64,000 nucleotides of DNA, from positions 8,124,634-8,188,633 of the forward strand of contig CP154954.1 of the NCBI GenBank assembly GCA_039621445.1, read 5' to 3'. This DNA is from Euglena gracilis. Its lineage: Eukaryota. Below, one piece after another: positions 1-64,000 of the stretch. The position numbers were made by a program, and so were the translations under genes. Below the pieces are notes generated by a model. That model was not told the origin of the DNA. It searched no databases and saw only the letters and a list, made by a program, of their open reading frames with translations. The first letter of the stretch is position 1. Every line of letters starts with the position of its first letter.

Positions 1-370
1 TCCGAAAACTGCTGCAGTGTGGGGGGAAAAAAGCATTTGGTAAAGGTCTGGCCTGCTCCTCTCAGTCTTCTCCATCCACTCACGCATATAACAATAGTAT
101 GGACCCAGCATGTCCACAACAGGCACCTTCTCAGTGTGGGTTTCAAATTCTTCAAAATCTGGATGTCCTCCATGTTTTTTTCCCACCCACCTCAGTGAAA
201 AAGCGCTTTCTGGTTCATTTGTATCAAAGTTAAATTGATTTGACCATTCTTACATAACGTGCCCCCCCCCCTATTTGTCCCTCCCCCCAATTGGCATGAG
301 CCCAATTGGCCAATGAGGGGGCGGCGGGGGTACTCGTTTCAAAGCCTTAGAACAAAAAATGTCTTTCCAG

Positions 371-403
371 TCGAGGCAGTGGCATTGTCAGCACAACCCA
401 CAG
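371..403 (+). CDS. Putative 33-bp upstream micro-exon of the RanBP2-type zinc-finger gene
   Basis: Flanked by tctttccag and gtatgag; reads (V)EAVALSAQPT(G) and ends in phase 1, matching the phase-1 start of the exon at 33811 (g|gg atg). Linkage is inferred from phase only. Confidence 0.4.
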
Positions 404-636
404 GTATGAGGTAAACAAAAACTGTAAGAACGGAAAGGGTGAAAAAAAATCACGAGTCCCGCGCAGAGTGTCCACGCGGGCTCAACGAAAAGAGGGGTAG
501 CTACATCCTGGGGGGGGGGGGGGGGTAGTAGGGGTCGACCATGGTCCACCCACGGTCGCCCTCGGTCGCCCTCGGTCGCCCTCGGTCGTGGGGGTCGACC
601 GAGGCCAGGCCGTATTCGGTCGTGGGGGTCGACCGA

Positions 637-1075
637 GGGCGACCATGGTCGACCCCCACCCCACGACGGGAACCCCCCCCTTTTCAGGGGCGACCATGGT
701 CGACCCCCACCCCACGACGGGAACCCCCCCCTTTTGAAGGGCGACCATGGTCGACCCCCACCCCACGACGGGAAACCCCACCCCCTTTTGAAGGGCGACC
801 ATGGTCGACCCCCACCCCATGACGGGAACCCCCCCCCCTTTCAGGGGCGACCATGGTCGACCCCCACCCCACGACGGGAAACCCCCCCCTTTTCAGGGGC
901 GACCATGGTCGACCCCCACCCCACGACGGGAAGACCCCCCTTTTGAAGGGCGACCACGGTCGACCCCCACCCCACGACGGGAAACCCCCCCCTTTTGAAG
1001 GGCGACCATGGTCGACCCCCACCCCACGACGGGAAACCCCCCCCTTTTGAAGGGCGACCAGTCGACCCCCACCCC
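637..1075 (+). repeat. Left-arm tandem subrepeat, ~52-bp unit, about 8 copies
   Basis: Unit gggcgaccatggtcgacccccaccccacgacgggaaacccccccctttt(g/c)a with palindromic core cgaccatggtcg. Confidence 0.95.
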
Positions 1076-1080
1076 AAGAC

Positions 1081-4000
1081 ATGCCCCCGAAAACGGGTGG
1101 GCAACAAAAGGGATTTGCCCCCCAAATGAGTTGGGCAACAAAAGGGATTTGCCCCCCAAAACGGGTGGGTAACACAGGGGTTTTTGTTATTTTGGGGCCC
1201 TGGAACAGTTGGGCAGCAAAAGGAATTTGCCCCCCAAAACGGGTGGGTAACACAAGGGATTTTGTTATTTTGGGGCCCTGGAACAGTTGGGCAACAAAAG
1301 GGATTTGCCCCCCAAAACGGGTGGGTAACACAAGGGATTTTGTTATTTTGGGGCCCTGGAACAGTTGGGCAGCAAAAGGGATTTGCCCCCCCAAAACGGG
1401 TGGGTAACACAAGGGATTTTGTTATTTTTGGGCCCTGGAACAGTTGGGCAACAAAAGGGATTTGCCCCCCAAAACGGGTGGGTAACACAAGGGATTTTGT
1501 TATTTTGGGGCCCTGGAACAGTTGGGCAACAAAAGGGATTTGCCCTCCAAATCAGTTGGGCAACAAAACGGATTTGCCCGCCAAAACGGGTGGGTAACAC
1601 AAGGGATTTTGTTATTTTGGGGCCCTCGAACAGTTGGGCAACAAAAGGGATTTGCCCCCCAAATCAGTTGGGCAACAAAAGGGATTTGCCCCCCAAATCA
1701 GTTGGGCAACAGAAGGGATTTTGTTATTTTGGGGCCCTCGAACAGTTGGGCAGCAAAAGGGATTTGCCCCCCAAAACGGGTGGGTAACACAAGGGATTTT
1801 GTTATTTTGGGGCCCTCGAACAATTGGGCAACAAAAGGGATTTGCCCCCCAAATCAATTGGGCAACAAAAGGGATTTGCCCCCCAAAACGGGTGGGTAAC
1901 ACAAGGGATTTTGTTATTTTGGGGTCCTCGAACAGTTGGGCAGCAAAAGGGATTTGCCCCCCAAAACGGGTGGGTAACACAAGGGATTTTGTTATTTTGG
2001 GGCCCTCGAACAGTTGGGCAGCAAAAGGGATTTGCCCCCCAAAACGGGTGGGTAACACAAGGGATTTTGTTATTTTGGGGCCCTCGAACAGTTGGGCAGC
2101 AAAAGGGATTTGCCCCCCAAAACGGGTGGGTAACACAAGGGATTTTGTTATTTTGGGGCCCTCGAACAATTGGGCAACAAAAGGGATTTGCCCCCCAAAT
2201 CAATTGGGCAACAAAAGGGATTTGCCCCCCAAAACGGGTGGGTAACACAAGGGATTTTGTTATTTTGGGGCCCTCGAACAGTTGGGCAGCAAAAGGGATT
2301 TGCCCCCCAAAACGGGTGGGTAACACAAGGGATTTTGTTATTTTGGGGCCCTCGAACAGTTGGGCAGCAAAAGGGATTTGCCCCCCAAAACGGGTGGGTA
2401 ACACAAGGGATTTTGTTATTTTGGGGCCCTCGAACAGTTGGGCAACACATAGGATATGCCCCCCAAAACGGGTGGGGTACCACAGGGATTTTTTTATTTG
2501 GGGCCCCTGGAACAGTTGGGCAGCAAAAGGGATTTGCCCCCCAAAACGGGTGGGTAACACAAGGGATTTTGTTATTTTGGGGCCCTGGAACAGTTGGGCA
2601 GCAAAAGGGATTTGCCCCCCAAAACGGGTGGGCAACACAAGGGATTTTGTTATTTTTGGGGCCCTGGAACAGTTGGGCAACAAAAGGGATTTGCCCCCCA
2701 AAACGGGTGGGTAACACAAGGGATTTTGTTATTTTGGGGCCCTCGCACAGTTGGGCAACAAAAGGGATTTGCCCTCCAAATCAGTTGGGCAACAAAAGGG
2801 ATTTGCCCGCCAAAACGGGTGGGTAACACAAGGGATTTTGTTATTTTGGGGCCCTCGAACAGTTGGGCAACAAAAGGGATTTGCCCCCCAAATCAATTGG
2901 GCAACAAAAGGGATTTGCCCCCCAAATCAGTTGGGCAACAGAAGGGATTTTGTTATTTTGGGGCCCTCGAACAGTTGGGCAGCAAAAGGGATTTGCCCCC
3001 CAAAACGGGTGGGTAACACAAGGGATTTTGTTATTTTGGGGCCCTCGAACAATTGGGCAACAAAAGGGATTTGCCCCCCAAATCAATTGGGCAACAAAAG
3101 GGATTTGCCAACCAAAACGGGGGGGTAAAAGAAGGGATTTGGTTATTTTGGGGCCCTCGAACAGTTCGGCAGCAAAAGGGATTTGCCCCCCAAAACGGGT
3201 GGGTAACACAAGGGATTTTGTTATTTTGGGGCCCTCGAACAGTTGGGCAGCAAAAGGGATTTGCCCCCCAAAACGGGTGGGTAACACAAGGGATTTTGTT
3301 ATTTTGGGGCCCTCGAACAGTTGGGCAACAAAAGGGATTTGCCCCCCAAATCAGTTGGGCAACAAAAGGGATTTGCGTGGGTAACACAAGGGATTTTGTT
3401 ATTTTGGGGCCCTGGAACAGTTGGGCAGCAAAAGGGATTTGCCCCCCAAAACGGGTGGGTAACACAAGGGATTTTGTTATTTTGGGGCCCTCGAACAGTT
3501 GGGCAACAAAAGGGATTTGCCCCCCAAATCAGTTGGGCAACAAAAGGGATTTGCCCGCCAAAACGGGTGGGTAACACAAGGGATTTTGTTATTTTGGGGC
3601 CCTCGAACAGTTGGGCAACAAAAGCGATTTGCCCCCCAAATCAGTTGGGCAACAAAAGGGATTTGCCCCCCAAATCAGTTGGGCAACAGAAGGGATTCTA
3701 TTAATATGGCGCCCTCGAACAGTTGGGCAGCAAAAGGGATTTGCCCCCCAAAACGGGTGGGTAACACAAGGGATTTTGTTATTTTGGGGCCCTCGAACAA
3801 TTGGGCAACAAAAGGGATTTGCCCCCCAAATCAATTGGGCAACAAAAGGGATTTGCCCCCCAAAACGGGTGGGTAACACAAGGGATTTTGTTATTTTGGG
3901 GCCCTCGAACAGTTCGGCAGCAAAAGGGATTTGCCCCCCAAAACGGGTGGGTAACACAAGGGATTTTGTTATTTTGGGGCCCTCGAACAGTTGGGCAGCA

Positions 4001-7000
4001 AAAGGGATTTGCCCCCCAAAACGGGTGGGTAACACAAGGGATTTTGTTATTTTGGGGCCCTCGAACAGTTGGGCAACAAAAGGGATTTGCCCCCCAAAAC
4101 GGGTGGGCAACACAAGGGATTTTGTTATTTTGGGGCCCTGGAACAGTTGGGCAGCAAAAGGGATTTGCCCCCCAAAACGGGTGGGTAACACAAGGGATTT
4201 TGTTATTTTGGGGCCCTGGAACAGTTGGGCAACAAAAGGGATTTGCCCCCCAAAACGGGTGGGTAACACAAGGGATTTTGTTATTTTGGGGCCCTCGCAC
4301 AGTTGGGCAACAAAAGGGATTTGCCCTCCAAATCAGTTGGGCAACAAAAGGGATTTGCCCGCCAAAACGGGTGGGTAACACAAGGGATTTTGTTATTTTG
4401 GGGCCCTCGAACAGTTGGGCAGCAAAAGGGATTTGCCCCCCAAATCAATTGGGCAACAAAAGGGATTTGCCCCCCAAATCAGTTGGGCAACAGAAGGGAT
4501 TTTGTTATTTTGGGGCCCTCGAACAGTTGGGCAGCAAAAGGGATTTGCCCCCCAAAACGGGTGGGTAACACAAGGGATTTTGTTATTTTGGGGCCCTCGA
4601 ACAATTGGGCAACAAAAGGGATTTGCCCCCCAAATCAATTGGGCAACAAAAGGGATTTGCCCCCCCAAAACGGGTGGGTAACACAAGGGATTTTGTTATT
4701 TTGGGGCCCTCGAACAGTTCGGCAGCAAAAGGGATTTGCCCCCCAAAACGGGTGGGTAACACAAGGGATTTTGTTATTTCGGGGCCCTCGAACAGTTCGG
4801 CAGCAAAAGGGATTTGCCCCCCAAAACGGGTGGGTAACACAAGGGATTTTGTTATTTTGGGGCCCTCGAACAGTTGGGCAGCAAAAGGGATTTGCCCCCC
4901 AAAACGGGTGGGTAACACAAGGGATTTTGTTATTTTGGGGCCCTCGAACAGTTGGGCAGCAAAAGGGATTTGCCCCCCAAATCAGTTGGGCAACAAAAGG
5001 GATTTGCGTGGGTAACACAAGGGATTTTGTTATTTTGGGGCCCTCGAACAGTTGGGCAGCAAAAGGGATTTGCCCCCCAAAACGGGTGGGTAACACAAGG
5101 GATTTTGTTATTTTGGGGCCCTCGCACAGTTGGGCAACAAAAGGGATTTGCCCTCCAAATCAGTTGGGCAACAAAACGGATTTGCCCGCCAAAACGGGTG
5201 GGTAACACAAGGGATTTTGTTATTTTGGGGCCCTCGAACAGTTGGGCAACAAAAGGGATTTGCCCCCCAAATCAGTTGGGCAACAAAAGGGATTTGCCCC
5301 CCAAATCAGTTGGGCAACAGAAGGGATTTTGTTATTTTGGGGCCCTCGAACAGTTGGGCAGCAAAAGGGATTTGCCCCCCAAAACGGGTGGGTAACACAA
5401 GGGATTTTGTTATTTTGGGGCCCTCGAACAATTGGGCAACAAAAGGGATTTGCCCCCCAAATCAATTGGGCAACAAAAGGGATTTGCCCCCCAAAACGGG
5501 TGGGTAACACAAGGGATTTTGTTATTTTGGGGCCCTCGAACAGTTGGGCAGCAAAAGGGATTTGCCCCCCAAAACGGGTGGGTAACACAAGGGATTTTGT
5601 TATTTTGGGGCCCTCGAACAGTTGGGCAGCAAAAGGGATTTGCCCCCCAAAACGGGTGGGTAACACAAGGGATTTTGTTATTTTGGGGCCCTCGAACAGT
5701 TGGGCAACAAAAGGGATTTGCCCCCCAAAACGGGTGGGTAACACAAGGGATTTTGTTATTTTGGGGCCCTGGAACAGTTGGGCAGCAAAAGGGATTTGCC
5801 CCCCAAAACGGGTGGGTAACACAAGGGATTTTGTTATTTTGGGGCCCTGGAACAGTTGGGCAGCAAAAGGGATTTGCCCCCCAAAACGGGTGGGCAACAC
5901 AAGGGATTTTGTTATTTTTGGGCCCTGGAACAGTTGGGCAACAAAAGGGATTTGCCCCCCAAAACGGGTGGGTAACACAAGGGATTTTGTTATTTTGGGG
6001 CCCTCGCACAGTTGGGCAACAAAAGGGATTTGCCCTCCAAATCAGTTGGGCAACAAAAGGGATTTGCCCGCCAAAACGGGTGGGTAACACAAGGGATTTT
6101 GTTATTTTGGGGCCCTCGAACAGTTGGGCAACAAAAGGGATTTGCCCCCCAAATCAATTGGGCAACAAAAGGGATTTGCCCCCCAAATCAGTTGGGCAAC
6201 AGAAGGGATTTTGTTATTTTGGGGCCCTCGAACAGTTGGGCAGCAAAAGGGATTTGCCCCCCAAAACGGGTGGGTAACACAAGGGATTTTGTTATTTTGG
6301 GGCCCTCGAACAATTGGGCAACAAAAGGGATTTGCCCCCCAAATCAATTGGGCAACAAAAGGGATTTGCCCCCCAAAACGGGTGGGTAACACAAGGGATT
6401 TTGTTATTTTGGGGCCCTCGAACAGTTCGGCAGCAAAAGGGATTTGCCCCCCAAAACGGGTGGGTAACACAAGGGATTTTGTTATTTTGGGGCCCTCGAA
6501 CAGTTGGGCAGCAAAAGGGATTTGCCCCCCCAAAACGGGTGGGTAACACAAGGGATTTTGTTATTTTGGGGCCCTCGAACAGTTGGGCAACAAAAGGGAT
6601 TTGCCCCCCAAATCAGTTGGGCAACAAAAGGGATTTGCGTGGGTAACACAAGGGATTTTGTTATTTTGGGGCCCTGGAACAGTTGGGCAACAAAAGGGAT
6701 TTGCCCCCCAAATCAGTTGGGCAACAAAAGGGATTTGCCCCCCAAATCAGTTGGGCAACAGAAGGGATTTTGTTATTTTGGGGCCCTCGAACAGTTGGGC
6801 AGCAAAAGGGATTTGCCCGCCAAAACGGGTGGGTAACACAAGGGATTTTGTTATTTTGGGGCCCTCGAACAATTGGGCAACAAAAGGGATTTGCCCCCCA
6901 AATCAATTGGGCAACAAAAGGGATTTGCCCCCCAAAACGGGTGGGTAACACAAGGGATTTTGTTATTTTGGGGCCCTCGAACAGTTGGGCAGCAAAAGGG

Positions 7001-10000
7001 ATTTGCCCCCCAAAACGGGTGGGTAACACAAGGGATTTTGTTATTTTGGGGCCCTCGAACAGTTGGGCAGCAAAAGGGATTTGCCCCCCAAAACGGGTGG
7101 GTAACACAAGGGATTTTGTTATTTTGGGGCCCTCGAACAGTTGGGCAACAAAAGGGATTTGCCCCCCAAATCAGTTGGGCAACAAAAGGGATTTGCGTGG
7201 GTAACACAAGGGATTTTGTTATTTTGGGGCCCTCGAACAGTTGGGCAGCAAAAGGGATTTGCCCCCCAAAACGGGTGGGTAACACAAGGGATTTTGTTAT
7301 TTTGGGGCCCTCGAACAGTTGGGCAACAAAAGGGATTTGCCCCCCAAATCAGTTGGGCAACAAAAGGGATTTGCCCCCCAAAACGGGTGGGTAACACAAG
7401 GGATTTTGTTATTTTGGGGCCCTCGAACAATTGGGCAACAAAAGGGATTTGCCCCCCAAATCAATTGGGCAACAAAAGGGATTTGCCCCCCAAAACGGGT
7501 GGGTAACACAAGGGATTTTGTTATTTTGGGGCCCTCGAACAGTTCGGCAGCAAAAGGGATTTGCCCCCCAAAACGGGTGGGTAACACAAGGGATTTTGTT
7601 ATTTTGGGGCCCTCGAACAGTTGGGCAGCAAAAGGGATTTGCCCCCCAAAACGGGTGGGTAACACAAGGGATTTTGTTATTTTGGGGCCCTCGAACAGTT
7701 GGGCAACAAAAGGGATTTGCCCCCAAATCAGTTGGGCAACAAAAGGGATTTGCCCCCCAAATCAGTTGGGCAACAGAAGGGATTTTGTTATTTTGGGGCC
7801 CTCGAACAGTTGGGCAGCAAAAGGGATTTGCCCCCCAAAACGGGTGGGTAACACAAGGGATTTTGTTATTTTGGGGCCCTCGAACAATTGGGCAACAAAA
7901 GGGATTTGCCCCCCAAATCAATTGGGCAACAAAAGGGATTTGCCCCCCAAAACGGGTGGGTAACACAAGGGATTTTGTTATTTTGGGGCCCTCGAACAGT
8001 TCGGCAGCAAAAGGGATTTGCCCCCCAAAACGGGTGGGTAACACAAGGGATTTTGTTATTTTGGGGCCCTCGAACAGTTGGGCAGCAAAAGGGATTTGCC
8101 CCCCCAAAACGGGTGGGTAACACAAGGGATTTTGTTATTTTGGGGCCCTCGAACAGTTGGGCAACAAAAGGGATTTGCCCCCCAAAACGGGTGGGCAACA
8201 CAAGGGATTTTGTTATTTTGGGGCCCTGGAACAGTTCGGCAGCAAAAGGGATTTGCCCCCCAAAACGGGTGGGTAACACAAGGGATTTTGTTATTTTTGG
8301 GCCCTGGAACAGTTGGGCAACAAAAGGGATTTGCCCCCCAAAACGGGTGGGCAACACAAGGGATTTTGTTATTTTGGGGCCCTGGAACAGTTGGGCAACA
8401 AAAGGGATTTGCCCCCCAAAACGGGTGGGTAACACAAGGGATTTTGTTATTTTGGGGCCCTCGCACAGTTGGGCAACAAAAGGGATTTGCCCTCCAAATC
8501 AGTTGGGCAACAAAAGGGATTTGCCCCCCAAAACGGGTGGGTAACACAAGGGATTTTGTTATTTTGGGGCCCTCGAACAGTTGGGCAACAAAAGGGATTT
8601 GCCCCCCAAATCAATTGGGCAACAAAAGGGATTTGCCCCCCAAATCAGTTGGGCAACAGAAGGGATTTTGTTATTTTGGGGCCCTCGAACAGTTGGGCAG
8701 CAAAAGGGATTTGCCCCCCAAAACGGGTGGGTAACACAAGGGATTTTGTTATTTTGGGGCCCTCGAACAGTTGGGCAACAAAAGGGATTTGCCCCCCAAA
8801 TCAATTGGGCAACAAAAGGGATTTGCCCCCCAAAACGGGTGGGTAACACAAGGGATTTTGTTATTTTGGGGCCCTCGAACAGTTCGGCAGCAAAAGGGAT
8901 TTGCCCCCCAAAACGGGTGGGTAACACAAGGGATTTTGTTATTTTGGGGCCCTCGAACAGTTGGGCAGCAAAAGGGATTTGCCCCCCAAAACGGGTGGGT
9001 AACACAAGGGATTTTGTTATTTTGGGGCCCTCGAACAGTTGGGCAACAAAAGGGATTTGCCCCCCAAATCAGTTGGGCAACAAAAGGGATTTGCGTGGGT
9101 AACACAAGGGATTTTGTTATTTTGGGGCCCTGGAACAGTTGGGCAACAAAAGGGATTTGCCCCCCAAATCAGTTGGGCAACAAAAGGGATTTGCCCCCCA
9201 AATCAGTTGGGCAACAGAAGGGATTTTGTTATTTTGGGGCCCTCGAACAGTTGGGCAGCAAAAGGGATTTGCCCGCCAAAACGGGTGGGTAACACAAGGG
9301 ATTTTGTTATTTTGGGGCCCTCGAACAATTGGGCAACAAAAGGGATTTGCCCCCCAAATCAATTGGGCAACAAAAGGGATTTGCCCCCCAAAACGGGTGG
9401 GTAACACAAGGGATTTTGTTATTTTGGGGCCCTCGAACAGTTCGGCAGCAAAAGGGATTTGCCCCCCAAAACGGGTGGGTAACACAAGGGATTTTGTTAT
9501 TTTGGGGCCCTCGAACAGTTGGGCAGCAAAAGGGATTTGCCCCCCCAAAACGGGTGGGTAACACAAGGGATTTTGTTATTTTGGGGCCCTCGAACAGTTG
9601 GGCAACAAAAGGGATTTGCCCCCCAAATCAGTTGGGCAACAAAAGGGATTTGCGTGGGTAACACAAGGGATTTTGTTATTTTGGGGCCCTCGAACAGTTG
9701 GTCAACAAAAGGAATTGCCCCCCAAAACGGGTGGGTAACACAAGGGATTTTGTTATTTTGGGGCCCTCGAACAGTTGGGCAACAAAAGGGATTTGCCCCC
9801 CAAATCAGTTGGGCAACAAAAGGGATTTGCCCCCCAAAACGGGTGGGTAACACAAGGGATTTTGTTATTTTGGGGCCCTCGAACAGTTGGGCAACAAAAG
9901 CGATTTGCCCCCCAAATCAGTTGGGCAACAAAAGGGATTTGCCCCCCAAATCAGTTGGGCAACAGAAGGGATTTTGTTATTTTGGGGCCCTCGAACAGTT

Positions 10001-13000
10001 GGGCAGCAAAAGGGATTTGCCCCCCAAAACGGGTGGGTAACACAAGGGATTTTGTTATTTTGGGGCCCTCGAACAATTGGGCAACAAAAGGGATTTGCCC
10101 CCCAAATCAATTGGGCAACAAAAGGGATTTGCCCCCCAAAACGGGTGGGTAACACAAGGGATTTTGTTATTTTGGGGCCCTCGAACAGTTCGGCAGCAAA
10201 AGGGATTTGCCCCCCAAAACGGGTGGGTAACACAAGGGATTTTGTTATTTTGGGGCCCTCGAACAGTTGGGCAGCAAAAGGGATTTGCCCCCCAAAACGG
10301 GTGGGTAACACAAGGGATTTTGTTATTTTGGGGCCCTCGAACAGTTGGGCAACAAAAGGGATTTGCCCCCCAAAACGGGTGGGCAACACAAGGGATTTTG
10401 TTATTTTGGGGCCCTGGAACAGTTCGGCAGCAAAAGGGATTTGCCCCCCAAAACGGGTGGGTAACACAAGGGATTTTGTTATTTTTGGGCCCTGGAACAG
10501 TTGGGCAACAAAAGGGATTTGCCCCCCAAAACGGGTGGGTAACACAAGGGATTTTGTTATTTTGGGGCCCTCGAACAGTTGGGCAACAAAAGGGATTTGC
10601 CCTCCAAATCAGTTGGGCAACAAAAGGGATTTGCCCCCCAAAACGGGTGGGTAACACAAGGGATTTTTTTATTTTGGGGCCCTCGAACAGTTGGGCAACA
10701 AAAGGGATTTGCCCCCCAAATCAATTGGGCAACAAAAGGGATTTGCCCCCCAAATCAGTTGGGCAACAGAAGGGATTTTGTTATTTTGGGGCCCTCGAAC
10801 AGTTGGGCAGCAAAAGGGATTTGCCCCCCAAAACGGGTGGGTAACACAAGGGATTTTGTTATTTTGGGGCCCTCGAACAATTGGGCAACAAAAGGGATTT
10901 GCCCCCCAAATCAATTGGGCAACAAAAGGGATTTGCCCCCCAAAACGGGTGGGTAACACAAGGGATTTTGTTATTTTGGGGCCCTCGAACAGTTCGGCAG
11001 CAAAAGGGATTTGCCCCCCAAAACGGGTGGGTAACACAAGGGATTTTGTTATTTTGGGGCCCTCGAACAGTTGGGCAGCAAAAGGGATTTGCCCCCCAAA
11101 ACGGGTGGGTAACACAAGGGATTTTGTTATTTTGGGGCCCTCGAACAGTTGGGCAACAAAAGGGATTTGCCCCCCAAATCAGTTGGGCAACAAAAGGGAT
11201 TTGCGTGGGTAACACAAGGGATTTTGTTATTTTGGGGCCCTGGAACAGTTGGGCAACAAAAGGGATTTGCCCCCCAAATCAGTTGGGCAACAAAAGGGAT
11301 TTGCGTGGGTAACACAAGGGATTTTGTTATTTTGGGGCCCTCGAACAGTTGGGCAACAAAAGGGATTTGCCCCCCAAAACGGGTGGGTAACACAAGGGAT
11401 TTTGTTATTTTGGGGCCCTCGAACAGTTGGGCAACAAAAGGGATTTGCCCCCCAAATCAGTTGGGCAACAAAACGGATTTGCCCGCCAAAACGGGTGGGT
11501 GACACAAGGGATTTTGTTATTTTGGGGCCCTCGAACAGTTGGGCAACAAAAGGGATTTGCCCCCCAAATCAGTTGGGCAACAAAAGGGATTTGCCCCCCA
11601 AATCAGTTGGGCAACAGAAGGGATTTTGTTATTTTGGGGCCCTCGAACAGTTGGGCAGCAAAAGGGATTTGCCCCCCAAAACGGGTGGGTAACACAAGGG
11701 ATTTTGTTATTTTGGGGCCCTCGAACAATTGGGCAACAAAAGGGATTTGCCCCCCAAATCAATTGGGCAACAAAAGGGATTTGCCCCCCAAAACGGGTGG
11801 GTAACACAAGGGATTTTGTTATTTTGGGGCCCTCGAACAGTTCGGCAGCAAAAGGGATTTGCCCCCCAAAACGGGTGGGTAACACAAGGGATTTTGTTAT
11901 TTTGGGGCCCTCGAACAGTTGGGCAGCAAAAGGGATTTGCCCCCCCAAAACGGGTGGGTAACACAAGGGATTTTGTTATTTTGGGGCCCTCGAACAGTTG
12001 GGCAACAAAAGGGATTTGCCCCCCAAAACGGGTGGGTAACACAAGGGATTTTGTTATTTTGGGGCCCTGGAACAGTTGGGCAGCAAAAGGGATTTGCCCC
12101 CCAAAACGGGTAGGTAACACAAGGGATTTTGTTATTTTTGGGCCCTGGAACAGTTGGGCAACAAAAGGGATTTGCCCCCGCCAAAACGGGTGGGTAACAC
12201 AAGGGATTTTGTTATTTTGGGGCCCTCGCACAGTTGGGCAACAAAAGGGATTTGCCCCCCAAATCAATTGGGCAACAAAAGGGATTTGCCCCCCAAATCA
12301 GTTGGGCAACAGAAGGGATTTTGTTATTTTGGGGCCCTCGAACAGTTGGGCAGCAAAAGGGATTTGCCCCCCAAAACGGGTGGGTAACACAAGGGATTTT
12401 GTTATTTTGGGGCCCTCGAACAATTGGGCAACAAAAGGGATTTGCCCCCCAAATCAATTGGGCAACAAAAGGGATTTGCCCCCCAAAACGGGTGGGTAAC
12501 ACAAGGGATTTTGTTATTTTGGGGCCCTCGAACAGTTCGGCAGCAAAAGGGATTTGCCCCCCAAAACGGGTGGGTAACACAAGGGATTTTGTTATTTTGG
12601 GGCCCTCGAACAGTTGGGCAGCAAAAGGGATTTGCCCCCCCAAAACGGGTGGGTAACACAAGGGATTTTGTTATTTTGGGGCCCTCGAACAGTTGGGCAA
12701 CAAAAGGGATTTGCCCCCCAAATCAGTTGGGCAACAAAAGGGATTTGCGTGGGTAACACAAGGGATTTTGTTATTTTGGGGCCCTGGAACAGTTGGGCAG
12801 CAAAAGGGATTTGCCCCCCAAAACGGGTGGGTAACACAAGGGATTTTGTTATTTTGGGGCCCTCGAACAGTTGGGCAACAAAAGGGATTTGCCCCCCAAA
12901 TCAGTTGGGCAACAAAAGGGATTTGCCCGCCAAAACGGGTGGGTAACACAAGGGATTTTGTTATTTTGGGGCCCTCGAACAGTTGGGCAACAAAAGGGAT

Positions 13001-16000
13001 TTGCCCCCCAAATCAGTTGGGCAACAAAAGGGATTTGCCCCCCAAATCAGTTGGGCAACAGAAGGGATTTTGTTATTTTGGGGCCCTCGAACAGTTGGGC
13101 AGCAAAAGGGATTTGCCCCCCAAAACGGGTGGGTAACACAAGGGATTTTGTTATTTTGGGGCCCTCGAACAATTGGGCAACAAAAGGGATTTGCCCCCCA
13201 AATCAATTGGGCAACAAAAGGGATTTGCCCCCCAAAACGGGTGGGTAACACAAGGGATTTTGTTATTTTGGGGCCCTCGAACAGTTCGGCAGCAAAAGGG
13301 ATTTGCCCCCCAAAACGGGTGGGTAACACAAGGGATTCTGTTATTTTGGGGCCCTCGAACAGTTGGGTAGCAAAAGGGATTTGCCCCCCCAAAACGGGTG
13401 GGTAACACAAGGGATTTTGTTATTTTGGGGCCCTCGAACAGTTGGGCAACAAAAGGGATTTGCCCCCCAAAACGGGTGGGTAACACAAGGGATTTTGTTA
13501 TTTTGGGGCCCTCGAACAGTTGGGCAGCAAAAGGGATTTGCCCCCCAAAACGGGTGGGTAACACAAGGGATTTTGTTATTTTGGGGCCCTGGAACAGTTG
13601 GGCAACAAAAGGGATTTGCCCCCCAAAACGGGTGGGTAACACAAGGGATTTTGTTATTTTGGGGCCCTCGAACAGTTGGGCAGCAAAAGGGATTTGCCCC
13701 CCAAAACGGGTGGGTAACACAAGGGATTTTGTTATTTTTGGGCCCTGGAACAGTTGGGCAACAAAAGGGATTTGCCCCCCAAAACGGGTGGGTAACACAA
13801 GGGATTTTGTTATTTTGGGGCCCTGGAACAGCAGCAAAAGGGATTTGCCCCCCAAAACGGGTGGGTAACACAAGGGATTTTGTTATTTTGGGGCCCTCGC
13901 ACAGTTGGGCAACAAAAGGGATTTGCCTTCCAAATCAGTTGGGCAACAAAAGGGATTTGCCCGCCAAAACGGGTGGGTAACACAAGGGATTTTGTTATTT
14001 TGGGGCCCTCGAACAGTTGGGCAACAAAAGGGATTTGCCCCCCAAATCAGTTGGGCAACAAAAGGGATTTGCCCCCCAAATCAGTTGGGCAACAGAAGGG
14101 ATTTTGCTATTTTGGGGCCCTCGAACAGTTGGGCAGCAAAAGGGATTTGCCCCCCAAAACGGGTGGGTAACACAAGGGAGTTTGTTAATTTGGGGGCCCC
14201 GAACAGTTGGGCAACAAAAGGGATTTGCCCCCCAAAACGGGTGGGTAACACAAGGGATTTTGTTATTTTGGGGCCCTCGAACAATTGGGCAACAAAAGGG
14301 ATTTGCCCCCCAAATCAATTGGGCAACAAAAGGGATTTGCCCCCCAAAACGGGTGGGTAACACAAGGGATTTTGTTATTTTGGGGCCCTCGAACAGTTCG
14401 GCAGCAAAAGGGATTTGCCCCCCAAAACGGGTGGGTAACACAAGGGATTTTGTTATTTTGGGGCCCTCGAACAGTTGGGCAGCAAAAGGGATTTGCCCCC
14501 CCAAAACGGGTGGGTAACACAAGGGATTTTGTTATTTTGGGGCCCTCGAACAGTTGGGCAACAAAAGGGATTTGCCCCCCAAATCAGTTGGGCAACAAAA
14601 GGGATTTGCGTGGGTAACACAAGGGATTTTGTTATTTTGGGGCCCTGGAACAGTTGGGCAACAAAAGGGATTTGCCCCCCAAAACGGGTGGGTAACACAA
14701 GGGATTTTGTTATTTTGGGGCCCTCGAACAGTTGGGCAGCAAAAGGGATTTGCCCCCCAAAACGGGTGGGTAACACAAGGGATTTTGTTATTTTTGGGCC
14801 CTGGAACAGTTGGGCAACAAAAGGGATTTGCCCCCCAAAACGGGTGGGTAACACAAGGGATTTTGTTATTTTGGGGCCCTGGAACAGCAGCAAAAGGGAT
14901 TTGCCCCCCAAAACGGGTGGGTAACACAAGGGATTTTGTTATTTTGGGGCCCTCGCACAGTTGGGCAACAAAAGGGATTTGCCCTCCAAATCAGTTGGGC
15001 AACAAAAGGGATTTGCCCGCCAAAACGGGTGGGTAACACAAGGGATTTTGTTATTTTGGGGCCCTCGAACAGTTGGGCAACAAAAGGGATTTGCCCCCCA
15101 AATCAGTTGGGCAACAAAAGGGATTTGCCCCCCAAATCAGTTGGGCAACAGAAGGGATTTTGCTATTTTGGGGCCCTCGAACAGTTGGGCAGCAAAAGGG
15201 ATTTGCCCCCCAAAACGGGTGGGTAACACAAGGGATTTTGTTATTTTGGGGCCCTCGAACAATTGGGCAACAAAAGGGATTTGCCCCCCAAAACGGGTGG
15301 GTAACACAAGGGATTTTGTTATTTTGGGGCCCTCGAACAATTGGGCAACAAAAGGGATTTGCCCCCCAAATCAATTGGGCAACAAAAGGGATTTGCCCCC
15401 CAAAACGGGTGGGTAACACAAGGGATTTTGTTATTTTGGGGCCCTCGAACAGTTCGGCAGCAAAAGGGATTTGCCCCCCAAAACGGGTGGGTAACACAAG
15501 GGATTTTGTTATTTTGGGGCCCTCGAACAGTTGGGCAGCAAAAGGGATTTGCCCCCCCAAAACGGGTGGGTAACACAAGGGATTTTGTTATTTTGGGGCC
15601 CTCGAACAGTTGGGCAACAAAAGGGATTTGCCCCCCAAATCAGTTGGGCAACAAAAGGGATTTGCGTGGGTAACACAAGGGATTTTGTTATTTTGGGGCC
15701 CTGGAACAGTTGGGCAGCAAAAGGGATTTGCCCCCCAAAACGGGTGGGTAACACAAGGGATTTTGTTATTTTGGGGCCCTCGAACAGTTGGGCAACAAAA
15801 GGGATTTGCCCCCCAAATCAGTTGGGCAACAAAAGGGATTTGCCCGCCAAAACGGGTGGGTAACACAAGGGATTTTGTTATTTTGGGGCCCTCGAACAGT
15901 TGGGCAACAAAAGGGATTTGCCCCCCAAATCAGTTGGGCAACAAAAGGGATTTGCCCCCCAAATCAGTTGGGCAACAGAAGGGATTTTGTTATTTTGGGG

Positions 16001-18668
16001 CCCTCGAACAGTTGGGCAGCAAAAGGGATTTGCCCCCCAAAACGGGTGGGTAACACAAGGGATTTTGTTATTTTGGGGCCCTCGAACAATTGGGCAACAA
16101 AAGGGATTTGCCCCCCAAATCAATTGGGCAACAAAAGGGATTTGCCCCCCAAAACGGGTGGGTAACACAAGGGATTTTGTTATTTTGGGGCCCTCGAACA
16201 GTTCGGCAGCAAAAGGGATTTGCCCCCCAAAACGGGTGGGTAACACAAGGGATTTTGTTATTTTGGGGCCCTCGAACAGTTGGGCAGCAAAAGGGATTTG
16301 CCCCCCAAAACGGGTGGGTAACACAAGGGATTTTGTTATTTTGGGGCCCTCGAACAGTTGGGCAACAAAAGGGATTTGCCCCCCAAAACGGGTGGGTAAC
16401 ACAAGGGATTTTGTTATTTTGGGGCCCTGGAACAGTTGGGCAGCAAAAGGGATTTGCCCCCCAAAACGGGTGGGTAACACAAGGGATTTTGTTATTTTGG
16501 GGCCCTGGAACAGTTGGGCAACAAAAGGGATTTGCCCCCCAAAACGGGTGGGTAACACAAGGGATTTTGTTATTTTGGGGCCCTCGAACAGTTGGGCAGC
16601 AAAAGGGATTTGCCCCCCAAAACGGGTGGGTAACACAAGGGATTTTGTTATTTTGGGGCCCTGGAACAGTTGGGCAACAAAAGGGATTTGCCCCCCAAAA
16701 CGGGTGGGTAACACAAGGGATTTTGTTATTTTGGGGCCCTGGAACAGCAGCAAAAGGGATTTGCCCCCCAAAACGGGTGGGTAACACAAGGGATTTTGTT
16801 ATTTTGGGGCCCTCGCACAGTTGGGCAACAAAAGGGATTTGCCCTCCAAATCAGTTGGGCAACAAAAGGGATTTGCCCGCCAAAACGGGTGGGTAACACA
16901 AGGGATTTTGTTATTTTGGGGCCCTCGAACAGTTGGGCAACAAAAGGGATTTGCCCCCCAAATCAGTTGGGCAACAAAAGGGATTTGCCCCCCAAATCAG
17001 TTGGGCAACAGAAGGGATTTTGCTATTTTGGGGCCCTCGAACAGTTGGGCAGCAAAAGGGATTTGCCCCCCAAAACGGGTGGGTAACACAAGGGATTTTG
17101 TTATTTTGGGGCCCTCGAACAATTGGGCAGCAAAAGGGATTTGCCCCCCCAAAACGGGTGGGTAACACAAGGGATTTTGTTATTTTGGGGCCCTCGAACA
17201 ATTGGGCAACAAAAGGGATTTGCCCCCCAAATCAGTTGGGCAACAAAAGGGATTTGCGTGGGTAACACAAGGGATTTTGTTATTTTGGGGCCCTGGAACA
17301 GTTGGGCAGCAAAAGGGACTTGCCCCCCAAAACGGGCGGGTAACACAAGGGATTTTGTTATTTTGGGGCCCTCGAACAGCTGGGCAACAAAAGGGATTTG
17401 CCCCCCAAATCAGTTGGGCAACAAAAGGGATTTGCCCCCCAAAACGGGTGGGTAACACAAGGGATTTTGTTATTTTGGGGCCCTGGAACAGTTGGGCAAC
17501 AAAAGGGATTTGCCCCCCAAAACGGGTGGGTAACACAAGGGGATTTTGTTATTTTAGGGCCCTCGAACAGTTGGGCAGCAAAAGGGATTTGCCCCCCAAA
17601 ACGGGTGGGTAACACAAGGGATTTTGTTATTTTGGGGCCCTGGAACAGTTGGGCAACAAAAGGGATTTGCCCCCCAAATCAATTGGGCAACAAAGGGGAT
17701 TTTCCCCCCAAAACGGGTGGGTAACACAAGGGGATTTTGTTATTTTGGGGCCCTCGAACAGTTGGGCAGCAAAAGGGATTTGCCCCCCAAAACGGGTGGG
17801 TAACACAAGGGATTTTGTTATTTTGGGGCCCTGGAACAGTTGGGCAACAAAAGGGATTTGCCCCCCAAACCAGTTGGGCAACAAAAGGGATTTGCCCCCC
17901 AAAACGGGTGGGTAACACAAGGGATTTTGTTATTTTGGGGCCCTCGAACAGTTGGGCAGCAAAAGGGATTTGCCCCCCAAAACGGGTGGGTAACACAAGG
18001 GATTTTGTTATTTTGGGGCCCTCGAACAGTTGGGCAACAAAAGGGATTTGCCCCCCAAATCAGTTGGGCAACAAAAGGGATTTGCGTGGGTAACACAAGG
18101 GATTTTGTTATTTTGGGGCCCTGGAACAGTTGGGCAGCAAAAGGGATTTGCCCCCCAAAACGGGTGGGTAACACAAGGGATTTTGTTATTTTGGGGCCCT
18201 CGAACAGTTGGGCAACAAAAGGGATTTGCCCCCCAAATCAGTTGGGCAACAAAAGGGATTTGCCCCCCAAAACGGGTGGGTAACACAAGGGATTTTGTTA
18301 TTTTGGGGCCCTCGAACAGTTGGGCAGCAAAAGGGATTTGCCCCCCAAAACGGGTGGGTAACACAAGGGATTTTGTTATTTTGGGGCCCTGGAACAGTTG
18401 GGCAACAAAAGGGATTTGCCCCCCAAATCAGTTGGGCAACAAAAGGGATTTGCCCCCCAAAACGGGTGGGTAACACAAGGGATTTTGTTATTTTGGGGCC
18501 CTGGAACAGTTGGGCAGCAAAAGGGATTTGCCCCCCAAAACGGGTGGGTAACACAAGGGATTTTGTTATTTTGGGGCCCTCGAACAGTTGGGCAACAAAA
18601 GAGATTTGCCCCCCAAATCAGTTGGGCAACAAAAGGGATTTGCCCCCCAAAACGGGTGGGTAACTCAA
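1081..18668 (+). repeat. Satellite array, 78-bp monomer with interspersed 34-bp subunit, ~17.6 kb
   Basis: Monomer aaaacgggtgggtaacacaagggattttgttattttggggccctcgaacagttgggcagcaaaagggatttgcccccc (78 bp); subunit aaatcagttgggcaacaaaagggatttgcccccc (34 bp); highly homogeneous, with recurring diagnostic variants. Confidence 0.98.
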
Positions 18669-18709
18669 GGGTGGGGGTCGACCATGGTCGCCCCCCGACC
18701 AGAGGGGGC

Positions 18710-18823
18710 AGGCATTGGATATAAAGCGTTTAAAACAGAAACAGTTGCCCTTTTGATTAAAACAGTGATATTTTTCAGGGCATAGTTTTAAACACTTCGC
18801 GATTCGCGAAAATGGAGATGCCT
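18710..18823 (+). repeat. Dispersed ~115-bp repeat, copy 1 (copy 2 at 22651-22766)
   Basis: caggcattg(g/a)atataaagcgtttaaaacagaaaca...gttttaaacacttcgcgattc...gatgccta occurs twice; short AGGCAT/ATGCCT inverted ends. Confidence 0.85.
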
Positions 18824-18879
18824 AATATATCCTTGTACGCTTCAGGTCCACCATGCCCAGAGTCGGAAGACCACATTTG

Positions 18880-19264
18880 AGGGGGGGGGTTTCCCGTCGT
18901 GGGGTGGGGGTCGACCATGGTCGCCCTTCAAAAGGGGGGGGTTTCCCGTCGTGGGGTGGGGGTCGACCGTGGTCGCCCTTCAAAAGGGGGGGGGTTCCCG
19001 TCGTGGGGAGGGGGTCGACCATGGTCGCCCCCCTACCGGGGGGGGGTTCCCGTCGTGGGGTGGGGGTCGACCATGGTCGCCCCCCTACCGGGGGGGGTTT
19101 CCCGTCGTGGGGTGGGGGTCGACCATGGTCGCCCTCGGTCGACCCCCAGGGTCGCCTCGGTCGACCCCCCCCACTCCCCCCCCCCCCCCCGACCGAGAGC
19201 GACCGAGGGCGACCGAGGCGACCGTGGGTCGACCATGGTCGACCCCCACTACCCCCCCCCCAGG
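18880..19264 (-). repeat. Right arm of the foldback element (inverted ~52-bp subrepeats plus terminus)
   Basis: About 5 copies of cccgtcgtggggtgggggtcgaccatggtcgccc, the reverse complement of the left-arm unit. Confidence 0.9.
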
Positions 19265-19409
19265 CCAGATCCGGGAGCCCAACGAAAATGTCCATGGGGG
19301 TCTAAACCTCTTGTCCATTGGGGACCAATAATGGTGTCCACGGGGGTTCTTGGGGAGGTGTCCGCAAGGGACAACAAAACTTGTCCAAAGGGGGGTCGGC
19401 GCCGTCCGG

Positions 19410-19800
19410 CTAGGGGGGGGGGGAGGGGGGGTTTTTGGCGTGGCGAGGGGGTCCCGGATGGGGGGGGGGAGGGGTGCGCGGGGGTTTTCCAAGAAAATTT
19501 TCTTTGGCGCGGCTGACATGGCGTGGCGAGGGGGTCTGAAAAGGGGGGGGAGGGGGGTAAAATGGCGTGGCGAGGGGGTCGGTGAGGGGGGGGGGGAGGG
19601 GTGTGCCGACCCCCCAAAAGGGATCTTCATTTTGTCCAAAATTCCCAACCCGGGTGTCCGCTAGCTGTAACCGGACCCCCTCGCCACGCCACCCAACACA
19701 TTTTTCATTTTGCAACCCCTCCCCCCCCCCATCCGAGACCCCCTCGCCACGCCAGTTTCCCGCCATCCCCCCCCCCCTATTCGGACCCCCTCGCCACGTC
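19410..19800. mobile_element. MITE-like foldback element
   Basis: Three gcgtggcgagggg motifs on the left mirrored by three cccctcgccacg motifs on the right; boundaries approximate. Confidence 0.6.
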
Positions 19801-19811
19801 GTACCAACCCC

Positions 19812-20180
19812 CCCATGTTGCCCATCGATAAGGGGGGCTTCTCAATGGCTTTCACCAGATGGCCTTAGATTTCAGCCGTGCTGCATGGTATTCTATTTCA
19901 GAAATTCCCCAAATTTGACCAAATGGAAATTGTTGCACAAAATACCCCAATGTCTGGCCAAATACCCCCCCGAAAACTGCTCAGATATGATTGATATGAC
20001 TGCCACATGTCTAAAAACCATTTTGGACACTTTTTGGAACTTTTTATTTTGGGTCCCATTGGGACGCCGTCTTCCCGCCCGAACCGGCGTTCTGGACGCC
20101 GGTTCGGCGCAAAAATTTCTGCGCCGAACCGGCGTCCAGAACGCCGGTTCGGGCGTGAAGCCAGAGCCCCAATACACGGT
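19812..20180 (+). repeat. Terminal block of the PHD-element family; inverted copy at ~29975-30285
   Basis: catgttgccc...ggccttagatttcagc...caaatggaaattgttgcacaaaatacccca...cagaacgccggttcgggcgtgaagccagag matches the reverse complement of 29975-30285. Confidence 0.9.
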
Positions 20181-20184
20181 TTCA

Positions 20185-20305
20185 AACAAATTGTGGCTGA
20201 GCCCAGATTTCAGCCTGAAAACGTGTTCAGGGGGCCCCCTTCGGGGGCCCCCTGGCTGAACACGTTTTCAGGCTGAAATCTGGGCTCAGCCACAATTTGT
20301 GTATA
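20185..20305. other. Long near-perfect palindrome/hairpin, orientation A
   Basis: Arm acaaattgtggctgagcccagatttcagcctgaaaacgtgttcag and its exact reverse complement flank a GC-rich ggcccccttcgggggcc centre. Confidence 0.95.
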
Positions 20306-20400
20306 AAAAAAAACATTTCGGTGAAGAAAAAAAATTGAAATGCTTTTTAGAAAAAAAAGTTCATTTTTTATCTATGCATCTTCGTAGTCCACAAAGGGTA

Positions 20401-20647
20401 ACCCCCCCCCCCTAATGGAAGCGTGGGGCCGCTACAAGCGCAGGGTCCAAATAAAAGCGCACCCCCCCGCCACCGAAGGCGGTGGTCCGCTACAAGCGCA
20501 CCCCCCATTTTGATGGGATTTCCAAAGGAAATCAACAAAAAACGCTTGGGTAGGGTCCAAATAGAAGCGCACCCCCCCCCCGCCGCCGCCGGAGGCGGCG
20601 GTCCCCTATAAGCGCACCCGTGCTTCTATTAGGGGGGAGGGGGGGGT
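20401..20647. mobile_element. MITE (second copy inverted at ~42810-43030)
   Basis: Inverted ends Cn-taatggaagc / gcttctatta-Gn; internal ccgctacaagcgc repeats; a related reverse-complement copy lies at 42810-43030. Confidence 0.7.
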
Positions 20648-21267
20648 ACTGGCTTTCACATGTGCGACGCCTTGCCAACCACACCTTTTTGGGATGAAGG
20701 GTTAACCTGAAATTTGCCAAAAATTTTGGCCACTTTGGGGGGAGGGACACTTTGAGGGGGGGGGTGAGGGTAGTTACCGACCAGCAGCGGTGTAGAAACA
20801 ATTTTTTCTCGGAGAGGGGGGGCAGAAACGAAGTTAGCGCCGGCCATAAACAGAAAAATTCCAAAAATAGAACGTTTTCAAAAATTTTCCCACTCCCCTG
20901 GGGACCCCCCCAGGGAGGGGGGCTCGGCGGGACCCACCCACCCTACCCCCTGCCCCCCGGTGTCCACGACTGAAAAAACCCCTGTGACAAATGCTGTTTT
21001 TACCCCCCCCATATTGTCCCCCCCATATTGTCCCTCGGCCCCGGTCGACGGGGGGTTTTTTTGGCTCGGCCAAAAAAAAATGAAATTCCTTTGGTACCCC
21101 CATATTGTCCCCCCCCATGTTGTCCGGCTGGGCCTCCCGAGGGGAGGTCGGTGGGACAATATGGGGGGGGTATGTGTTGTTTTCTTTTTGCCGCCCAAAG
21201 GGCGCTGAGGCAGTAGGAAAGAAGGCATTGAACGTGACAAAAAAAAATGCAGTAATTTTTTGACATC

Positions 21268-21909
21268 ATGCCAATTAGAAGGAGGATCCTGACGTGAAAA
21301 ATGGAACACCGAAGAAAAAGGACAGTGTGAAGATGGAGGTTTCGAAGTCTGAGGAGCCTGAGATTGTATCTGTGAAACCAGAGGTCTTTGATGTGGATGC
21401 ACCTCGCCAGGTAAGGAACACTTTCTCCTTCATAATTACCAAACTTTTTCGCTGCAGCCTCGTGCAAAACATCCTCGCACTGTTCTCTATCGTGGTGAAC
21501 CCGTCGTCGTCGATGAGAACTCCAATGACGAGGTTATGTGTTCAACTTTTATGTCATTGCTAACCACCAACTTTCTCAGGAGCCGGTGATTTGCTCGTAG
21601 TACAGTTTGGAGCGTTACCTGGAGGCCAAGAAGGCCGAGTACCGGGCGGTCTTCGCTGCGCCGCCGGCACCGGAGGGAGCCGCCACCTCGGTCGTCATGG
21701 ATAACCTTCCTAACCCCTTCCCGATCCTGAAGACAGAAACCACCGAGGAGCGCATGCAAGGAAAGCCTTGTGCTCGGTGTTTTCTGCCTTTGGGCAAGCG
21801 AGGCTTGCTTCGCCCAATGGATTGCGATTTGTGCCACGAATTTTGGCACCTTGACTGTGCTGGCCGCACCATGCTCCCTCCCCGCAACAGTTGGTGTTGT
21901 CCTTGGTGA
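21268..21909 (+). pseudogene. PHD-finger protein pseudogene with two 47-nt GT-AG introns
   Basis: Exons 21268-21410, 21458-21532, 21580-21909; C-terminal CARC-x-CDLC-x4-H-x2-C-x-WCCPW* is a C4HC3 PHD pattern with the last Cys position read as TGA; frameshift just after the ATG; in-frame TAG at 21598. Confidence 0.75.
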
Positions 21910-22650
21910 TGGCAGGGAGATGCCCCCCATGCCCGCTCGTGTTCTGAATGCGAAGCGCAAGCACTGAGGATTACACCAACTGTCTACCTCCGTTTTTTTT
22001 TTGTCCTGGAACAATCCATTGGCATGTCGTTTGCCTGCACCAGGTTTTTTCGGTGGCAGCTCCCATCCTCCCTGTGCTTTGACGGCTTCTTGCTATCTTG
22101 ACAACCATCCAACAGTTGTTTCGGTGTCCCAAATGTGGTTGGTGGCTGTTTGAAAATTTGGGGGGGGTCCACCGGACTCAAGACAAAGCCGGTGGACCCC
22201 CTCCACTGGCTTTGTCACCCCTGAGTCCATCGTAGGGGGTCAGGCTTTGTCCTAAGTCCGGTGGGGGGGGGGGTCACCGACTTAGGACAGAACCGGCGTT
22301 CACCCCCTTTGGGCTAGGGAGCACTTAGAAATATGTTCACTTGCGTTCCCCTTTAGGCCCAGGGGGAACAGCCAAAATTTCCCAAAGTTAATTCCGAAAA
22401 AAACCCCAGGGGTTCAAATATAAAATCTCCCCACCCAAACTCTGAAAAAGCCATGGGGCTCCAGCCCTATTCCCCAACCGCATTTCTAAAAAAAAAGCCC
22501 AGCGGTCCAACCAAAATTTTCCCAACCGTGATACAATGAAAAAACCCAGGGGGTCCAGCCAAAATTTCCCAACCATATGTCTGGAAAAAACCCAGCGGGT
22601 CCAGCCAACATTTATCAACCGTAATTCTGAAAAAAGGCTCAGGGGGGGTC

Positions 22651-22766
22651 CAGGCATTGAATATAAAGCGTTTAAAACAGAAACATTTGCCCTTTTGATT
22701 AAAACACTGATATTTTTGGGGGCATTGTTTTAAACACTTCGCGATTCACGAAAACGCAGATGCCTA
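22651..22766 (+). repeat. Dispersed ~115-bp repeat, copy 2
   Basis: Near-identical to 18710-18823. Confidence 0.85.
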
Positions 22767-24067
22767 ATATTTAAGATACATGTGTTTCCTATTGCCACCC
22801 AAAGGGCGGCGAGACGGGAGTGGAGATATTCACAAACAAAAACTTCAGATTGGAAAAAGGAAGACTTTTTCCCCCTCCGACCATGAGTTTTGGGCTTGTT
22901 TGGCCAACCAAAGGGCGGCAAGACGGTAACAATGTGAACATGTGAAGAGCCCGCACGTATTGAAGAAAGCTTCCCAAAAAAATTTCCTTGCCGTGCCTCT
23001 TGAGGGGGGGTAGGAATTTTCGGGTGTTTTGGCTCTCCGATCCAAAGTTGAGAGTGCCTTTTCTGGGTGCTCGGTTGCACTTGCCCTTGATGGCTGCAGC
23101 ATTCCGGTCGCCAAAAAGGAGTAAAAAACAGACATTTATCCTTGTCAGTCAGAAACCCAGGGAATTACCACACCCCCCCCCGTGACCCCCCCGTGACCCG
23201 GCCCACCCCCAGGGGGGTTTTTTGGTCGGTTTTAGGTGCTTTCCATCCCACCAAAATCCAACCTAATGCCAAAATGGATGTTGTGCATGTGCAATTTTCA
23301 AGCATGTCAACCAAAAAAACTTCATTTTGGCATTTTAGGTGGCCTTTTGGGAACAGTAAGGGGGGGGAGCTCGTCCCCCCCCCCTTACTGTCCCCCCCCC
23401 TTACTGTTCCCATGGACCCAAAAGGGGGCCACGGGACGGGGGGTCACGGGGGGGATATGGCCTTGGGCCGTAAACCCTTGGGTTGCAATCCACAAAACAA
23501 GGGCAATTTCAATACTGAAAGCAGTTGTGATTGAAGCACCTGCGTTTGCGGACCCCAAAATCGGGGGGGGGGTTCAAATCCGGGTCACAGGGGGGTCACG
23601 GGGAGGGGGGGTCACGGGGGGGGGGGTCACGGGGACGACACCCCCCCTTTTTTGCCTTGTGTTCCAAGAATCCTTTACAAAATGTGCTTTGACACTGTAC
23701 TGTTCCCGTCCCCCCAATGGGAACAGTAAGGGGGGGGGAGAGTAAAGGGGGGGGCATGGTAGTTGCATCAGTTTTGTCAAAAATGCTCCGGGGAGACCAT
23801 TAGAGCATTAATGCTGCCCCCCCCCCTCTACAGTTGGGATTTTCGGGAGCCCCCCCCCCCCCCCAGTGCCGACCCCCCTGAGATAGATGAAAATTTTGAC
23901 ACCAAAAATGGCCTTTTTAGACCAAAAAGGCCTTAAATTTTTTGGGGTTTTTGGTTTTGGTTTCTGGCCATTTTTGAGGGGGGGGTTGGCAGCACAGTCG
24001 GGACCCCAGGACCCCCCCCCCCGGTGTTGAGGCAGTACACCAAAAAGTGCCAAAAAAATGCAAAAAA

Positions 24068-24739
24068 TCAGACCTCGGGACCCCCCCTCCCCCCTGCCAA
24101 CGCCCCTACGGTGAGGGACTGTGCTTGAGCAAAGCTGAAGGGTGGAGGGTGGAGGGAGGAGAGGGAGGAGAGAGGAGGAGAGGGAGGTAAGGGGGCGGAA
24201 TGGGAGAATGGTCGCATTTGAGGGAAGAAGAGAAAGAGGGGGAGGGGGGAGGGATGAAGAAGCAACAGCGCTGTGCTCATGTAGAAATCAGCATGTGATC
24301 GGTAGCTCTTTCTGCCAGACGCAGTTGGCGGGTTACTGCCCGCGCTAATGTCACAGATAGATTCTCTGTTAGCTCCTGGAACCGGCATTGTCTGACAGAG
24401 CCGGCGAATGAGTTTGTAGCCATGTGGAGAATGTCTCGCAGAAGCTTGGTTGTTGTCGGGCCAGGGCAGCCCCACGGATCGACGTTTGTGGAGTTCAGCG
24501 TCTGGCACGGTCCGTAGAACGCGGGGGAGATTCAAGGGCCAGCAAGAGGGAGCCAGTGGGTGTTCGATGGTGAGGTCATCAACAGGGTGCTTTCCTTTTC
24601 CTCCTCCCACTCCAATCCGAGAAGGAGGAGTCGTCGCGCGTGCCTGCTTCACAACTCTGCTCCTTGCGAATGGAAATGCCTTCTCGTTGGCCATCCACGA
24701 GGGCAAGTCGGAGGCGGCTGTGTCTTTCTGTGAGGCCAT
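24068..24739 (-). CDS. Hypothetical ORF, probably an element-borne fragment; only the first ~150 aa look protein-like
   Basis: aaaaATGG start context and non-repetitive sequence down to ~24290, then a CT-rich low-complexity tract. No family recognised. Confidence 0.25.
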   Translation of the reverse strand: MASQKDTAASDLPSWMANEKAFPFARSRVVKQARATTPPSRIGVGGGKGKHPVDDLTIEHPLAPSCWPLNLPRVLRTVPDAELHKRRSVGLPWPDNNQASARHSPHGYKLIRRLCQTMPVPGANRESICDISAGSNPPTASGRKSYRSHADFYMSTALLLLHPSPLPLFLFFPQMRPFSHSAPLPPSPPLSSLSSLHPPPFSFAQAQSLTVGALAGGRGGPEV

Positions 24740-24813
24740 TTTTGAGGCAGGTTAGAAGATGATCACCAAAAGGATAAATGGATTCAGAACTTCAGAAGAG
24801 AGAATTTGTGTCA

Positions 24814-24862
24814 GGCACGGCACGGCACGGACGGCACGGCACGGCACGGCACGGCACGGCAC
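24814..24862 (+). repeat. (GGCAC)n microsatellite, about 10 units
   Basis: Direct reading of the sequence. Confidence 0.95.
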
Positions 24863-25329
24863 GGCGCGCGTCTCGCATCTCGCGCGGCTCCCGTGCTCGC
24901 GCGTCGCCCGTGCGGGCGCGTCGCCCGTGTCGGCGTGCTGTTCTTTTGCTGTCGGGACGGGTCACCGCGTGCCGTTGCACCCGCCTGTCACTTGGGCGGA
25001 TTCACTTCGACTTCCGTTGGCCTGACCCTGAGGGGCGTGGGCCCTTTCTTTTTTGTGGGGGGGGGATGGTGCTGCCATCTGCGAGGTTTCTCACCTCGGC
25101 CGTGCGCATTGGATGCGGATGGGGCCCACATTCATTCCATCTTTGGTCATGGATGCTCTTTGCCATCCTTGCATATCCACCGCCGCCACGGAGGTTCCTC
25201 GTTGTGGGCCTGGTGCTGTCCTGGGCAGTGGTGCATCCCGCGGCGCTGATGTTAGCGGGAGCTCCTCGTGCCCTCGTGCTGCCAACACAGCAGAGAGTTG
25301 CTCAGCCACAAACACCATCAATGCCGAGG

Positions 25330-27140
25330 ATATACGGTGCCAAATGTCTTGGGCCAAGTGTTGCCTTGCCCAGCCTGTTTGTCGCCTAGTGCTTGCTTCA
25401 CCAGCCGGCCAAGTAGCCCTGAGCCCAGGGGCCCATACCTGACCATGGGTGGAATGACAATGGACTGAACAGCCATCCAGCCGACTCGCATATTGGCTGG
25501 TTTTTGGTGATCTTCTTGTGTTCTGCCATGGCCATGTTCTTCACTGCTAGGTCTTCTTCCCAAGGACAACCCTTTTCGGAGCGGGTGAAAGACGACAAGG
25601 TCCACCGCCAAGGGCCCCGCAGGATCAACTCCATCAAGTGCCACATCGGCTGGGCGCTTCTTTCCACCGACGACCACCTCTGTCCTTGGAGATCAGGCAG
25701 TAGACTTTGGTCATTTTGACCCCCCCTCCCCCCCCCCTATGGTGAAGTTCACCGTTTGAAAGTTCACCGGGGGGTCCCGGACCCCCTCCCCCCCCCCTCT
25801 GCCTAACCCATCGGTGAACTTCACCGGTGAAGTTCACCAAGAGAGCACTTTTTTGGCCAAAAATGACCAAAAATGGGATTTTAGGCAAGTTTTCGGAAAT
25901 TTCGATAAAATTCCATGAAGCATCATCCTCAAAATGACCATTTTGAGAGGAAAGGAGCAAAATTTCACCCATGAAAATTTCACCCCCAACCATCAAAACG
26001 GTGAAGTTCACCGGTGAAGTTCACCGGTGAACTTCACCGCCGAAAGTACCCCCCCCCCTCCCCCCCGGTGAATGTTCACCGGTGAACTTCACCGGGGGGG
26101 GTCCACAGCCCCCCCCCCACCCCTGCCTAACCTCCCTTGTGTGGACACCATTCTCCCGGAGGACCATTGCTAGCGCATCTCGTACTGCATTGTGGCGCAA
26201 GACGAGTTTTTTTTTTGCAGCACAGCAAATGGTCCCCGAAGGGATCCAGGGAATCACCACACATGGGGCATGGGGCTCCGGATGCCCACGGAGAGATCTT
26301 GGCTCCAAGCCACCACCGTAGCAGCAGGCGGTACTTTGTTGCTTGTATGCGCGTCCCCATTCCTTTGTTTGGGACCGTCTGCACCCAGGCTGTGGTGTGC
26401 GGCATGGATTGCAGGCGCAGCCGGCACTTGTCCCGGAGTGGGAGGACCTTCTTCAGGGCATCTTTTCGTGCTAGATGGACCTTATCTGACCACCAACGCT
26501 GACTTCTGTGGTCATCCTCGACGTTCACCGGTTGCTTCCTCTCTGCCCACTCTGGCAGTGGAGAGAACTGTGCGCCCAAGGTGCATTGCAACTCCTTTGT
26601 GACCTCGATGAAATCCGATGGCGTTGTGCATACTTGGGATGGGAATTGGAGCAGTTGGAACTGTTTTAGTGCACACAAAATGCCTGCCATCCGTGCTGGT
26701 GCTTGGAGGACGGTGGGGACCTTGATTCCCAGCCCTGCCATGCGGAGTGGCAAGCTGCATTGGGCCCACCGGGATTCACTTGTCGATGGCTGGCCGATGG
26801 TGTCGTCCCATGCTCTGCGGATGACCCGATTTGTGCTTGAAGGGGGCCCTGCAAGGCGTCCGACCGCAAAGCGCGAAGGAAATGCATGACCTTGCAAGCA
26901 TCCAGACAGTACCGGAGCAAAATGTGCTGGCACTATGGGTCGCCCAGGTTGCTCAAGACGTGGCACGATTCTTCAAGTTTGTCCACTACTGCTTGCATCT
27001 CCTTCTGGCGAAACGTCGTCGTGGTTGGGTGCTCCACCGGAAAGCCGAGGACTCGCAAGCCTTGCCCGGGCTTCCATGGGACACGGGGAATGGAGCCGAG
27101 GACTTGATGGGCCACCAATGTTTGGTCCAACTGGGCTGGG
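25330..27140 (-). mobile_element. Degraded, 5'-truncated non-LTR retrotransposon with restriction-like endonuclease (CRE-clade-like)
   Basis: Frameshifted peptides GLRVLGFPV and WAQCSLPLRMAGLGI (end of RT/thumb), AWVQTVP, CPMC-x8-H-x3-C knuckle, RHNAVRDAL, RPADVAL...AVDL and EHKKITK: the usual zinc-knuckle plus PD-D/E-xK RLE order. Confidence 0.85.
25681..26129. mobile_element. MITE-like insertion splitting the RLE domain
   Basis: Flanked by a 5-bp duplication acctc (25676-25680, 26130-26134); removing it rejoins ...GVHTREV/VVGGKKRPAD; internal ggtgaagttcacc near-palindromic repeats. Confidence 0.75.
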
Positions 27141-29644
27141 ATTTGTGTCTTTTTTTGTAAAGAGCAAAGACCAAAGACGGTGGTGGGGCGAGCCGAGTCC
27201 ACCGACCAGTGGCACAGCCTACTGGATTTGAGTGTTCAGGGGGAGGGCTATATACAGAAGCGGAAGCAGCGGCCAGTCCGAGGTGAGGGCGTGTAAAGTC
27301 GAGCAGTCTTGGTAGCAGGGAAGACGGAGGGGCGAGGGGAAACTTGGCGGATGTTGTGTGAGGTGCGTTGGTGGGTGAGCGGCGGGGGGCGTGGTGGCTG
27401 GTGTGTGTGTGTGTTTGTGTTTTGTGTGTGCTTGTGGTTTTTTTTGTAGGGATGAGATGGGAGAGTGGTTGGTCAAATTGCTCACTCCGTTTCATATGGG
27501 CTATGGGTGGTGGGATCACCGCTCCGGTTTGTGTCAGTGTATGGGAGATCCTAATAGGATCTGCTCGCATGCTGCGTATTCACCTCACCAAACGCGCCAA
27601 GGGAAAAACGCATCTGCAGTTGTTGCCATCCCCAACTAATCATCCCTCATGCTGCACCTTTACATAGCTTTTCACCTGCGGTCCCCTGCCTTACCCCATG
27701 TAACATGCACATAGCCTCCCCCCGACACTTACAAATCCGTTTGGCAGTGCCACTGGTCAGTGGTTTTCTATTTTCAGTGTTTTTTTTTTTGCAAAGAAAA
27801 CAAAAGGGGCCAGAAGTGGTGATTCTCCAAAAAGCGAATGGCCTAGCCTGGGTGTCACAAAACCCAAAATGCCCATCTGGGGAGCAATCTGGGGAGGGGG
27901 GTTGAACATTTACAATGTCTGCCTTTTTTTTTCTCGGCCACCAGGGGGGGGGTCCCCATTTTGCCGTGCCAAGGGGGTCAGTTCCCCAGGGGGGGGGTCC
28001 ACCGTGGCGGAGAGCCGGAATTTCCCAAAGGAAATTCATTGGTAGGGTCCTCGTCAGACGTGCCGAACCTCCGCCGTTTGGCAGCTCCTCTTCAACAGAC
28101 AACCACACTCAACTTTTGCTCCCCCATGGGAAGGAACGCCTCTGTCCCTTGGCTGCACACCCGGCCCCGGGCGGATGATTGGCTATGACGATCCCAAAGG
28201 TCGGGCCGACCATGGTCGGGTCGACCTCTGGGGGTCGATAAGAATAGCCATGAACCGCATGAGCCCCCCCCCCTTTCAAAGGACTTTTGACTATAGGTCG
28301 GGCCGACCCTGGTCGGCCCGACGTGTTTGTCACCGACCACATTGGAGGTCGGGCCCACCATGTGGTCGGTAGAAACGACCTCCATGGCTTGGCCAAACCC
28401 TGTGGAACACCTACCAGACACCTACCCTCACCCCCCCCCCCTATTTGGCTCATGGCCGGGCTCCTTCAGACCCCCAATTAGCCAATTAGGGGGGGGGACA
28501 ATTGGGGGGGAGGGGCATACAATTGCTTACCGACCCCCGGGGGGGGGAGGGGGGGGTCACTCCACTTTTTTAAAAACCAGTCAGTCACTTTTTTTTGGGA
28601 AGCCAGTCAGTCACTACCCCCCCCCGGGGGGGGGGGTCGGCCACTCAGAAAAACGGCCACTTTCCAGTCACTTTAGGCCATTTTAGGCCAAAAAAAATTT
28701 TCCGGCGCCTTCGGCGCCGGGGTCACTCAAGCCACTTTTGCCCACTCCTGGCCGACCCCCCCCCCCCCGGGGGGGGGGGGGGGGGGCCGGGCCCAAAACC
28801 AATCAGTCACTCTGAAAAAACCAGTCACCCACCCCGGGGGGGGGGGGGTGGGACAGTGCTTAAGCAATTGTCTGGGGAGGGGGGGGCTCGAGGACCCCTA
28901 CCCCAAATTTTTTCCCTGTGCAAAATTTGTCGATTTTTTGCGCATAGTTGGATTGGTCATGACTTTTTCTTATCCGGCGAATTTTAAAATTTTCGAAACT
29001 GACATTTTTGGAGTTTCTCTGAGCCCTTTTTTGCGGCCTGGCCGAAATTGGCCGGTCTTGTCCCAGAGGCCAATTAGCCAATTAGGAGGGGGGGGGGCAA
29101 ACAGGGGGGGAGGTGAGGGTACCCTCAACCCCCCCCCCCAAAGTGTCCCCGCTCCCAAAGTGGCCAAATTTTTTTGCCAAATTTCAGTTTACCCCCCTCA
29201 AAGTGGCCATTTTCCTTAAGCCTTAATTGAATCTAGCAAGCCTTACTGAGATAATCAATCTCGCATTTGGCTGCGATCGCCAGTGGCAGCCGCCACACTT
29301 CGTTAGTTTTGCATCTACTCCGTGGTAACCTTTTTCTGCATGATGGTTGTCTCCCTTATTCACCAGAAATACCCGTTGCATGTTGTACATGACTCCAAGT
29401 TTGTGATAAGCCAATCTGTTCACGACTATTCGTTTTGGGCATGAACGATTGATCCTGTTTGGGGGTCCCGAACGAACAATCGACTAGTCGACTAGTCGTC
29501 CCAACCTTACCCTCAGTCATCCACCTGAAACCCAAATATAAGACACTCCCCCCCAAATATAAGACACCCTTTGGCGAAATTGGTCGACACCCAAATACCG
29601 GTATAAGACACCGGTGTCTTATATTTGAGGGGGTTTTACCCTTG

Positions 29645-29808
29645 GAACCAGATTTTTTCTTCTTGTTTCCTTGCACCAACAAGCTGCCATGAAGGGGGTC
29701 AAGCTTCGGTTTTTTGGCAGTTTGTTGGTACACTGCCAACACACCAAGGAACAGTTCTGTTTCAGGGGAGTAACAAGCTATCACGAGGTTCACCGCGCGT
29801 TTCGTCAT
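29645..29808 (-). pseudogene. Diverged, truncated copy of the orphan ORF of the PHD element
   Basis: MTKRAVNLV...TELFLGVLAVYQQTAKKPKLDPLHGSLLVQGNKKKKSGS aligns with 31131-31466; interrupted by an aaatataagacac foldback insertion. Confidence 0.75.
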
Positions 29809-29974
29809 GGAGAACTGTGGAATGAAGGTCAAAGGGTGACCACGGATTTCAGGACAGGCATCCGTTTCTGACACCACAGATTTCAGGGCAAGCTTTGACG
29901 TTTTTCGTGGATTTCTCCAAATGCGTGAGTCATGACCACAAATTTCAGGGCAGGCATTTGGCGGGCTCTGAACA

Positions 29975-30285
29975 CGTGTATTGGGACTCTGGCTTCACGC
30001 CCGAACTGGCGTCCAGAACGCCGGTTCGGGCGGGAAGCTGGCGTCCAGGGGACCCAAAATAAAAAGTGCCAAAAAAGTGTCCAAAAGGGCTTGTAGGCAT
30101 GTGGCAATCATATCTGAGCAGTTTGGGGGGGGTATTTGGCAGAAATTGGGGTATTTTGTGCAACAATTTCCATTTGGCCAAATTTGGCGATTTTGTGAAA
30201 TAGAGTGCCATGCAGCACCGCTGAAATCTAAGGCCTTCTGCTGAAAGCCCTTGAGAAGGGCTATCGATCAAGGGGCAACATGGCA
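29975..30285 (-). repeat. Inverted copy of the 19812-20180 block
   Basis: Reverse-complement match by eye over ~300 bp. Confidence 0.9.
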
Positions 30286-30709
30286 GGTGAACAGTGGATT
30301 TTGGAATTTGCAAAAAGGGTCAGAACATGCGATCAGCGATTTTCTGGGCGCTGTAAGGTCTTTGGGGAGAGTTTTCGATTGACATGCTGTATGGCACCTG
30401 AGGTGCGGGATTTCACAAATTAAGATGTCGAATTTTGGAATACACGATCGCTGAACACAAGCGCTGTGTGCACAATGGCTGAATCCTGTGGCCGTCTGTC
30501 AAAAGCCCTTGAGAAGAGCTTTCAATTGATGGGTAATATGGCATCAGACGCGCGAAAACTTCAATCGGCCGATCGACATGGCCGTGAGCCCAAAGGAGCC
30601 CAAAAAAATGCTCAAAAATGTTCAGAAACTGGGTCTTTAGGGCGAAATTGGCCGTGATTCCTTGAACGCCGGTTCGGGCGTGAAGCCAGAGCCCCTAATC
30701 CACGGTTTC

Positions 30710-30828
30710 TATACACAAATTGTGGCTGAGCCCAGATTTCAGCCTGAAAACGTGTTCAGCCAGGGGCCCCCGAAGGGGGCCCCTGAACACGTTTTCAGGC
30801 TGAAATCTGGGCTCAGCCACAATTTGTT
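30710..30828. other. Long palindrome/hairpin, orientation B (flipped relative to 20185-20305)
   Basis: Same arms; the asymmetric centre (cagccaggggcccccgaag) and ends (tatacac.../...ttgtt) are the reverse complement of copy A, while the left flank has the same orientation. Confidence 0.9.
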
Positions 30829-30936
30829 TAAAAACGTTTTCAGAGCCCGCCAAATGCCTGCCCTGAAATTCGTGGTCATGATTCACGCAAGGGGTCAAAA
30901 ACGGCAATTTGTGAAATTTGGACCCAAAAAACGGCG

Positions 30937-31081
30937 CCCTCACTGAAAACGTGCCTGAACCCGGATGCCCTCACTGAAAACGTGTCATTGACCCGAATGC
31001 CCTCACTGAAAACGTGCCTGAACCCGGATGCCTTCACTGAAAACGTGTCATTGACCCGAATGCCCTCACTGAAAACGTGTC
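30937..31081 (+). repeat. Alternating 31-bp tandem units with core CTGAAAACGTG (also 32588-32735 and, diverged, 33495-33650)
   Basis: ccctcactgaaaacgtgcctgaacccggatg alternates with ccctcactgaaaacgtgtcattgacccgaatg. Confidence 0.9.
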
Positions 31082-31130
31082 ACCCCCCCCCTTTTTTTCT
31101 TTTCTTCTTTTTTTCCGCAGCCCTGCCAAT

Positions 31131-31466
31131 ATGGCCAAACGCACGGCAAACTTTGTGAATGGTCTTTTGCCACCTCCCCCTAGGACGGAACTGTTCCTGG
31201 CTGCTCTCGCGGTATACCAGCAAGATGCCAAGAAGCCGAAGGTTGACCCCCTTCATGGCACCTTGCTGGCACAGGGCAACACAAAGAAAAAGTCCGGCTC
31301 CGTGGGTGCAGAGCTTGCTGCTGTTGCCAACTGTTTGGAGTTCGCCAAACTGTGTCAACATCGGCAAGCGTCTTATCCTGAGCTGGATGATTTCTTTGTT
31401 GCCTGGACGGGATGGGAGCTGGAACCCAGCCTGTTGTTCGATGAGGCGAGCGTCATCCAACCATGA
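31131..31466 (+). CDS. Orphan element-borne protein (possibly frameshifted at the C-terminus)
   Basis: MAKRTANFVNGLLPPPPRTELFLAALAVYQQDAKKPKVDPLHG...; three homologous copies in the window, with conservative substitutions between two of them; basic NLS-like patches. Confidence 0.5.
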   Translation: MAKRTANFVNGLLPPPPRTELFLAALAVYQQDAKKPKVDPLHGTLLAQGNTKKKSGSVGAELAAVANCLEFAKLCQHRQASYPELDDFFVAWTGWELEPSLLFDEASVIQP

Positions 31467-31805
31467 GTACGGAGTACCCCTGTCAAAGCCGCCACCATTC
31501 TTTCCCGGGGGACAAAAGTCCGAACCAAAGGGTGAGGTTGCCGACAGTGCCGGTGGTGAGACCAAACACGAAGGGAAACCGTTGCGGCGTGTGCTTTTCT
31601 CTCGCACATCGGCTAAACGGCGGCGCACGACGTGTGTTATACGTTTCAATTTTCCGTTCTTATCCCTGTTAATGAACTCTCAGGGCGCCTTTGAAGCAGG
31701 ACGCAAATGAGCAACTCTCAACTCCCGACGTGAAGAAAGAGGCTGAATCCATCGGGTACTAAACTCATGTTTTTTCACTGTTCCTCTGTCATGCACCACT
31801 GACTG

Positions 31806-32396
31806 ATGACCGAGGAGGAGTTCTTTGCACCGCATGTGCCCGAACACACGCCATTTACCAGGTATTTACAAAGAAAACCACTCAAATTTTACGGTCACCA
31901 CTTCCACAGTGAGCACATGATCGCCATCAACGTTGACGAAGACTACGTCGACCTCACCCAACCATCGGCCGCCTGCCCGCCGTCCGTCACCCTGAAAACC
32001 GAGGAGGACGACGACGGCGCAGCTACGGCGCGGAACGTTGCACGGTGGTCAACTTGGGCAAATTTTTGCGCCCCACCAAGTGACGAACACGCGGTCGAAA
32101 ATCAGGACCTGACCAGTGTTCCGTCTGTCTTTCCCACCGCCGAGCAACGTTCCGCTCCTGCGGTCAGCTCTGTCTCCTCTGACCAACCCCCTGTGCCTCG
32201 TGCCGTGTCCCGACTGCCTATAAAACAGGAGAAATGTGGTTTTTGTGGTGTTGCCATTCCGAAAAATCCAAATTGTGTGGAGCTGAACAAAGTTGTCTGT
32301 GACGCCTGCGGTTTGGCATATCATTTTCATTGCCAAGATTTGCGGCGGCCACCAAAGTATGGCTCTTTTCTGTGCAAAGCCTGTCGTGTGCCGTGA
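31806..32396 (+). CDS. PHD-finger protein
   Basis: C-terminal CGFC-x-CDAC-x4-H-x2-C-x-FLCKAC (C4HC3); probable 48-nt in-frame GT-AG intron at 31862-31909; decayed upstream exon from ~31707. Confidence 0.75.
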   Translation: MTEEEFFAPHVPEHTPFTRYLQRKPLKFYGHHFHSEHMIAINVDEDYVDLTQPSAACPPSVTLKTEEDDDGAATARNVARWSTWANFCAPPSDEHAVENQDLTSVPSVFPTAEQRSAPAVSSVSSDQPPVPRAVSRLPIKQEKCGFCGVAIPKNPNCVELNKVVCDACGLAYHFHCQDLRRPPKYGSFLCKACRVP

Positions 32397-32789
32397 GTTT
32401 CGCCCCTTCCCTGCCGTCCGTTCTGCCGTCGTCTGTTCTGCCAAGGCAAACTAGCCTTCTCGTTGTCATCCTTCGTGTTGTAGAGTGCCACCCGAACCGC
32501 CTCACCCGTTGAGGACCACACGGCCTCTCAACCGCACACCGATTTTTCATGATTGCGATTTTCGTTTTTTGCGGGGGGTTGACACAGATGCCCTCACTGA
32601 AAACGTGCCTGAACCCGGATGCCCTCACTGAAAACGTGTCATTGACCCGAATGCCCTCACTGAAAACGTGCCTGAACCCGGATGCCTTCACTGAAAACGT
32701 GTCATTGACACAAATGCCCTCATTGAAAACGTGTTCATGACCACGAATTTCAGGGCAGGCATTTGGCGGGCTGAACACGTTTTTAACAA

Positions 32790-33700
32790 CTGTGTTCAGA
32801 AACGCCAGTTCGGGCGTGAAGCCGTGTTCCAGAACGCCGGTTCGGGCAGAAGAAGAAGCCGAAGGTTGACCCCCTTCATGGCACCTTGCTGGCACAGGGC
32901 AACACAAAGAAAAAGTCCGGCTCCGTAGGTGCAGAGCTTGCTGCTGTGCAGAGCTTGCTGCTGTTGCCAGCCGTTTGGAGTTCGCCAAACTGTGTCAACA
33001 TCGACAAGCCTCTTATCCTGAGCTGGATGCTTTCTTTGTTGCCTGGACGGGATGGGCCCAGCCTGTTGTTCGATGAGGCGAGTGTCAATCGAACAATGTG
33101 TGGCTCAACGTGAGCAGCAGTCGGGAACTTTGTTCATTTCAGGGAACCGTTCCCGACTGCCTATAAAACAGGAGAAATGTGGTTTTTGTGCTGTTGCCAT
33201 TCCCAAAAATCCAAATTGTGTGGAGCTGAACAAAGTTGTCTGTGACGCCTGCGGTCTGGCATATCATTTTCATTGCCAAGATTTGCGGCGGCCACCAAAG
33301 TATGGCTCTTTTTTGTGTAAAGCATGTCGTGTGCCGTGATGTCCGCCACTCCCTGTCGTTGTGCTCCAAGGCAATCTAGCCTTCTGTCGTGTTGTAGAGT
33401 GCCCCCGACCCGCCTCACCCGTTGAGGACCACTCTCAACCGCACGCCGATTTTTCATGACAGCGATTTTTGCTTCTTGCTCGAGGTTGCCACAGATGCCC
33501 TAATGGAAAACGTGCCTGAACACAGATGCCTTAATGGAAAACGTGTCATTGCCACAGATGCCTTAATGGAAAACGTAAAACGTGCCTGAACACAGATGCC
33601 TTAATGGAAAACGTGTCATTGCCGCAAATGCCCTCATTGAAAATGTGTTCATGACCACGAATTTCAGGGCAGGCATTTGGCGGGCTGAACACGTTTTTAA
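32790..33700 (+). pseudogene. Internally deleted tandem copy of the orphan-ORF/PHD cassette
   Basis: Left-flank motif cagaacgccggttcgggc fused to the middle of the orphan ORF (32850-33085), PHD finger copy (33150-33339), tandem array, and right inverted repeat ending at TTAA 33697-33700. Confidence 0.8.
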
Positions 33701-33810
33701 CAAAAAAAAAAAGGGTGCGGGTTTGTGCTGGGAAAAGTGCCCACGCCCACTCTCAAGGGGGATTCACTTGGTGAACCTGTGTCTCATCTCCTTTTGTTTT
33801 TTCCCCCCAG

Positions 33811-35376
33811 GGATGCAAGTCTCCAGCCCTCCCGCAGAAGGACGGCCCGGGGACTGGAAATGTCCACAATGTGCAAACCACAACTATGCATCGAGGATTG
33901 TGTGCAATCGGTGTCACGGCCCGCGGCAGGTGGAAGGGGACACAACTGCACAGCCTGTGCGGGGCAACGGCACCTCTCGGCCCAGTCCTGGGGACTGGTA
34001 TTGCCCCAACCCAGCTTGCTGCAACCTGAACTACGCCTCACGACCACCCCATTGCTTAGAATTATATTTTTTTTCATCGGTGAATCTTTTTCCAGATTTT
34101 TTTTTTGCAGGCTGTGAAAAAATTTTGTGATTTACAGGTCAGTCAGAGGGGTGCAGTCCCCCCTGTGACCCCACCGTGACCCACAATGGGACCTTGGCAA
34201 TTCAAGGAAAAATGCCCCAAATGACTTATTTCACAGTTTTTTTGGTCCCCCCCCAAAGAAAGCCATTTCTCCCCCTGACCCCCCCCTCCAGTTCCCCGCT
34301 CCCCAGAGAGATGTGGAATGCCGCCCAAAGCCCGCGGTACGTGAAAAAAATTCTTCCTGCAAGTTGTTGGGATATTTTGTTTCTGAACTTTGTTAGATTG
34401 AAGCTCCTGGGCAAGCAGTGGCTTATGGTCCCGACTCGTGTGCAACCGCTGCAAGACACCCCCAGCGAGTGCAGCATTATACCTACAGCAGGCTGCTGTG
34501 ATGTGGTGTGGGATTCCCTTTAAATTCCCTTTTCTGCACTGCTTTCGTGTAGGGGATTGGGTGTTCAGCTCCCAATGCTCCAAGGCTCCCGTCCCGGTGA
34601 CTGGCTGTGCATGACGTGCCAGAACCACAACTATGCCAGCAGGACAGTGTGCAATCGGTGCCAAGCAGCCAAACCGGAAGTGGCAGACAGGCATTTTTTT
34701 ATGATGGCACCTTGAGGGGCTGAACTCCCCTGGACTGTGTACATCTGATCTGCAGTTGCCTGCACTGGTTGAATGACGCTTCCTGTGGCAGAACAATTTT
34801 ATTTTTTGCTTCCACCCCAGTGTTAGCGAAAGAAATACAAAAAGAAATGTTCTCGAAATTTCAAAAATGTGTCTGGAGTTTCTCTGGTTGGTTCACACTG
34901 TTCTCTTTTGCTTTGCATTTTATTTAGCATTCACAATAGAAATTTCCCCAACCTACCCTCTACCCTGACCCTACCCTACCCTGCTGGGTTTGATGAATTG
35001 TGGGTGAAGCAGGATCATCATTTATGAAACAAAAGGCCTGGTTGCAGCTCCTCTGTCATCTCTTGGGATGGCAGTGCCCGGCTTAGGGACAGAAGCCAAG
35101 CCGGCAGCCCCGAGTTTTCGGGCAGGCGACTGGATGTGCCCACAGTGTGGGGATCGCACCGTTGCTTTGAGTGTGACCCCTCCTTTTTGGCCCGGGGGGG
35201 GGGGTGCAGAGACAACCTGTAGGGGTTTGCAGATGGCCCGGCTATGCTCAAATCCCCCCCACGGGTCAGAAAATCCCCCCAAGCACTGGTGTTGTGGCAA
35301 CCACAACTACGCCAGCCGCAAGAAGTGTAACCGGTGTAACCAGCCAAAAACAACACCGGAGAGCTCAGAGGCATAG
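33811..35376 (+). CDS. RanBP2-type zinc-finger protein (four fingers; likely RNA-binding), 3' exons
   Basis: Exons ~33811-34041, 34433-34497, 34569-34684, 35046-35148, 35296-35376 give four (P/A)GDWxCxxCxNxNYASRxxCNRC fingers ending in TAG at 35374-35376. The start codon is not defined. Confidence 0.85.
34042..34432 (+). other. Non-conventional intron
   Basis: No GT-AG; 5' gacca...ccattgctt pairs with 3' aagcagtgg...tggtc; removal restores YASR/LVCNRC. Confidence 0.8.
34685..35045 (+). other. Non-conventional intron (CAG +4, CTG -8)
   Basis: agaCAGgcattttttt...aaaaggcCTGgttgc; removal restores the frame KPEVA/APLSS. Confidence 0.8.
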
Positions 35377-36461
35377 GTGCGTTCTTTTGTCATTTAATTC
35401 TGTTTCTGGATATTCCATACAAACCAAGTACCAATAGAATTGTGTAAATGTCTCAAAATGCCCAAAGCATTGTATTGATGCCTTTCTCCCCTTTCCATAC
35501 GTGTGTCTAAAGTGGGTGCTTGGGCAGGGTATTGAGCGTTGATTTTGCACAGGGGGAGGGGAGGGAGGGTCCAACCCCCCCCCTTCCAGGGGGGTCCAAC
35601 CCCCCAAGGGCCCCCCAGGGGGTCCAGACCGCCCGACCCCTCCTCACAGCCGAGGGGGGGGGGGTCCGGGGACCCCCTTGGAGCAAGAGTTTTTTCTTCC
35701 CCGGCGCTTTGCGCCGGCAGACATGTGTTTTTATCGTCTGTTTTTGTCAATTTGGAGGAAAAACCACTTGAAAACACAATTTTGGGCATTTTTTTTTGAA
35801 TCCTTTTGAATCCCCTCAAAAAATTTCCAGCGCTTCGAACCCAGCAAGACCACCCCCCTCCCCCCCCCCCTCTCATTAGATACCCTGCTCATGGGGCTTT
35901 TTTTTCCCATGGAGCTGGCACCAAAGACCGTTGAATAAATTTCTCTGGGTGTCGAGATGGCAATTTGATACTGATATTTTTGGAGCCTGTTTCATGGACA
36001 ATTTACAGCTAATTGGCGGCAATTTTGGCCCAGGGACCTAAATTTTTGGCCCCCAAAATTAAAATTTTGGCCCCAGCTCGGCAATATATTTGGCCCCCGC
36101 CCTTAGAATTTTGGCCCCCGGCCTTAGAATTTTGGCCCTCGGAATTAAAAATTTTGGCCCCACATAAAAAATTCTGGTCCCAATACTCAGCATAAATTTG
36201 ATCTAATATTAGGCTATTTTTTTTTCTCCAGTGCCCTTTTCTGTTTTATAATGCCTGTGCAATCTGTGGGTGGATTTCATCAAAGAAGACGTCATCGAAG
36301 AGGCCACTACAAAAAGATATCCCGCCCAAGCTCCTTTTTTGCCTTCTCTGTAAATATTTCTCAATTGTTCATCACAAATTGCTTCAGAAGTTGCATATTG
36401 AAAGGAATGAGTGCAGTAGCATCTTCCTTCATGATGGGAAAGTCCAACCAGGTAACTAATG

Positions 36462-38347
36462 CAGACCTCCATTTAGTATGTATCACCAAAAAAATTTTTA
36501 CGTATCACATGTATCACAGCCTAAAAATTAATGTATCACATGTGTTCACCAGAATATTTTTTACCGTATCACATATGTATCACCAATAAAATTTTAATGT
36601 ATCACATATGTATCACCAAATTTTTCATAAAAATGTCCATTTTTACATCAAAATGTAATAATGTTTTTTCCTTTTTCTGTTCCGCTTTTCATCCTTGTTT
36701 CTTTGCCTCTCTGCAGACAAATGGTACATTTTTCTTGTGATAATGCTTTCGGCAATGTGTTTTGGTTACAACTCGCCTATTCTCCCAGCAAAAGTTTTTC
36801 CAATCTGTAGTCGGGGTTATAGTGATTACCTCCCCGTTCGCATGTTCAATTCTAAGCACGTTTGCCAAAAATCAATTTTGAAAATGTCCCAAAAACTTTC
36901 ATTTTGAGCACATTTAATTTTTGGGAAGTCCTTTGTGAAAACTGCAATGACAGTGAGCCATTGCCGTCCCCCCTGTGGGGATAGCTTGGGGGGAGAGCCC
37001 GGGGGCTTGGCTCCGCTCCTCCTTACATGCAAACTTGGCCCCCCTAAAGTTGGCCTTTGGCCCTTTGCACATGGCCGCCAAAATCCTTAACACGCAAATT
37101 TGGCCCCCTAAGGTTGGCCCCCTGGCCTTACCTTCAATCATGGCCCAGGCCAAATGCCCGGGAGGGGTGAGGTAAACCCTCCCCCCCAAATAATACCCCC
37201 CCAAAATAACCCCCCCAAATAATACCCCCCCCCCCCTCGAGGTCCGACTTCCTCCACCAAATTGACACCCCCCCCCCAAATCTCGGGCCGACGACCCGGA
37301 TTTTGACCTGAAAAGTTGGGTAAAAATAAAAATATCTGACAACAAATTACGAAAAGATTCGATTTTTCTTGATTATCTGGCTTCCAAAAATGCTAAATTT
37401 TATGAGAAAGTACCGGGGGGGGGGAATTTTGCCCTAGAGAAAATTTGCACGGACAAATTTCGCGGAAGCAAATCCCGCGAAATATTTCCGGACATTTTTA
37501 AGGAATCCCGCAAAATTTTTGTCCATGTATTCCCTTTCAGGCCATTTTTGCTTCACAGAAAAAAAAATCCCGCGAAATATTTCCGGACATTTTTAAGGAA
37601 TCCCGCGAAATTTGTCGTCCGCGAAATTTGTCGCCGCAAAATTTCTCTGGCACAAAATTTTTCCCCCCCGGTACAAAAAATGACCCCAAAGGGGTGTTTT
37701 GGGTGCTATTTTGGGTCTAACCCCCCCCCAAATAATACCCTCCGGGGTTTATTTTTTCGCTTTAAGTCCCGGCCCGAGGGAGGGGTATTATTTGGGGGGT
37801 ATTATTTCCAAAAAAAATTCGAAATTTTCGAAGTCCCGTAATATCTTGTCAATGTTTTGAGGAATTGTTGTCTCGGAATCCTGTCTTTCGCGTTTTGAAG
37901 GTTCCCTTTGGAAGAAATTTAAAAATAGCGGCTGAGAGGTTGCTGACAAAAAAGAGGAAAAAAATATGGCAGCCGGGGACCCGCCCAAAGAAAAAACCCC
38001 GTGCATGCCCAAAAAAAGATGGCACGGACCTGTCTTGGCAGACAGGTCAGCGCCACGGAAGTGGGGCTGGAGCACCATGGGAACCTGAGTTCCTCAAGAT
38101 GGGAGTTGGGTGAGCGCCATCTTATGTTTGTCTGAAAAATTTTCATCTTATAAATTTGTGCTTCGCAACTTTTATTATATGTTTCACCAAGGAAAATTTG
38201 TGTATCACATATGTATCACCAAAAAAAATTTTTTTTTAATGTATCACATATGTATCACCAAAAATTTTTTAATGTATCACATATGTATCACCAAAATAAA
38301 ATTAATGTATCACAGATACGTTGTGATACGCACTAAATGGCGGTCTG
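36462..38347. mobile_element. CAG...CTG TIR element with nested insertions
   Basis: cagacctccatttagtatgtatcac versus gtgatacgcactaaatggcggtctg; subterminal atgtatcacatatgtatcacc arrays at both ends; no TSD recognisable. Confidence 0.65.
37413..37671. mobile_element. MITE with TA target duplication
   Basis: ta|ccgggggggggaattttg...caaaatttttcccccccgg|ta. Confidence 0.75.
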
Positions 38348-38373
38348 TCAAAAAAGTGGGTTTTGGCCCATTA

Positions 38374-38472
38374 ACGGGCGCCTGAATGGAAATTGACCGA
38401 CATAAACGGGCGCCTGAATGGAAATCGACCGACATAAACGGGCGCCTGAATGGAAATCGACTGACATAAACG
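38374..38472 (+). repeat. 32-bp tandem repeat, 3 copies
   Basis: aacgggcgcctgaatggaaat(t/c)gaccgacata repeated head to tail without spacers. Confidence 0.9.
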
Positions 38473-41400
38473 GATTCTGATGTCATGGAAATTGACCAAC
38501 CTTTTGTGTCCTTTTTCTGAATGCTTTTTTGTTCCGTTTTGGGACATTGTCAATTTCGCAAAAAAAAATAACCAATTTTTGATCACCTTATTTTTAATTC
38601 TCTGGTTGAAACCATCCAAATTTTGCCTTGAACTGGTCCACAGATGGTAAAAAGGCTTGTATTTGAAATGAAAAAAAGTTGCCCACAACCCTCTGTGGTG
38701 GTTCTTTTTTTGGTTGTTTTTAAAAAAACAAGGAATCTTTAAAAAATATTTTTGCTTTGGCTTCATTTTAAACGAGGCAAGTCCCAAAAAAAAACTTGCA
38801 AAAAAGTTCCAAAGCTGCCAGACCATGGAGTTCCAAACCTCCGACAAAACAGTTCAAGATTTTTTCAAAAAGGTTCCAAAATTTTTGCCAAAAGTGCCCA
38901 AGATTATGGCAAAAGGTGTTTTCTTCCCTAAAATTTTGTATATTGACCCCTGAATGGCAAATTATGGGGATTTTGGTGAGTTTCAGGTGATTTGCATGAT
39001 ATTTAAAAGAATTTGTTGGAGGGTGGCTTAAACCCTTTTTGGGGGGGCCTGACGGTTTTGGAGGTTGGGCCAACCATGGTCAGGCCGACCATTGGCCCTG
39101 GCTCATCGACCTCTGGAGCTTGGGTCAACCTGGTCCCCCGACCTCCACTGTATTTTAATTCCACCCCACCCTTTGTGAAAGTTAAGCCCCCCCTCAATTC
39201 TTTTAACTTAGCTCAAACTACATGGGAACACATGGTTGGTGGTCAAATTTTGGTGGTTGGAATGACCAGTCACTGGCGACCACCAATGGTTGCGGCCAGT
39301 CGCTAGTGACCACCAAAAATTCCATGGCCGACCCTTGGGAATGCCTAATTTGTGTGAAAATTTTCCATTTTCTTGGAGGTCAGTTAGAACCCCCTCCCTT
39401 TTAGACCAACCTCCTGTTTCTACCGACCCCCCAATTTACACCCCCCCCCCCCTGGAAAAATCAGAAGAAGTCCATTTATACCGATTCACCTTCCATTCCG
39501 ACCCCTGGAGGGAAAAATAAAAAATCCATTTATGCCAACCCCTTTGTTGCATCCAGTGCAAAGAAAGGGGTTGGCATAGACGGAAAGGGGTTGTTGTGCA
39601 AGGCAAAGCGAAATAAAGCGAGGTTTCAGTCAACATAAAAAAGCATTCAGGCTCACCCCAGTGTCTATTTTTGGCGAAATGTGAATAGATGGATTGTTTT
39701 TAGTGAGGTGCCGACCCCCCGGGGGGGTGCTGGGGGCAGGCACCCTTTTGCACACCATCTGACCCCCCCCCCCCGGGGGTCGGGTTTTTGGGGATGCCTG
39801 CCCATAGCAGGCACCCCCCTCCGACCCCGGCGCCGGGGGCCCGGAAAAGGCCATTTTCAATGAAAATTTTCTGGGTTCCCCAGACCCCCCCCGGGGGGGT
39901 GTGCCTGCTAGGGGCATGCACCCTATAGCACCCCCCGGTCGGTTAAAAAAAAAAGCCTGGGGTGGACGACAAATTGGGCAAGAGGAAGAATGAAGGTCGC
40001 CTCATCCCCAGCCCGCCACCCCAGTCGAGCACCTTGTTTCACGACCCCCCATTTACAGACCCCCTCGCGCCGAGATTTCAAGAAATGTGAAAATGTCATA
40101 CTGACCCGTCGGTGTGAATGGGGGGTTTAATCAGTTACACTTGACCTCACAATTTTGGAACCTCCTGCCAAAATGGTTGGCATTTCTTCCATAACTTTGG
40201 GCAAAACCTTGTGGGACATCCTCCCAAAAAATTTTGGGACTGGTGGGCAAAATTTTGGGATTCCCTTGCAAAGCTTTGATGCTTGGCAGTCAAAACTTTG
40301 GAGCCTTTTCAAAGCTCTCTCGCTCTTGGGACCTTGCTCTCTCATTCTTGGAAATTTCGACAAGTGCACCCATGAACACTTTCTGAAAATGCGTCATTTT
40401 CGGATATTTTTTGGGACCAATGTGGTTCTGACAGCAAAATGAACCAAGAAGGTGTTTTTGGGGGGGGGGTAATCGACGATATCGAGGTTCGGATGGGGAA
40501 ATTAGGAATTGCTTGGAACACAAATTTGGAGGTTCCGGGGAGTTTTAACCCGTGGCTTTGTTAAACGGTTTAAGATGGAACCAGGGTCCAAGCACGTGTT
40601 CACGGCAATGATGGGGGGCACCATTGGCGCTCACCGTTTTCACACAGTCAAACGTGCGAACGCCGGTCCCGCTTGTAAAATCCGTTGATTACACCTAACA
40701 CTCAATTTTGGGACCTCCTGCCAAAATTGTTGGCCATCTTTGCCATACTTTTGAGCTCTTTTGCCAAAACACCTGGGACCTTTTGCCAAAATCTTAGAGA
40801 CTGGTGGGTAAATTTTTGAGATTCCGTCGCAGAGTCTTTCAAACTTGGCGGTCAAAATTTTTGGAACGTTTTGCAAAAGCTCCCTAAATCCAACAAGTCT
40901 CGGGATGTGCGATCTCTGAACAAACCATTGCAACTCCACAGCTCTTCAGAGCAACACAGCTGGTGCAGATCGAATCCTACCCGGTGGAAATGGACCACGA
41001 AAGAACCCTCACCCCTCCCCTGAAAGTGTTCCCCCCCCCAAAGTGACCAAATTTTTTTTGCCAAATTTGCCCCCTCAAAAGTGGCCATTTGCCTTTGACG
41101 CCAAAGGCATCCAAAGTGTTCGCTCCCCCAGAGTGGCCATTTTGTGCCTGAAAGGTGGAGGGAGGGTGAGACATCGGGGGGGGGACAACTAGGGGGGGGG
41201 GGCGCTCGAGGACACCCACCCTCTAATTTTTTAGCTGTGCAAAATTAATCAATTTTTTGCGCATAGTGGAATTTGTCATGCCTTTTCTTATTCGGCAAAT
41301 TTTAAAACTTTCGAAACGGACGTTTTTGGAGGTTTTCTGAGCCCTTTTGCAGCCTTGCCGAAATTGGCCCGTCTTGTCCTGGAGGCCAATTAGCCAATTG

Positions 41401-41726
41401 GGGGGTGCAAATTGGGGGTAATGTGTTTTTTTTGGCTGATTTTGTTGAAAAATGGGAATTTTAGGCAAGTGGGTAAATTTTTCCACTAGCTGGCCCTGCC
41501 AGCGAACCCCCCCCCCCGGGACTCCGTCCTGAGTCCTGTGTTTAAAGCGCAGGAATCAGGACGCAGTAACCCCCCAAATAACACCACCCAATAACACCCC
41601 CCCCCCCCCTCTGGGGCCGATTTCGAGTTTTTGCGCCCAAATAACACACCCCCTGGCATTTGGGCCATTTTTCAATGATGTTGGGGGGAGGGGGCTTAAA
41701 ACTTTTTCATACTTGGGGGTCAATGA

Positions 41727-42202
41727 CATACATCTCTCTAAGGTTTTGCGAACCCCCCGGGGGGGGGGGGGCGGCTGCAGCCAGCCCCGATTTGGGCCCA
41801 GCCCAGCCGCAGCAGCACCCCCCCCCTGGGGGGGGTGCTGCTAGCCCAGCTAGCCAGCCCCTTTTTTGGGGGTCCAGCCCAAAATTTTTCGGCGCGAAGC
41901 GCCGAAATTTTTTGAAAAACTGTGTTTAAAAGTGGCCAAAAATGGGGTTTGGGGGGCGTTTGGGGCATTTTTGGGGGGTTTCAGATGCATCACTTTTTTC
42001 AAAACTGTGTTCTGCAGGTCATTTTTGGGCATTTTTCCGATTTCAGTCCAGCTCGCCCCGGTTCGGGACCAGCCGGGACCCAGCCCCCCCCCCCCCCCCC
42101 CGGGGGGGGGCGGGCTAGCCAGCCCAAATTTCTAGCCAGCCCAAATTTCTAGCCCTAGCCCCGCCCCCCCCCCCCCCCCCGGGGTCCTTAAAGAGATGTA
42201 TG
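41727..42202. mobile_element. hAT-like MITE with perfect 8-bp TSD (copy 1)
   Basis: gtcaatga|catacatctctctaagg...ccttaaagagatgtatg|gtcaatga; second copy at 54615-55137. Confidence 0.9.
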
Positions 42203-43709
42203 GTCAATGATTGGTGGTCGGGACGACTAGCCCTTCCAGACAACCACCATCACTGGTGACCATTTTCTTGCGATGGGTCGCTGTATTGCAAAGTCTTCGA
42301 CCCAATTTCCAAGGCAGGGCCCAACCACCGAATATTGCTTTGGTTGAAGTCTGCCAGCCCCAAGTCTAAAACGTCCAAGAAAGTTTAAAAGGGATTCTTT
42401 TTCAACTTGCAACTTGTCAACTTTTCAACTTTTCAACTTGTCATCCCTTTCAGTCTTTCAAGCTGCGAGCGGCGAAGTGATGGAGTGAACAAAGTGATGT
42501 TGATTTCGACAGCAGCGGACCTTGCCTCATTAACCCCGCAGCGGCTAAAGTGTGCCTCTCGGATGACCATTCACCAAAGTGAACCTGCTTTCATCTCCCA
42601 CTGCGCTCACTGTCCGAACACTCCTTTTCATCCCATTTTGACCTTGTTTGTTCTTGGGTTGTAGACACCGAGGAAAACAGGGAAGGAATATTGCCTTCGG
42701 ATGAACTTGCTGAATCCCAAGTTAACCCCCAAGAGCAATCGACCCCAAAAGTACCGCTCAAGCTTCCCCCTGCTCACAAATCCACAGCCCTTGATCGGAG
42801 TGTAAGATAATAGAAGCATTTGTGCGCTTTTGCGGACCGCCGCCTCCAGCGGCGGGAGGTGCGCTTCTATTTGGACCCTGCCTGCACGATTTTTATTATT
42901 ATTGATTTCCTTTAGAAAACCCATCAAAATGGGGGGTGCGCTTGTAGCGGACCGCTGCCTTTGGTGGCGGGGGCTGCACTTTTGTTTGGACCCTGCGCTT
43001 GTAGCGGCCCCGCACTTCTATTAGGGGGAGGGTCACCCCTCCCCTGTGTCCATTGAACATCCCCTTGCCCAAGAAGGTTTGAAGGTTTGGCACCTCTCCT
43101 CCCAAAGAATGCAAGTATGTCTGTGGGAGTGCTCTCACCCAGCAAGGAACACCCCCTCCTCGGACCACGTTCAGTCAACTTGGCCATGGAATCTTGGGGC
43201 CAACCTGGTCGGGCCGTGGCGGGGAGGGGGGGGAGACATATCATTCCTCTCATACTCATGTATGTCCCATCAGGGTTGGAAACAATTGTGGCCCTGAGAG
43301 GCCTGAGAGGATTGGCCAGGATGGTGGTTGGATTGGAGTTTTTGTCTGGTTTGAACACCCAGGATTCAGAAGGGGTGGTACCATGCATAGCATCAGGAAA
43401 GGACTTGTGCTCCATCGTGTGTGGGACGCGCATTTGCCTCTCTGGACGTCAAATTCAATCGCAGGTGTGTCTGGGCAGAGATTATTTTTTTAAGTTTTGT
43501 GACCCGGGGGGGGGGGTGGGATTGGGTCCCGGCCGAGCCTCCTCGCCCCCCAGAGGTGGGGGTTTCTTCTATTTTCGTCGCGAAGCGCTGAAAATTTTTT
43601 TGGACTCCAAAATTGACCCCCCAAAGTGGGTCCCCCCCCCCCAGCCCCCCCCCCACCCCCCCCCCCAGGGGGTGGGTAGGTGGGTCCGCCCCCCATATCC
43701 TAAAAAACC

Positions 43710-43890
43710 TCTGGTGTGGGGTATCTCTTCTCTGGAAAGTTTATTTCAAAGTTCAAAAAACATGTTATTGTTCATTGATATTTTTTTTTGATTGTGTTCC
43801 ACATATGGCAAACAGCATATATGATTTGCACCCCACCCCACCTCCCATTTGATTGATTTTTCTTGAATATTTGATTTGGGGTTGTCCCCC
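43710..43890 (+). repeat. ~180-bp direct repeat (second copy ~45450-45635)
   Basis: ctggtgtggggtat...ctggaaagtttatttcaaagttcaaaaaac...ccacctcccatttgattgatttttcttgaatatttgatttgggg occurs twice. Confidence 0.9.
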
Positions 43891-46843
43891 CCCCCAAAGG
43901 AGGAGGGAGATCACTGATTGGAAAATGTTTTTTACAAGCGATTTTCAAACAATCTCCTCTGACGATGATAGCCAGTGATAAAAATAAAAGGAACAACAGC
44001 AAAGATGTGAGTGATGTTGGGGAACTTTTTGGATTTGGTTTTTAATTGATGCCGCGATTAATTATTATCAAAATGTTAGTGATGTTTAATTAATAATTAT
44101 TTTTAACTAATTTATAATAGCGGGACGTTGATTTAATGAAGGCGGAGCATCCCACACCAGATCATCAAGCGAAGTCCGTAGTGTCTATGTCTGACCTGCC
44201 CTCCGCTCCGATTGCTCTTTTGTAACACCTTTGCGGAGTTTGGGATAAAGAAGACCCTCTAAATAGGGGGTCATTATTTCTCTTTTTTGTCCAGAAAAGA
44301 CAAAGGTTTAAACAGAAAAAAGGAAGAAGTTTTTTTTGCAGGATTTTACCAAAAAAAATTCCCAAAAATGCATGCATTTCGGCAAAGCCCTGAACGTTCA
44401 CTGGGGGAGTGCATGTGCTTGCGCATGTGCTTGGCGGGCGCTTGGTGGCAAAGTACACAAGGTAAGACCCGCCAATCTCCCGCCACCTCCCTAAACACCG
44501 ACAAAAGGGCCAGAAGCGAACAACAGCGCCAGGTTAGAAGAGGGGATAAAGGGCACCCCCAAAAAAAACAGCTGCAGTGCACACAGGGAGCGCAGTTTGT
44601 CTGGGGTGGGGGAGAATATTGGGAATTGGGCTGTCCAGTTCAATTCTGGTTGAAGTTTTTGCATATTGGCAACATTCTGTTTTTGCATCAGGTCCCGGGA
44701 TAATCAGAAAAATGTTTCAGCAAAAACCCAGCCAAAAAATGATTTTTTGGTCATGCTACCGTTTAGGTGGCAATGCCCCCCCCCAGCCCGCTAGTTGGGG
44801 GGACCCACTTTTATGCACCCTCTATTCTTGGAACAAATCAACCAACAGAGTTTGATACACATTTTGACAGGGTTTTTGGAGCAAAAATGACATTTTATTT
44901 GAAACTTTTTTGACATAATTCACGAAATATCCCAGCTGCACCAAATGCCATTGCACCCTCTCAAATCCTCTGTCAAAATTTAAAGAAAGGCGGCAACCTG
45001 GTGGGCTCCACTACTGGTATGTCTCTACTACTGGTACTTCCATTAGTATGGCAGTCTCATACCAGTGGGTCCCCACGGCGGGGCGGGGGGGGGGGACGTC
45101 ACCCCCCTCTACATTATGCAAATGGGACTGATGAGCGATTTTGGCTGGGGGAATTCCGGTCGTTTCCGCTGCGTGGAGGTTGGTGCGGCATATCCTCATG
45201 AAAAGGATTGGGGTCAGGATAAGACCAGCGTTAGGATTTGGATTTTCAGCCAGAAGTTAGGCCGAAAACCTGAGAAATTGGGCCACATTTTAGTTTTAAC
45301 CCGCAGCCAAAAAGTATCACTGAATTTCGGCCAGATTTCAGTCGAAATCGAAACCCTGACCATATCCCTCAACCTCATTTTTCTAACTCGGCACATCAGC
45401 CCCCCCAAAAAATGGGTTGTTCCTGGGGCTGCCGAAACTTGGGTGTCACTGGTGTGGGGTATTTCTTCTCTGGAAAGTTTATTTCAAAGTTCAAAAAACG
45501 TATTATTGTTCATTGATATTTTTTTGATTGTGTTCCACATATGGCAAACAGCATATTTGATTTGCACCCCACCCCACCTCCCATTTGATTGATTTTTCTT
45601 GAATATTTGATTTGGGGTTCTCCCCCCCCAAAGGAGGAGGGTGTGTAATACAACAGGGCCCAGACCCCCTGTCATAGAGGACTACCAAAATTTCAAAAAC
45701 ACTGTAACAGTGTCAAAAAGTCTCAAGAATTGATTATTTCAAAAGCTCTGTCAAAAAACCATTCTCCATAGTTGCATTTAACAGTTTGTTCCCTGTTTGT
45801 CTGTTACCAAACCCTGCACTCTTGTCTCCGTTGATCTTTCCCCCACCCCTTTGCCTCCTCGGAAGCTGACCATTACTTTGTAACTGCAGCTAAATCCCAC
45901 TCCAGGTGTGAGGGGATTGCGTCTGCACCTATCCCATGCTTCTGTGTAAAATGACGATGGGCCCAGGGTACTTTGGGACGTATTGAAATTGAGCAGTTAT
46001 TTCATGTGTTGCATACCAGGCAAAACAGTTAGTGCTGATTTTTGTTTCACGCGGGAGATATTCAAGTTGCATTATGCATGCATTGCGAAAATTTTACAAA
46101 AACATTTTTTTTGCAAGTTTCTTTTGCATAATTTGCCCTTCCAATACTTTGATATTTTGTGGTGGATTACAAGGGAAATCGCTGTTCCACCAGACAGCTG
46201 GAAGTTGAATACCAAGTTGGGACCATTTTTGCATTAAAAGCTGTTGCCAAATGAAATATGAATGCATGCAATGCGACAAACAGAAGCAAAAAAGGACATT
46301 GCTTTTTGAAGAAAAATTCCCCCAAAACGTCAAAAATCAGCAGAAAAACAATGCCAAATGAAAACCTGTGCAAACCCGCATAATGTCACCGTTGATTCAT
46401 TTGTCATCGGTGAAAAACTGGCCGAATAATTGTCCAACCATGCACCATAATCACTACAGCACAAGCACATGCTGCATAACCAGCAGGGGTTTTCAAAGCC
46501 GGAAGGGAGCTGACCCCCCTCCCCTCCAGCCAGCCAGCAAGCACCTTTTTCCAGCCGGCCCGCGGGACCCCCCCCCCCCCCGGAGTTCTGAAGAAAACCC
46601 CTGATAACTAATAATCTTGATGATCACAATGAAGCATTTTCCTCGGTGGAGGTGGAAAGAAAATCCTCCTCTCCTGTCGTCTCCAGCAGAGAAGTGTACG
46701 ACCCGGAGCTCCTGAAGGACTTTGTTTGGAACTTGCATTTTTTTGCATTTTGTTTTGCATTGTTTACATTTTCTGTATCGAATATTTTGAGGTGCCTTGT
46801 TGCATGTCCCTCTGCCACAGCTTTGGGGTGATTGTATGGGAAG

Positions 46844-47846
46844 CAGGCCATTGTTTAAGGGTTCGCAGTACCCCCTTGGGGGGGGGGGGGCTGGACTGCA
46901 GTCCAAATTTGGCTAGTGTAATGGTCTCCAGGGGGGGAGTCCGCTAGCAGGGCCAGCTAGTGGAAAAATTTTCCTCCAGAAGCACCGGATTTTTTTTATT
47001 CACAAAACTTGCCAAAAAATGCCCATTGTTGTCATTGTTGGATTTTTGGAACAAAATCAGCCAAAAAACATGTTTATAACCTCATTTTCACCTCGGCAGC
47101 GCCGGAGAATTTTTTTTCCAGTTGGGGGGACGCCCCAGACTGGGGGAGGAAGTCTATTTTTTCCAGTGTCTAACAAAATGGCTACAGTGCGGCTAAAAAT
47201 TACGGAAGACAGAAATTTTGGCAAAATACCCAAACTTTGCCATAATTTTTTTTCTCGTAATTTTCTCACTCCGTCGGTTTCCGACGCCCTCTTCCAGTCC
47301 ACTTCTGGTTTGTGCTCAAAAGAACACAATACTCATCCCAATTGAATGCCAGTTTCTTCAATGGTATATGCTCAGCCAGCTCCTTGAAAAACGGGCGACC
47401 GGCATCAAGCACCTAGGGAAAATCACAGCAAAAATCGGTCTGCATTAAAAATCACTGACACCTGATCAGTGGGCACAATTCTATCAGAATTTGCAGCGAA
47501 CGGCCACCATTCTGCTTTCGCCAGCGAATATTTTGCCCATGCCTGACCGATCTTGAACGTTCCCCCATTTTTTTGGCAAGTGTTGCTGGGCGGGTACGTG
47601 CGACAACACCTCGAGCGATTGCAGCCACTGGGGGACAGAAAAATACGTTGAACACGCAACCAGGAGAAAAATGTCGCTCACCTGTGCCGGAGGTTAATCC
47701 TTCGTGGGGACCAGATTTTGCCAAAATTAATTTTTCCAAAATAAAAAATTTGCCAAATTTTTTTTCCCGTAATTTTTTTTGCCGTAATTTTTGTCTTCCG
47801 TAATTTTTAGCCACACTGTACCCTGGGGTCTTTAAGCAATGGCCTG
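46844..47846. mobile_element. hAT-like MITE, CAG...CTG termini, perfect 8-bp TSD
   Basis: atgggaag|caggccattgtttaag...tttaagcaatggcctg|atgggaag; related to 53209-53629. Confidence 0.9.
47185..47818. mobile_element. Tc1/mariner-like non-autonomous element nested in the hAT-like MITE
   Basis: ta|cagtgcggctaaaaattacggaagaca...tgtcttccgtaatttttagccacactg|ta. Confidence 0.85.
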
Positions 47847-49178
47847 ATGGGAAGGCAACTGGTCTGGGAGGAGCCTGGTCACCTGGATCATAGATCATTT
47901 AACGCCGTGTGACCCCCGGGGGGGGTTCGCGTGTGTGGGCAGGGCGTAGCTTAAGAAAATTTGACCCTCTGGGGGGTCCAGCCAGCCAGCAGCCTTTTTC
48001 CAGCCCGGGACCCCCTCCCTTTCCCCCCCTCAACGAGATTTATTTCCAAGCACCCTTCGGTGGCTGGACGGCAACAGATTTTTCGCTTTTGTGGGTCAAA
48101 AATGGACAACAAATGGGTCAAAAATGGGCGAAGATGGGTCAGATTTGGCTGTCCAGGACATTTTTGGGGTCAAAAAGTCGATTTTTTTATAGCTGGCAGT
48201 TTTTAGGACATTTTTTTTTTCATTTTCGATTTTTTTAGTTCCTGGTTCGACCCCTGGTCGGGCCCAGTTCCAGCCCAGGGGGGAGGGGGGTCAGCCAGCT
48301 GCCTTTTTCCAGCCAGCCCAGATTTTCCAGCCTCTGAGGTGGACCCCCCATAAAAAAGCACCCTGGTTGGAGGCCTCTGGACCCCCCCCCCCCAGGGGGG
48401 TGCGCCATGGGTCAAATTTGGCCGATTTTTTTTTCAGCGTTTTTGGCTGATTTAGGCTGGATTTCGGACCTCCCCTAAGGATTTCCCTCAGTCCTAAGGG
48501 ACACTAAATCAATTTTTTTTTGCCGATACAATGTCCCATGCTTTTCGCTCCGGGTGGACCACTTTCGGTTTGTTACCAATGGGGTTCGGCCAAAACGCAT
48601 TGATTTCTTGAGCTATTTCATCCTGAGAGACCAAAGTGACCCCTCCGCCCCGTGGAGGAGGAAGCTGGGTTTTGAAAAGTGACGTTTTTTTTTGAAAGGG
48701 AAATTAACCCCCCCGCTTCCCCCCGGTAAGCAATGCTTTGCAGAGGGTGCCTCCTCCACATGTGGTTCTCCATACTACATGGCCCGGGGGATTTGCAAGG
48801 AGGGATGAGCACCGGGAACTCCATCAAACAAAATCCCAGGTTTCCTCAGCCCCAATGCACACACCTCTCAGAACTGATCATGTCCCCCAGCACACCCAGC
48901 AACAAGGTTGCCTCTGGCATATTTTGAAGATGGTGCCAAAGGAAATCAGTGTTACGAATTGAATGAGTGGAATCTCGGCTGGGTGCTCTCTCTGGTGGAA
49001 AGTCCTTGGGGGGAGGAGCTGTGTGGCATTGTTGAAGCTGTGGCCAGGCTTCACGGGGAACAGAATGAAGGGGCTGAAAAGCAGGCACAAAAATGGATGG
49101 CAGCATCCTGCACAAGGGTTCTTTGCGGACATTTCGGATTGTGCATTGAGGTTGCCATTTTTTTTGGCCCCTGAAGCA

Positions 49179-52100
49179 ACCTTAGGAAGCGACGCTGCCC
49201 CTGCCAATGAAGATGAACGCCGGCTGGCCCAGCTGGGGTACAAGCAGGAGTACACCCGCATCTTCAACACATGGACCAACTTCGGGCTCACCACCAGCAT
49301 GGTCAGCGTTCTGCTGGGCATCGTGCCCTTGTACACTTATTCGCTCCAGACTGGAGGTGTGTCCTCTCTTCCATCGCTCTCAAGCCCCCCCCCCCCCAAC
49401 GTGCCCAACAAACACCTTGTTCGGGCCCCAGCTGTTGTCAGGTGCGTTGCTGGGTGAGGATGGGGCTGTGGGGGTGAAAGCCACTGCCTCTTGGGCTGGT
49501 GCACTCATTTAGCACCTGTGTGAACCCCTCCCCAAGGGGGGTTTCAAGAATGGGTGGGTGGGTTGGGGCTGCTGGACCCCCCCCCCCCTCCCTGGGGGGC
49601 ACCATGGGTCACATTTTGGCCCGGCCGAAGGCCAGGCCAGAGAATTTTTTCAAGGCCCATTTTCCGGCCGATTTTGGCTTGGTATTGGGTGGGTGGGTGG
49701 TTGACCCCCACTGGGGGGGGGGGGCATGCGGGTTTGGACCCATGGAAGAATGGAAACCCCCCGGTCATTAAGCGAATCTGGCTGGAACCCAAAGCGAGCG
49801 AACCTTTCAGCGCGAATAATTGGAAGGGAGCTGAATAATGGATCAATTTTCAGCCCTTTTTTTTGCAAAATCCCCCCAGGTGATTGGATCCGGTTTAGTG
49901 ATCGGCTGCAGGTGAGGGGGGGTGGAAAAAAAAACGAAAGACGTTGAGTGCATATTTGGCAGTTGTTTTTTTTTTTTTATGCTTCTTTTTTGATTTTAGC
50001 GTATTTTAAAAAAACAAAAAAAAAAACGCCTATGAGGTTTTGCATGGAAAATTTTGTGAATGCATATTTTCAATCATTTTTGGCATCTTCTGGGATCTTT
50101 TCTGCCAAAATTTTCTTTCCACTAAAATGAAAAAGGCAATTTTTTTTGCCTTTTTGGATGTTCATTCAAAGTTTGGTTTGCTGAGGTTTGATGTTTCTTC
50201 ACAACGAGTTTTTTCACAACGAGTTTTTTCAAATGAGATTTCCTTTTTTTATTTCCTTTTTTTGTTTTTTTTTGGCGTTTTTTTTCAAAAGAAATACGGT
50301 GTTTTTTTAAAAACATGGTTTTTCTCAAAAAGAATTTGCAAAGTCCCAAGCATGATTGAGTGTTAATGACTGACTGGTTTTCTGGTGAAAAAAAGTGAGT
50401 GGCTGGTGTTTGAAGAGTGGACGTAGCCCCGCTCCCCCTGGGAGTTGGTAAATAATTGTATGACCCTGAAAGGGTTTCCTTATTTCTGAACTGGCAGGTA
50501 TTTTGGCAATTAACCGGGGCATTTTCACAAGGTACTTTGGGCAGTTTTAAATTTGCCCGAGATGGGGTCTGTCTGGTCGGTCGGTCTGGTGCGTTGGATT
50601 GAAGTACCTGCCCAGACACTCGAGGGCACTCTGAGACCGCCCCTCGGTGCAGAAGGGATGGGAAGCTTTTTTTTCGTCTTAAGGACCACCCTTTGAGGAC
50701 CGCCCTTGGGCCCAAGGGATGGCCAATGGCGAATCCGGGGATCGAACGGAGGCAAAAATCAAAAATAATTCAAAAGGTCGAAAAACGCGTTTTTTGCCGT
50801 TTTGGATGGATGGGCGATGGTTCAAGGATGCCCCTTCATTGCCAAAATACGGCTATTTTTTCGTCCATTTTTTTCACTGTGCTGGGACGGGAAGTTCTTT
50901 TTTTTTTTCAAGGACTGCCCTGCCCCCCCCCCTCTTGGTTCCCGGACTTGCCCCCATTGGCACAATTGCACAAATCGTTTTTTTTTTTTGAAGATTGCCA
51001 CATCCCAAAATCCGAACAATATCATTATGACTGGCGCCCAAGTCAAGCAGTCATTCCCCAAGCATTCCGGGCACAGGCCATGCGTGTGTGTTCCGGGACT
51101 ACCCAGCAACGACCATCAAACGGAAAGTTGCAGGAAAGATTCTGAGAAGGAGACCGAGCTGTGCGAGTCATGGCCAGTCCCCCCCCCCCAGGACCCCCCC
51201 ACATCCCTCCCCCCCAGGACCCCTCCCCCCCAGGACCCCCCCAGGCCCCCCCCCCAGGACCCACCCGGGGGCGGTACCCACAGGACCCACTGACTGTGGA
51301 GTTCCGGGCGCCTTCGGCGCCTGCTACCGGGGGGGGGGGCTACCGCCCCCCCCCGGACCCCCCCCTGTCTTCAAAATAGCCTCACCTTGTGGTGCAAAAT
51401 TTTTGCCAAGTGTTGCGGGACCCCCCAGGACCCCCAGGACAGGGTACTGCGGGGGGAAACTGACCATAAGTGAGCTGTGCACCATGCTGCCCATTTTGAA
51501 ACTCGTTGGACCTGGGCTGATTTTGGTCAACCCCAGCACCATTTCATTTTTTGCTCATTTCATTTTTTGCTCAGATGTTTTTTTTAAAAAAATCAAAAAA
51601 TATAAATAGCACATTTTATTGGAGAATCTGAACCAATTGAACCCGAAACAGTATTAAAAAGAGAGAGGGTTCATGTGATATTCAACCCGGTTTGGAATTG
51701 CACAAATTGCAGTTTTGGAAGGTTTTTTTTGAATTTTTAAAGATCTGCCCAAATGTGTCCCCCAAGTCTTTTGGCCCCCAATTTCACATCCCAGAGTGTA
51801 TTACGGAAGTTGGCTGATTTTTGGACAGAATGCTTCCTGGCTCAAGTACACTCAGCCACCTGGTGTTGCCCCCTCACCTTGTGGTGCTCTTTCCCAACAG
51901 GACCGGCCGTGATGCTCTGGAGTTGGGTCGTGATCGGTGTAATGGCCAAATCATTGCTTGGCTCCGCCACTGTGCTCACACTCACAAACAACAGTTGATG
52001 CCCAGAAATGTGAGGGAGTCATTTTGGGCTGTTTATCCCAATCACTGTAGATCGCAACACACATTTGATTGTGGAAATGACTTTGACTTCGAAGAATTCG

Positions 52101-55100
52101 CATTTTCACCGCCTTTTTAAAAAAAAGATTTTGTCCATTTTTGCTTGTTTGTTTTATGTGTTCAATCAGTTGACATTTTCGAAATCAGCAGTTTCCAACA
52201 CGTGTAAGTTGAAATGGATGGATTTTTGTCCATCCTAGAATTCAAGTTTTAATTGATTGATTGATTAATTTTAAGGTTTGTTTGTTGGTGGTTTTTTTGT
52301 TTGCAGAACACACATTTTTTGAAGGAAGATTACCCATCACCTCGCGGGGGGGGGGGGGGGGTTGTGGGCAGGTTTGAAGGGAGGGCATTTTTTCCCCTCG
52401 AGGGATGGGTGATAATTTTTATAAACCAGGCTGATTTTTGGCCATTCATAGTCTTTCTCACGTCACAAATGTATCCAATGAATCTTGTTTTTCATTTGCT
52501 TTGTGCACGATTCACAAATTCCAGGGGGGTTATACAATTGGGATCCCCCAAAAACGTACCAAAACGAAGTCGAAAACTCAAATGATTAATTCGGGGCAGG
52601 CTGGATCAGGCTTGATTTAATAAATTTTTACAGTGCTGTGGGGTGGCTGCTGGCCCCCCCGCGGCGGGGGGTGGCTGATTTGAGTTCCGTGTCGAGGCAA
52701 TCCAGGCAAATTTCTTTTGCCCCCCCCCCCATGTCCAACGACCAGTAATCCCACCACTGGGGGGGGGGTTGTTAGACACGGGGTCCAAGAAAATGCATAT
52801 AGGTTGGTGAAACCTCCGAAAAGGTGTCCTCGACAGGGGGGGGGTCGTTAGACATGGGGGGGGCAGGTCGTGGACGTGGGGGTAATGACCATTTTCGGGA
52901 AACGCATTTTTGACCCCAGCTCACACAAGGTCGTTGTGGTATTTTCCGCCAACTCCGCCACAACAAGCAATGGCATGGCCAGGACACTGTTCGTGGTTTC
53001 CTCACTGGCTGAGATCTGCGCTGCGTATCCCACAACCAGGGTATCATGGGGATCTGGAACAACCTTCAGGATGGAGGAGGGCTCGACCCCTCCGTGGTGG
53101 GTGGGGGGCCGCCCTCTGCTCGCAAAGTGTAATGTTCCTGCATTCCATTGCTTTCAGTGCTGGTGATCAGAAATGGATGGATTTCAAGGAACAAGTGACT
53201 GGCTGATTCAGGCATTTGCTTAAGGGATTGCAGTACCCCCCCCCCCCCCCCGGGGGGGCTGGACTGCAGCTAGTCCAAATTTGGCTAGTGGGTTTTCTAG
53301 CAGACCCCCCCCCCCGGGGGGGTCTGCTAGCAGGGCTAGCTAGTGGAAAAATTTTTTCCAGTAACCGGCGCGAAGCGCCGAAAATTTTTTTTGGGACCCC
53401 CAAATATGGCCAAAAATGCCCGTTTTTGGCCATTTTTGGAAATTTTTGGAACAAAATCAGCCAAAAACCTATTAAAAACCTCATTTTTCCTCCGGCGCGT
53501 AGCGCCGGAGGAAAATTTTTTTCCAGTCCGGGGGAGGGGGGGGTCTAGCTAGTCCACTTTTTCCAGTGTCTAGCCGATTGGCTAGCCAGTCCCCCCCCCC
53601 CCCCCCGGGGGTCCTTAAGCAAAAGCCTGGGCTGATTCTTTTGAACGTGGGCGGTGCCCGTCGTAAAGGTTTGGTCCCCCCCCCCCAACCTTGCCATGCA
53701 GCCCTGCCCGCAATGGGAGCACTGTATTTCTGGGCTTACCGCTTAGGCGGCCCCGAGTGGGGTCCAGGATATTTTTTTTTGCTTTGATTGCACGCTGGTG
53801 TATCCCGGTATCCGCGCACGCTGTTATATCCAACCATTTTGATGCACAAATTACGCACAAGCAAGGCCTACCACCCGCCCACCCTTCCACACACACACCA
53901 CCCACACCCACGGCACATGCATGTTCACACACCCGTTTTCTTTCCACATCTCTTCATAAGTGATCATGAGTTCCAGCCTTTTTTTTTAGTTTTTGGATTG
54001 AATCCTTTTTTTTTGAGAAAACAATCCTGTTGTGCCCCTTCTCCGCTTGGACCGCCGGATGGTGTAATTTGCTAGGGCAGATTGGGGGTGTCGCCAGTGG
54101 CGGCTATTCCGGCGCTGTGGTCATCGGCGAAATTGTGCAAATCACAACCGGCATTGCAATGAATCCAGCCCAGACTTTGGGGATTTACGCCGCACCCAAG
54201 CCTCTTTTTTTAAAAAAAATATTCGTTTTTATTGCATTCAAAGTGTAGCATTATTTATGCCCCAAAATTTTCAGTACACTGAAAACAAGGCCCAATTAAT
54301 TGCTAAACAAATTAACCCCCTCAATAAGTGCACAATGGCTTTATAAGTGCGCACCCCCAAGGGTCCGAAACCACCTCCCTAACAAGTGCGCACCCCCCCC
54401 CCCAAAGGAGAAATTACTGCCACATCTCAGGTCAGAAAGCACACACAATTCTCAGAATTGTCCTTCTCAGATCAAACATTTCTACCGCCCAAGCCGAAAT
54501 TGGAAACACAATCACTCTTAGGTGGCCGGATTCGCATTTAAGCTTTTTTGTGTTGGTTTGCGCATTTCCGCAAATTACCAAACTTTTTTATTTCGGCTGT
54601 GTGGCTCTGGGGGGCATACATCTCTCTAAGGTTTTGCGAACCCCCCCCCGGGGGGGGGCGGCTGCAGCCAGCCCCGATTTGGGCCCAGCCCAGCCGCAGT
54701 CAGGGATGGGATTTTTTTTTTAAGTTAAGGACCGCCCCTTAAGGACCGCAGCACCCCCCCCCAGGGGGGGGGGGCGGTGCTGCTAGCCCAGCTAGCCAGC
54801 CCCTTTTTGGGGGGTCCAGCCCAAAATTTTTCGGCGCAAAGCGCCGAAATTTTTTGAAAAACTGTGTTCAAAAGTGGCCAAAAATGGGGTTTGGGGGGCG
54901 TTTGGGGCATTTTTGGGGGGTTTCAGATGCATCATTTTTTCAAAACTGTGTTTTGCAGGTCATTTTGGGGCATTTTTCTGATTTCAGTCCAGCTCGCCCC
55001 GGTTCGGGTCCAGCCGGGGTCCAGCCCCCCCCCCCCGGGGGGGGGGGGGGCGGGCTAGCCAGCCCAAATTTCTAGCCAGCCCAAATTTCTAGCCCTAGCC

Positions 55101-58100
55101 CAGCAACCGCCCCCCGGGGTCCTTAAAGAGATGTATGCTGGGGGTCTGAAAACACAGAACAAGAGAGTGCAAAAAATGAACGAAATTCTGTTTTTGGCGG
55201 TGTGACCCCTGGGACTTTGGTGAGAAATGGTGTTTTTGGGCGTCCAGAAATGGGCTCCGCACGTCGAAACCCGCGGGACCCCCCCCCATGGGAGTGAAAA
55301 AAACGCAAAACAGCAACACAGGAATGGGACCTTTACTGATGTTGTTGTTCCTATCCAGGCAAGGACAGGACCAAGGACAGCCACCAGAGCCCACCGGATC
55401 CCACCGGATCTGCAGATTCGGTGACCATTGGTACAGATTTGGTAAGATCTGGTAACAAAACCAGATGATTTGGGCCAAAAACACCTGAAAATGACCAAAT
55501 TCACTCAGAATGCTTGTTCATTGCAATTTTATAATCGATGGGCGCTTTTGCAGATGTTTTTCTCTCATTCAGTCATTTTTGGTTGTGCCTGATTCTTGCC
55601 ACGTGGTGCGATGCACGCGGTGCTGGCAGGGATTTTTTTTTCGGCGCCGACAAGTATATCCCAACCCCCCCCCCCCTCTGGGGGGATCCCCCCTGGGGGG
55701 CTCGGCCAGACCCACCCACCCTCCCCCCCCCTCCCCCCGGATTCCAAGTTTTAAAAACCCCCTGGGTGCCGCACGCGGTGTGAAACACGCGGTGCGGAAG
55801 CCACCCACCCACCCCCTGGGGGGGGGTCAGGGGACCCTTGTCTCGTAATGATTGAATATTTGTGTGCGAAAGGACATTGTGCAAGTGGTTAACGATTGTA
55901 TCACCTTGCTACTGAGCTAAAATGCAATAAACCAATAAAAAAACAACAGACAAGCAAAAAATCCAGACGAAAGCAAGGCATTTGAAATCCAGTAAAGTGT
56001 TGGAAGAATTACAGAAAATTTCTGCAGGAGGCAATATGCAATGGTCCGTTTGACAATTTTACGAAGCCAGAGGTTCGATGCGTCGCTTTCAGGCCAACGT
56101 TTGTCTAGGGAAGATATTTCCTCAAAGTTGTTCTTCTCTTTCCGAAGAGACATCATCCACTTCCCATCCACCATTTGATCAATGATGCGCATTAATGGTT
56201 TCAACTTGGGAGAAGGGCATGTCTCCGCAATGCTTTTTTTTTTTGAACCCCCAAGGCTCCTGCCACAAACGCCGGCACAGAATTGAAAATCTTGTGGTGT
56301 GAGCAGCCCCCACTCCCCACCCCCTCCCCATTCCTTGTTTTTCCCACGGTGCCGATTGTTAGGTGAAGGTGTTCTTTCGATGCCGAAGAATTCCCCCCCC
56401 CCCATGAGGTGGATCGGGGGAGTGTCCCCCACTTCCTGGTGGGTGTGGGTTGAACCCACAGCCATGCCAACGTTGGTTGACCCGTCCACCCTCTTGGTGA
56501 CAGTGCTCATTGAAACGGGTGGGGACGCTAGTGCAGGGGGGGGGGAATGCAACTTGCATAATTTGCATTTTTTTTTGCATAATCAGGTTTTCCCGAAATT
56601 TGCATTTTTTTTTTGCATTTTTTTGCATTTTTTTTGCAAAAAATATTTTGCCCTGGAAATTTTTTTGTAGTTGGTTGCCGTATGTTTGGATTTTTTGCAT
56701 TTTTTTTGCATTTTTTACATAAAATATTTTGCCCTTGAAAAAAATTTTGTAGTTGGTTGGCATATGTTTGGATTTTTTTGCATTTTTTGTGTTTTTTTTG
56801 CATAAAATATTTTGCCCTGGAAATTTTTTTTGATTTTAGGCAGCAAAGCTCTGTCATATTCCAGCTTTTTCTCAAGGTTTTCATGCAAGTTGCATTTTTT
56901 TGCATTTTTTTGCATTTTTTTGCATTTGCATTTTTTTGACTTGCATAATTTGAAGGGCCAAGTTGCATTCCCCCCCCCCCCTGGCTAGTGGGAGGGGAAT
57001 ACCCTCTTATCTCAATTGGATGGGGAACCGGCGGGGAAAGGAGTTGCTTGGCGCGGACCCTTGTGGTGGCTGGGGTGGTCAACACCCTCTCCGACACGAT
57101 GCTCACGGGCAGGCAGCTTTTTCGCCAGAGGTAGGTGGGCCACAGGACCAAAGGTTCATAGGTTCATTCAACACCTGTGGTGACCCTCCGGGGGGGATGG
57201 GTAGGTTTTTGAGATTGGGTGGGTGGGTTGGGACCGCTGGACCCCCCCCCCCCCCAGGGGAAGGGGTGTCCTGTGCCATGGGTCAGATTTTGGCCCGGCC
57301 AAAGACCAGGCCCAACAAATTTTCGGGGGCTTTTCAACCGATTTTGGCTGGATTTTGGGTGGGTGGGTCAATGGTTGACCCCCCCCCCCTGGGGGGTTGT
57401 GGGTGGGGGGTTTTTGAAAACAGTGGGTGGGCGGGTTTGGGCCCAGGGTCCCTCGCGGGGGGGGGTCACCAAATGAATCCATGAATCTGACCCTCCAGAT
57501 TCAATGACACCATTGGGCAAAAATTGCCTGTGTGCAGGACTGTGCTACATCTCGGTGGTGTGGCACCTCGTGGGCTGCATCTTGATCATTGCGCTCATGA
57601 ACTGCTATGCTCCGACCCACAAGTCGGTGTCGTATGTGTTGACAGAGTACAACAATTCTACTGGTTTCACACCCAAGCAGCAACTTCATTGGCTCCAAAA
57701 CCGGCCTTTGCTTGAGAACTCCATTGGGGTCCACTCCAAGGGGGTCCATTGTCTGATATGTGATTTGCTTTGCATTTTGAAGGTTTTTTGTTGCAATGTC
57801 ACAAGCACAAGCAACACGCACCTTGGAAATCAAATGTGGGAAATGGGTTCAATGTCAAAATGCATTCCCAAATCCCAAATTGCGAATTACATATGAAATT
57901 GATGAGCTTGGTCATAGGTGGACATTTCAGAATTCTCTTCACATACTGGAGTCATACTCATGTTATTCTCACAAAATATTGATTTGTTTTCTATTAAAGT
58001 TATCCGAACAGGTTTTGTCACCAGACACAATTTTTTTGAAGTGTTTCTGCTTGTGTCCATCAAATATTTATGTTGGGCTTATTGGCTTGCTTGCTGCCTC

Positions 58101-61100
58101 CACCACATTCACGGGCTACGACACAGCCTCTCACGTAGCAGAGGAAACTCACAACTCTCATAACTCTACCCAGGACATTGGACGTTTTTGAAGGTGATGA
58201 CAACCATGAAACAACGCAGCTGTGCTCGTTCTACATTTATTTACAATTGCCTTTTATTCATAAGTTATTTTATTTTTACGAGATGTACATTATGATTTTT
58301 TTTATTTATATCACAAGTTAATACATCTGTTGTATTATTTTTAATTGAATTTCGCAACAGGATGCCCAGCAAGGGGACTTGCAGGATTTGCTTTTTTACA
58401 ACCTTTTCAACAACCAACAAATCTTTGTGCTCCCGGGTGCCTGCCCATTGCAGGCACACCCTCCAGGGAGGAATCAATTTGAAGGCACCGCCGCCAAATT
58501 GTGTCATAGCACTGCCCCTCCCCACTTGCCTTCCCAAAGCATCCCCCAGCAGTGCACAGGGCGGTCCCGTAAAGGACCGCCCTTTGAGGACCGCCCTTGG
58601 GGACGGCCAATGGCTTCTCCAGGCGTCGGACAGGGTCGGAAATAAAAAAAAAGGTCAGAAAAAACACATTTTCTGCCGTCTTGGGTGGATGGGCGAAGGT
58701 CCAGGTGCGCCAGAAATAATTGTTCCCCCAAAATCGACCCATTTTTACCAAAATATGCCATTTTCTGCACCATTTTTTTGTGCATTTTCCATTGAAGATG
58801 CTGGGACGGAATTGTTTGTTCAACGACTGCGCTGGGGGTGCCACCTTCCTTCTGGTTTGCAGAGCATTTTTCTGAAAGATTTTTAAGCCATAATGGTAAA
58901 ATGATGAATGCATTCATGATTTCAAGATTTGATGGTAACCACGCGGATGTCGAAAGTGGATGTTGTCCCCATTGCAGACTGGGTGGTCAACTGGTTCCCA
59001 ACAGGGGTTTTCTTAGTATAGGACCCCCGGGCCCGGGGGGGGGGGAGGTAGGCAGGGGGGGGAAATATGCACGGTACTTTGCAGTTTTCATATTTTGGGT
59101 TTGCGCGTTTTCAGTTTTTTTTGCATTTTTGAGCTTTTTTTGCAGTTTTTTTTTGATTCTAGTTTTGAGGAAACCTGAGGTGTCTATTTTTTTGTGCTGG
59201 ATTATATGTTTGAAGGGTGTTTCTCAAGAAAAAGCATCACCTGTTCATGAGTTGTGTTGTGTGCAGTTATCCCACCAATTGTCTTGCCCCCAACTGTCTC
59301 GCAAATTCCCAGGTTGTAGACCATTTGGCAATCCCTTAAGAACAATGTTCAAAGTTTGTGGTGGTTGTTGTAGATTTTTTTCATTGTGACATGGGGAAAC
59401 TTCACCAGGTGATGGACCGAAAGTTCCAAATCGAACATCCCCGGCAAGAAATGAAGCATTTTCCCCATATTTGGAAAGGAAACCGTTTGGCATCTTTATG
59501 GGCGTGATCGGTACAAGTTTTGGTGCAGGAAAACCGGTGTGACCCGGCATCCAAACACATGATTTCAGTGCATTTCAGTGCATAAAAATAAAACCATGTA
59601 CAGTGCACCTTGATTGATTGCTTCCATTTTTTGTTGTCATCGGCTCCAAAGCAGTGCAAAAAAGAAGTTAGGTGAATTGGGGTGTGCTCGTGTGGTCGCA
59701 ATTTACGTTGTTTTGCATATGCACACCATTTCAGCTTGTTTATTGTTATTTTTTTTTGTTGAAGTGCAGTTTTTTTTGCAGTTTTTTTTGCAGTTTTTTG
59801 CAGTGCAGTTTTTGACCAGCCCCGTGCAGTGCAGTTTCTCCCCCCCCCCCCCGGGGGGGTAGGGTGGGTGGGTCTGGCCGAGCCCCCCCCCCCATCAGGG
59901 GGTCCCCCCAGAGAGGCCCAGGGGGGTCCCCCCAGGGGGGGAGTGGGATATACTTTTCGGCGCCAAAGGCGCCGAAAATTTTTGAAAATGTGCTATTTGG
60001 CATTTTTTTGTGAGTTTTTAGCCTTTTTCGGGAAAGTGAGTGGGTCCCCCGGGACCCCCCCCCCTTGGGAGGCGCCTCTTAAAAAAAAAACCCCCTTTGG
60101 GAACCGACCCCCCTCCCATCCAGCACAGATGATGGCACAGATCCAACTAACAGCTAACTGGGGGCCCCTTCCTAAGCGATCCTGTTTGACCCCACCCCAA
60201 AGTCCAAACCCCTCCACACACCCGAAATATCAACTAATTTGACGTTTAAGAATCCAACTGTCCAACAAAGGTTTCAAAAACTTCATTCACTCACGTTTTG
60301 AGCACATTTTACAACGATCCAATTGCAAGTTTTTTGTCTATGTTAGAACCCCCCCCCCTGAAGTTGTTGGTCCAAGAAAATTCAGACGATTCAGTTCCCG
60401 GGGGGGGGGTCTGAACCCCCCCTTCCCCACTCTTAGGCAGCCGAATTCACACTTAAGCTTTTTTGTGTTCCTGCACCACCATACAGATGAACACAAAAAA
60501 ATTATTTTGGTGTGTGGCCCTGGGTGCGTTGAAGACACGAGGGCAAAAAATGAACAAATTCCTGTTTTGGGGGGAACAGGGACCCGGGGGCTTTGTAAAA
60601 AAAAAAGGCAATGCACGCCTTAGCGCCCATGCACAAAGAAAAAACCCTTAAGTGCGAATTCGGCCGCCTGAGCCACTGCTGGCCTCCGTTCCATTCCCAG
60701 TGATCCACCCCCGTTGCGGAATCCTGGAAAAGGGAATCCTGGCAACCACCAGATTGCCGAACTCCAACCGTTCTGTTCCACCCCCCTTGCCATGATCGGT
60801 TCGGTGATCAACTGCCTTGTACTGGACAGGCTTCTCTTAAGCCCCACCATGTGATGTGCAGCCGCTCAGGAAACTGTTGTGTACACAGTACGCCACCAGA
60901 AAAGTTTTTTTGATTACCCCCCCCCCCTAGTCGTACGACCACCCCTCATCTATGACCACCCCCCGGTCACAGGTTGCAGGTCATGGGGGTGTTATGACCA
61001 CCCCCCCCCGGTCACAGGTTGCAGGTTGCGAAAAAATTTAACCCCCCAAAATAAGTCCCCCCCCTGGCCGGTCCGAGCAAAAATCCATGAAATGGACCCC

Positions 61101-63388
61101 CCCAAAATAAGGTCCCCCCTGCCGGCGCGAAGCGCCGGATTTTTGAAAAATGGGACATTTTGGGGGGGTAAAAAATGCCATTTTGGGACAGTTTTCACAC
61201 ACACCTACGACCGCCCCCTCATCTATGACCACCCCCCGGTCACAGGTTGCAGGTTAGGGGGGTGTTATGACCACCCCCCCCGGTCACAGGTTGCAGGAAC
61301 CCGGTCATACGACTAGGGGGGGGGGGTAGGTGCCCTGGTGCCATGTTTTGCTGAGAATTGTTTCTCTTTGCTTCTGCCACAGGGTTTTTTGCATCATCTA
61401 CGTCATACATCAGTTTTCAGGGCCCAGGGGCTGATTGCTGGGGGGCTGGGTGAGAAATTTGGACCGCTGGCAACCTGGGGATGGAACCCCTGGCCACTGC
61501 GCTAAAACAAGCACAGAGCAGCATCGTCTTGTATTCTGATTTCGGAATTGTTTGGGTCTTTTGCTTTTTTTCTTCGATTTTCGGGTAGTTTCTCCCCTTT
61601 TGGCACACCGTACACACAACCCTGTGACAAAGGTAGATTCCAGCTGTGCTTGCCTTTCTGTCAGTTACCCCGCCGGGATCGTTCCAGGTGGGGCTGCACT
61701 CAGCGGAACGGAAGCCTGGGGGCCGGGGGTCATCTTCATCCTGGGCCTGAACTTCGCCATCCAGGATATGGAGCAGGGCGTCCGTCGCTTGTGTCGAAGG
61801 CCCCCCAGCCCCAGGGCCGGGATCAATAGGACTTGGCCAGTGGTTAATGGGTTTGCAGAAGGAGGGGGGGCTGAGAAAAATGGGGTGGGCAGTGACACAC
61901 CCTCTGCCATGGAGGACCAGGCAGCGTGACAGATGAACCACGCCATTATGCCCCAAGCAGCAGCCATTGAAGTTGTGGGGAAAAGCCTGCGGAGGGAAAC
62001 TGGCTGTGTCGTGTTGTGTATGTGTGGGTGTGCTGGACCAATGCACACAAGGGGAGGATGCCCGGGATCAAGGAGGGGGGCTGCCTTTTTTTTTCAGTTC
62101 GGTTGACCCCCGGGGAGGTGCCGCGCCAGCAGACTGCTTTTTTTGTAATTGGCAGTTTTTTTTTTGCTTGTTTGTGCGGGAGATGTTTGGCCCTGGGTTG
62201 AGCTCAGTTCCAGCTGGGGGACTCCCAGGGTTGGGGATTGTTATGCCCCCCCCCCCCGCCAGGCATTACATTAAACCCTACTGGGGAGAGGAGGGGGTCC
62301 AGCCAGCAGCTTTTTCAGCCTACCCCCCAGGGGTCAGGGGTCGGCAAGCGACACCCTGGTGCAGATGACCTCACGAATTCGGACAACGCGGTGGGCGCTG
62401 CCAGCACCCTCTGGGTCTCCCTCATGGGGGTCCCCCTCGCCGTGCTGTGCAACGTCATCACGTTTGTGGCCATCGAGTGCAGTAATTGTGCCAACCTTAC
62501 TTCTGCCGCTCGCATGGTGTGCGGTCGATGCATTGTTGTGTTTTTCCCAGTCAGCTTTTATGATTGCAGTTCTGGTGATGAAAGCATGTCGAACCACGAA
62601 GTTGGATCACGTCCGGGGCAGAGGGAAAAGCTGGCATCCTTTTGGCCAGCGACTGGGAAGGCAAATGTTTGCTATTGGCAAATTGTTGCCAACTGGCAGG
62701 ATGGGCCAGCTCGCCCTGGTGCATCCACTGTTTTTGCAGTTTATTTTTTGCTTTTTTTTGCTCCAGGCAGCTGTTCTGTGCGCGCAGGTCTGTTTTCCCC
62801 AGCTCCGCTGTCCCGGTTCTGTTACACGTCAATCGGGGGACGGGTCCCCGTCCGGGCCAGCTTTTCCATCCCCCTTTCTGGCCTCGCAACGACATGCTCG
62901 GCGCGCTGTTTGCCAGGCATGTGCTGCTTTGGGTCCTCGCCTGCTGTTTTGTGCCATGTGGCAGTTTTTGTTTTTTTTGCTTTCGGGCTGTGTCTGCCGC
63001 TCATTTTTTCCGCGATGTGCCGCTGGCTTCTAGTCAACCTGATCATAACGCATAACAATGATTGAACTTTTGCACTGACGACATGTGTATGTATATATAT
63101 TGGACAGATATATATGTATGGAAGAATGCTGGCTGCTCTGGGGGCAGCATTTTTCCAGATTGCTTGCAAATCTTTGTTTTTCAGTTCCAGTCAGAAATTA
63201 GCCCTTTGCAAAGTCGCCGTGTTCTTTGCGCTGGAGCCCAGTCCTCGTTGGCCTCCTACATCATCGCCATCTTTCTGCGAATCACGGTGAGCCGCCCAGA
63301 GGTTTCTTTTCCGGTAATGTTCAGTCGGAAGAGGAGGCAAAGAAACCCCTGGAGCGGGCACACGTTCGTACCAGCTGAGTTCAACCTC
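49179..63388 (+). CDS. APC-superfamily amino-acid permease (ACT family, GABA/choline permease or BAT1-like); multi-exon, incomplete at both ends
   Basis: Phase-consistent exons ~49179-49356, 51901-51943, 52983-53033, 53712-53761, 54034-54193, 57056-57106, 57536-57670, 58059-58167, 60780-60823, 61725-61770, 62364-62516, poorly bounded pieces in 62780-63141, ~63234-63293 and 63357-63388 give LAQLGYKQE, GGPAVMLWSW, SLAEICAAYPTMGALYFWA, WTAGWCNLLGQ, GYDTASHVAEET, SAARM and SYIIAIFLRITVSRHTFVPAEFNL. Confidence 0.9.
49357..51900 (+). other. Conventional GT-AG intron
   Basis: gtgtgt...ctctttcccaacag; joins TG/GPAV. Confidence 0.85.
51944..52982 (+). other. Non-conventional (intermediate, AG-ending) intron
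   Basis: 5' ggccaaatcattgcttg pairs with 3' caagcaatggcatggcc; ends in AG but lacks GT. Confidence 0.75.
53034..53711 (+). other. Non-conventional intron (CAG +4, CTG -8)
   Basis: aacCAGggtatcatgg...ccatgcagccCTGcccgc; restores YPT/MGALY. Confidence 0.88.
53209..53629. mobile_element. hAT-like MITE, CAG...CTG termini, perfect 8-bp TSD, inside a non-conventional intron
   Basis: ggctgatt|caggcatttgcttaagg...ccttaagcaaaagcctg|ggctgatt. Confidence 0.92.
53762..54033 (+). other. Non-conventional (intermediate, GT-starting) intron
   Basis: gtcCAGgat...atcCTGttgt; restores EWG/PFSAW; exact junction slightly ambiguous. Confidence 0.75.
54615..55137. mobile_element. hAT-like MITE (copy 2 of 41727-42202)
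   Basis: Same CATACATCTCT/AGAGATGTATG ends; flanks ctgggggg / ctgggggt (7/8). Confidence 0.88.
55627..55764. mobile_element. Short CAG...CTG MITE with degenerate 8-bp TSD
   Basis: ggtgctgg|cagggatttt...aaaaccccctg|ggtgccgc (6/8). Confidence 0.65.
56534..56983. mobile_element. CAG...CTG MITE with ttgcattttt internal repeats and a 7-bp flanking duplication
   Basis: gctagtg|cag-Gn-aatgcaacttg...caagttgcatt-Cn-ctg|gctagtg. Confidence 0.85.
57107..57535 (+). other. Non-conventional intron (CAG +4, CTG -8)
   Basis: gggCAGgcagctttttcgcca...tgggcaaaaattgcCTGtgtgc; restores MLT/GLCY. Confidence 0.88.
57671..58058 (+). other. Non-conventional intron (CAA +4, TTG -8)
   Basis: accCAAgcagcaacttca...tgaagtgtttctgcTTGtgtcc; restores TGFT/SNIY. 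Confidence 0.85.
58168..60779 (+). other. Non-conventional intron
   Basis: accCAGgacattgga...tccaaccgttCTGttcc; restores HNS/TPLAM. Confidence 0.75.
60824..61724 (+). other. Non-conventional intron
   Basis: ggaCAGgcttc...gaagcCTGggggcc; restores CLVL/GVIF. Confidence 0.78.
60917..61326. mobile_element. MITE with TA target duplication
   Basis: ta|Cn-tagtcgtacgacc...ggtcatacgacta-Gn|ta; internal tatgaccaccccccggtcacaggttgcagg repeats. Confidence 0.85.
61771..62363 (+). other. Non-conventional intron (CAG +4, CTG -8)
   Basis: gagCAGggcgtccgtcgcttg...caagcgacaccCTGgtgca; restores IQDM/DDLT. Confidence 0.85.
63294..63356 (+). other. Minimal 63-nt non-conventional intron (CAG +4, CTG -8)
   Basis: gccCAGaggtttctt...aagaaacccCTGgagcg; restores ITVSR/HTFVP. 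Confidence 0.8.
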
Positions 63389-63750
63389 AGCCAGGGGTTG
63401 CCGCCTTGAGCGGTGAGCATTTAATCACTTAGTCACTGGCTGACCCAGCAGTGATTGGGACTGGCTTTTCAGAGTGAACGACTGGTTTCTGGCCCTAATC
63501 CCACCCCTCGGGGGTTGGGAAAAAACCACTGAAGTCACCCTGCACCGAAGGCACCAGAAAAAGTCTTTGGGTAGTTTTTTCCCCCACATTTTCGGTCATT
63601 TTCCCCTTGGATTCCAGAGTGTCTTCCAAGGAATAAAAGACTGACTGGTTTTTGGAAGAGTGGAACCCGGGGGTCAGTGATGGGAAATTGCATGGCTGTG
63701 AGTGGATGCTCTACGCTCCTGGTCCCAGAAAATTTGGAATCCTCATTTTT

Positions 63751-63865
63751 GGTTACCTGGAGCCTCCAGGGAGGCTCCCTGGAGGCTGGTTACCTGAGCC
63801 TCCCTGGAGGCTGGTTACCTGAGCCTCCCTGGTTACCCGCCTCCCTGGAGCCTCCGGCAGGTAAC
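63751..63865 (+). repeat. Short tandem repeat ggttacctgagcctccctggaggct, about 4 degenerate copies
   Basis: Direct reading; the unit contains an agcctcc/ggaggct hairpin. Confidence 0.8.
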
Positions 63866-64000
63866 CAATTTTGTACACAGGCCATGTTCGACACTCCACC
63901 TCTGCATCACAGCACCACAGCACAGAGCATGCACACCTGTCTCTTGTGACCTCAATGGCACCTGCATGGCAATTGCACCTGGACAGTTTTGCGCATTTCT

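Follow-up and report, generated by a model that had tools for sequence, protein, structure and literature searches.

How introns that lack GT-AG signals are removed in Euglena, and how they arose, are open questions, and the short direct repeats found at their junctions are among the few clues to their origin. A zinc-finger gene in a 64,000-nucleotide stretch of nuclear DNA of the eukaryote Euglena gracilis, hereafter the window, raises this problem in a concrete form, as two of its introns are bounded by paired 8-mers that resemble each other. An earlier note had interpreted these 8-mers as remnants of target-site duplications, placed immediately outside the paired stem of each intron, and had pointed to the same pattern in a permease gene of the window. 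We ask here whether the resemblance is real, whether it belongs to the individual intron or to a consensus shared by all of them, and which kind of event may have produced it.

Exon 1 of the zinc-finger gene matches a transcript-derived protein of 205 aa (EG_transcript_18157 from eukprot, here P0001) at 99%. With a spliced aligner of protein to DNA, which demanded exact codon matches and permitted split codons, P0001 was placed on 33813-35373 in five exons separated by introns of 391, 47, 361 and 147 nt (introns 1-4). The spliced model and P0001 have the same residue at 204 of 205 positions, the sole difference being S55A at residue 55, and four stretches of the product match PF00641 (Pfam, E=1e-33). 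As the transcript-derived protein is independent evidence, it fixes the lengths of the introns and hence the register in which the 8-mers are compared. This register is certain; the exact cut point inside each repeat is placed according to the published consensus. A metagenome scan with P0001 gave 12 loci, with no E. gracilis transcript or orthologous locus among them; for nine the match extends over most of the protein (29-41% identity), and for three it is limited to a short segment (50-61%).

Features of the zinc-finger gene and of the permease gene, with positions in the window
Feature	Position	Strand	Remarks
Zinc-finger gene, CDS	33813-35376	+	ATG to TAG; 205-aa product with four RanBP2-type zinc fingers; five exons
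Zinc-finger gene, exons	33813-34041, 34433-34505, 34553-34684, 35046-35150, 35298-35376	+	spliced alignment of P0001 to DNA, junctions placed by consensus
Intron 1, nonconventional	34042-34432	+	391 nt; starts ga, ends cc; C before and G after both cuts
Intron 1 repeat, 5' copy	34037-34044	+	ctcacgac; 5 exon nt and 3-nt spacer
Intron 1 repeat, 3' copy	34428-34435	+	gtcccgac; 5-nt spacer and 3 exon nt
Intron 1 terminal helix, 5' arm	34045-34057	+	CA followed by CCATTGCTT; pairs with 34413-34427
Intron 1 terminal helix, 3' arm	34413-34427	+	AAGCAGTGG ... TG; from folds of the intron ends
Intron 2, conventional GT-AG	34506-34552	+	47 nt; from the spliced alignment
Intron 3, nonconventional	34685-35045	+	361 nt; starts ag, ends gc; C before and A after both cuts
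Intron 3 repeat, 5' copy	34680-34687	+	gtggcaga; 6/8 against 35041-35048
Intron 3 repeat, 3' copy	35041-35048	+	gttgcagc; 6/8 against 34680-34687
Intron 3 closing helix, 5' arm	34688-34692	+	CAGGC; pairs with 35036-35040, interrupted pairing continues inward
Intron 3 closing helix, 3' arm	35036-35040	+	GCCTG; CAGGC:GCCUG in MFE and centroid folds
Intron 4 zone	35146-35297	+	147-nt intron; TGTGG repeated without mismatch at its two junctions (35146-35150, 35293-35297)
Amino-acid permease gene	48880-63388	+	P0008, EG_transcript_5049; PF13520 and PF00324; at least 13 exons, introns of 63-2862 nt

Upstream of the zinc-finger gene, the region 30936-33643 holds a PHD-finger gene (31806-32393) that matches P0013 at 99% in a single exon, and so adds no introns to the sample, together with a partial second copy at 33022-33336. 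Tandem repeats of 32, 63 and 70 bp precede both PHD-finger copies and the zinc-finger gene (30936-31082, 32579-32740 and 33507-33643). Farther upstream, the region 636-19136 contains about 17.5 kb of satellite DNA (1129-18671), whose units (78, 112 and 190 bp) are composed of a 34-bp core. On either side of it lies an array of a 52-bp repeat (636-1080 on the one side, 18882-19136 on the other), the two running in opposite orientations. An open frame of 281 aa on the minus strand (26130-26972) lies in a G+C-rich stretch and ends in a Cys/His-rich motif, with no Pfam match at E<=0.01.

The nonconventional introns of euglenids are a recognised class, for which terminal pairing and spacer rules have been published. 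Paired bases at +4..+6 and -8..-6, usually CAG/CTG, and a pyrimidine before and purine after each cut were described by Milanowski et al. 2016 (PMC4770533), and a consensus for E. gracilis (CCAGG at +3..+7, CCTG at -9..-6) was given in BMC Genomics 2024 (PMC11170887). By means of knock-ins, Nomura et al. 2025 (PMC12501133) defined the signature N3-CDG...CH'G-N5-6|R, which according to the authors covers 61.2% of the nonconventional introns of E. agilis. In their experiments no change in length of the 3-nt donor spacer was tolerated, a variant with a 3' spacer longer by one (+1) was still spliced at reduced efficiency, and fully synthetic introns of 50 bp that followed the signature rules were spliced precisely, so that junction repeats are not among the requirements listed. 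Excision is described in a review (PMC11282704) as proceeding by a non-spliceosomal route, after removal of the conventional introns, and as releasing circular RNA.

Introns 1 and 3 of the zinc-finger gene both have borders other than GT/GC-AG, and no GT/GC-AG pair occurs anywhere in their slide range. At every cut of the two introns a pyrimidine is followed by a purine, and the terminal helices of both are also found in duplex folds of the intron ends. Their removal from the mRNA is supported at the level of the protein, where the joined exons agree with P0001 (204/205). Intron 3 conforms fully to the published code, with CAG at +4..+6 (34688-34690) paired with CTG at -8..-6 (35038-35040) in the MFE and centroid folds, spacers aga and gttgc, and a purine (a) as the first base of the next exon. 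Intron 1 shows the pairing only in a weaker form, CA at +4,+5 (34045-34046) with TG at -7,-6 (34426-34427), as its third pair is a C/A mismatch (CAC/ATG, not CAG/CTG). Its spacers are gac and gtccc, with the junctions as in the earlier note, and the next exon begins with g; cgac, present in both copies, leaves the junction free to slide. Two helices of intron 1, GACCA:UGGUC and CCAUUGCUU:AAGCAGUGG, are present in both the MFE and the centroid folds, and the outer one (GACCA:TGGTC in the DNA) overlaps 3 nt of each repeat copy. Intron 4 is atypical, being without CAG/CTG at the canonical distances, and its strongest helices (GGGGAT:ATCCCC and CAGTGT:GCACTG) lie elsewhere.

The 8-mers of both introns, their coordinates and their 6/8 matches are exactly as the earlier note had given them. 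The description that they stand before and after the paired stem holds if the stem is counted from CA:TG, but not for the outer helix of intron 1, which reaches into the repeats. The splice site had also been said to lie at the same position in both copies, after five bases and before three. With the junctions placed as above this is correct, yet it is no additional coincidence: as the 3-nt and 5-nt spacers add up to 8, the 8-mers before CAG and after CTG are automatically in register and cut between the fifth and sixth base in both, so that the observation restates the published spacers and the register. Of the 14 nonconventional introns in the window, nine have spacers that total 8, two a total of 7 and one a total of 9, the other two being atypical.

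A wider sample was provided by the permease gene, which was located by a hydrophobicity scan, long open reading frames alone having not revealed it. The sample comprises 16 introns from two genes: the four of the zinc-finger gene, 11 within permease residues 1-344 and one between permease residues 421 and 422. Two of the 16 are GT-AG introns. Permease residues 345-405 were left out as they are not colinear with the DNA, and residues beyond 431 were not placed. The non-colinear segment has a frameshift-like appearance, suggestive of errors in the assembly, of a difference between strains or of damage to this copy; an alignment of it with low penalties was discarded for its spurious micro-exons. 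Permease intron 6 contains an 83-bp tandem repeat (56608-56830) and one member (54615-55137) of an interspersed repeat of about 530 bp, the other member of which (41727-42202, 84% identity) lies 12 kb upstream.

Two comparisons of the 8-mers were made. In the first, the highest in-register 8-mer identity was taken from the 12 nt to either side of the junction. The mean identity of the 16 cognate pairs was 4.88, whereas the 240 non-cognate pairs had a mean of 3.62 and the 896 shifted pairs one of 3.55. Permutation of the acceptor labels (20,000 rounds) gave P=5e-5, and P=1e-4 for the 14 nonconventional introns alone. An identity of at least 6/8 was reached in 6 of 16 introns but in only 5.8% of the non-cognate and 4.0% of the shifted controls, and of the 25 relative shifts compared, shift 0 alone is conspicuous (5.0 vs 2.5-4.43). 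The comparison with shuffled exon-intron pairs that had been proposed in the earlier note thus came out in favour of the cognate pairs over the 16 introns taken together, with P about 1e-4 against both non-cognate and out-of-register partners, and its assertion that the pattern recurs in the permease was borne out by introns 4, 9 and the last, which reach 6/8 in register. A more liberal null, in which each non-cognate pair was allowed its best shift out of nine, equals the cognate value at one shift (5.08) and was rejected as unfair, since it sets nine tries against one.

In the second comparison, the 8-mers were anchored on the terminal helix, at the C of CA(G) and the G of (C)TG, the anchors being hand-picked by the analyst from the fold and alignment results. 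An automatic search for the outermost helix was dropped after it chose chance 4-bp helices in exons. Twelve typical introns were used, the remaining 4 of 16 being the two conventional ones and two atypical ones (zinc-finger intron 4 and permease intron 1). Their mean identity was 4.17/8, against 2.55 for 132 non-cognate pairs (P=8e-5), and 6/8 was reached by 4 of 12 cognate pairs and by none of the 132 non-cognate pairs. The likeness is restricted to the 8 columns that adjoin CA(G) and (C)TG, with 50/96 matches there and 36/144 in the 12 flanking columns, six to each side (P=3e-5). The repeats vary from 2/8 to 6/8 between introns and none is perfect. With column match rates taken from the non-cognate pairs, the probability of at least 6/8 is 0.014 for one pre-specified 8-mer pair and 2e-4 for both pairs of the zinc-finger gene. 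As non-cognate pairs have the same positional consensus, the bias towards a pyrimidine and a purine at the junction is controlled for, and the signal survives. The likeness of the two 8-mers is specific to each intron and does not come about through a shared motif.

These repeats are real, and they are already known. Reports of short direct repeats at the junctions of Euglena introns go back to the 1990s (cited in PMC12621601), 84.4% of introns in E. agilis are "slidable" (PMC12501133), and the ends of about 72% of the nonconventional introns of E. gracilis are undeterminable (PMC11170887, Table 1), against 44% that we compute for equal base use. Readings of the repeats as TSD-like and of the introns as MITE-like have likewise been in print in 2014, 2016, 2024 and 2025. 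The window therefore adds nothing new in kind. It contributes a small independent sample in which an intron-specific repeat signal survives a control for the junction consensus and coincides exactly with the 8 bases that the 3-nt and 5-nt spacers, as defined by experiment, mark out. Within the literature searched we found no paper that connects the confinement to 8 columns with the 3+5 spacers or assigns a transposon superfamily, none that gives an 8-bp duplication length for euglenid nonconventional introns, and none on the combination of Euglena, hAT, target site duplication and intron.

We favour an interpretation in which introns 1 and 3 are ordinary nonconventional introns that go back to the insertion of helix-ended DNA at a staggered break, about 8 bp of the target being duplicated in the process, and consider this the probable course of events. 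The excision machinery would measure its cuts from the terminal helix, CA(G) lying 3 bases inside the intron and (C)TG 5 bases before the exon. Removal of the element plus 8 bases would then restore the reading frame, and under the 3+5 rule only an insertion with an 8-bp staggered duplication would be removed without a change of frame. One of the two copies would have partly decayed since the insertion. The inserted DNA itself may have been a MITE-like transposon or filler from the repair of a break. As the repeats are each intron's own, recognition of a shared motif does not explain them. An insertion scar is a plausible reading. To this extent the interpretation as target-site-duplication remnants is supported, the cognate likeness exceeding that of shuffled and of shifted pairs, although the step from there to a mobile element is not supported, as the zinc-finger introns are single-copy in the window and the repeats range in quality down to 2/8. 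Repair of staggered breaks, which Milanowski et al. 2016 put forward, would be expected to leave just such repeats, and the duplication reading is itself not new (PMC11282704).

The strictest version of the earlier note would make the introns a family of DNA transposons, MITE-like and possibly hAT-like, with CAG...CTG ends and 8-bp duplications, and we regard this as unlikely. hAT elements are known for 8-bp duplications and CAG-type ends. The confinement of the likeness to the 8 columns abutting the ends may speak for such a family, as may imperfect terminal inverted repeats beginning with CAGG, which intron 3 has and which are present in 7 of the 12 introns of the typical kind. A MITE-like origin was proposed by Milanowski et al. 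2014 (PMC3935182), earlier than the break repair put forward by the same group, and also in PMC4770533, PMC11282704 and PMC12501133. The ends of the introns align as inverted repeats that are imperfect and gapped, over about 16-25 nt; the same pairing is needed for splicing and by itself does not indicate a transposon. CAG/CTG and the spacers are likewise required for splicing and would be selected whatever the origin. The introns are alike only in a few terminal bases, their lengths range from 63 to 2862 nt and their interiors are unrelated. A blastn comparison of the 16 introns with the 64-kb window found no other copy of zinc-finger introns 1, 3 or 4, only chance-like matches of 23-25 nt, and what recurs within the window is limited to internal pieces of the long permease introns. 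The 64 kb, a tiny sample of the genome and far too little to decide on transposon families, showed no transposase gene.

A different possibility, which we hold to be rather unlikely, is that the repeats are maintained by selection and not relics of an insertion. Cuts that are off by one or a few bases, or the use of either copy, would yield the same or a synonymous mRNA, and introns with borders coding for identical residues would be tolerated and maintained. Four introns, numbers 1 and 3 of the zinc-finger gene and numbers 1 and 9 of the permease, have repeat copies that would be translated identically. Since such copies are synonymous, the protein alignment joins equally well at either one, and the protein does not fix the RNA cut site inside the repeat. 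In the six best repeats the mismatches favour codon position 3 (9/17 columns, against 3/31 at positions 1 and 2, P=0.0017), a comparison that was made post hoc and on six introns, and that takes in the pairs 34037-34044/34428-34435, 34680-34687/35041-35048 and 58164-58171/60776-60783, among others. An intronic copy left to decay freely would be expected to differ at every position, and the bias for the third position could reflect either small numbers or a constrained copy. The reduced but persisting splicing of the +1 spacer knock-in indicates some slack on the 3' side (PMC12501133). Against selection stand permease introns 4 and the last, which carry first-position, amino-acid-changing mismatches within their repeats, and the precise splicing reported for synthetic introns in PMC12501133. 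The corresponding statement about the intronic copy, that it is no passive scar but is kept by selection in frame with the exonic copy, excision using either copy or having slack, appears to us quite unlikely. If it were true, the 8-base frame (3+5) would play two parts, as the trace of an insertion with an 8-bp stagger and as a margin of tolerance for machinery that cuts RNA imprecisely.

That both 6/8 matches arose by chance, or as a by-product of the junction consensus (pyrimidine before and purine after the cut, C at exon +3), is extremely unlikely: the consensus does contribute a little, non-cognate identity rising to 0.45 (last column) and 0.36 (purine column), but it brought none of the 132 non-cognate pairs to the level reached by a third of the cognate ones, and the per-intron probability of 0.014 and the permutation values of 5e-5 to 1e-4 speak against it.

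Insertion of helix-ended DNA at a staggered break, the interpretation that we prefer, can be set against several systems for which junction repeats have been described. Nothing essential separates introns 1 and 3 from the euglenid nonconventional introns at large, with which they share non-GT-AG ends, a CA(G)/(C)TG end helix, cuts between pyrimidine and purine and "slidable" repeats, although intron 1 with its CAC/ATG falls outside the strict form of N3-CDG...CH'G-N5-6|R. The closest single case is intron 4 of gapC in E. agilis ACOI 323, a nonconventional intron that is strain-specific, was recently gained and has a direct repeat of eight nucleotides at its junctions, for which break repair was proposed (PMC4770533). 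Its repeat is longer than the others of that study, while those of the zinc-finger introns match at 6/8. In the Mobile DNA 2024 review (PMC11282704) CAG/CTG is termed TIR and the repeats are called "TSD-like sequences". The review also treats the introners of Micromonas, Amoebophrya, Polarella and others, whose TIR and TSDs at or near the junctions resemble the paired ends and junction repeats of the zinc-finger introns and whose removal likewise restores the frame. Introners differ in forming recognisable multi-copy families and in being cut mostly by the spliceosome, whereas the zinc-finger introns have no family in the window and are probably removed by other machinery. Finally, the introns of Daphnia pulex that are attributed to break repair (cited in PMC4770533) show that short direct repeats at both junctions need no transposon, but those introns are conventional spliceosomal ones with no required terminal helix, unlike introns 1 and 3 of the zinc-finger gene.

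Follow-up and report, generated by a model that had tools for sequence, protein, structure and literature searches.

The window analysed here is a stretch of 64,000 nucleotides of Euglena gracilis DNA. It holds a zinc-finger gene and an inferred membrane-protein gene. The genes and the RNA-defined nonconventional introns are as follows.

33811..35376, plus strand: RanBP2-type zinc-finger gene with five coding exons (Pfam PF00641, RNA joints, open frame)
34042..34432, plus strand: nonconventional intron zA of 391 nt, its CA..TG ends spaced 3+5, junction repeat 6/8 (RNA)
34685..35045, plus strand: nonconventional intron zC, 361 nt, made up of an element at 34688-35040 (353 nt) and 8 nt (RNA)
35152..35298, plus strand: nonconventional intron zD, 147 nt, with a junction repeat of 5/8 (RNA)
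49177..62516, plus strand: inferred membrane-protein gene with nine inferred nonconventional introns (340-codon open frame, 11 exons)

The RNA reads of the zinc-finger gene have a loose, spliced-leader-like end at 33810; it matches the Euglena spliced-leader tail, a motif that also occurs in papers on Euglena. The gene combines GT-AG introns with non-GT-AG ones. The joint 34682/35044 of intron zC skips 361 nt and is covered by 53 and 30 reads in two raw RNA runs from different studies, and also by one contig set. This intron is removed from mRNA, is not of the GT-AG type and follows the pattern N3-CAG..CTG-N5|R. The element inside it is CAGGC-ended, and the flanking 8-mers match at 6/8 positions. 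Intron zD is without the CAG/CTG core, and its inner TTGCTT motif is kept in register. An assembly frameshift at 34548 was considered and rejected, as RNA places a 47-nt GT-AG intron and one more exon there. Within exon 1, the in-frame stretch 33924-33962 (39 nt) fits the code of nonconventional introns, yet has no RNA joint, and was rejected as a candidate intron. The window is repeat-rich, and a satellite dominates its direct repeats.

The product of the second gene is presumably an APC-type amino-acid permease. Its nine introns were placed using the splicing code itself, and their junctions are predictions. In three of the nine the spacers must add up to 7 or 9 (to 7 in two of them), and three have a junction repeat of only 3/8. 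The code, N3-CDG...CHG-N5-6|R, was defined genetically, with spacers of 3 and 5 preferred (PMC12501133).

Elements with CA..TG ends and flanking repeats

The following transposon-like elements were located in the window.

41727..42202, plus strand: MITE of the CATAC family, perfect 8-bp TSD (gtcaatga)
54615..55137, plus strand: MITE of the CATAC family, TSD 7/8, carrying ~45 bp of additional internal sequence
46844..47846, plus strand: MITE of the CAGGC family, perfect 8-bp TSD (atgggaag)
53209..53629, plus strand: MITE of the CAGGC family, perfect 8-bp TSD (ggctgatt)
55627..55764, plus strand: short CAGGG-ended element, TSD 6/8, the weakest of the six
56534..56983, plus strand: AT-rich CAGGG-ended element, 7-bp TSD
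28516..28874, strand not assigned: another MITE, related ends, perfect 8-bp TSD
47185..47818, plus strand: element of 634 bp, CAGTG-ended and flanked by TA, nested inside the element at 46844

The first six were listed in the initial annotation, whereas the MITE at 28516..28874 was absent from it. The coordinates of all six and the perfect 8-bp TSDs of 41727-42202, 46844-47846 and 53209-53629 were verified, and the 7-bp repeat of 56534-56983 proved to be perfect. Two further TSDs had been described as near-perfect. The description holds for 54615-55137 (7/8), but 55627-55764 has only 6/8, a level common by chance.

An earlier TIR scan was swamped by G/C runs and was replaced by a scan for CA..TG pairs with controls. 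It covered 988 CA..TG pairs with TIR matches of at least 10/12 in the region 19300-64000. Perfect 8-mer repeats flank five of these pairs against 0.15 expected by permutation, while the 6/8 level is reached by 12 pairs against 6.2 expected by chance. Perfect repeats of 9-12 bp were found in none of the 988 pairs. One of the five perfect 8-mer pairs, 36617-38200, belongs to a short tandem repeat and was discarded as an artefact; another is the MITE at 28516-28874.

The listed elements are non-coding and have lengths of 138-523 bp, the one at 46844 being ~370 bp long if the nested element is subtracted. The latter is Tc1/mariner-like. The TIRs are ~14-16 bp long, with 13/14 terminal matches in four listed elements and a weaker match in 55627, and the similarity declines beyond ~16 bp. 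The TSDs, the TIRs and the lack of coding support the original description of non-autonomous DNA transposons with 8-bp TSDs. The six, with their inverted CA..TG ends and flanking repeats of 7-8 bp, are likely to be non-autonomous cut-and-paste transposons.

They had been described as one diverse family, and this had to be abandoned. The elements form at least four families. The two CATAC copies (41727 and 54615) are identical at 416/425 positions (97.9%, homopolymers capped), and the two CAGGC copies (46844 and 53209) in 300 of 343 aligned columns. The CAGGG-ended elements 55627 and 56534 are singletons within the window with unrelated interiors. Two full copies of each of two families are thus seen within 45 kb. 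Recent activity, as originally proposed, is credible for the CATAC family with its 97.9% identical copies, and the case for the other families is weaker. Other common features were confirmed only for some of the elements. CAG..CTG ends are present in four, but the other two end in CAT..ATG. The subterminal motif (C/T)TAAG is found at +12..+16 in 7/8 ends of the first four elements (CATAC and CAGGC), but in 0/4 ends of 55627 and 56534. G/C runs at least 7 long are present in every listed element (2-6 in each).

All six listed elements lie inside larger introns or outside the placed exons, and none of them is an intron in its own right. This placement is backed by RNA for 41727 and is inferred for the other five. 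The 41727 element lies within a 7.08-kb GT-AG intron in the 3'-UTR of the zinc-finger gene, past the stop codon; the intron was placed via RNA whose loose end at 35376 matches the sequence at 42454. The 53209 element lies inside the inferred nonconventional intron p3 of the permease-like gene, and the 54615, 55627 and 56534 elements inside its inferred intron p5. The 46844 element is upstream of the permease exons that could be placed.

The superfamily of these MITEs is probably hAT, as judged from the 8-bp TSD and the short CA-starting TIRs. The TSD is a perfect 8-mer in three of the six listed elements and in 28516; the other three have 7/8, 6/8 and a 7-bp repeat. None of the seven ORFs of 24071-36586 matches a transposase in Pfam, and a crude six-frame motif look revealed no transposase dimerisation motif. 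Both tests are weak, and both are consistent with the initial statement that the autonomous partner is absent from the window.

One alternative, which we consider quite improbable, is that the mobilising enzyme belongs to the P superfamily or is another transposase producing 8-bp TSDs, the rest of the model being unchanged. P elements have CA..TG ends. The window elements have the 7-8-bp TSDs characteristic of this superfamily, and the 7-bp case (56534) together with the two inferred introns with a spacer sum of 7 would fit it, as TSDs of 8 bp are produced by the P element and of 7 bp by 1360 and Galileo (PMC3698922). On the other hand, the canonical P TIRs are ~31 bp, although some P-family MITEs carry very short ones (PMC3698922), whereas the length of ~14-16 bp observed here is inside the hAT range of 5-27 bp (PMC3517528). 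The hAT MITE Mar, moreover, likewise begins with CAG (PMC3517528). No partner encoding a THAP-domain transposase, as expected of the P superfamily, turned up in the searches described above, and a P-element terminal consensus was not found in our literature search. Merlin was rejected, as the E. gracilis Merlin makes 8-bp TSDs but ends in GG, and all ends here are CA. Within hAT, the assignment that we prefer, Mar-type MITEs are similar to the present elements in the 8-bp TSD, the short CA TIR and the non-coding interior (PMC3517528); however, they are AT-rich, whereas several families here are GC-rich, with a GC content of 0.55-0.65.

Junctions and ends of the nonconventional introns

The CAG..CTG ends of the MITEs occupy element positions 1-3, whereas in the intron code the same motif is set back from the intron boundaries, by 3 nt on the left and 5 nt on the right. 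The two offsets, 3 and 5, add up to the 8 bp of the TSD, and thus the MITE ends fit the intron consensus only if the intron takes three bases of the left TSD and five of the right one, exactly one TSD in all. The earlier claim that the ends match the nonconventional intron consensus therefore holds only with this offset included (motif at +4 and at -8..-6 of the intron), and not at the intron ends proper. The CAT..ATG ends of the CATAC family fall outside the code tested in PMC12501133.

The junctions were compared for 12 introns, three RNA-defined and nine inferred. In the 8-nt (5+3) box 54/96 positions are identical (56%), against 40/192 (21%) outside. None of 100,000 permutations reached 54/96, the values being 4.5 and 2.8 per 8 for the observed and permuted sets. 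Since the consensus common to the junctions survives permutation (2.8/8), the excess in the box (4.5/8) is intron-specific. The three RNA-defined introns alone have 17/24 identities in the box and 10/48 outside (p=5e-5). When the right flank is slid, 49/96 identities at register 0 are replaced by 22-35/96 at +/-1-3, the sharp edge of the box being in part forced by the adjoining fixed CAG/CTG.

Published junctions, compared by eye, contain three perfect repeats. Intron 4 of gapC in E. agilis, which is strain-specific, carries CAT..ATG ends, and a perfect 8-nt repeat fills its 5+3 box (PMC4770533). Intron 12 of tubB in L. spirogyroides has a perfect 8-nt box repeat and CAGGCC..GGCCTG ends, and intron 13 of tubB in M. 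pyrum has a perfect box repeat extended by 2 nt over CA and CATAC..GTATG ends (Milanowski 2014/2016, supplementary tables). The ends of these three introns resemble two families of the window, CATAC and CAGGC. In 25 tubulin rows of the published tables the box total is 98/200; these junctions, like those of gapC, had been fitted to a consensus by their authors. One row per species and position was retained. Extra gene copies, the E. gracilis tubA 5 C/I row and E. quartana tubA 5, for which only four exon bases are displayed, were dropped.

The ends of the introns were also scored with a profile built from eight MITE ends, with the first three bases unscored. Against a background of 6,597 CA-starting 16-mers, 12/24 intron ends and 7/12 introns are in the top 5%, and the best site outside the training MITE copies is the 5' end of zC. 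If only positions 6-16 are scored, 8/24 intron ends remain in the top 5%, a value equalled by 1/300 column-shuffled profiles. Slid registers give 0-5 of 24 for the same positions, with 4-5 at +1 to +3, and the control is unclean on that side.

The kinship is terminal only: no introns of the window have common interiors. A second copy of the zC interior is absent from the window, and therefore the kinship of this intron to the MITEs rests on ~16 terminal bases. Its folding is not better than that of shuffled sequences (z -0.91), and 18% of random CAG/CTG pairs equal its 14-nt terminal duplex. The one probable DNA run contained no joint of an empty zC site.

Origin of the introns

Transposons with ends like those of the MITEs described above are likely to be the source of the Euglena nonconventional introns. 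The scheme that we favour, and regard as fairly probable, is that exonic copies of 8-bp-TSD transposons are removed without a scar at 3+5 and decay to nonconventional introns, whereas intronic copies stay MITEs. Insertion, at random sites, would double 8 bp. The paired element ends would then form a stem recognised by the non-spliceosomal system of Euglena, which cuts 3 nt ahead of CAG and 5 nt past CTG (PMC12501133). Such excision would take the element and exactly one TSD, and would restore the reading frame if a purine occupies position 6 of the TSD. Exonic copies may thereby be tolerated as instant introns, decaying later, while copies in introns, like the six listed, would persist as ordinary MITEs; we infer that these six would be spliced if they were exonic. 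The role of intron donor, initially ascribed to the MITEs, is not seen in any of the six themselves, but the RNA-verified intron zC, located 7 kb upstream, is built as the scheme predicts, with a length equal to that of the element plus 8, and has a related terminus.

One possibility is that the order of origin was reversed or that the fit is convergent: an older splicing system may have selected transposons with fitting ends, harmless in exons, or excised intron circles may re-insert as MITE-like copies. We consider this unlikely. The code operates on synthetic 50-nt introns without transposon sequence (PMC12501133), excised introns circularise, as stated in a review, and several unrelated families have common ends, all of which would be expected in this case. 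However, the fixed 8-bp TSDs at unrelated intronic sites indicate a transposase and not reverse splicing, and the convergent version keeps MITEs as intron donors, differing only in the order of origin.

Another possibility, which appears decidedly improbable, is that the junction repeats arose by double-strand-break repair or by selection for slidable junctions, and that the resemblance to MITEs is fortuitous. Indeed, Milanowski et al. 2016 interpreted the 8-nt repeat at the most recent gapC intron as a repair footprint (PMC4770533), 84% of all E. agilis introns are slidable, conventional ones included (PMC12501133), and the majority of older introns show only 3-5 of 8. However, repair is not expected to produce repeats of a fixed length and position, yet the three perfect published repeats all fill the 5+3 box, one with the additional 2 nt over CA. 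Slide tolerance would create a gradient, but the identity at positions -5 and -4 (8/12 and 7/12) is not below that at -1 and -2 (5/12 and 6/12). The intron ends also have inner TIR sequence in common with the MITEs.

Within the transposon scheme a bolder version can be formulated, for and against which we see about equal grounds. The 3+5 ruler would be the TSD itself, and the splicing system would be a machine for tolerating transposons, adapted to hAT elements with 8-bp TSDs. The junction consensus would be the target preference of the transposase seen twice, and still-active CAGGC and CATAC MITEs would keep making the kind of intron that is in the majority in the genome.

Now that there are concrete MITE families with a TSD as long as the two genetically measured spacers together, a ten-year-old hypothesis becomes directly testable with the existing knock-in assay. 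The 8-bp TSD link would explain the consensus common to both intron junctions, and the link to MITEs suggests candidate end-binding proteins for the splicing machinery.

Comparison with known systems

The MITE origin of euglenid introns has been proposed since 2014 (PMC3935182). The papers on it describe TIRs, TSD-like junction repeats, ongoing intron gain and the 8-nt repeat at the newest intron (PMC3935182, PMC4770533, PMC11282704). In the parts of these papers covered here no concrete MITE family or superfamily is given and the 8-nt repeat is put down to break repair; the word hAT is absent from the covered texts of 2014 (PMC3935182) and 2024 (PMC11282704). The nonconventional introns constitute 72% of E. 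agilis introns, and their origin is stated to be unclear (PMC12501133). The intron code of Nomura et al. 2025 has the same paired CAG/CTG ends, 3/5-nt spacers and exon-start purine as described here, and zC and most of the inferred introns comply with it (PMC12501133). A MITE origin is suggested in that paper; the parts of it covered here name no element family, TSD length or link between 3+5 and 8 bp. In the openly accessible texts that our literature search covered, no work was found that names these families or equates the spacer sum with an 8-bp TSD.

The introners of Micromonas, Fritillaria and Amoebophrya are likewise DNA transposons that became introns via part of the TSD (PMC11282704). 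However, they use GT/AG-type or altered spliceosomal sites, and their TSDs are 3 nt or 3-5 nt (PMC11282704). In the case of Euglena, a stem-measuring system would split an 8-bp TSD into 5+3, without a terminal dinucleotide.

The zinc-finger gene and the published intron code

The gene encoding a RanBP2-type zinc-finger protein (33811-35376, plus strand) contains a repeat-filled GT-AG intron of 7.08 kb (35377-42453), which begins directly 3' of the stop codon. RNA reads show two alleles at each of the exonic sites 33975, 34034, 34497 and 35355. An in-frame stretch of 39 nt within an exon (33924-33962) matches the published code for euglenid nonconventional introns (N3-CDG...CHG-N5-6 followed by a purine; PMC12501133). 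The RNA reads contain no joint at this stretch, and thus the code alone is insufficient.

Nested and short elements

Three further elements were found, one of them nested in the MITE of the CAGGC family at 46844-47846:

46484-46603, short CA..TG element, flanking repeats matching at 6 of 8 positions
47185-47818, element of 634 bp with CAGTG ends and TA flanks, inside the CAGGC-family MITE
60450-60654, short CA..TG element, flanking repeats matching at 7 of 8 positions

The reading frame of the permease-like gene contains an apparent frame shift inside one exon (62800-62900), attributable to an indel in the assembly or to a broken allele.

Satellite block and ORF-bearing elements

Tandem repeats occupy the left of the window:

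636-1080 and 18882-19136, mutually inverted arrays of 52-bp units on both sides of the satellite
1129-18671, satellite of 34/78-bp units, 17.5 kb

The satellite and its inverted arrays may constitute a single giant foldback-like element.

At 29937-33680, ORFs lie within elements that have long inverted ends as well as tandem repeats in subterminal position. One of these ORFs (31803-32396) has a weak PHD-finger match under the Pfam cut-off; a cysteine-rich ORF near 21300-21900 resembles it. Broken ORFs on the minus strand at 24300-27100 resemble a remnant of a non-LTR retrotransposon; a Pfam search with two of them yielded no matches.

Follow-up and report, generated by a model that had tools for sequence, protein, structure and literature searches.

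Can an intron without GT-AG borders be the remains of a transposon insertion that splicing removes together with one copy of its TSD? The question is raised by a stretch of 64,000 nt of the Euglena gracilis nuclear genome (the window), in which a gene rich in nonconventional introns lies among MITEs with matching ends. The MITE origin idea and the N3/N5 code are already in print, as are the +4/-6 rule and TSD-like repeats; the background of euglenid introns and their suggested transposon origin, which the initial annotation gave as established, understates this literature. Neither the equation 3 + 5 = 8 = TSD nor the matching MITEs of Euglena were found in the article texts consulted; the junction tables belonging to PMC3935182 and PMC4770533 and the datasets of PMC12501133 could confirm the 8-nt pattern or already contain it.

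Identity and exon map of the permease gene

The gene at 48880-63388 on the + strand encodes EG_transcript_5049, an amino-acid permease of the APC family from E. gracilis, and is covered from its start codon to aa 431, with the remainder outside the window. For the exon stretch 62355-62519, this eukprot entry (P0001, 561 aa, precomputed Pfam PF13520/PF00324) is the top match (12 hits; 43 candidates), with 100% identity and 95% of the 55 aa covered. Pfam searches of six single-exon translations of the permease returned two weak AA_permease_2 hits, both below cutoff.

Fourteen blocks of exactly matching amino acids locate aa 1-344 and 406-431 on the + strand. With the 5′ junction set by the N3 rule (3 nt before the stem), the exons lie at 48880-48899, 49190-49356, 51901-51943, 52983-53033, 53712-53761, 54034-54193, 57056-57106, 57536-57670, 58059-58167, 60780-60823, 61725-61770, 62364-62519, about 63244-63293, and 63357-63388. 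The stretch 62520-63243 (+) is expected to encode aa 345-405, whose exons were not recovered intact from it by exact-word and tblastn searches. These yielded only frameshifted fragments in two frames (PLSRF at 62805-62819, HVNR at 62825-62836, PVRA at 62847-62858 and LGALF at 62897-62911), which sum to 28 nt less than the transcript. Amino-acid block searches of the same kind found no exons beyond 63388 within the window. All junctions derive from a transcriptome-derived protein and hold at the protein level, and the source transcript may represent another allele.

Intron ends and the Euglena splicing code

For each of the 12 introns mapped, all donor/acceptor pairs reproducing the protein were enumerated, giving one GT-AG intron, I2 (49357-51900), kept as a comparison case, and 11 nonconventional ones, all on the + strand. 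In 11/11 of the latter, the protein allows the 5′ junction to lie 3 nt ahead of a CAG or CAA stem. The stem termini are CAG...CTG in seven, namely I4 (53034-53711), I5 (53762-54033), I7 (57107-57535), I9 (58168-60779), I10 (60824-61724), I11 (61771-62363) and the 63-nt I13 (63294-63356). In the other four, CAA is paired with TTA across a C.A closing mismatch in I1 (48900-49189), with ATG in I3 (51944-52982) and with TTG in I6 (54194-57055) and I8 (57671-58058). The 3′ spacer is 5 nt long in 8/11 introns; I5 and I9 have one of 4 nt and I10 has one of 6 nt, so that the two spacers sum to 8 in eight introns and to 7 or 9 in three. Watson-Crick pairing over the first 12 stem positions ranges from 7 to 11, with 10/12 in I1 and 11/12 in I13, a near-perfect hairpin with an RNA fold of -35.9 kcal/mol (z = -3.9). 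The downstream exon starts with a purine in 10/11 cases, the exception being the C that follows I1. Several junction placements can be compatible with the protein, such as nine for I9 and six for I7; the latter include a GC-AG alternative (57109-57537), and in the ten other nonconventional introns none of the placements that the protein permits is GT/GC-AG. The next intron, of which the 5′ part lies at 63389-64000 (+) and the 3′ end outside the window, also opens with 3 nt and then CAG. The initial annotation, which had described permease introns without GT-AG whose stem starts at +4, is borne out for 11 introns of this one gene. It had counted nine, six of them regular and three off by one; the three off-by-one introns stand, and the total for 51944-63356 becomes ten (7 + 3).

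These features are those of ordinary euglenid nonconventional introns following the published Euglena noncanonical code, 5′-N3CDG-/-CH'GN5-6|R-3′ (Nomura et al. 2025, PMC12501133). The introns described by Milanowski et al. (2014, 2016) and Nomura et al. (2025) likewise lack GT-AG, and share with the permease introns the CAG/CTG pairing at +4..+6 and -8..-6, the strict 3-nt 5′ spacer, the 3′ spacer of 5 (4-6) nt and the direct repeats that render junctions 'slidable'. The four CAA introns fall outside the strict CDG code and within the 'complementarity maintained' rule. What is added here to the published euglenid introns is the width of the repeat, 8 positions, and the presence, in the same window, of intact MITEs whose ends match those of the introns and whose TSDs are 8 bp long. 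In PMC12501133, the spacers are called random and the main text makes no mention of TSDs.

MITEs in and around the gene

Five MITEs or MITE-like elements (no strand assigned) were found in the window. Two of them, both CAG...CTG, form family B: one at 53209-53629 is nested in I4, with a perfect 8-bp TSD, GGCTGATT, present at 53201-53208 and 53630-53637, and one at 46844-47846, which precedes the permease start codon by about 1 kb, has the perfect 8-bp TSD ATGGGAAG. Neighbouring CAG...CTG MITEs with 8-bp TSDs had indeed been announced from the letters alone. The first is 70% identical to 46844-47184 over 387 nt, and both intact elements satisfy N3-CAG, paired arms and CTG-N5-purine on the + strand. 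Family A has the termini CAT...ATG, which violate the published CDG rule, and comprises 54615-55137, nested in I6 and flanked by CTGGGGGG/CTGGGGGT (7/8), and 41727-42202, with the perfect 8-bp TSD GTCAATGA; the two are 84% identical over 531 nt. The fifth, a MITE-like CAT...CTG element at 28516-28874, has the 8-bp TSD GGGAGGGG, which is of low complexity. The TSD score is thus 8/8 in four elements and 7/8 in one.

Among 171 CA...TG inverted-repeat candidates in the window, flank identity has its mode at 1-2/8 and reaches 7-8/8 in seven; intron I13 is itself one of the 171, with flanks at 6/8. When the termini were left unconstrained, the flanks were identical 8-nt repeats in 3 of 1793 candidates, each of them a CA...TG MITE. 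The MITE terminal motif occurs five times against 0.24 expected. Matches to this motif in metagenomes (120 loci, one match each) were set aside as chance and uninformative on Euglena, a second degenerate arm being found in only six of these loci and matching 8-mers in none.

A repeat comparison within the window found no permease intron nearly identical to any multi-copy MITE, which was one of the checks proposed at the outset. The repeats that permease introns share with other parts of the window are confined to intron interiors, as for 57204-57383 in I7, 75% identical to 49539-49709. Only the arms of I3 resemble a MITE, matching MITE termini at 11/16 and 12/16 positions (null P 0.016 and 0.004); for 19 of the 22 intron arms, the comparison with MITE ends gave P of at least 0.05. 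The arm likeness of the other introns may partly reflect a shared CAGG start, which splicing itself may select. The motif CTTAAG is found both in the 5′ arm of I10 and in MITE arms.

The hAT-like nature proposed for the MITEs in the initial annotation is a candidate assignment. hAT elements produce 8-bp TSDs, and MITEs of the hAT superfamily combine such TSDs with short terminal inverted repeats, as do the MITEs of the window. Ten of the 23 ORFs with a length of 170 aa or more between 19300 and 48800 were scanned with Pfam and gave no transposase domain; the few matches, to PHD-finger and zinc domains, were weak and stayed below cutoff, and neither a hAT transposase or dimerisation domain nor a Merlin transposase was among them. 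An 8-bp TSD is moreover not specific to hAT, since other superfamilies, including Merlin, also make 8-bp duplications (PMC8101967). It is possible, if on the doubtful side, that the transposon origin is right and the superfamily is another 8-bp-duplication group such as Merlin. In PMC8101967, the DNA transposons reported for the draft genome of E. gracilis are two families of Merlin, both with 8-bp TSDs, so that both the organism and the TSD length (8-9 bp) fit the window MITEs. However, the same source gives Merlin inverted repeats a conserved terminal 5′-GG-3′, whereas all five window MITEs and all intron stems begin with CA.

Repeats at the intron junctions

The 8-mers compared consist of 5 exon and 3 intron nt at the 5′ junction and of 5 intron and 3 exon nt at the 3′ junction. 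They agree at 6/8 positions in I4 (CCCAC|AAC and CCCGC|AAT) and in I13 (GAGCC|GCC and GAGCG|GGC), letter for letter as first quoted. The other nine nonconventional introns are weaker, as had been anticipated, at 3-5/8 rather than about 2-4, among them 5/8 in I5 and I9, 4/8 in I1, I8 and I10, and 3/8 in I6, I7 and I11. The conventional I2 also scores 3/8. Pooled over the 11 introns of this one gene, 47/88 junction positions match against 26-28 expected (permutation P = 6.7e-6), with 7, 5, 3, 6, 4, 9, 5 and 8 matches of 11 at offsets -5 to +2, against 52/209 at the outer offsets -14..-6 and +3..+12 (Fisher P = 2.5e-6). The excess persists when I4 and I13 are dropped (35/72, P = 8.5e-4), when the two introns with the weakest stems are left out (39/72, P = 1.3e-4) and in the 3+5 introns alone (33/64, P = 3e-4). 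Judged from sequence, the two junction 8-mers are decayed copies of each other, with a similarity that ends exactly at 8 positions. The proposed equality of 3 + 5 with the TSD length thus holds in this gene, apart from the three introns whose spacers sum to 7 or 9. A comparison anchored on the stems gave 42/88 matches in the TSD register and 16-32 over 24 shifted registers, and it is supported that the faded repeats sit in the exact register expected of a TSD flanking the stems. The age series that the initial annotation saw in the weaker matches is set aside, because the stems are under selection for splicing and their integrity cannot date the insertions.

Repeats of this length have been seen at a newly gained intron: a strain-specific, recently gained gapC intron of E. 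agilis carries eight-nucleotide direct repeats (PMC4770533). The finders proposed the repair of a staggered double-strand break with filler DNA, in which case the repeats would be fill-in products and the hairpin ends would have been selected later. That no permease intron is recognisable as a MITE-family copy agrees with such an origin. Yet break repair predicts no constant 8-nt width abutting inverted-repeat termini, and the excess does not extend past 8 positions; nor does break repair account for multi-copy MITEs outside exons that share these termini and are flanked by perfect 8-bp duplications, or for the MITE-type arms in I3. We consider it unlikely here.

Could the two junctions instead look alike because splicing imposes a shared weak consensus on both (pyrimidine|purine, with C as third nucleotide), with no duplication at all? 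A mirrored pyrimidine|purine consensus common to both junctions is published (PMC4770533), and offsets 0 and +2 match in 9/11 and 8/11 introns. Against this, the likeness is intron-specific, because pairing a 5′ junction with the 3′ junction of another intron gives an identity of only 0.298, as reflected in the permutation P above, and offsets -5, -4 and -2 are raised too. In knock-in experiments, 50-bp synthetic introns carrying only the features of the code, and no designed repeats, were spliced (PMC12501133), so junction repeats are not needed for splicing. A pure signal effect is accordingly improbable. Reverse splicing of circular intron RNA after its excision, as a route of spread that needs no DNA transposon, is most improbable: full-length ends are reported for the circles in which nonconventional introns are released (PMC11282704), but an intron bringing its own 3+5 spacers would mismatch its new exon flanks, and exon-to-intron matches were observed at 25/55 positions on the 5-nt side and 22/33 on the 3-nt side.

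Origin of the nonconventional introns

Altogether, these results support the published, unproven idea that nonconventional introns originate from transposon insertions. In the model that we favour, a nonconventional intron would be the former insertion of a terminal-inverted-repeat DNA transposon with an 8-bp TSD. The splicing machinery would count 3 nt outwards from the stem on the 5′ side and 5 nt on the 3′ side, thereby removing the element plus one TSD copy and bringing back the pre-insertion reading frame. With the frame restored, an exon could from the outset tolerate a CAG...CTG insertion whose TSD has a purine in position 6. The 3′ spacers of 4 or 6 nt would represent later 1-nt indels, which in published knock-ins were partly or fully tolerated: the length of the 5′ spacer is strict, the 3′ spacer can gain 1 nt, and loss of 1 nt there brings splicing to about 20% (PMC12501133).

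We put at roughly 0.7 the probability that the nonconventional permease introns began as insertions with 8-bp TSDs and that splicing removes the element and one TSD. Against this reading are the 3/11 introns that deviate from the sum of 8, the 4/11 with CAA and the exon beginning with C after I1. That a MITE insertion becomes an intron immediately is plausible, because the two intact CAG...CTG MITEs meet the code and synthetic introns that do so are spliced (PMC12501133). It is a far broader proposition, with about even odds of being right, that nonconventional introns throughout the Euglena genome are the remains of one class of inverted-repeat transposons with 8-bp TSDs, that the 3+5 geometry exists for removing the element with its TSD, and that the CAG...CTG MITE families are present-day introners. 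In that case, insertions into exons would have no effect from the moment they occur, provided that the sixth TSD position is a purine. More daring would be the corollary that the enzyme of excision evolved together with the transposon machinery or was derived from it, and that the excised circle recreates the intact 8-nt target.

Transposon-derived introners have reportedly been described in Micromonas and Aureococcus, by Huff et al. in 2016. The permease introns display terminal inverted repeats and a TSD-like border repeat, as expected of introners; within the window, however, no permease intron as a whole matched a repeat family. In Amoebophrya, direct repeats also overlap the intron borders, the introners have no internal transposase and hairpins join the exon ends (PMC7789003), as in the permease gene. 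Differences are apparent as well: the Amoebophrya repeats span 3-5 nt and the splice position varies relative to the hairpin, whereas the Euglena repeats have a width of 8 and fixed cuts. The introners of Micromonas and Aureococcus carry canonical splice motifs (PMC7789003), unlike those of Euglena.

Implications

Nonconventional introns reportedly make up 71.8% of all introns in E. agilis (PMC12501133). If the spacers are the halves of an 8-bp TSD, a single cause would explain their strict lengths, and the mirrored pyrimidine|purine consensus and the many 'slidable' junctions would share it; the 8-nt repeat of the newly gained intron would follow as well. The idea yields sharp predictions, testable genome-wide on the assemblies already available for E. 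gracilis and E. agilis and in the established knock-in assay. Were it true, Euglena would be an introner system that tolerates transposon insertions by means of a second, non-GT-AG splicing route.

Gene structure and intron borders

The window comes from the Euglena gracilis nuclear genome and carries a + strand gene for an amino-acid permease. The translated exon 62355-62519 matches the eukprot protein EG_transcript_5049 (P0001, 561 aa; precomputed Pfam domains PF13520 and PF00324) with 100% identity over 95% of 55 residues; this is the top one of 12 matches among 43 candidates, and three paralogues rank next, at 83-88% identity. Exact-word mapping of the protein onto the six frames gave 14 colinear blocks within 48880-63388, which cover residues 1-344 and 406-431 with zero mismatches, and the gene extends past the window end. 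Residues 345-405 are represented by four short fragments in two frames within 62520-63243, which together lack 28 nt of the length that the transcript requires: the corresponding exon or exons are frameshifted and shortened, all other mapped exons being identical to the transcript. This interval, excluded from the intron count, could be a degenerate or pseudo-exon in this copy or a misassembly, or the transcript could stem from another allele.

For each of the 12 gaps between adjacent blocks, all donor/acceptor pairs whose in-silico splicing gives the protein were listed. The sole GT-AG intron is the second, I2 (49357-51900), which shows a pyrimidine tract; of six protein-compatible options for I7, one is GC-AG, and the remaining ten introns have no GT/GC-AG placement compatible with the protein. 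Two readings of I7 are possible, nonconventional (57107-57535, with 3- and 5-nt spacers) and GC-AG (57109-57537), which makes it an "intermediate" type in the literature's sense. Inverted-repeat ends are found in all 11 non-GT-AG introns. Their stems run from CAG to CTG in seven cases and from CAA to TTG, ATG or TTA in four, with Watson-Crick pairs at 7-11 of the first 12 positions; the RNA of the 63-nt I13 (63294-63356) folds into an almost perfect hairpin (-35.9 kcal/mol, z = -3.9). A 5' junction fixed 3 nt ahead of the stem is protein-compatible in 11/11. With this placement, eight introns have a 3' spacer of 5 nt, while it measures 4 nt in I5 and I9 and 6 nt in I10. In 10/11, the first base of the following exon is a purine. 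The initial annotation had counted at least nine such introns, six regular and three off by one, in agreement with the ten (seven plus three) mapped in the same range (51944-63356).

Pairing of +4..+6 with -8..-6 has been described for nonconventional introns (PMC4770533), and a code, 5'-N3CDG-/-CH'GN5-6|R-3', has been defined experimentally (PMC12501133). The permease introns match this anatomy, and the locus belongs, as an ordinary case, to an intron class already known.

An 8-nt repeat across the intron junctions

The 8-mer at each 5' junction (5 exon and 3 intron nt) was compared with that at the 3' junction (5 intron and 3 exon nt). The two 6/8 pairs already noted, in I4 (53034-53711) and I13, are both exact, and the other nine introns match at 3-5/8. 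Altogether, 47/88 positions match, against 26-28 expected from a control in which each 5' junction was paired with the 3' junction of another intron (rate 0.298; permutation P = 6.7e-6). Most telling is the per-offset profile: from -5 to +2, matches number 7, 5, 3, 6, 4, 9, 5 and 8 of 11, compared with 52/209 (25%) over the nine offsets before and ten after (Fisher P = 2.5e-6). Leaving out the two best introns preserves the excess (35/72, P = 8.5e-4), as does leaving out the two having imperfect closing pairs (39/72, P = 1.3e-4) or keeping just the eight introns with 3- and 5-nt spacers (33/64, P = 3e-4). Anchoring on the stem, which aligns I5 and I9 as 3+5 when they are really 3+4, gives 42/88, against 16-32 in 24 shifted registers. 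Codon usage cannot yield the match since every comparison sets exon against intron, and a common junction consensus is excluded by the inter-intron control. The observation is confirmed, and for this one gene the statistics are solid.

Knock-in experiments indicate that the 5' spacer length is strict, that a 3' spacer longer by 1 nt still works and that one shorter by 1 nt lowers splicing to about 20%; fully synthetic introns carrying only the code features are spliced (PMC12501133). The junction repeats are therefore history and no requirement. A mirrored pyrimidine|purine consensus, published for both junctions (PMC4770533), is expected from two copies of one target site, and the 69.1% of nonconventional introns reported as "slidable" (PMC12501133) also fits a duplicated target site.

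A candidate transposon origin

Each nonconventional intron probably began when an element bounded by terminal inverted repeats inserted and created an 8-bp target-site duplication (TSD). Cuts placed 3 nt upstream and 5 nt downstream of the stem would remove the element with one TSD copy, a loss that would restore the reading frame. Given the tolerance of the 3' spacer in knock-ins, 4- or 6-nt spacers could have arisen by later 1-nt indels with the exon junction unmoved. That an exonic insertion would be an intron at once is consistent with the published experiments. Behind this proposal stand an anatomy that conforms to the code, a junction repeat of 8 positions and neighbouring MITEs (small non-coding transposons) with identical end geometry.

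A scan of 18500-64000 for CA...TG termini with at least 13/16 complementary positions gave 171 candidates, with a mode of flanking 8-mer identity at 1-2/8 (100/171); I13 itself was recovered at 6/8. Seven candidates reach 7-8/8, of which five were accepted: a MITE-like element (28516-28874), two family A MITEs with CAT...ATG ends (41727-42202, and 54615-55137 inside I6; 84% identity over 531 nt) and two family B MITEs with CAG...CTG ends (46844-47846, and 53209-53629 inside I4; 70% identity over 387 nt). One of the others belongs to a long palindrome, and 60450-60654 lies within a larger inverted repeat. With terminal bases unconstrained, exact 8-nt flanking repeats occur in 3/1793 candidates, all three being among these CA...TG MITEs. 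The MITEs are multi-copy, and the family B terminal motif occurs five times against 0.24 expected. On the + strand, both intact CAG...CTG MITEs fit the whole published code, from the 3-nt spacer and CAG through the paired arms to CTG, a 5-nt spacer and a purine.

Copies of the motif GGCTGATT, often with TTTGG after them, lie around the first permease introns (51515, 51812, 52429, 52672, 53201 and 53630). This motif is also the TSD of MITE 53209-53629, which holds an inverted copy at 53455, and may be either a preferred target or a piece of some older repeat. Long poly-C/poly-G palindromes are common to the MITE interiors, as is a short GC hairpin (CGGCGC...GCGCCG) with an A/T run behind it (53236-53322, 53365-53390, 53485-53510, 54641-54660, 54835-54850, 59955-59975 and 61128-61145), a pattern suggestive of a single large superfamily whose nested elements fill the long introns.

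The initial annotation had read the introns as CAG...CTG transposons plus one 8-bp TSD, an interpretation that finds partial support. The profile at -5..+2 supports transposon-type 8-nt scars, but no intron is demonstrably a MITE copy in the window: self-comparison gave no whole-intron match to repeats elsewhere, common repeats being nested elements in intron interiors. At its two ends, I3 agrees with MITE arms in 11/16 and 12/16 positions (P = 0.016 and 0.004 against 5065 random CA-start sites), and the best match averaged over all 22 intron arms is 8.6/16, above a null mean of 7.0. Part of this excess reflects a common CAGG start, which splicing may itself select, and I3 alone is therefore treated as a lead. 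A scan of 10 of the 23 long ORFs in the non-genic part yielded no transposase domain, and the label "hAT-like" therefore derives solely from the 8-bp duplication. Merlin elements reported in E. gracilis (PMC8101967) likewise have 8-bp TSDs, but end in 5'-GG, whereas all ends here are CA.

Other repeats in the window

A satellite of about 17.5 kb (1129-18671; units of 34, 78, 112 and 190 nt) with constant GC skew throughout is flanked by two 52-nt-repeat arrays (636-1080 and 18882-19136) that are mutual reverse complements. Long nested inverted repeats at 29680-32890 (arms near 29680-30000, 30680-31270 and 32760-32890) may be a larger mobile element; the ORF 31803-32393 has a weak PHD-finger match, below cutoff. 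The interior of I10 holds a 414-nt element (60915-61328) bounded by perfect 21-nt inverted repeats, with an internal 93-nt direct repeat (60934-61025 / 61206-61297, 94.6% identity) and no 8-nt flank repeat at its ends as defined. In the last intron fragment, short repeats both inverted and direct, with units GGTTACCTG and GAGCCTCCCTGGAGGCT, cluster at 63749-63870.

Relation to published work

The MITE-origin hypothesis (PMC3935182) and "TSD-like sequences" at junctions (PMC11282704) are already in print, and eight-nucleotide direct repeats are reported for a recently gained, strain-specific gapC intron and attributed by the authors to break repair (PMC4770533). The N3/N5-6 code is in print as well, in a 2025 paper that considers MITEs a possible source (PMC12501133); its main text describes the spacers as random and has zero occurrences of "TSD", "target site duplication" or "hAT". 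Full-text searches, with supplementary tables (which might hold relevant data) outside their scope, found in print neither the statement that N3 plus N5 equals an 8-bp TSD, nor a measurement of junction-repeat width, nor a Euglena MITE family with CAG...CTG ends. Beyond euglenids, the closest system is the introner elements of Amoebophrya, described as having inverted repeats and 3-5-nt direct repeats across their borders. The value of the present finding lies in a compact connection of TSD length with the splicing code, apparently not published before, by which the question of intron origin becomes directly testable.
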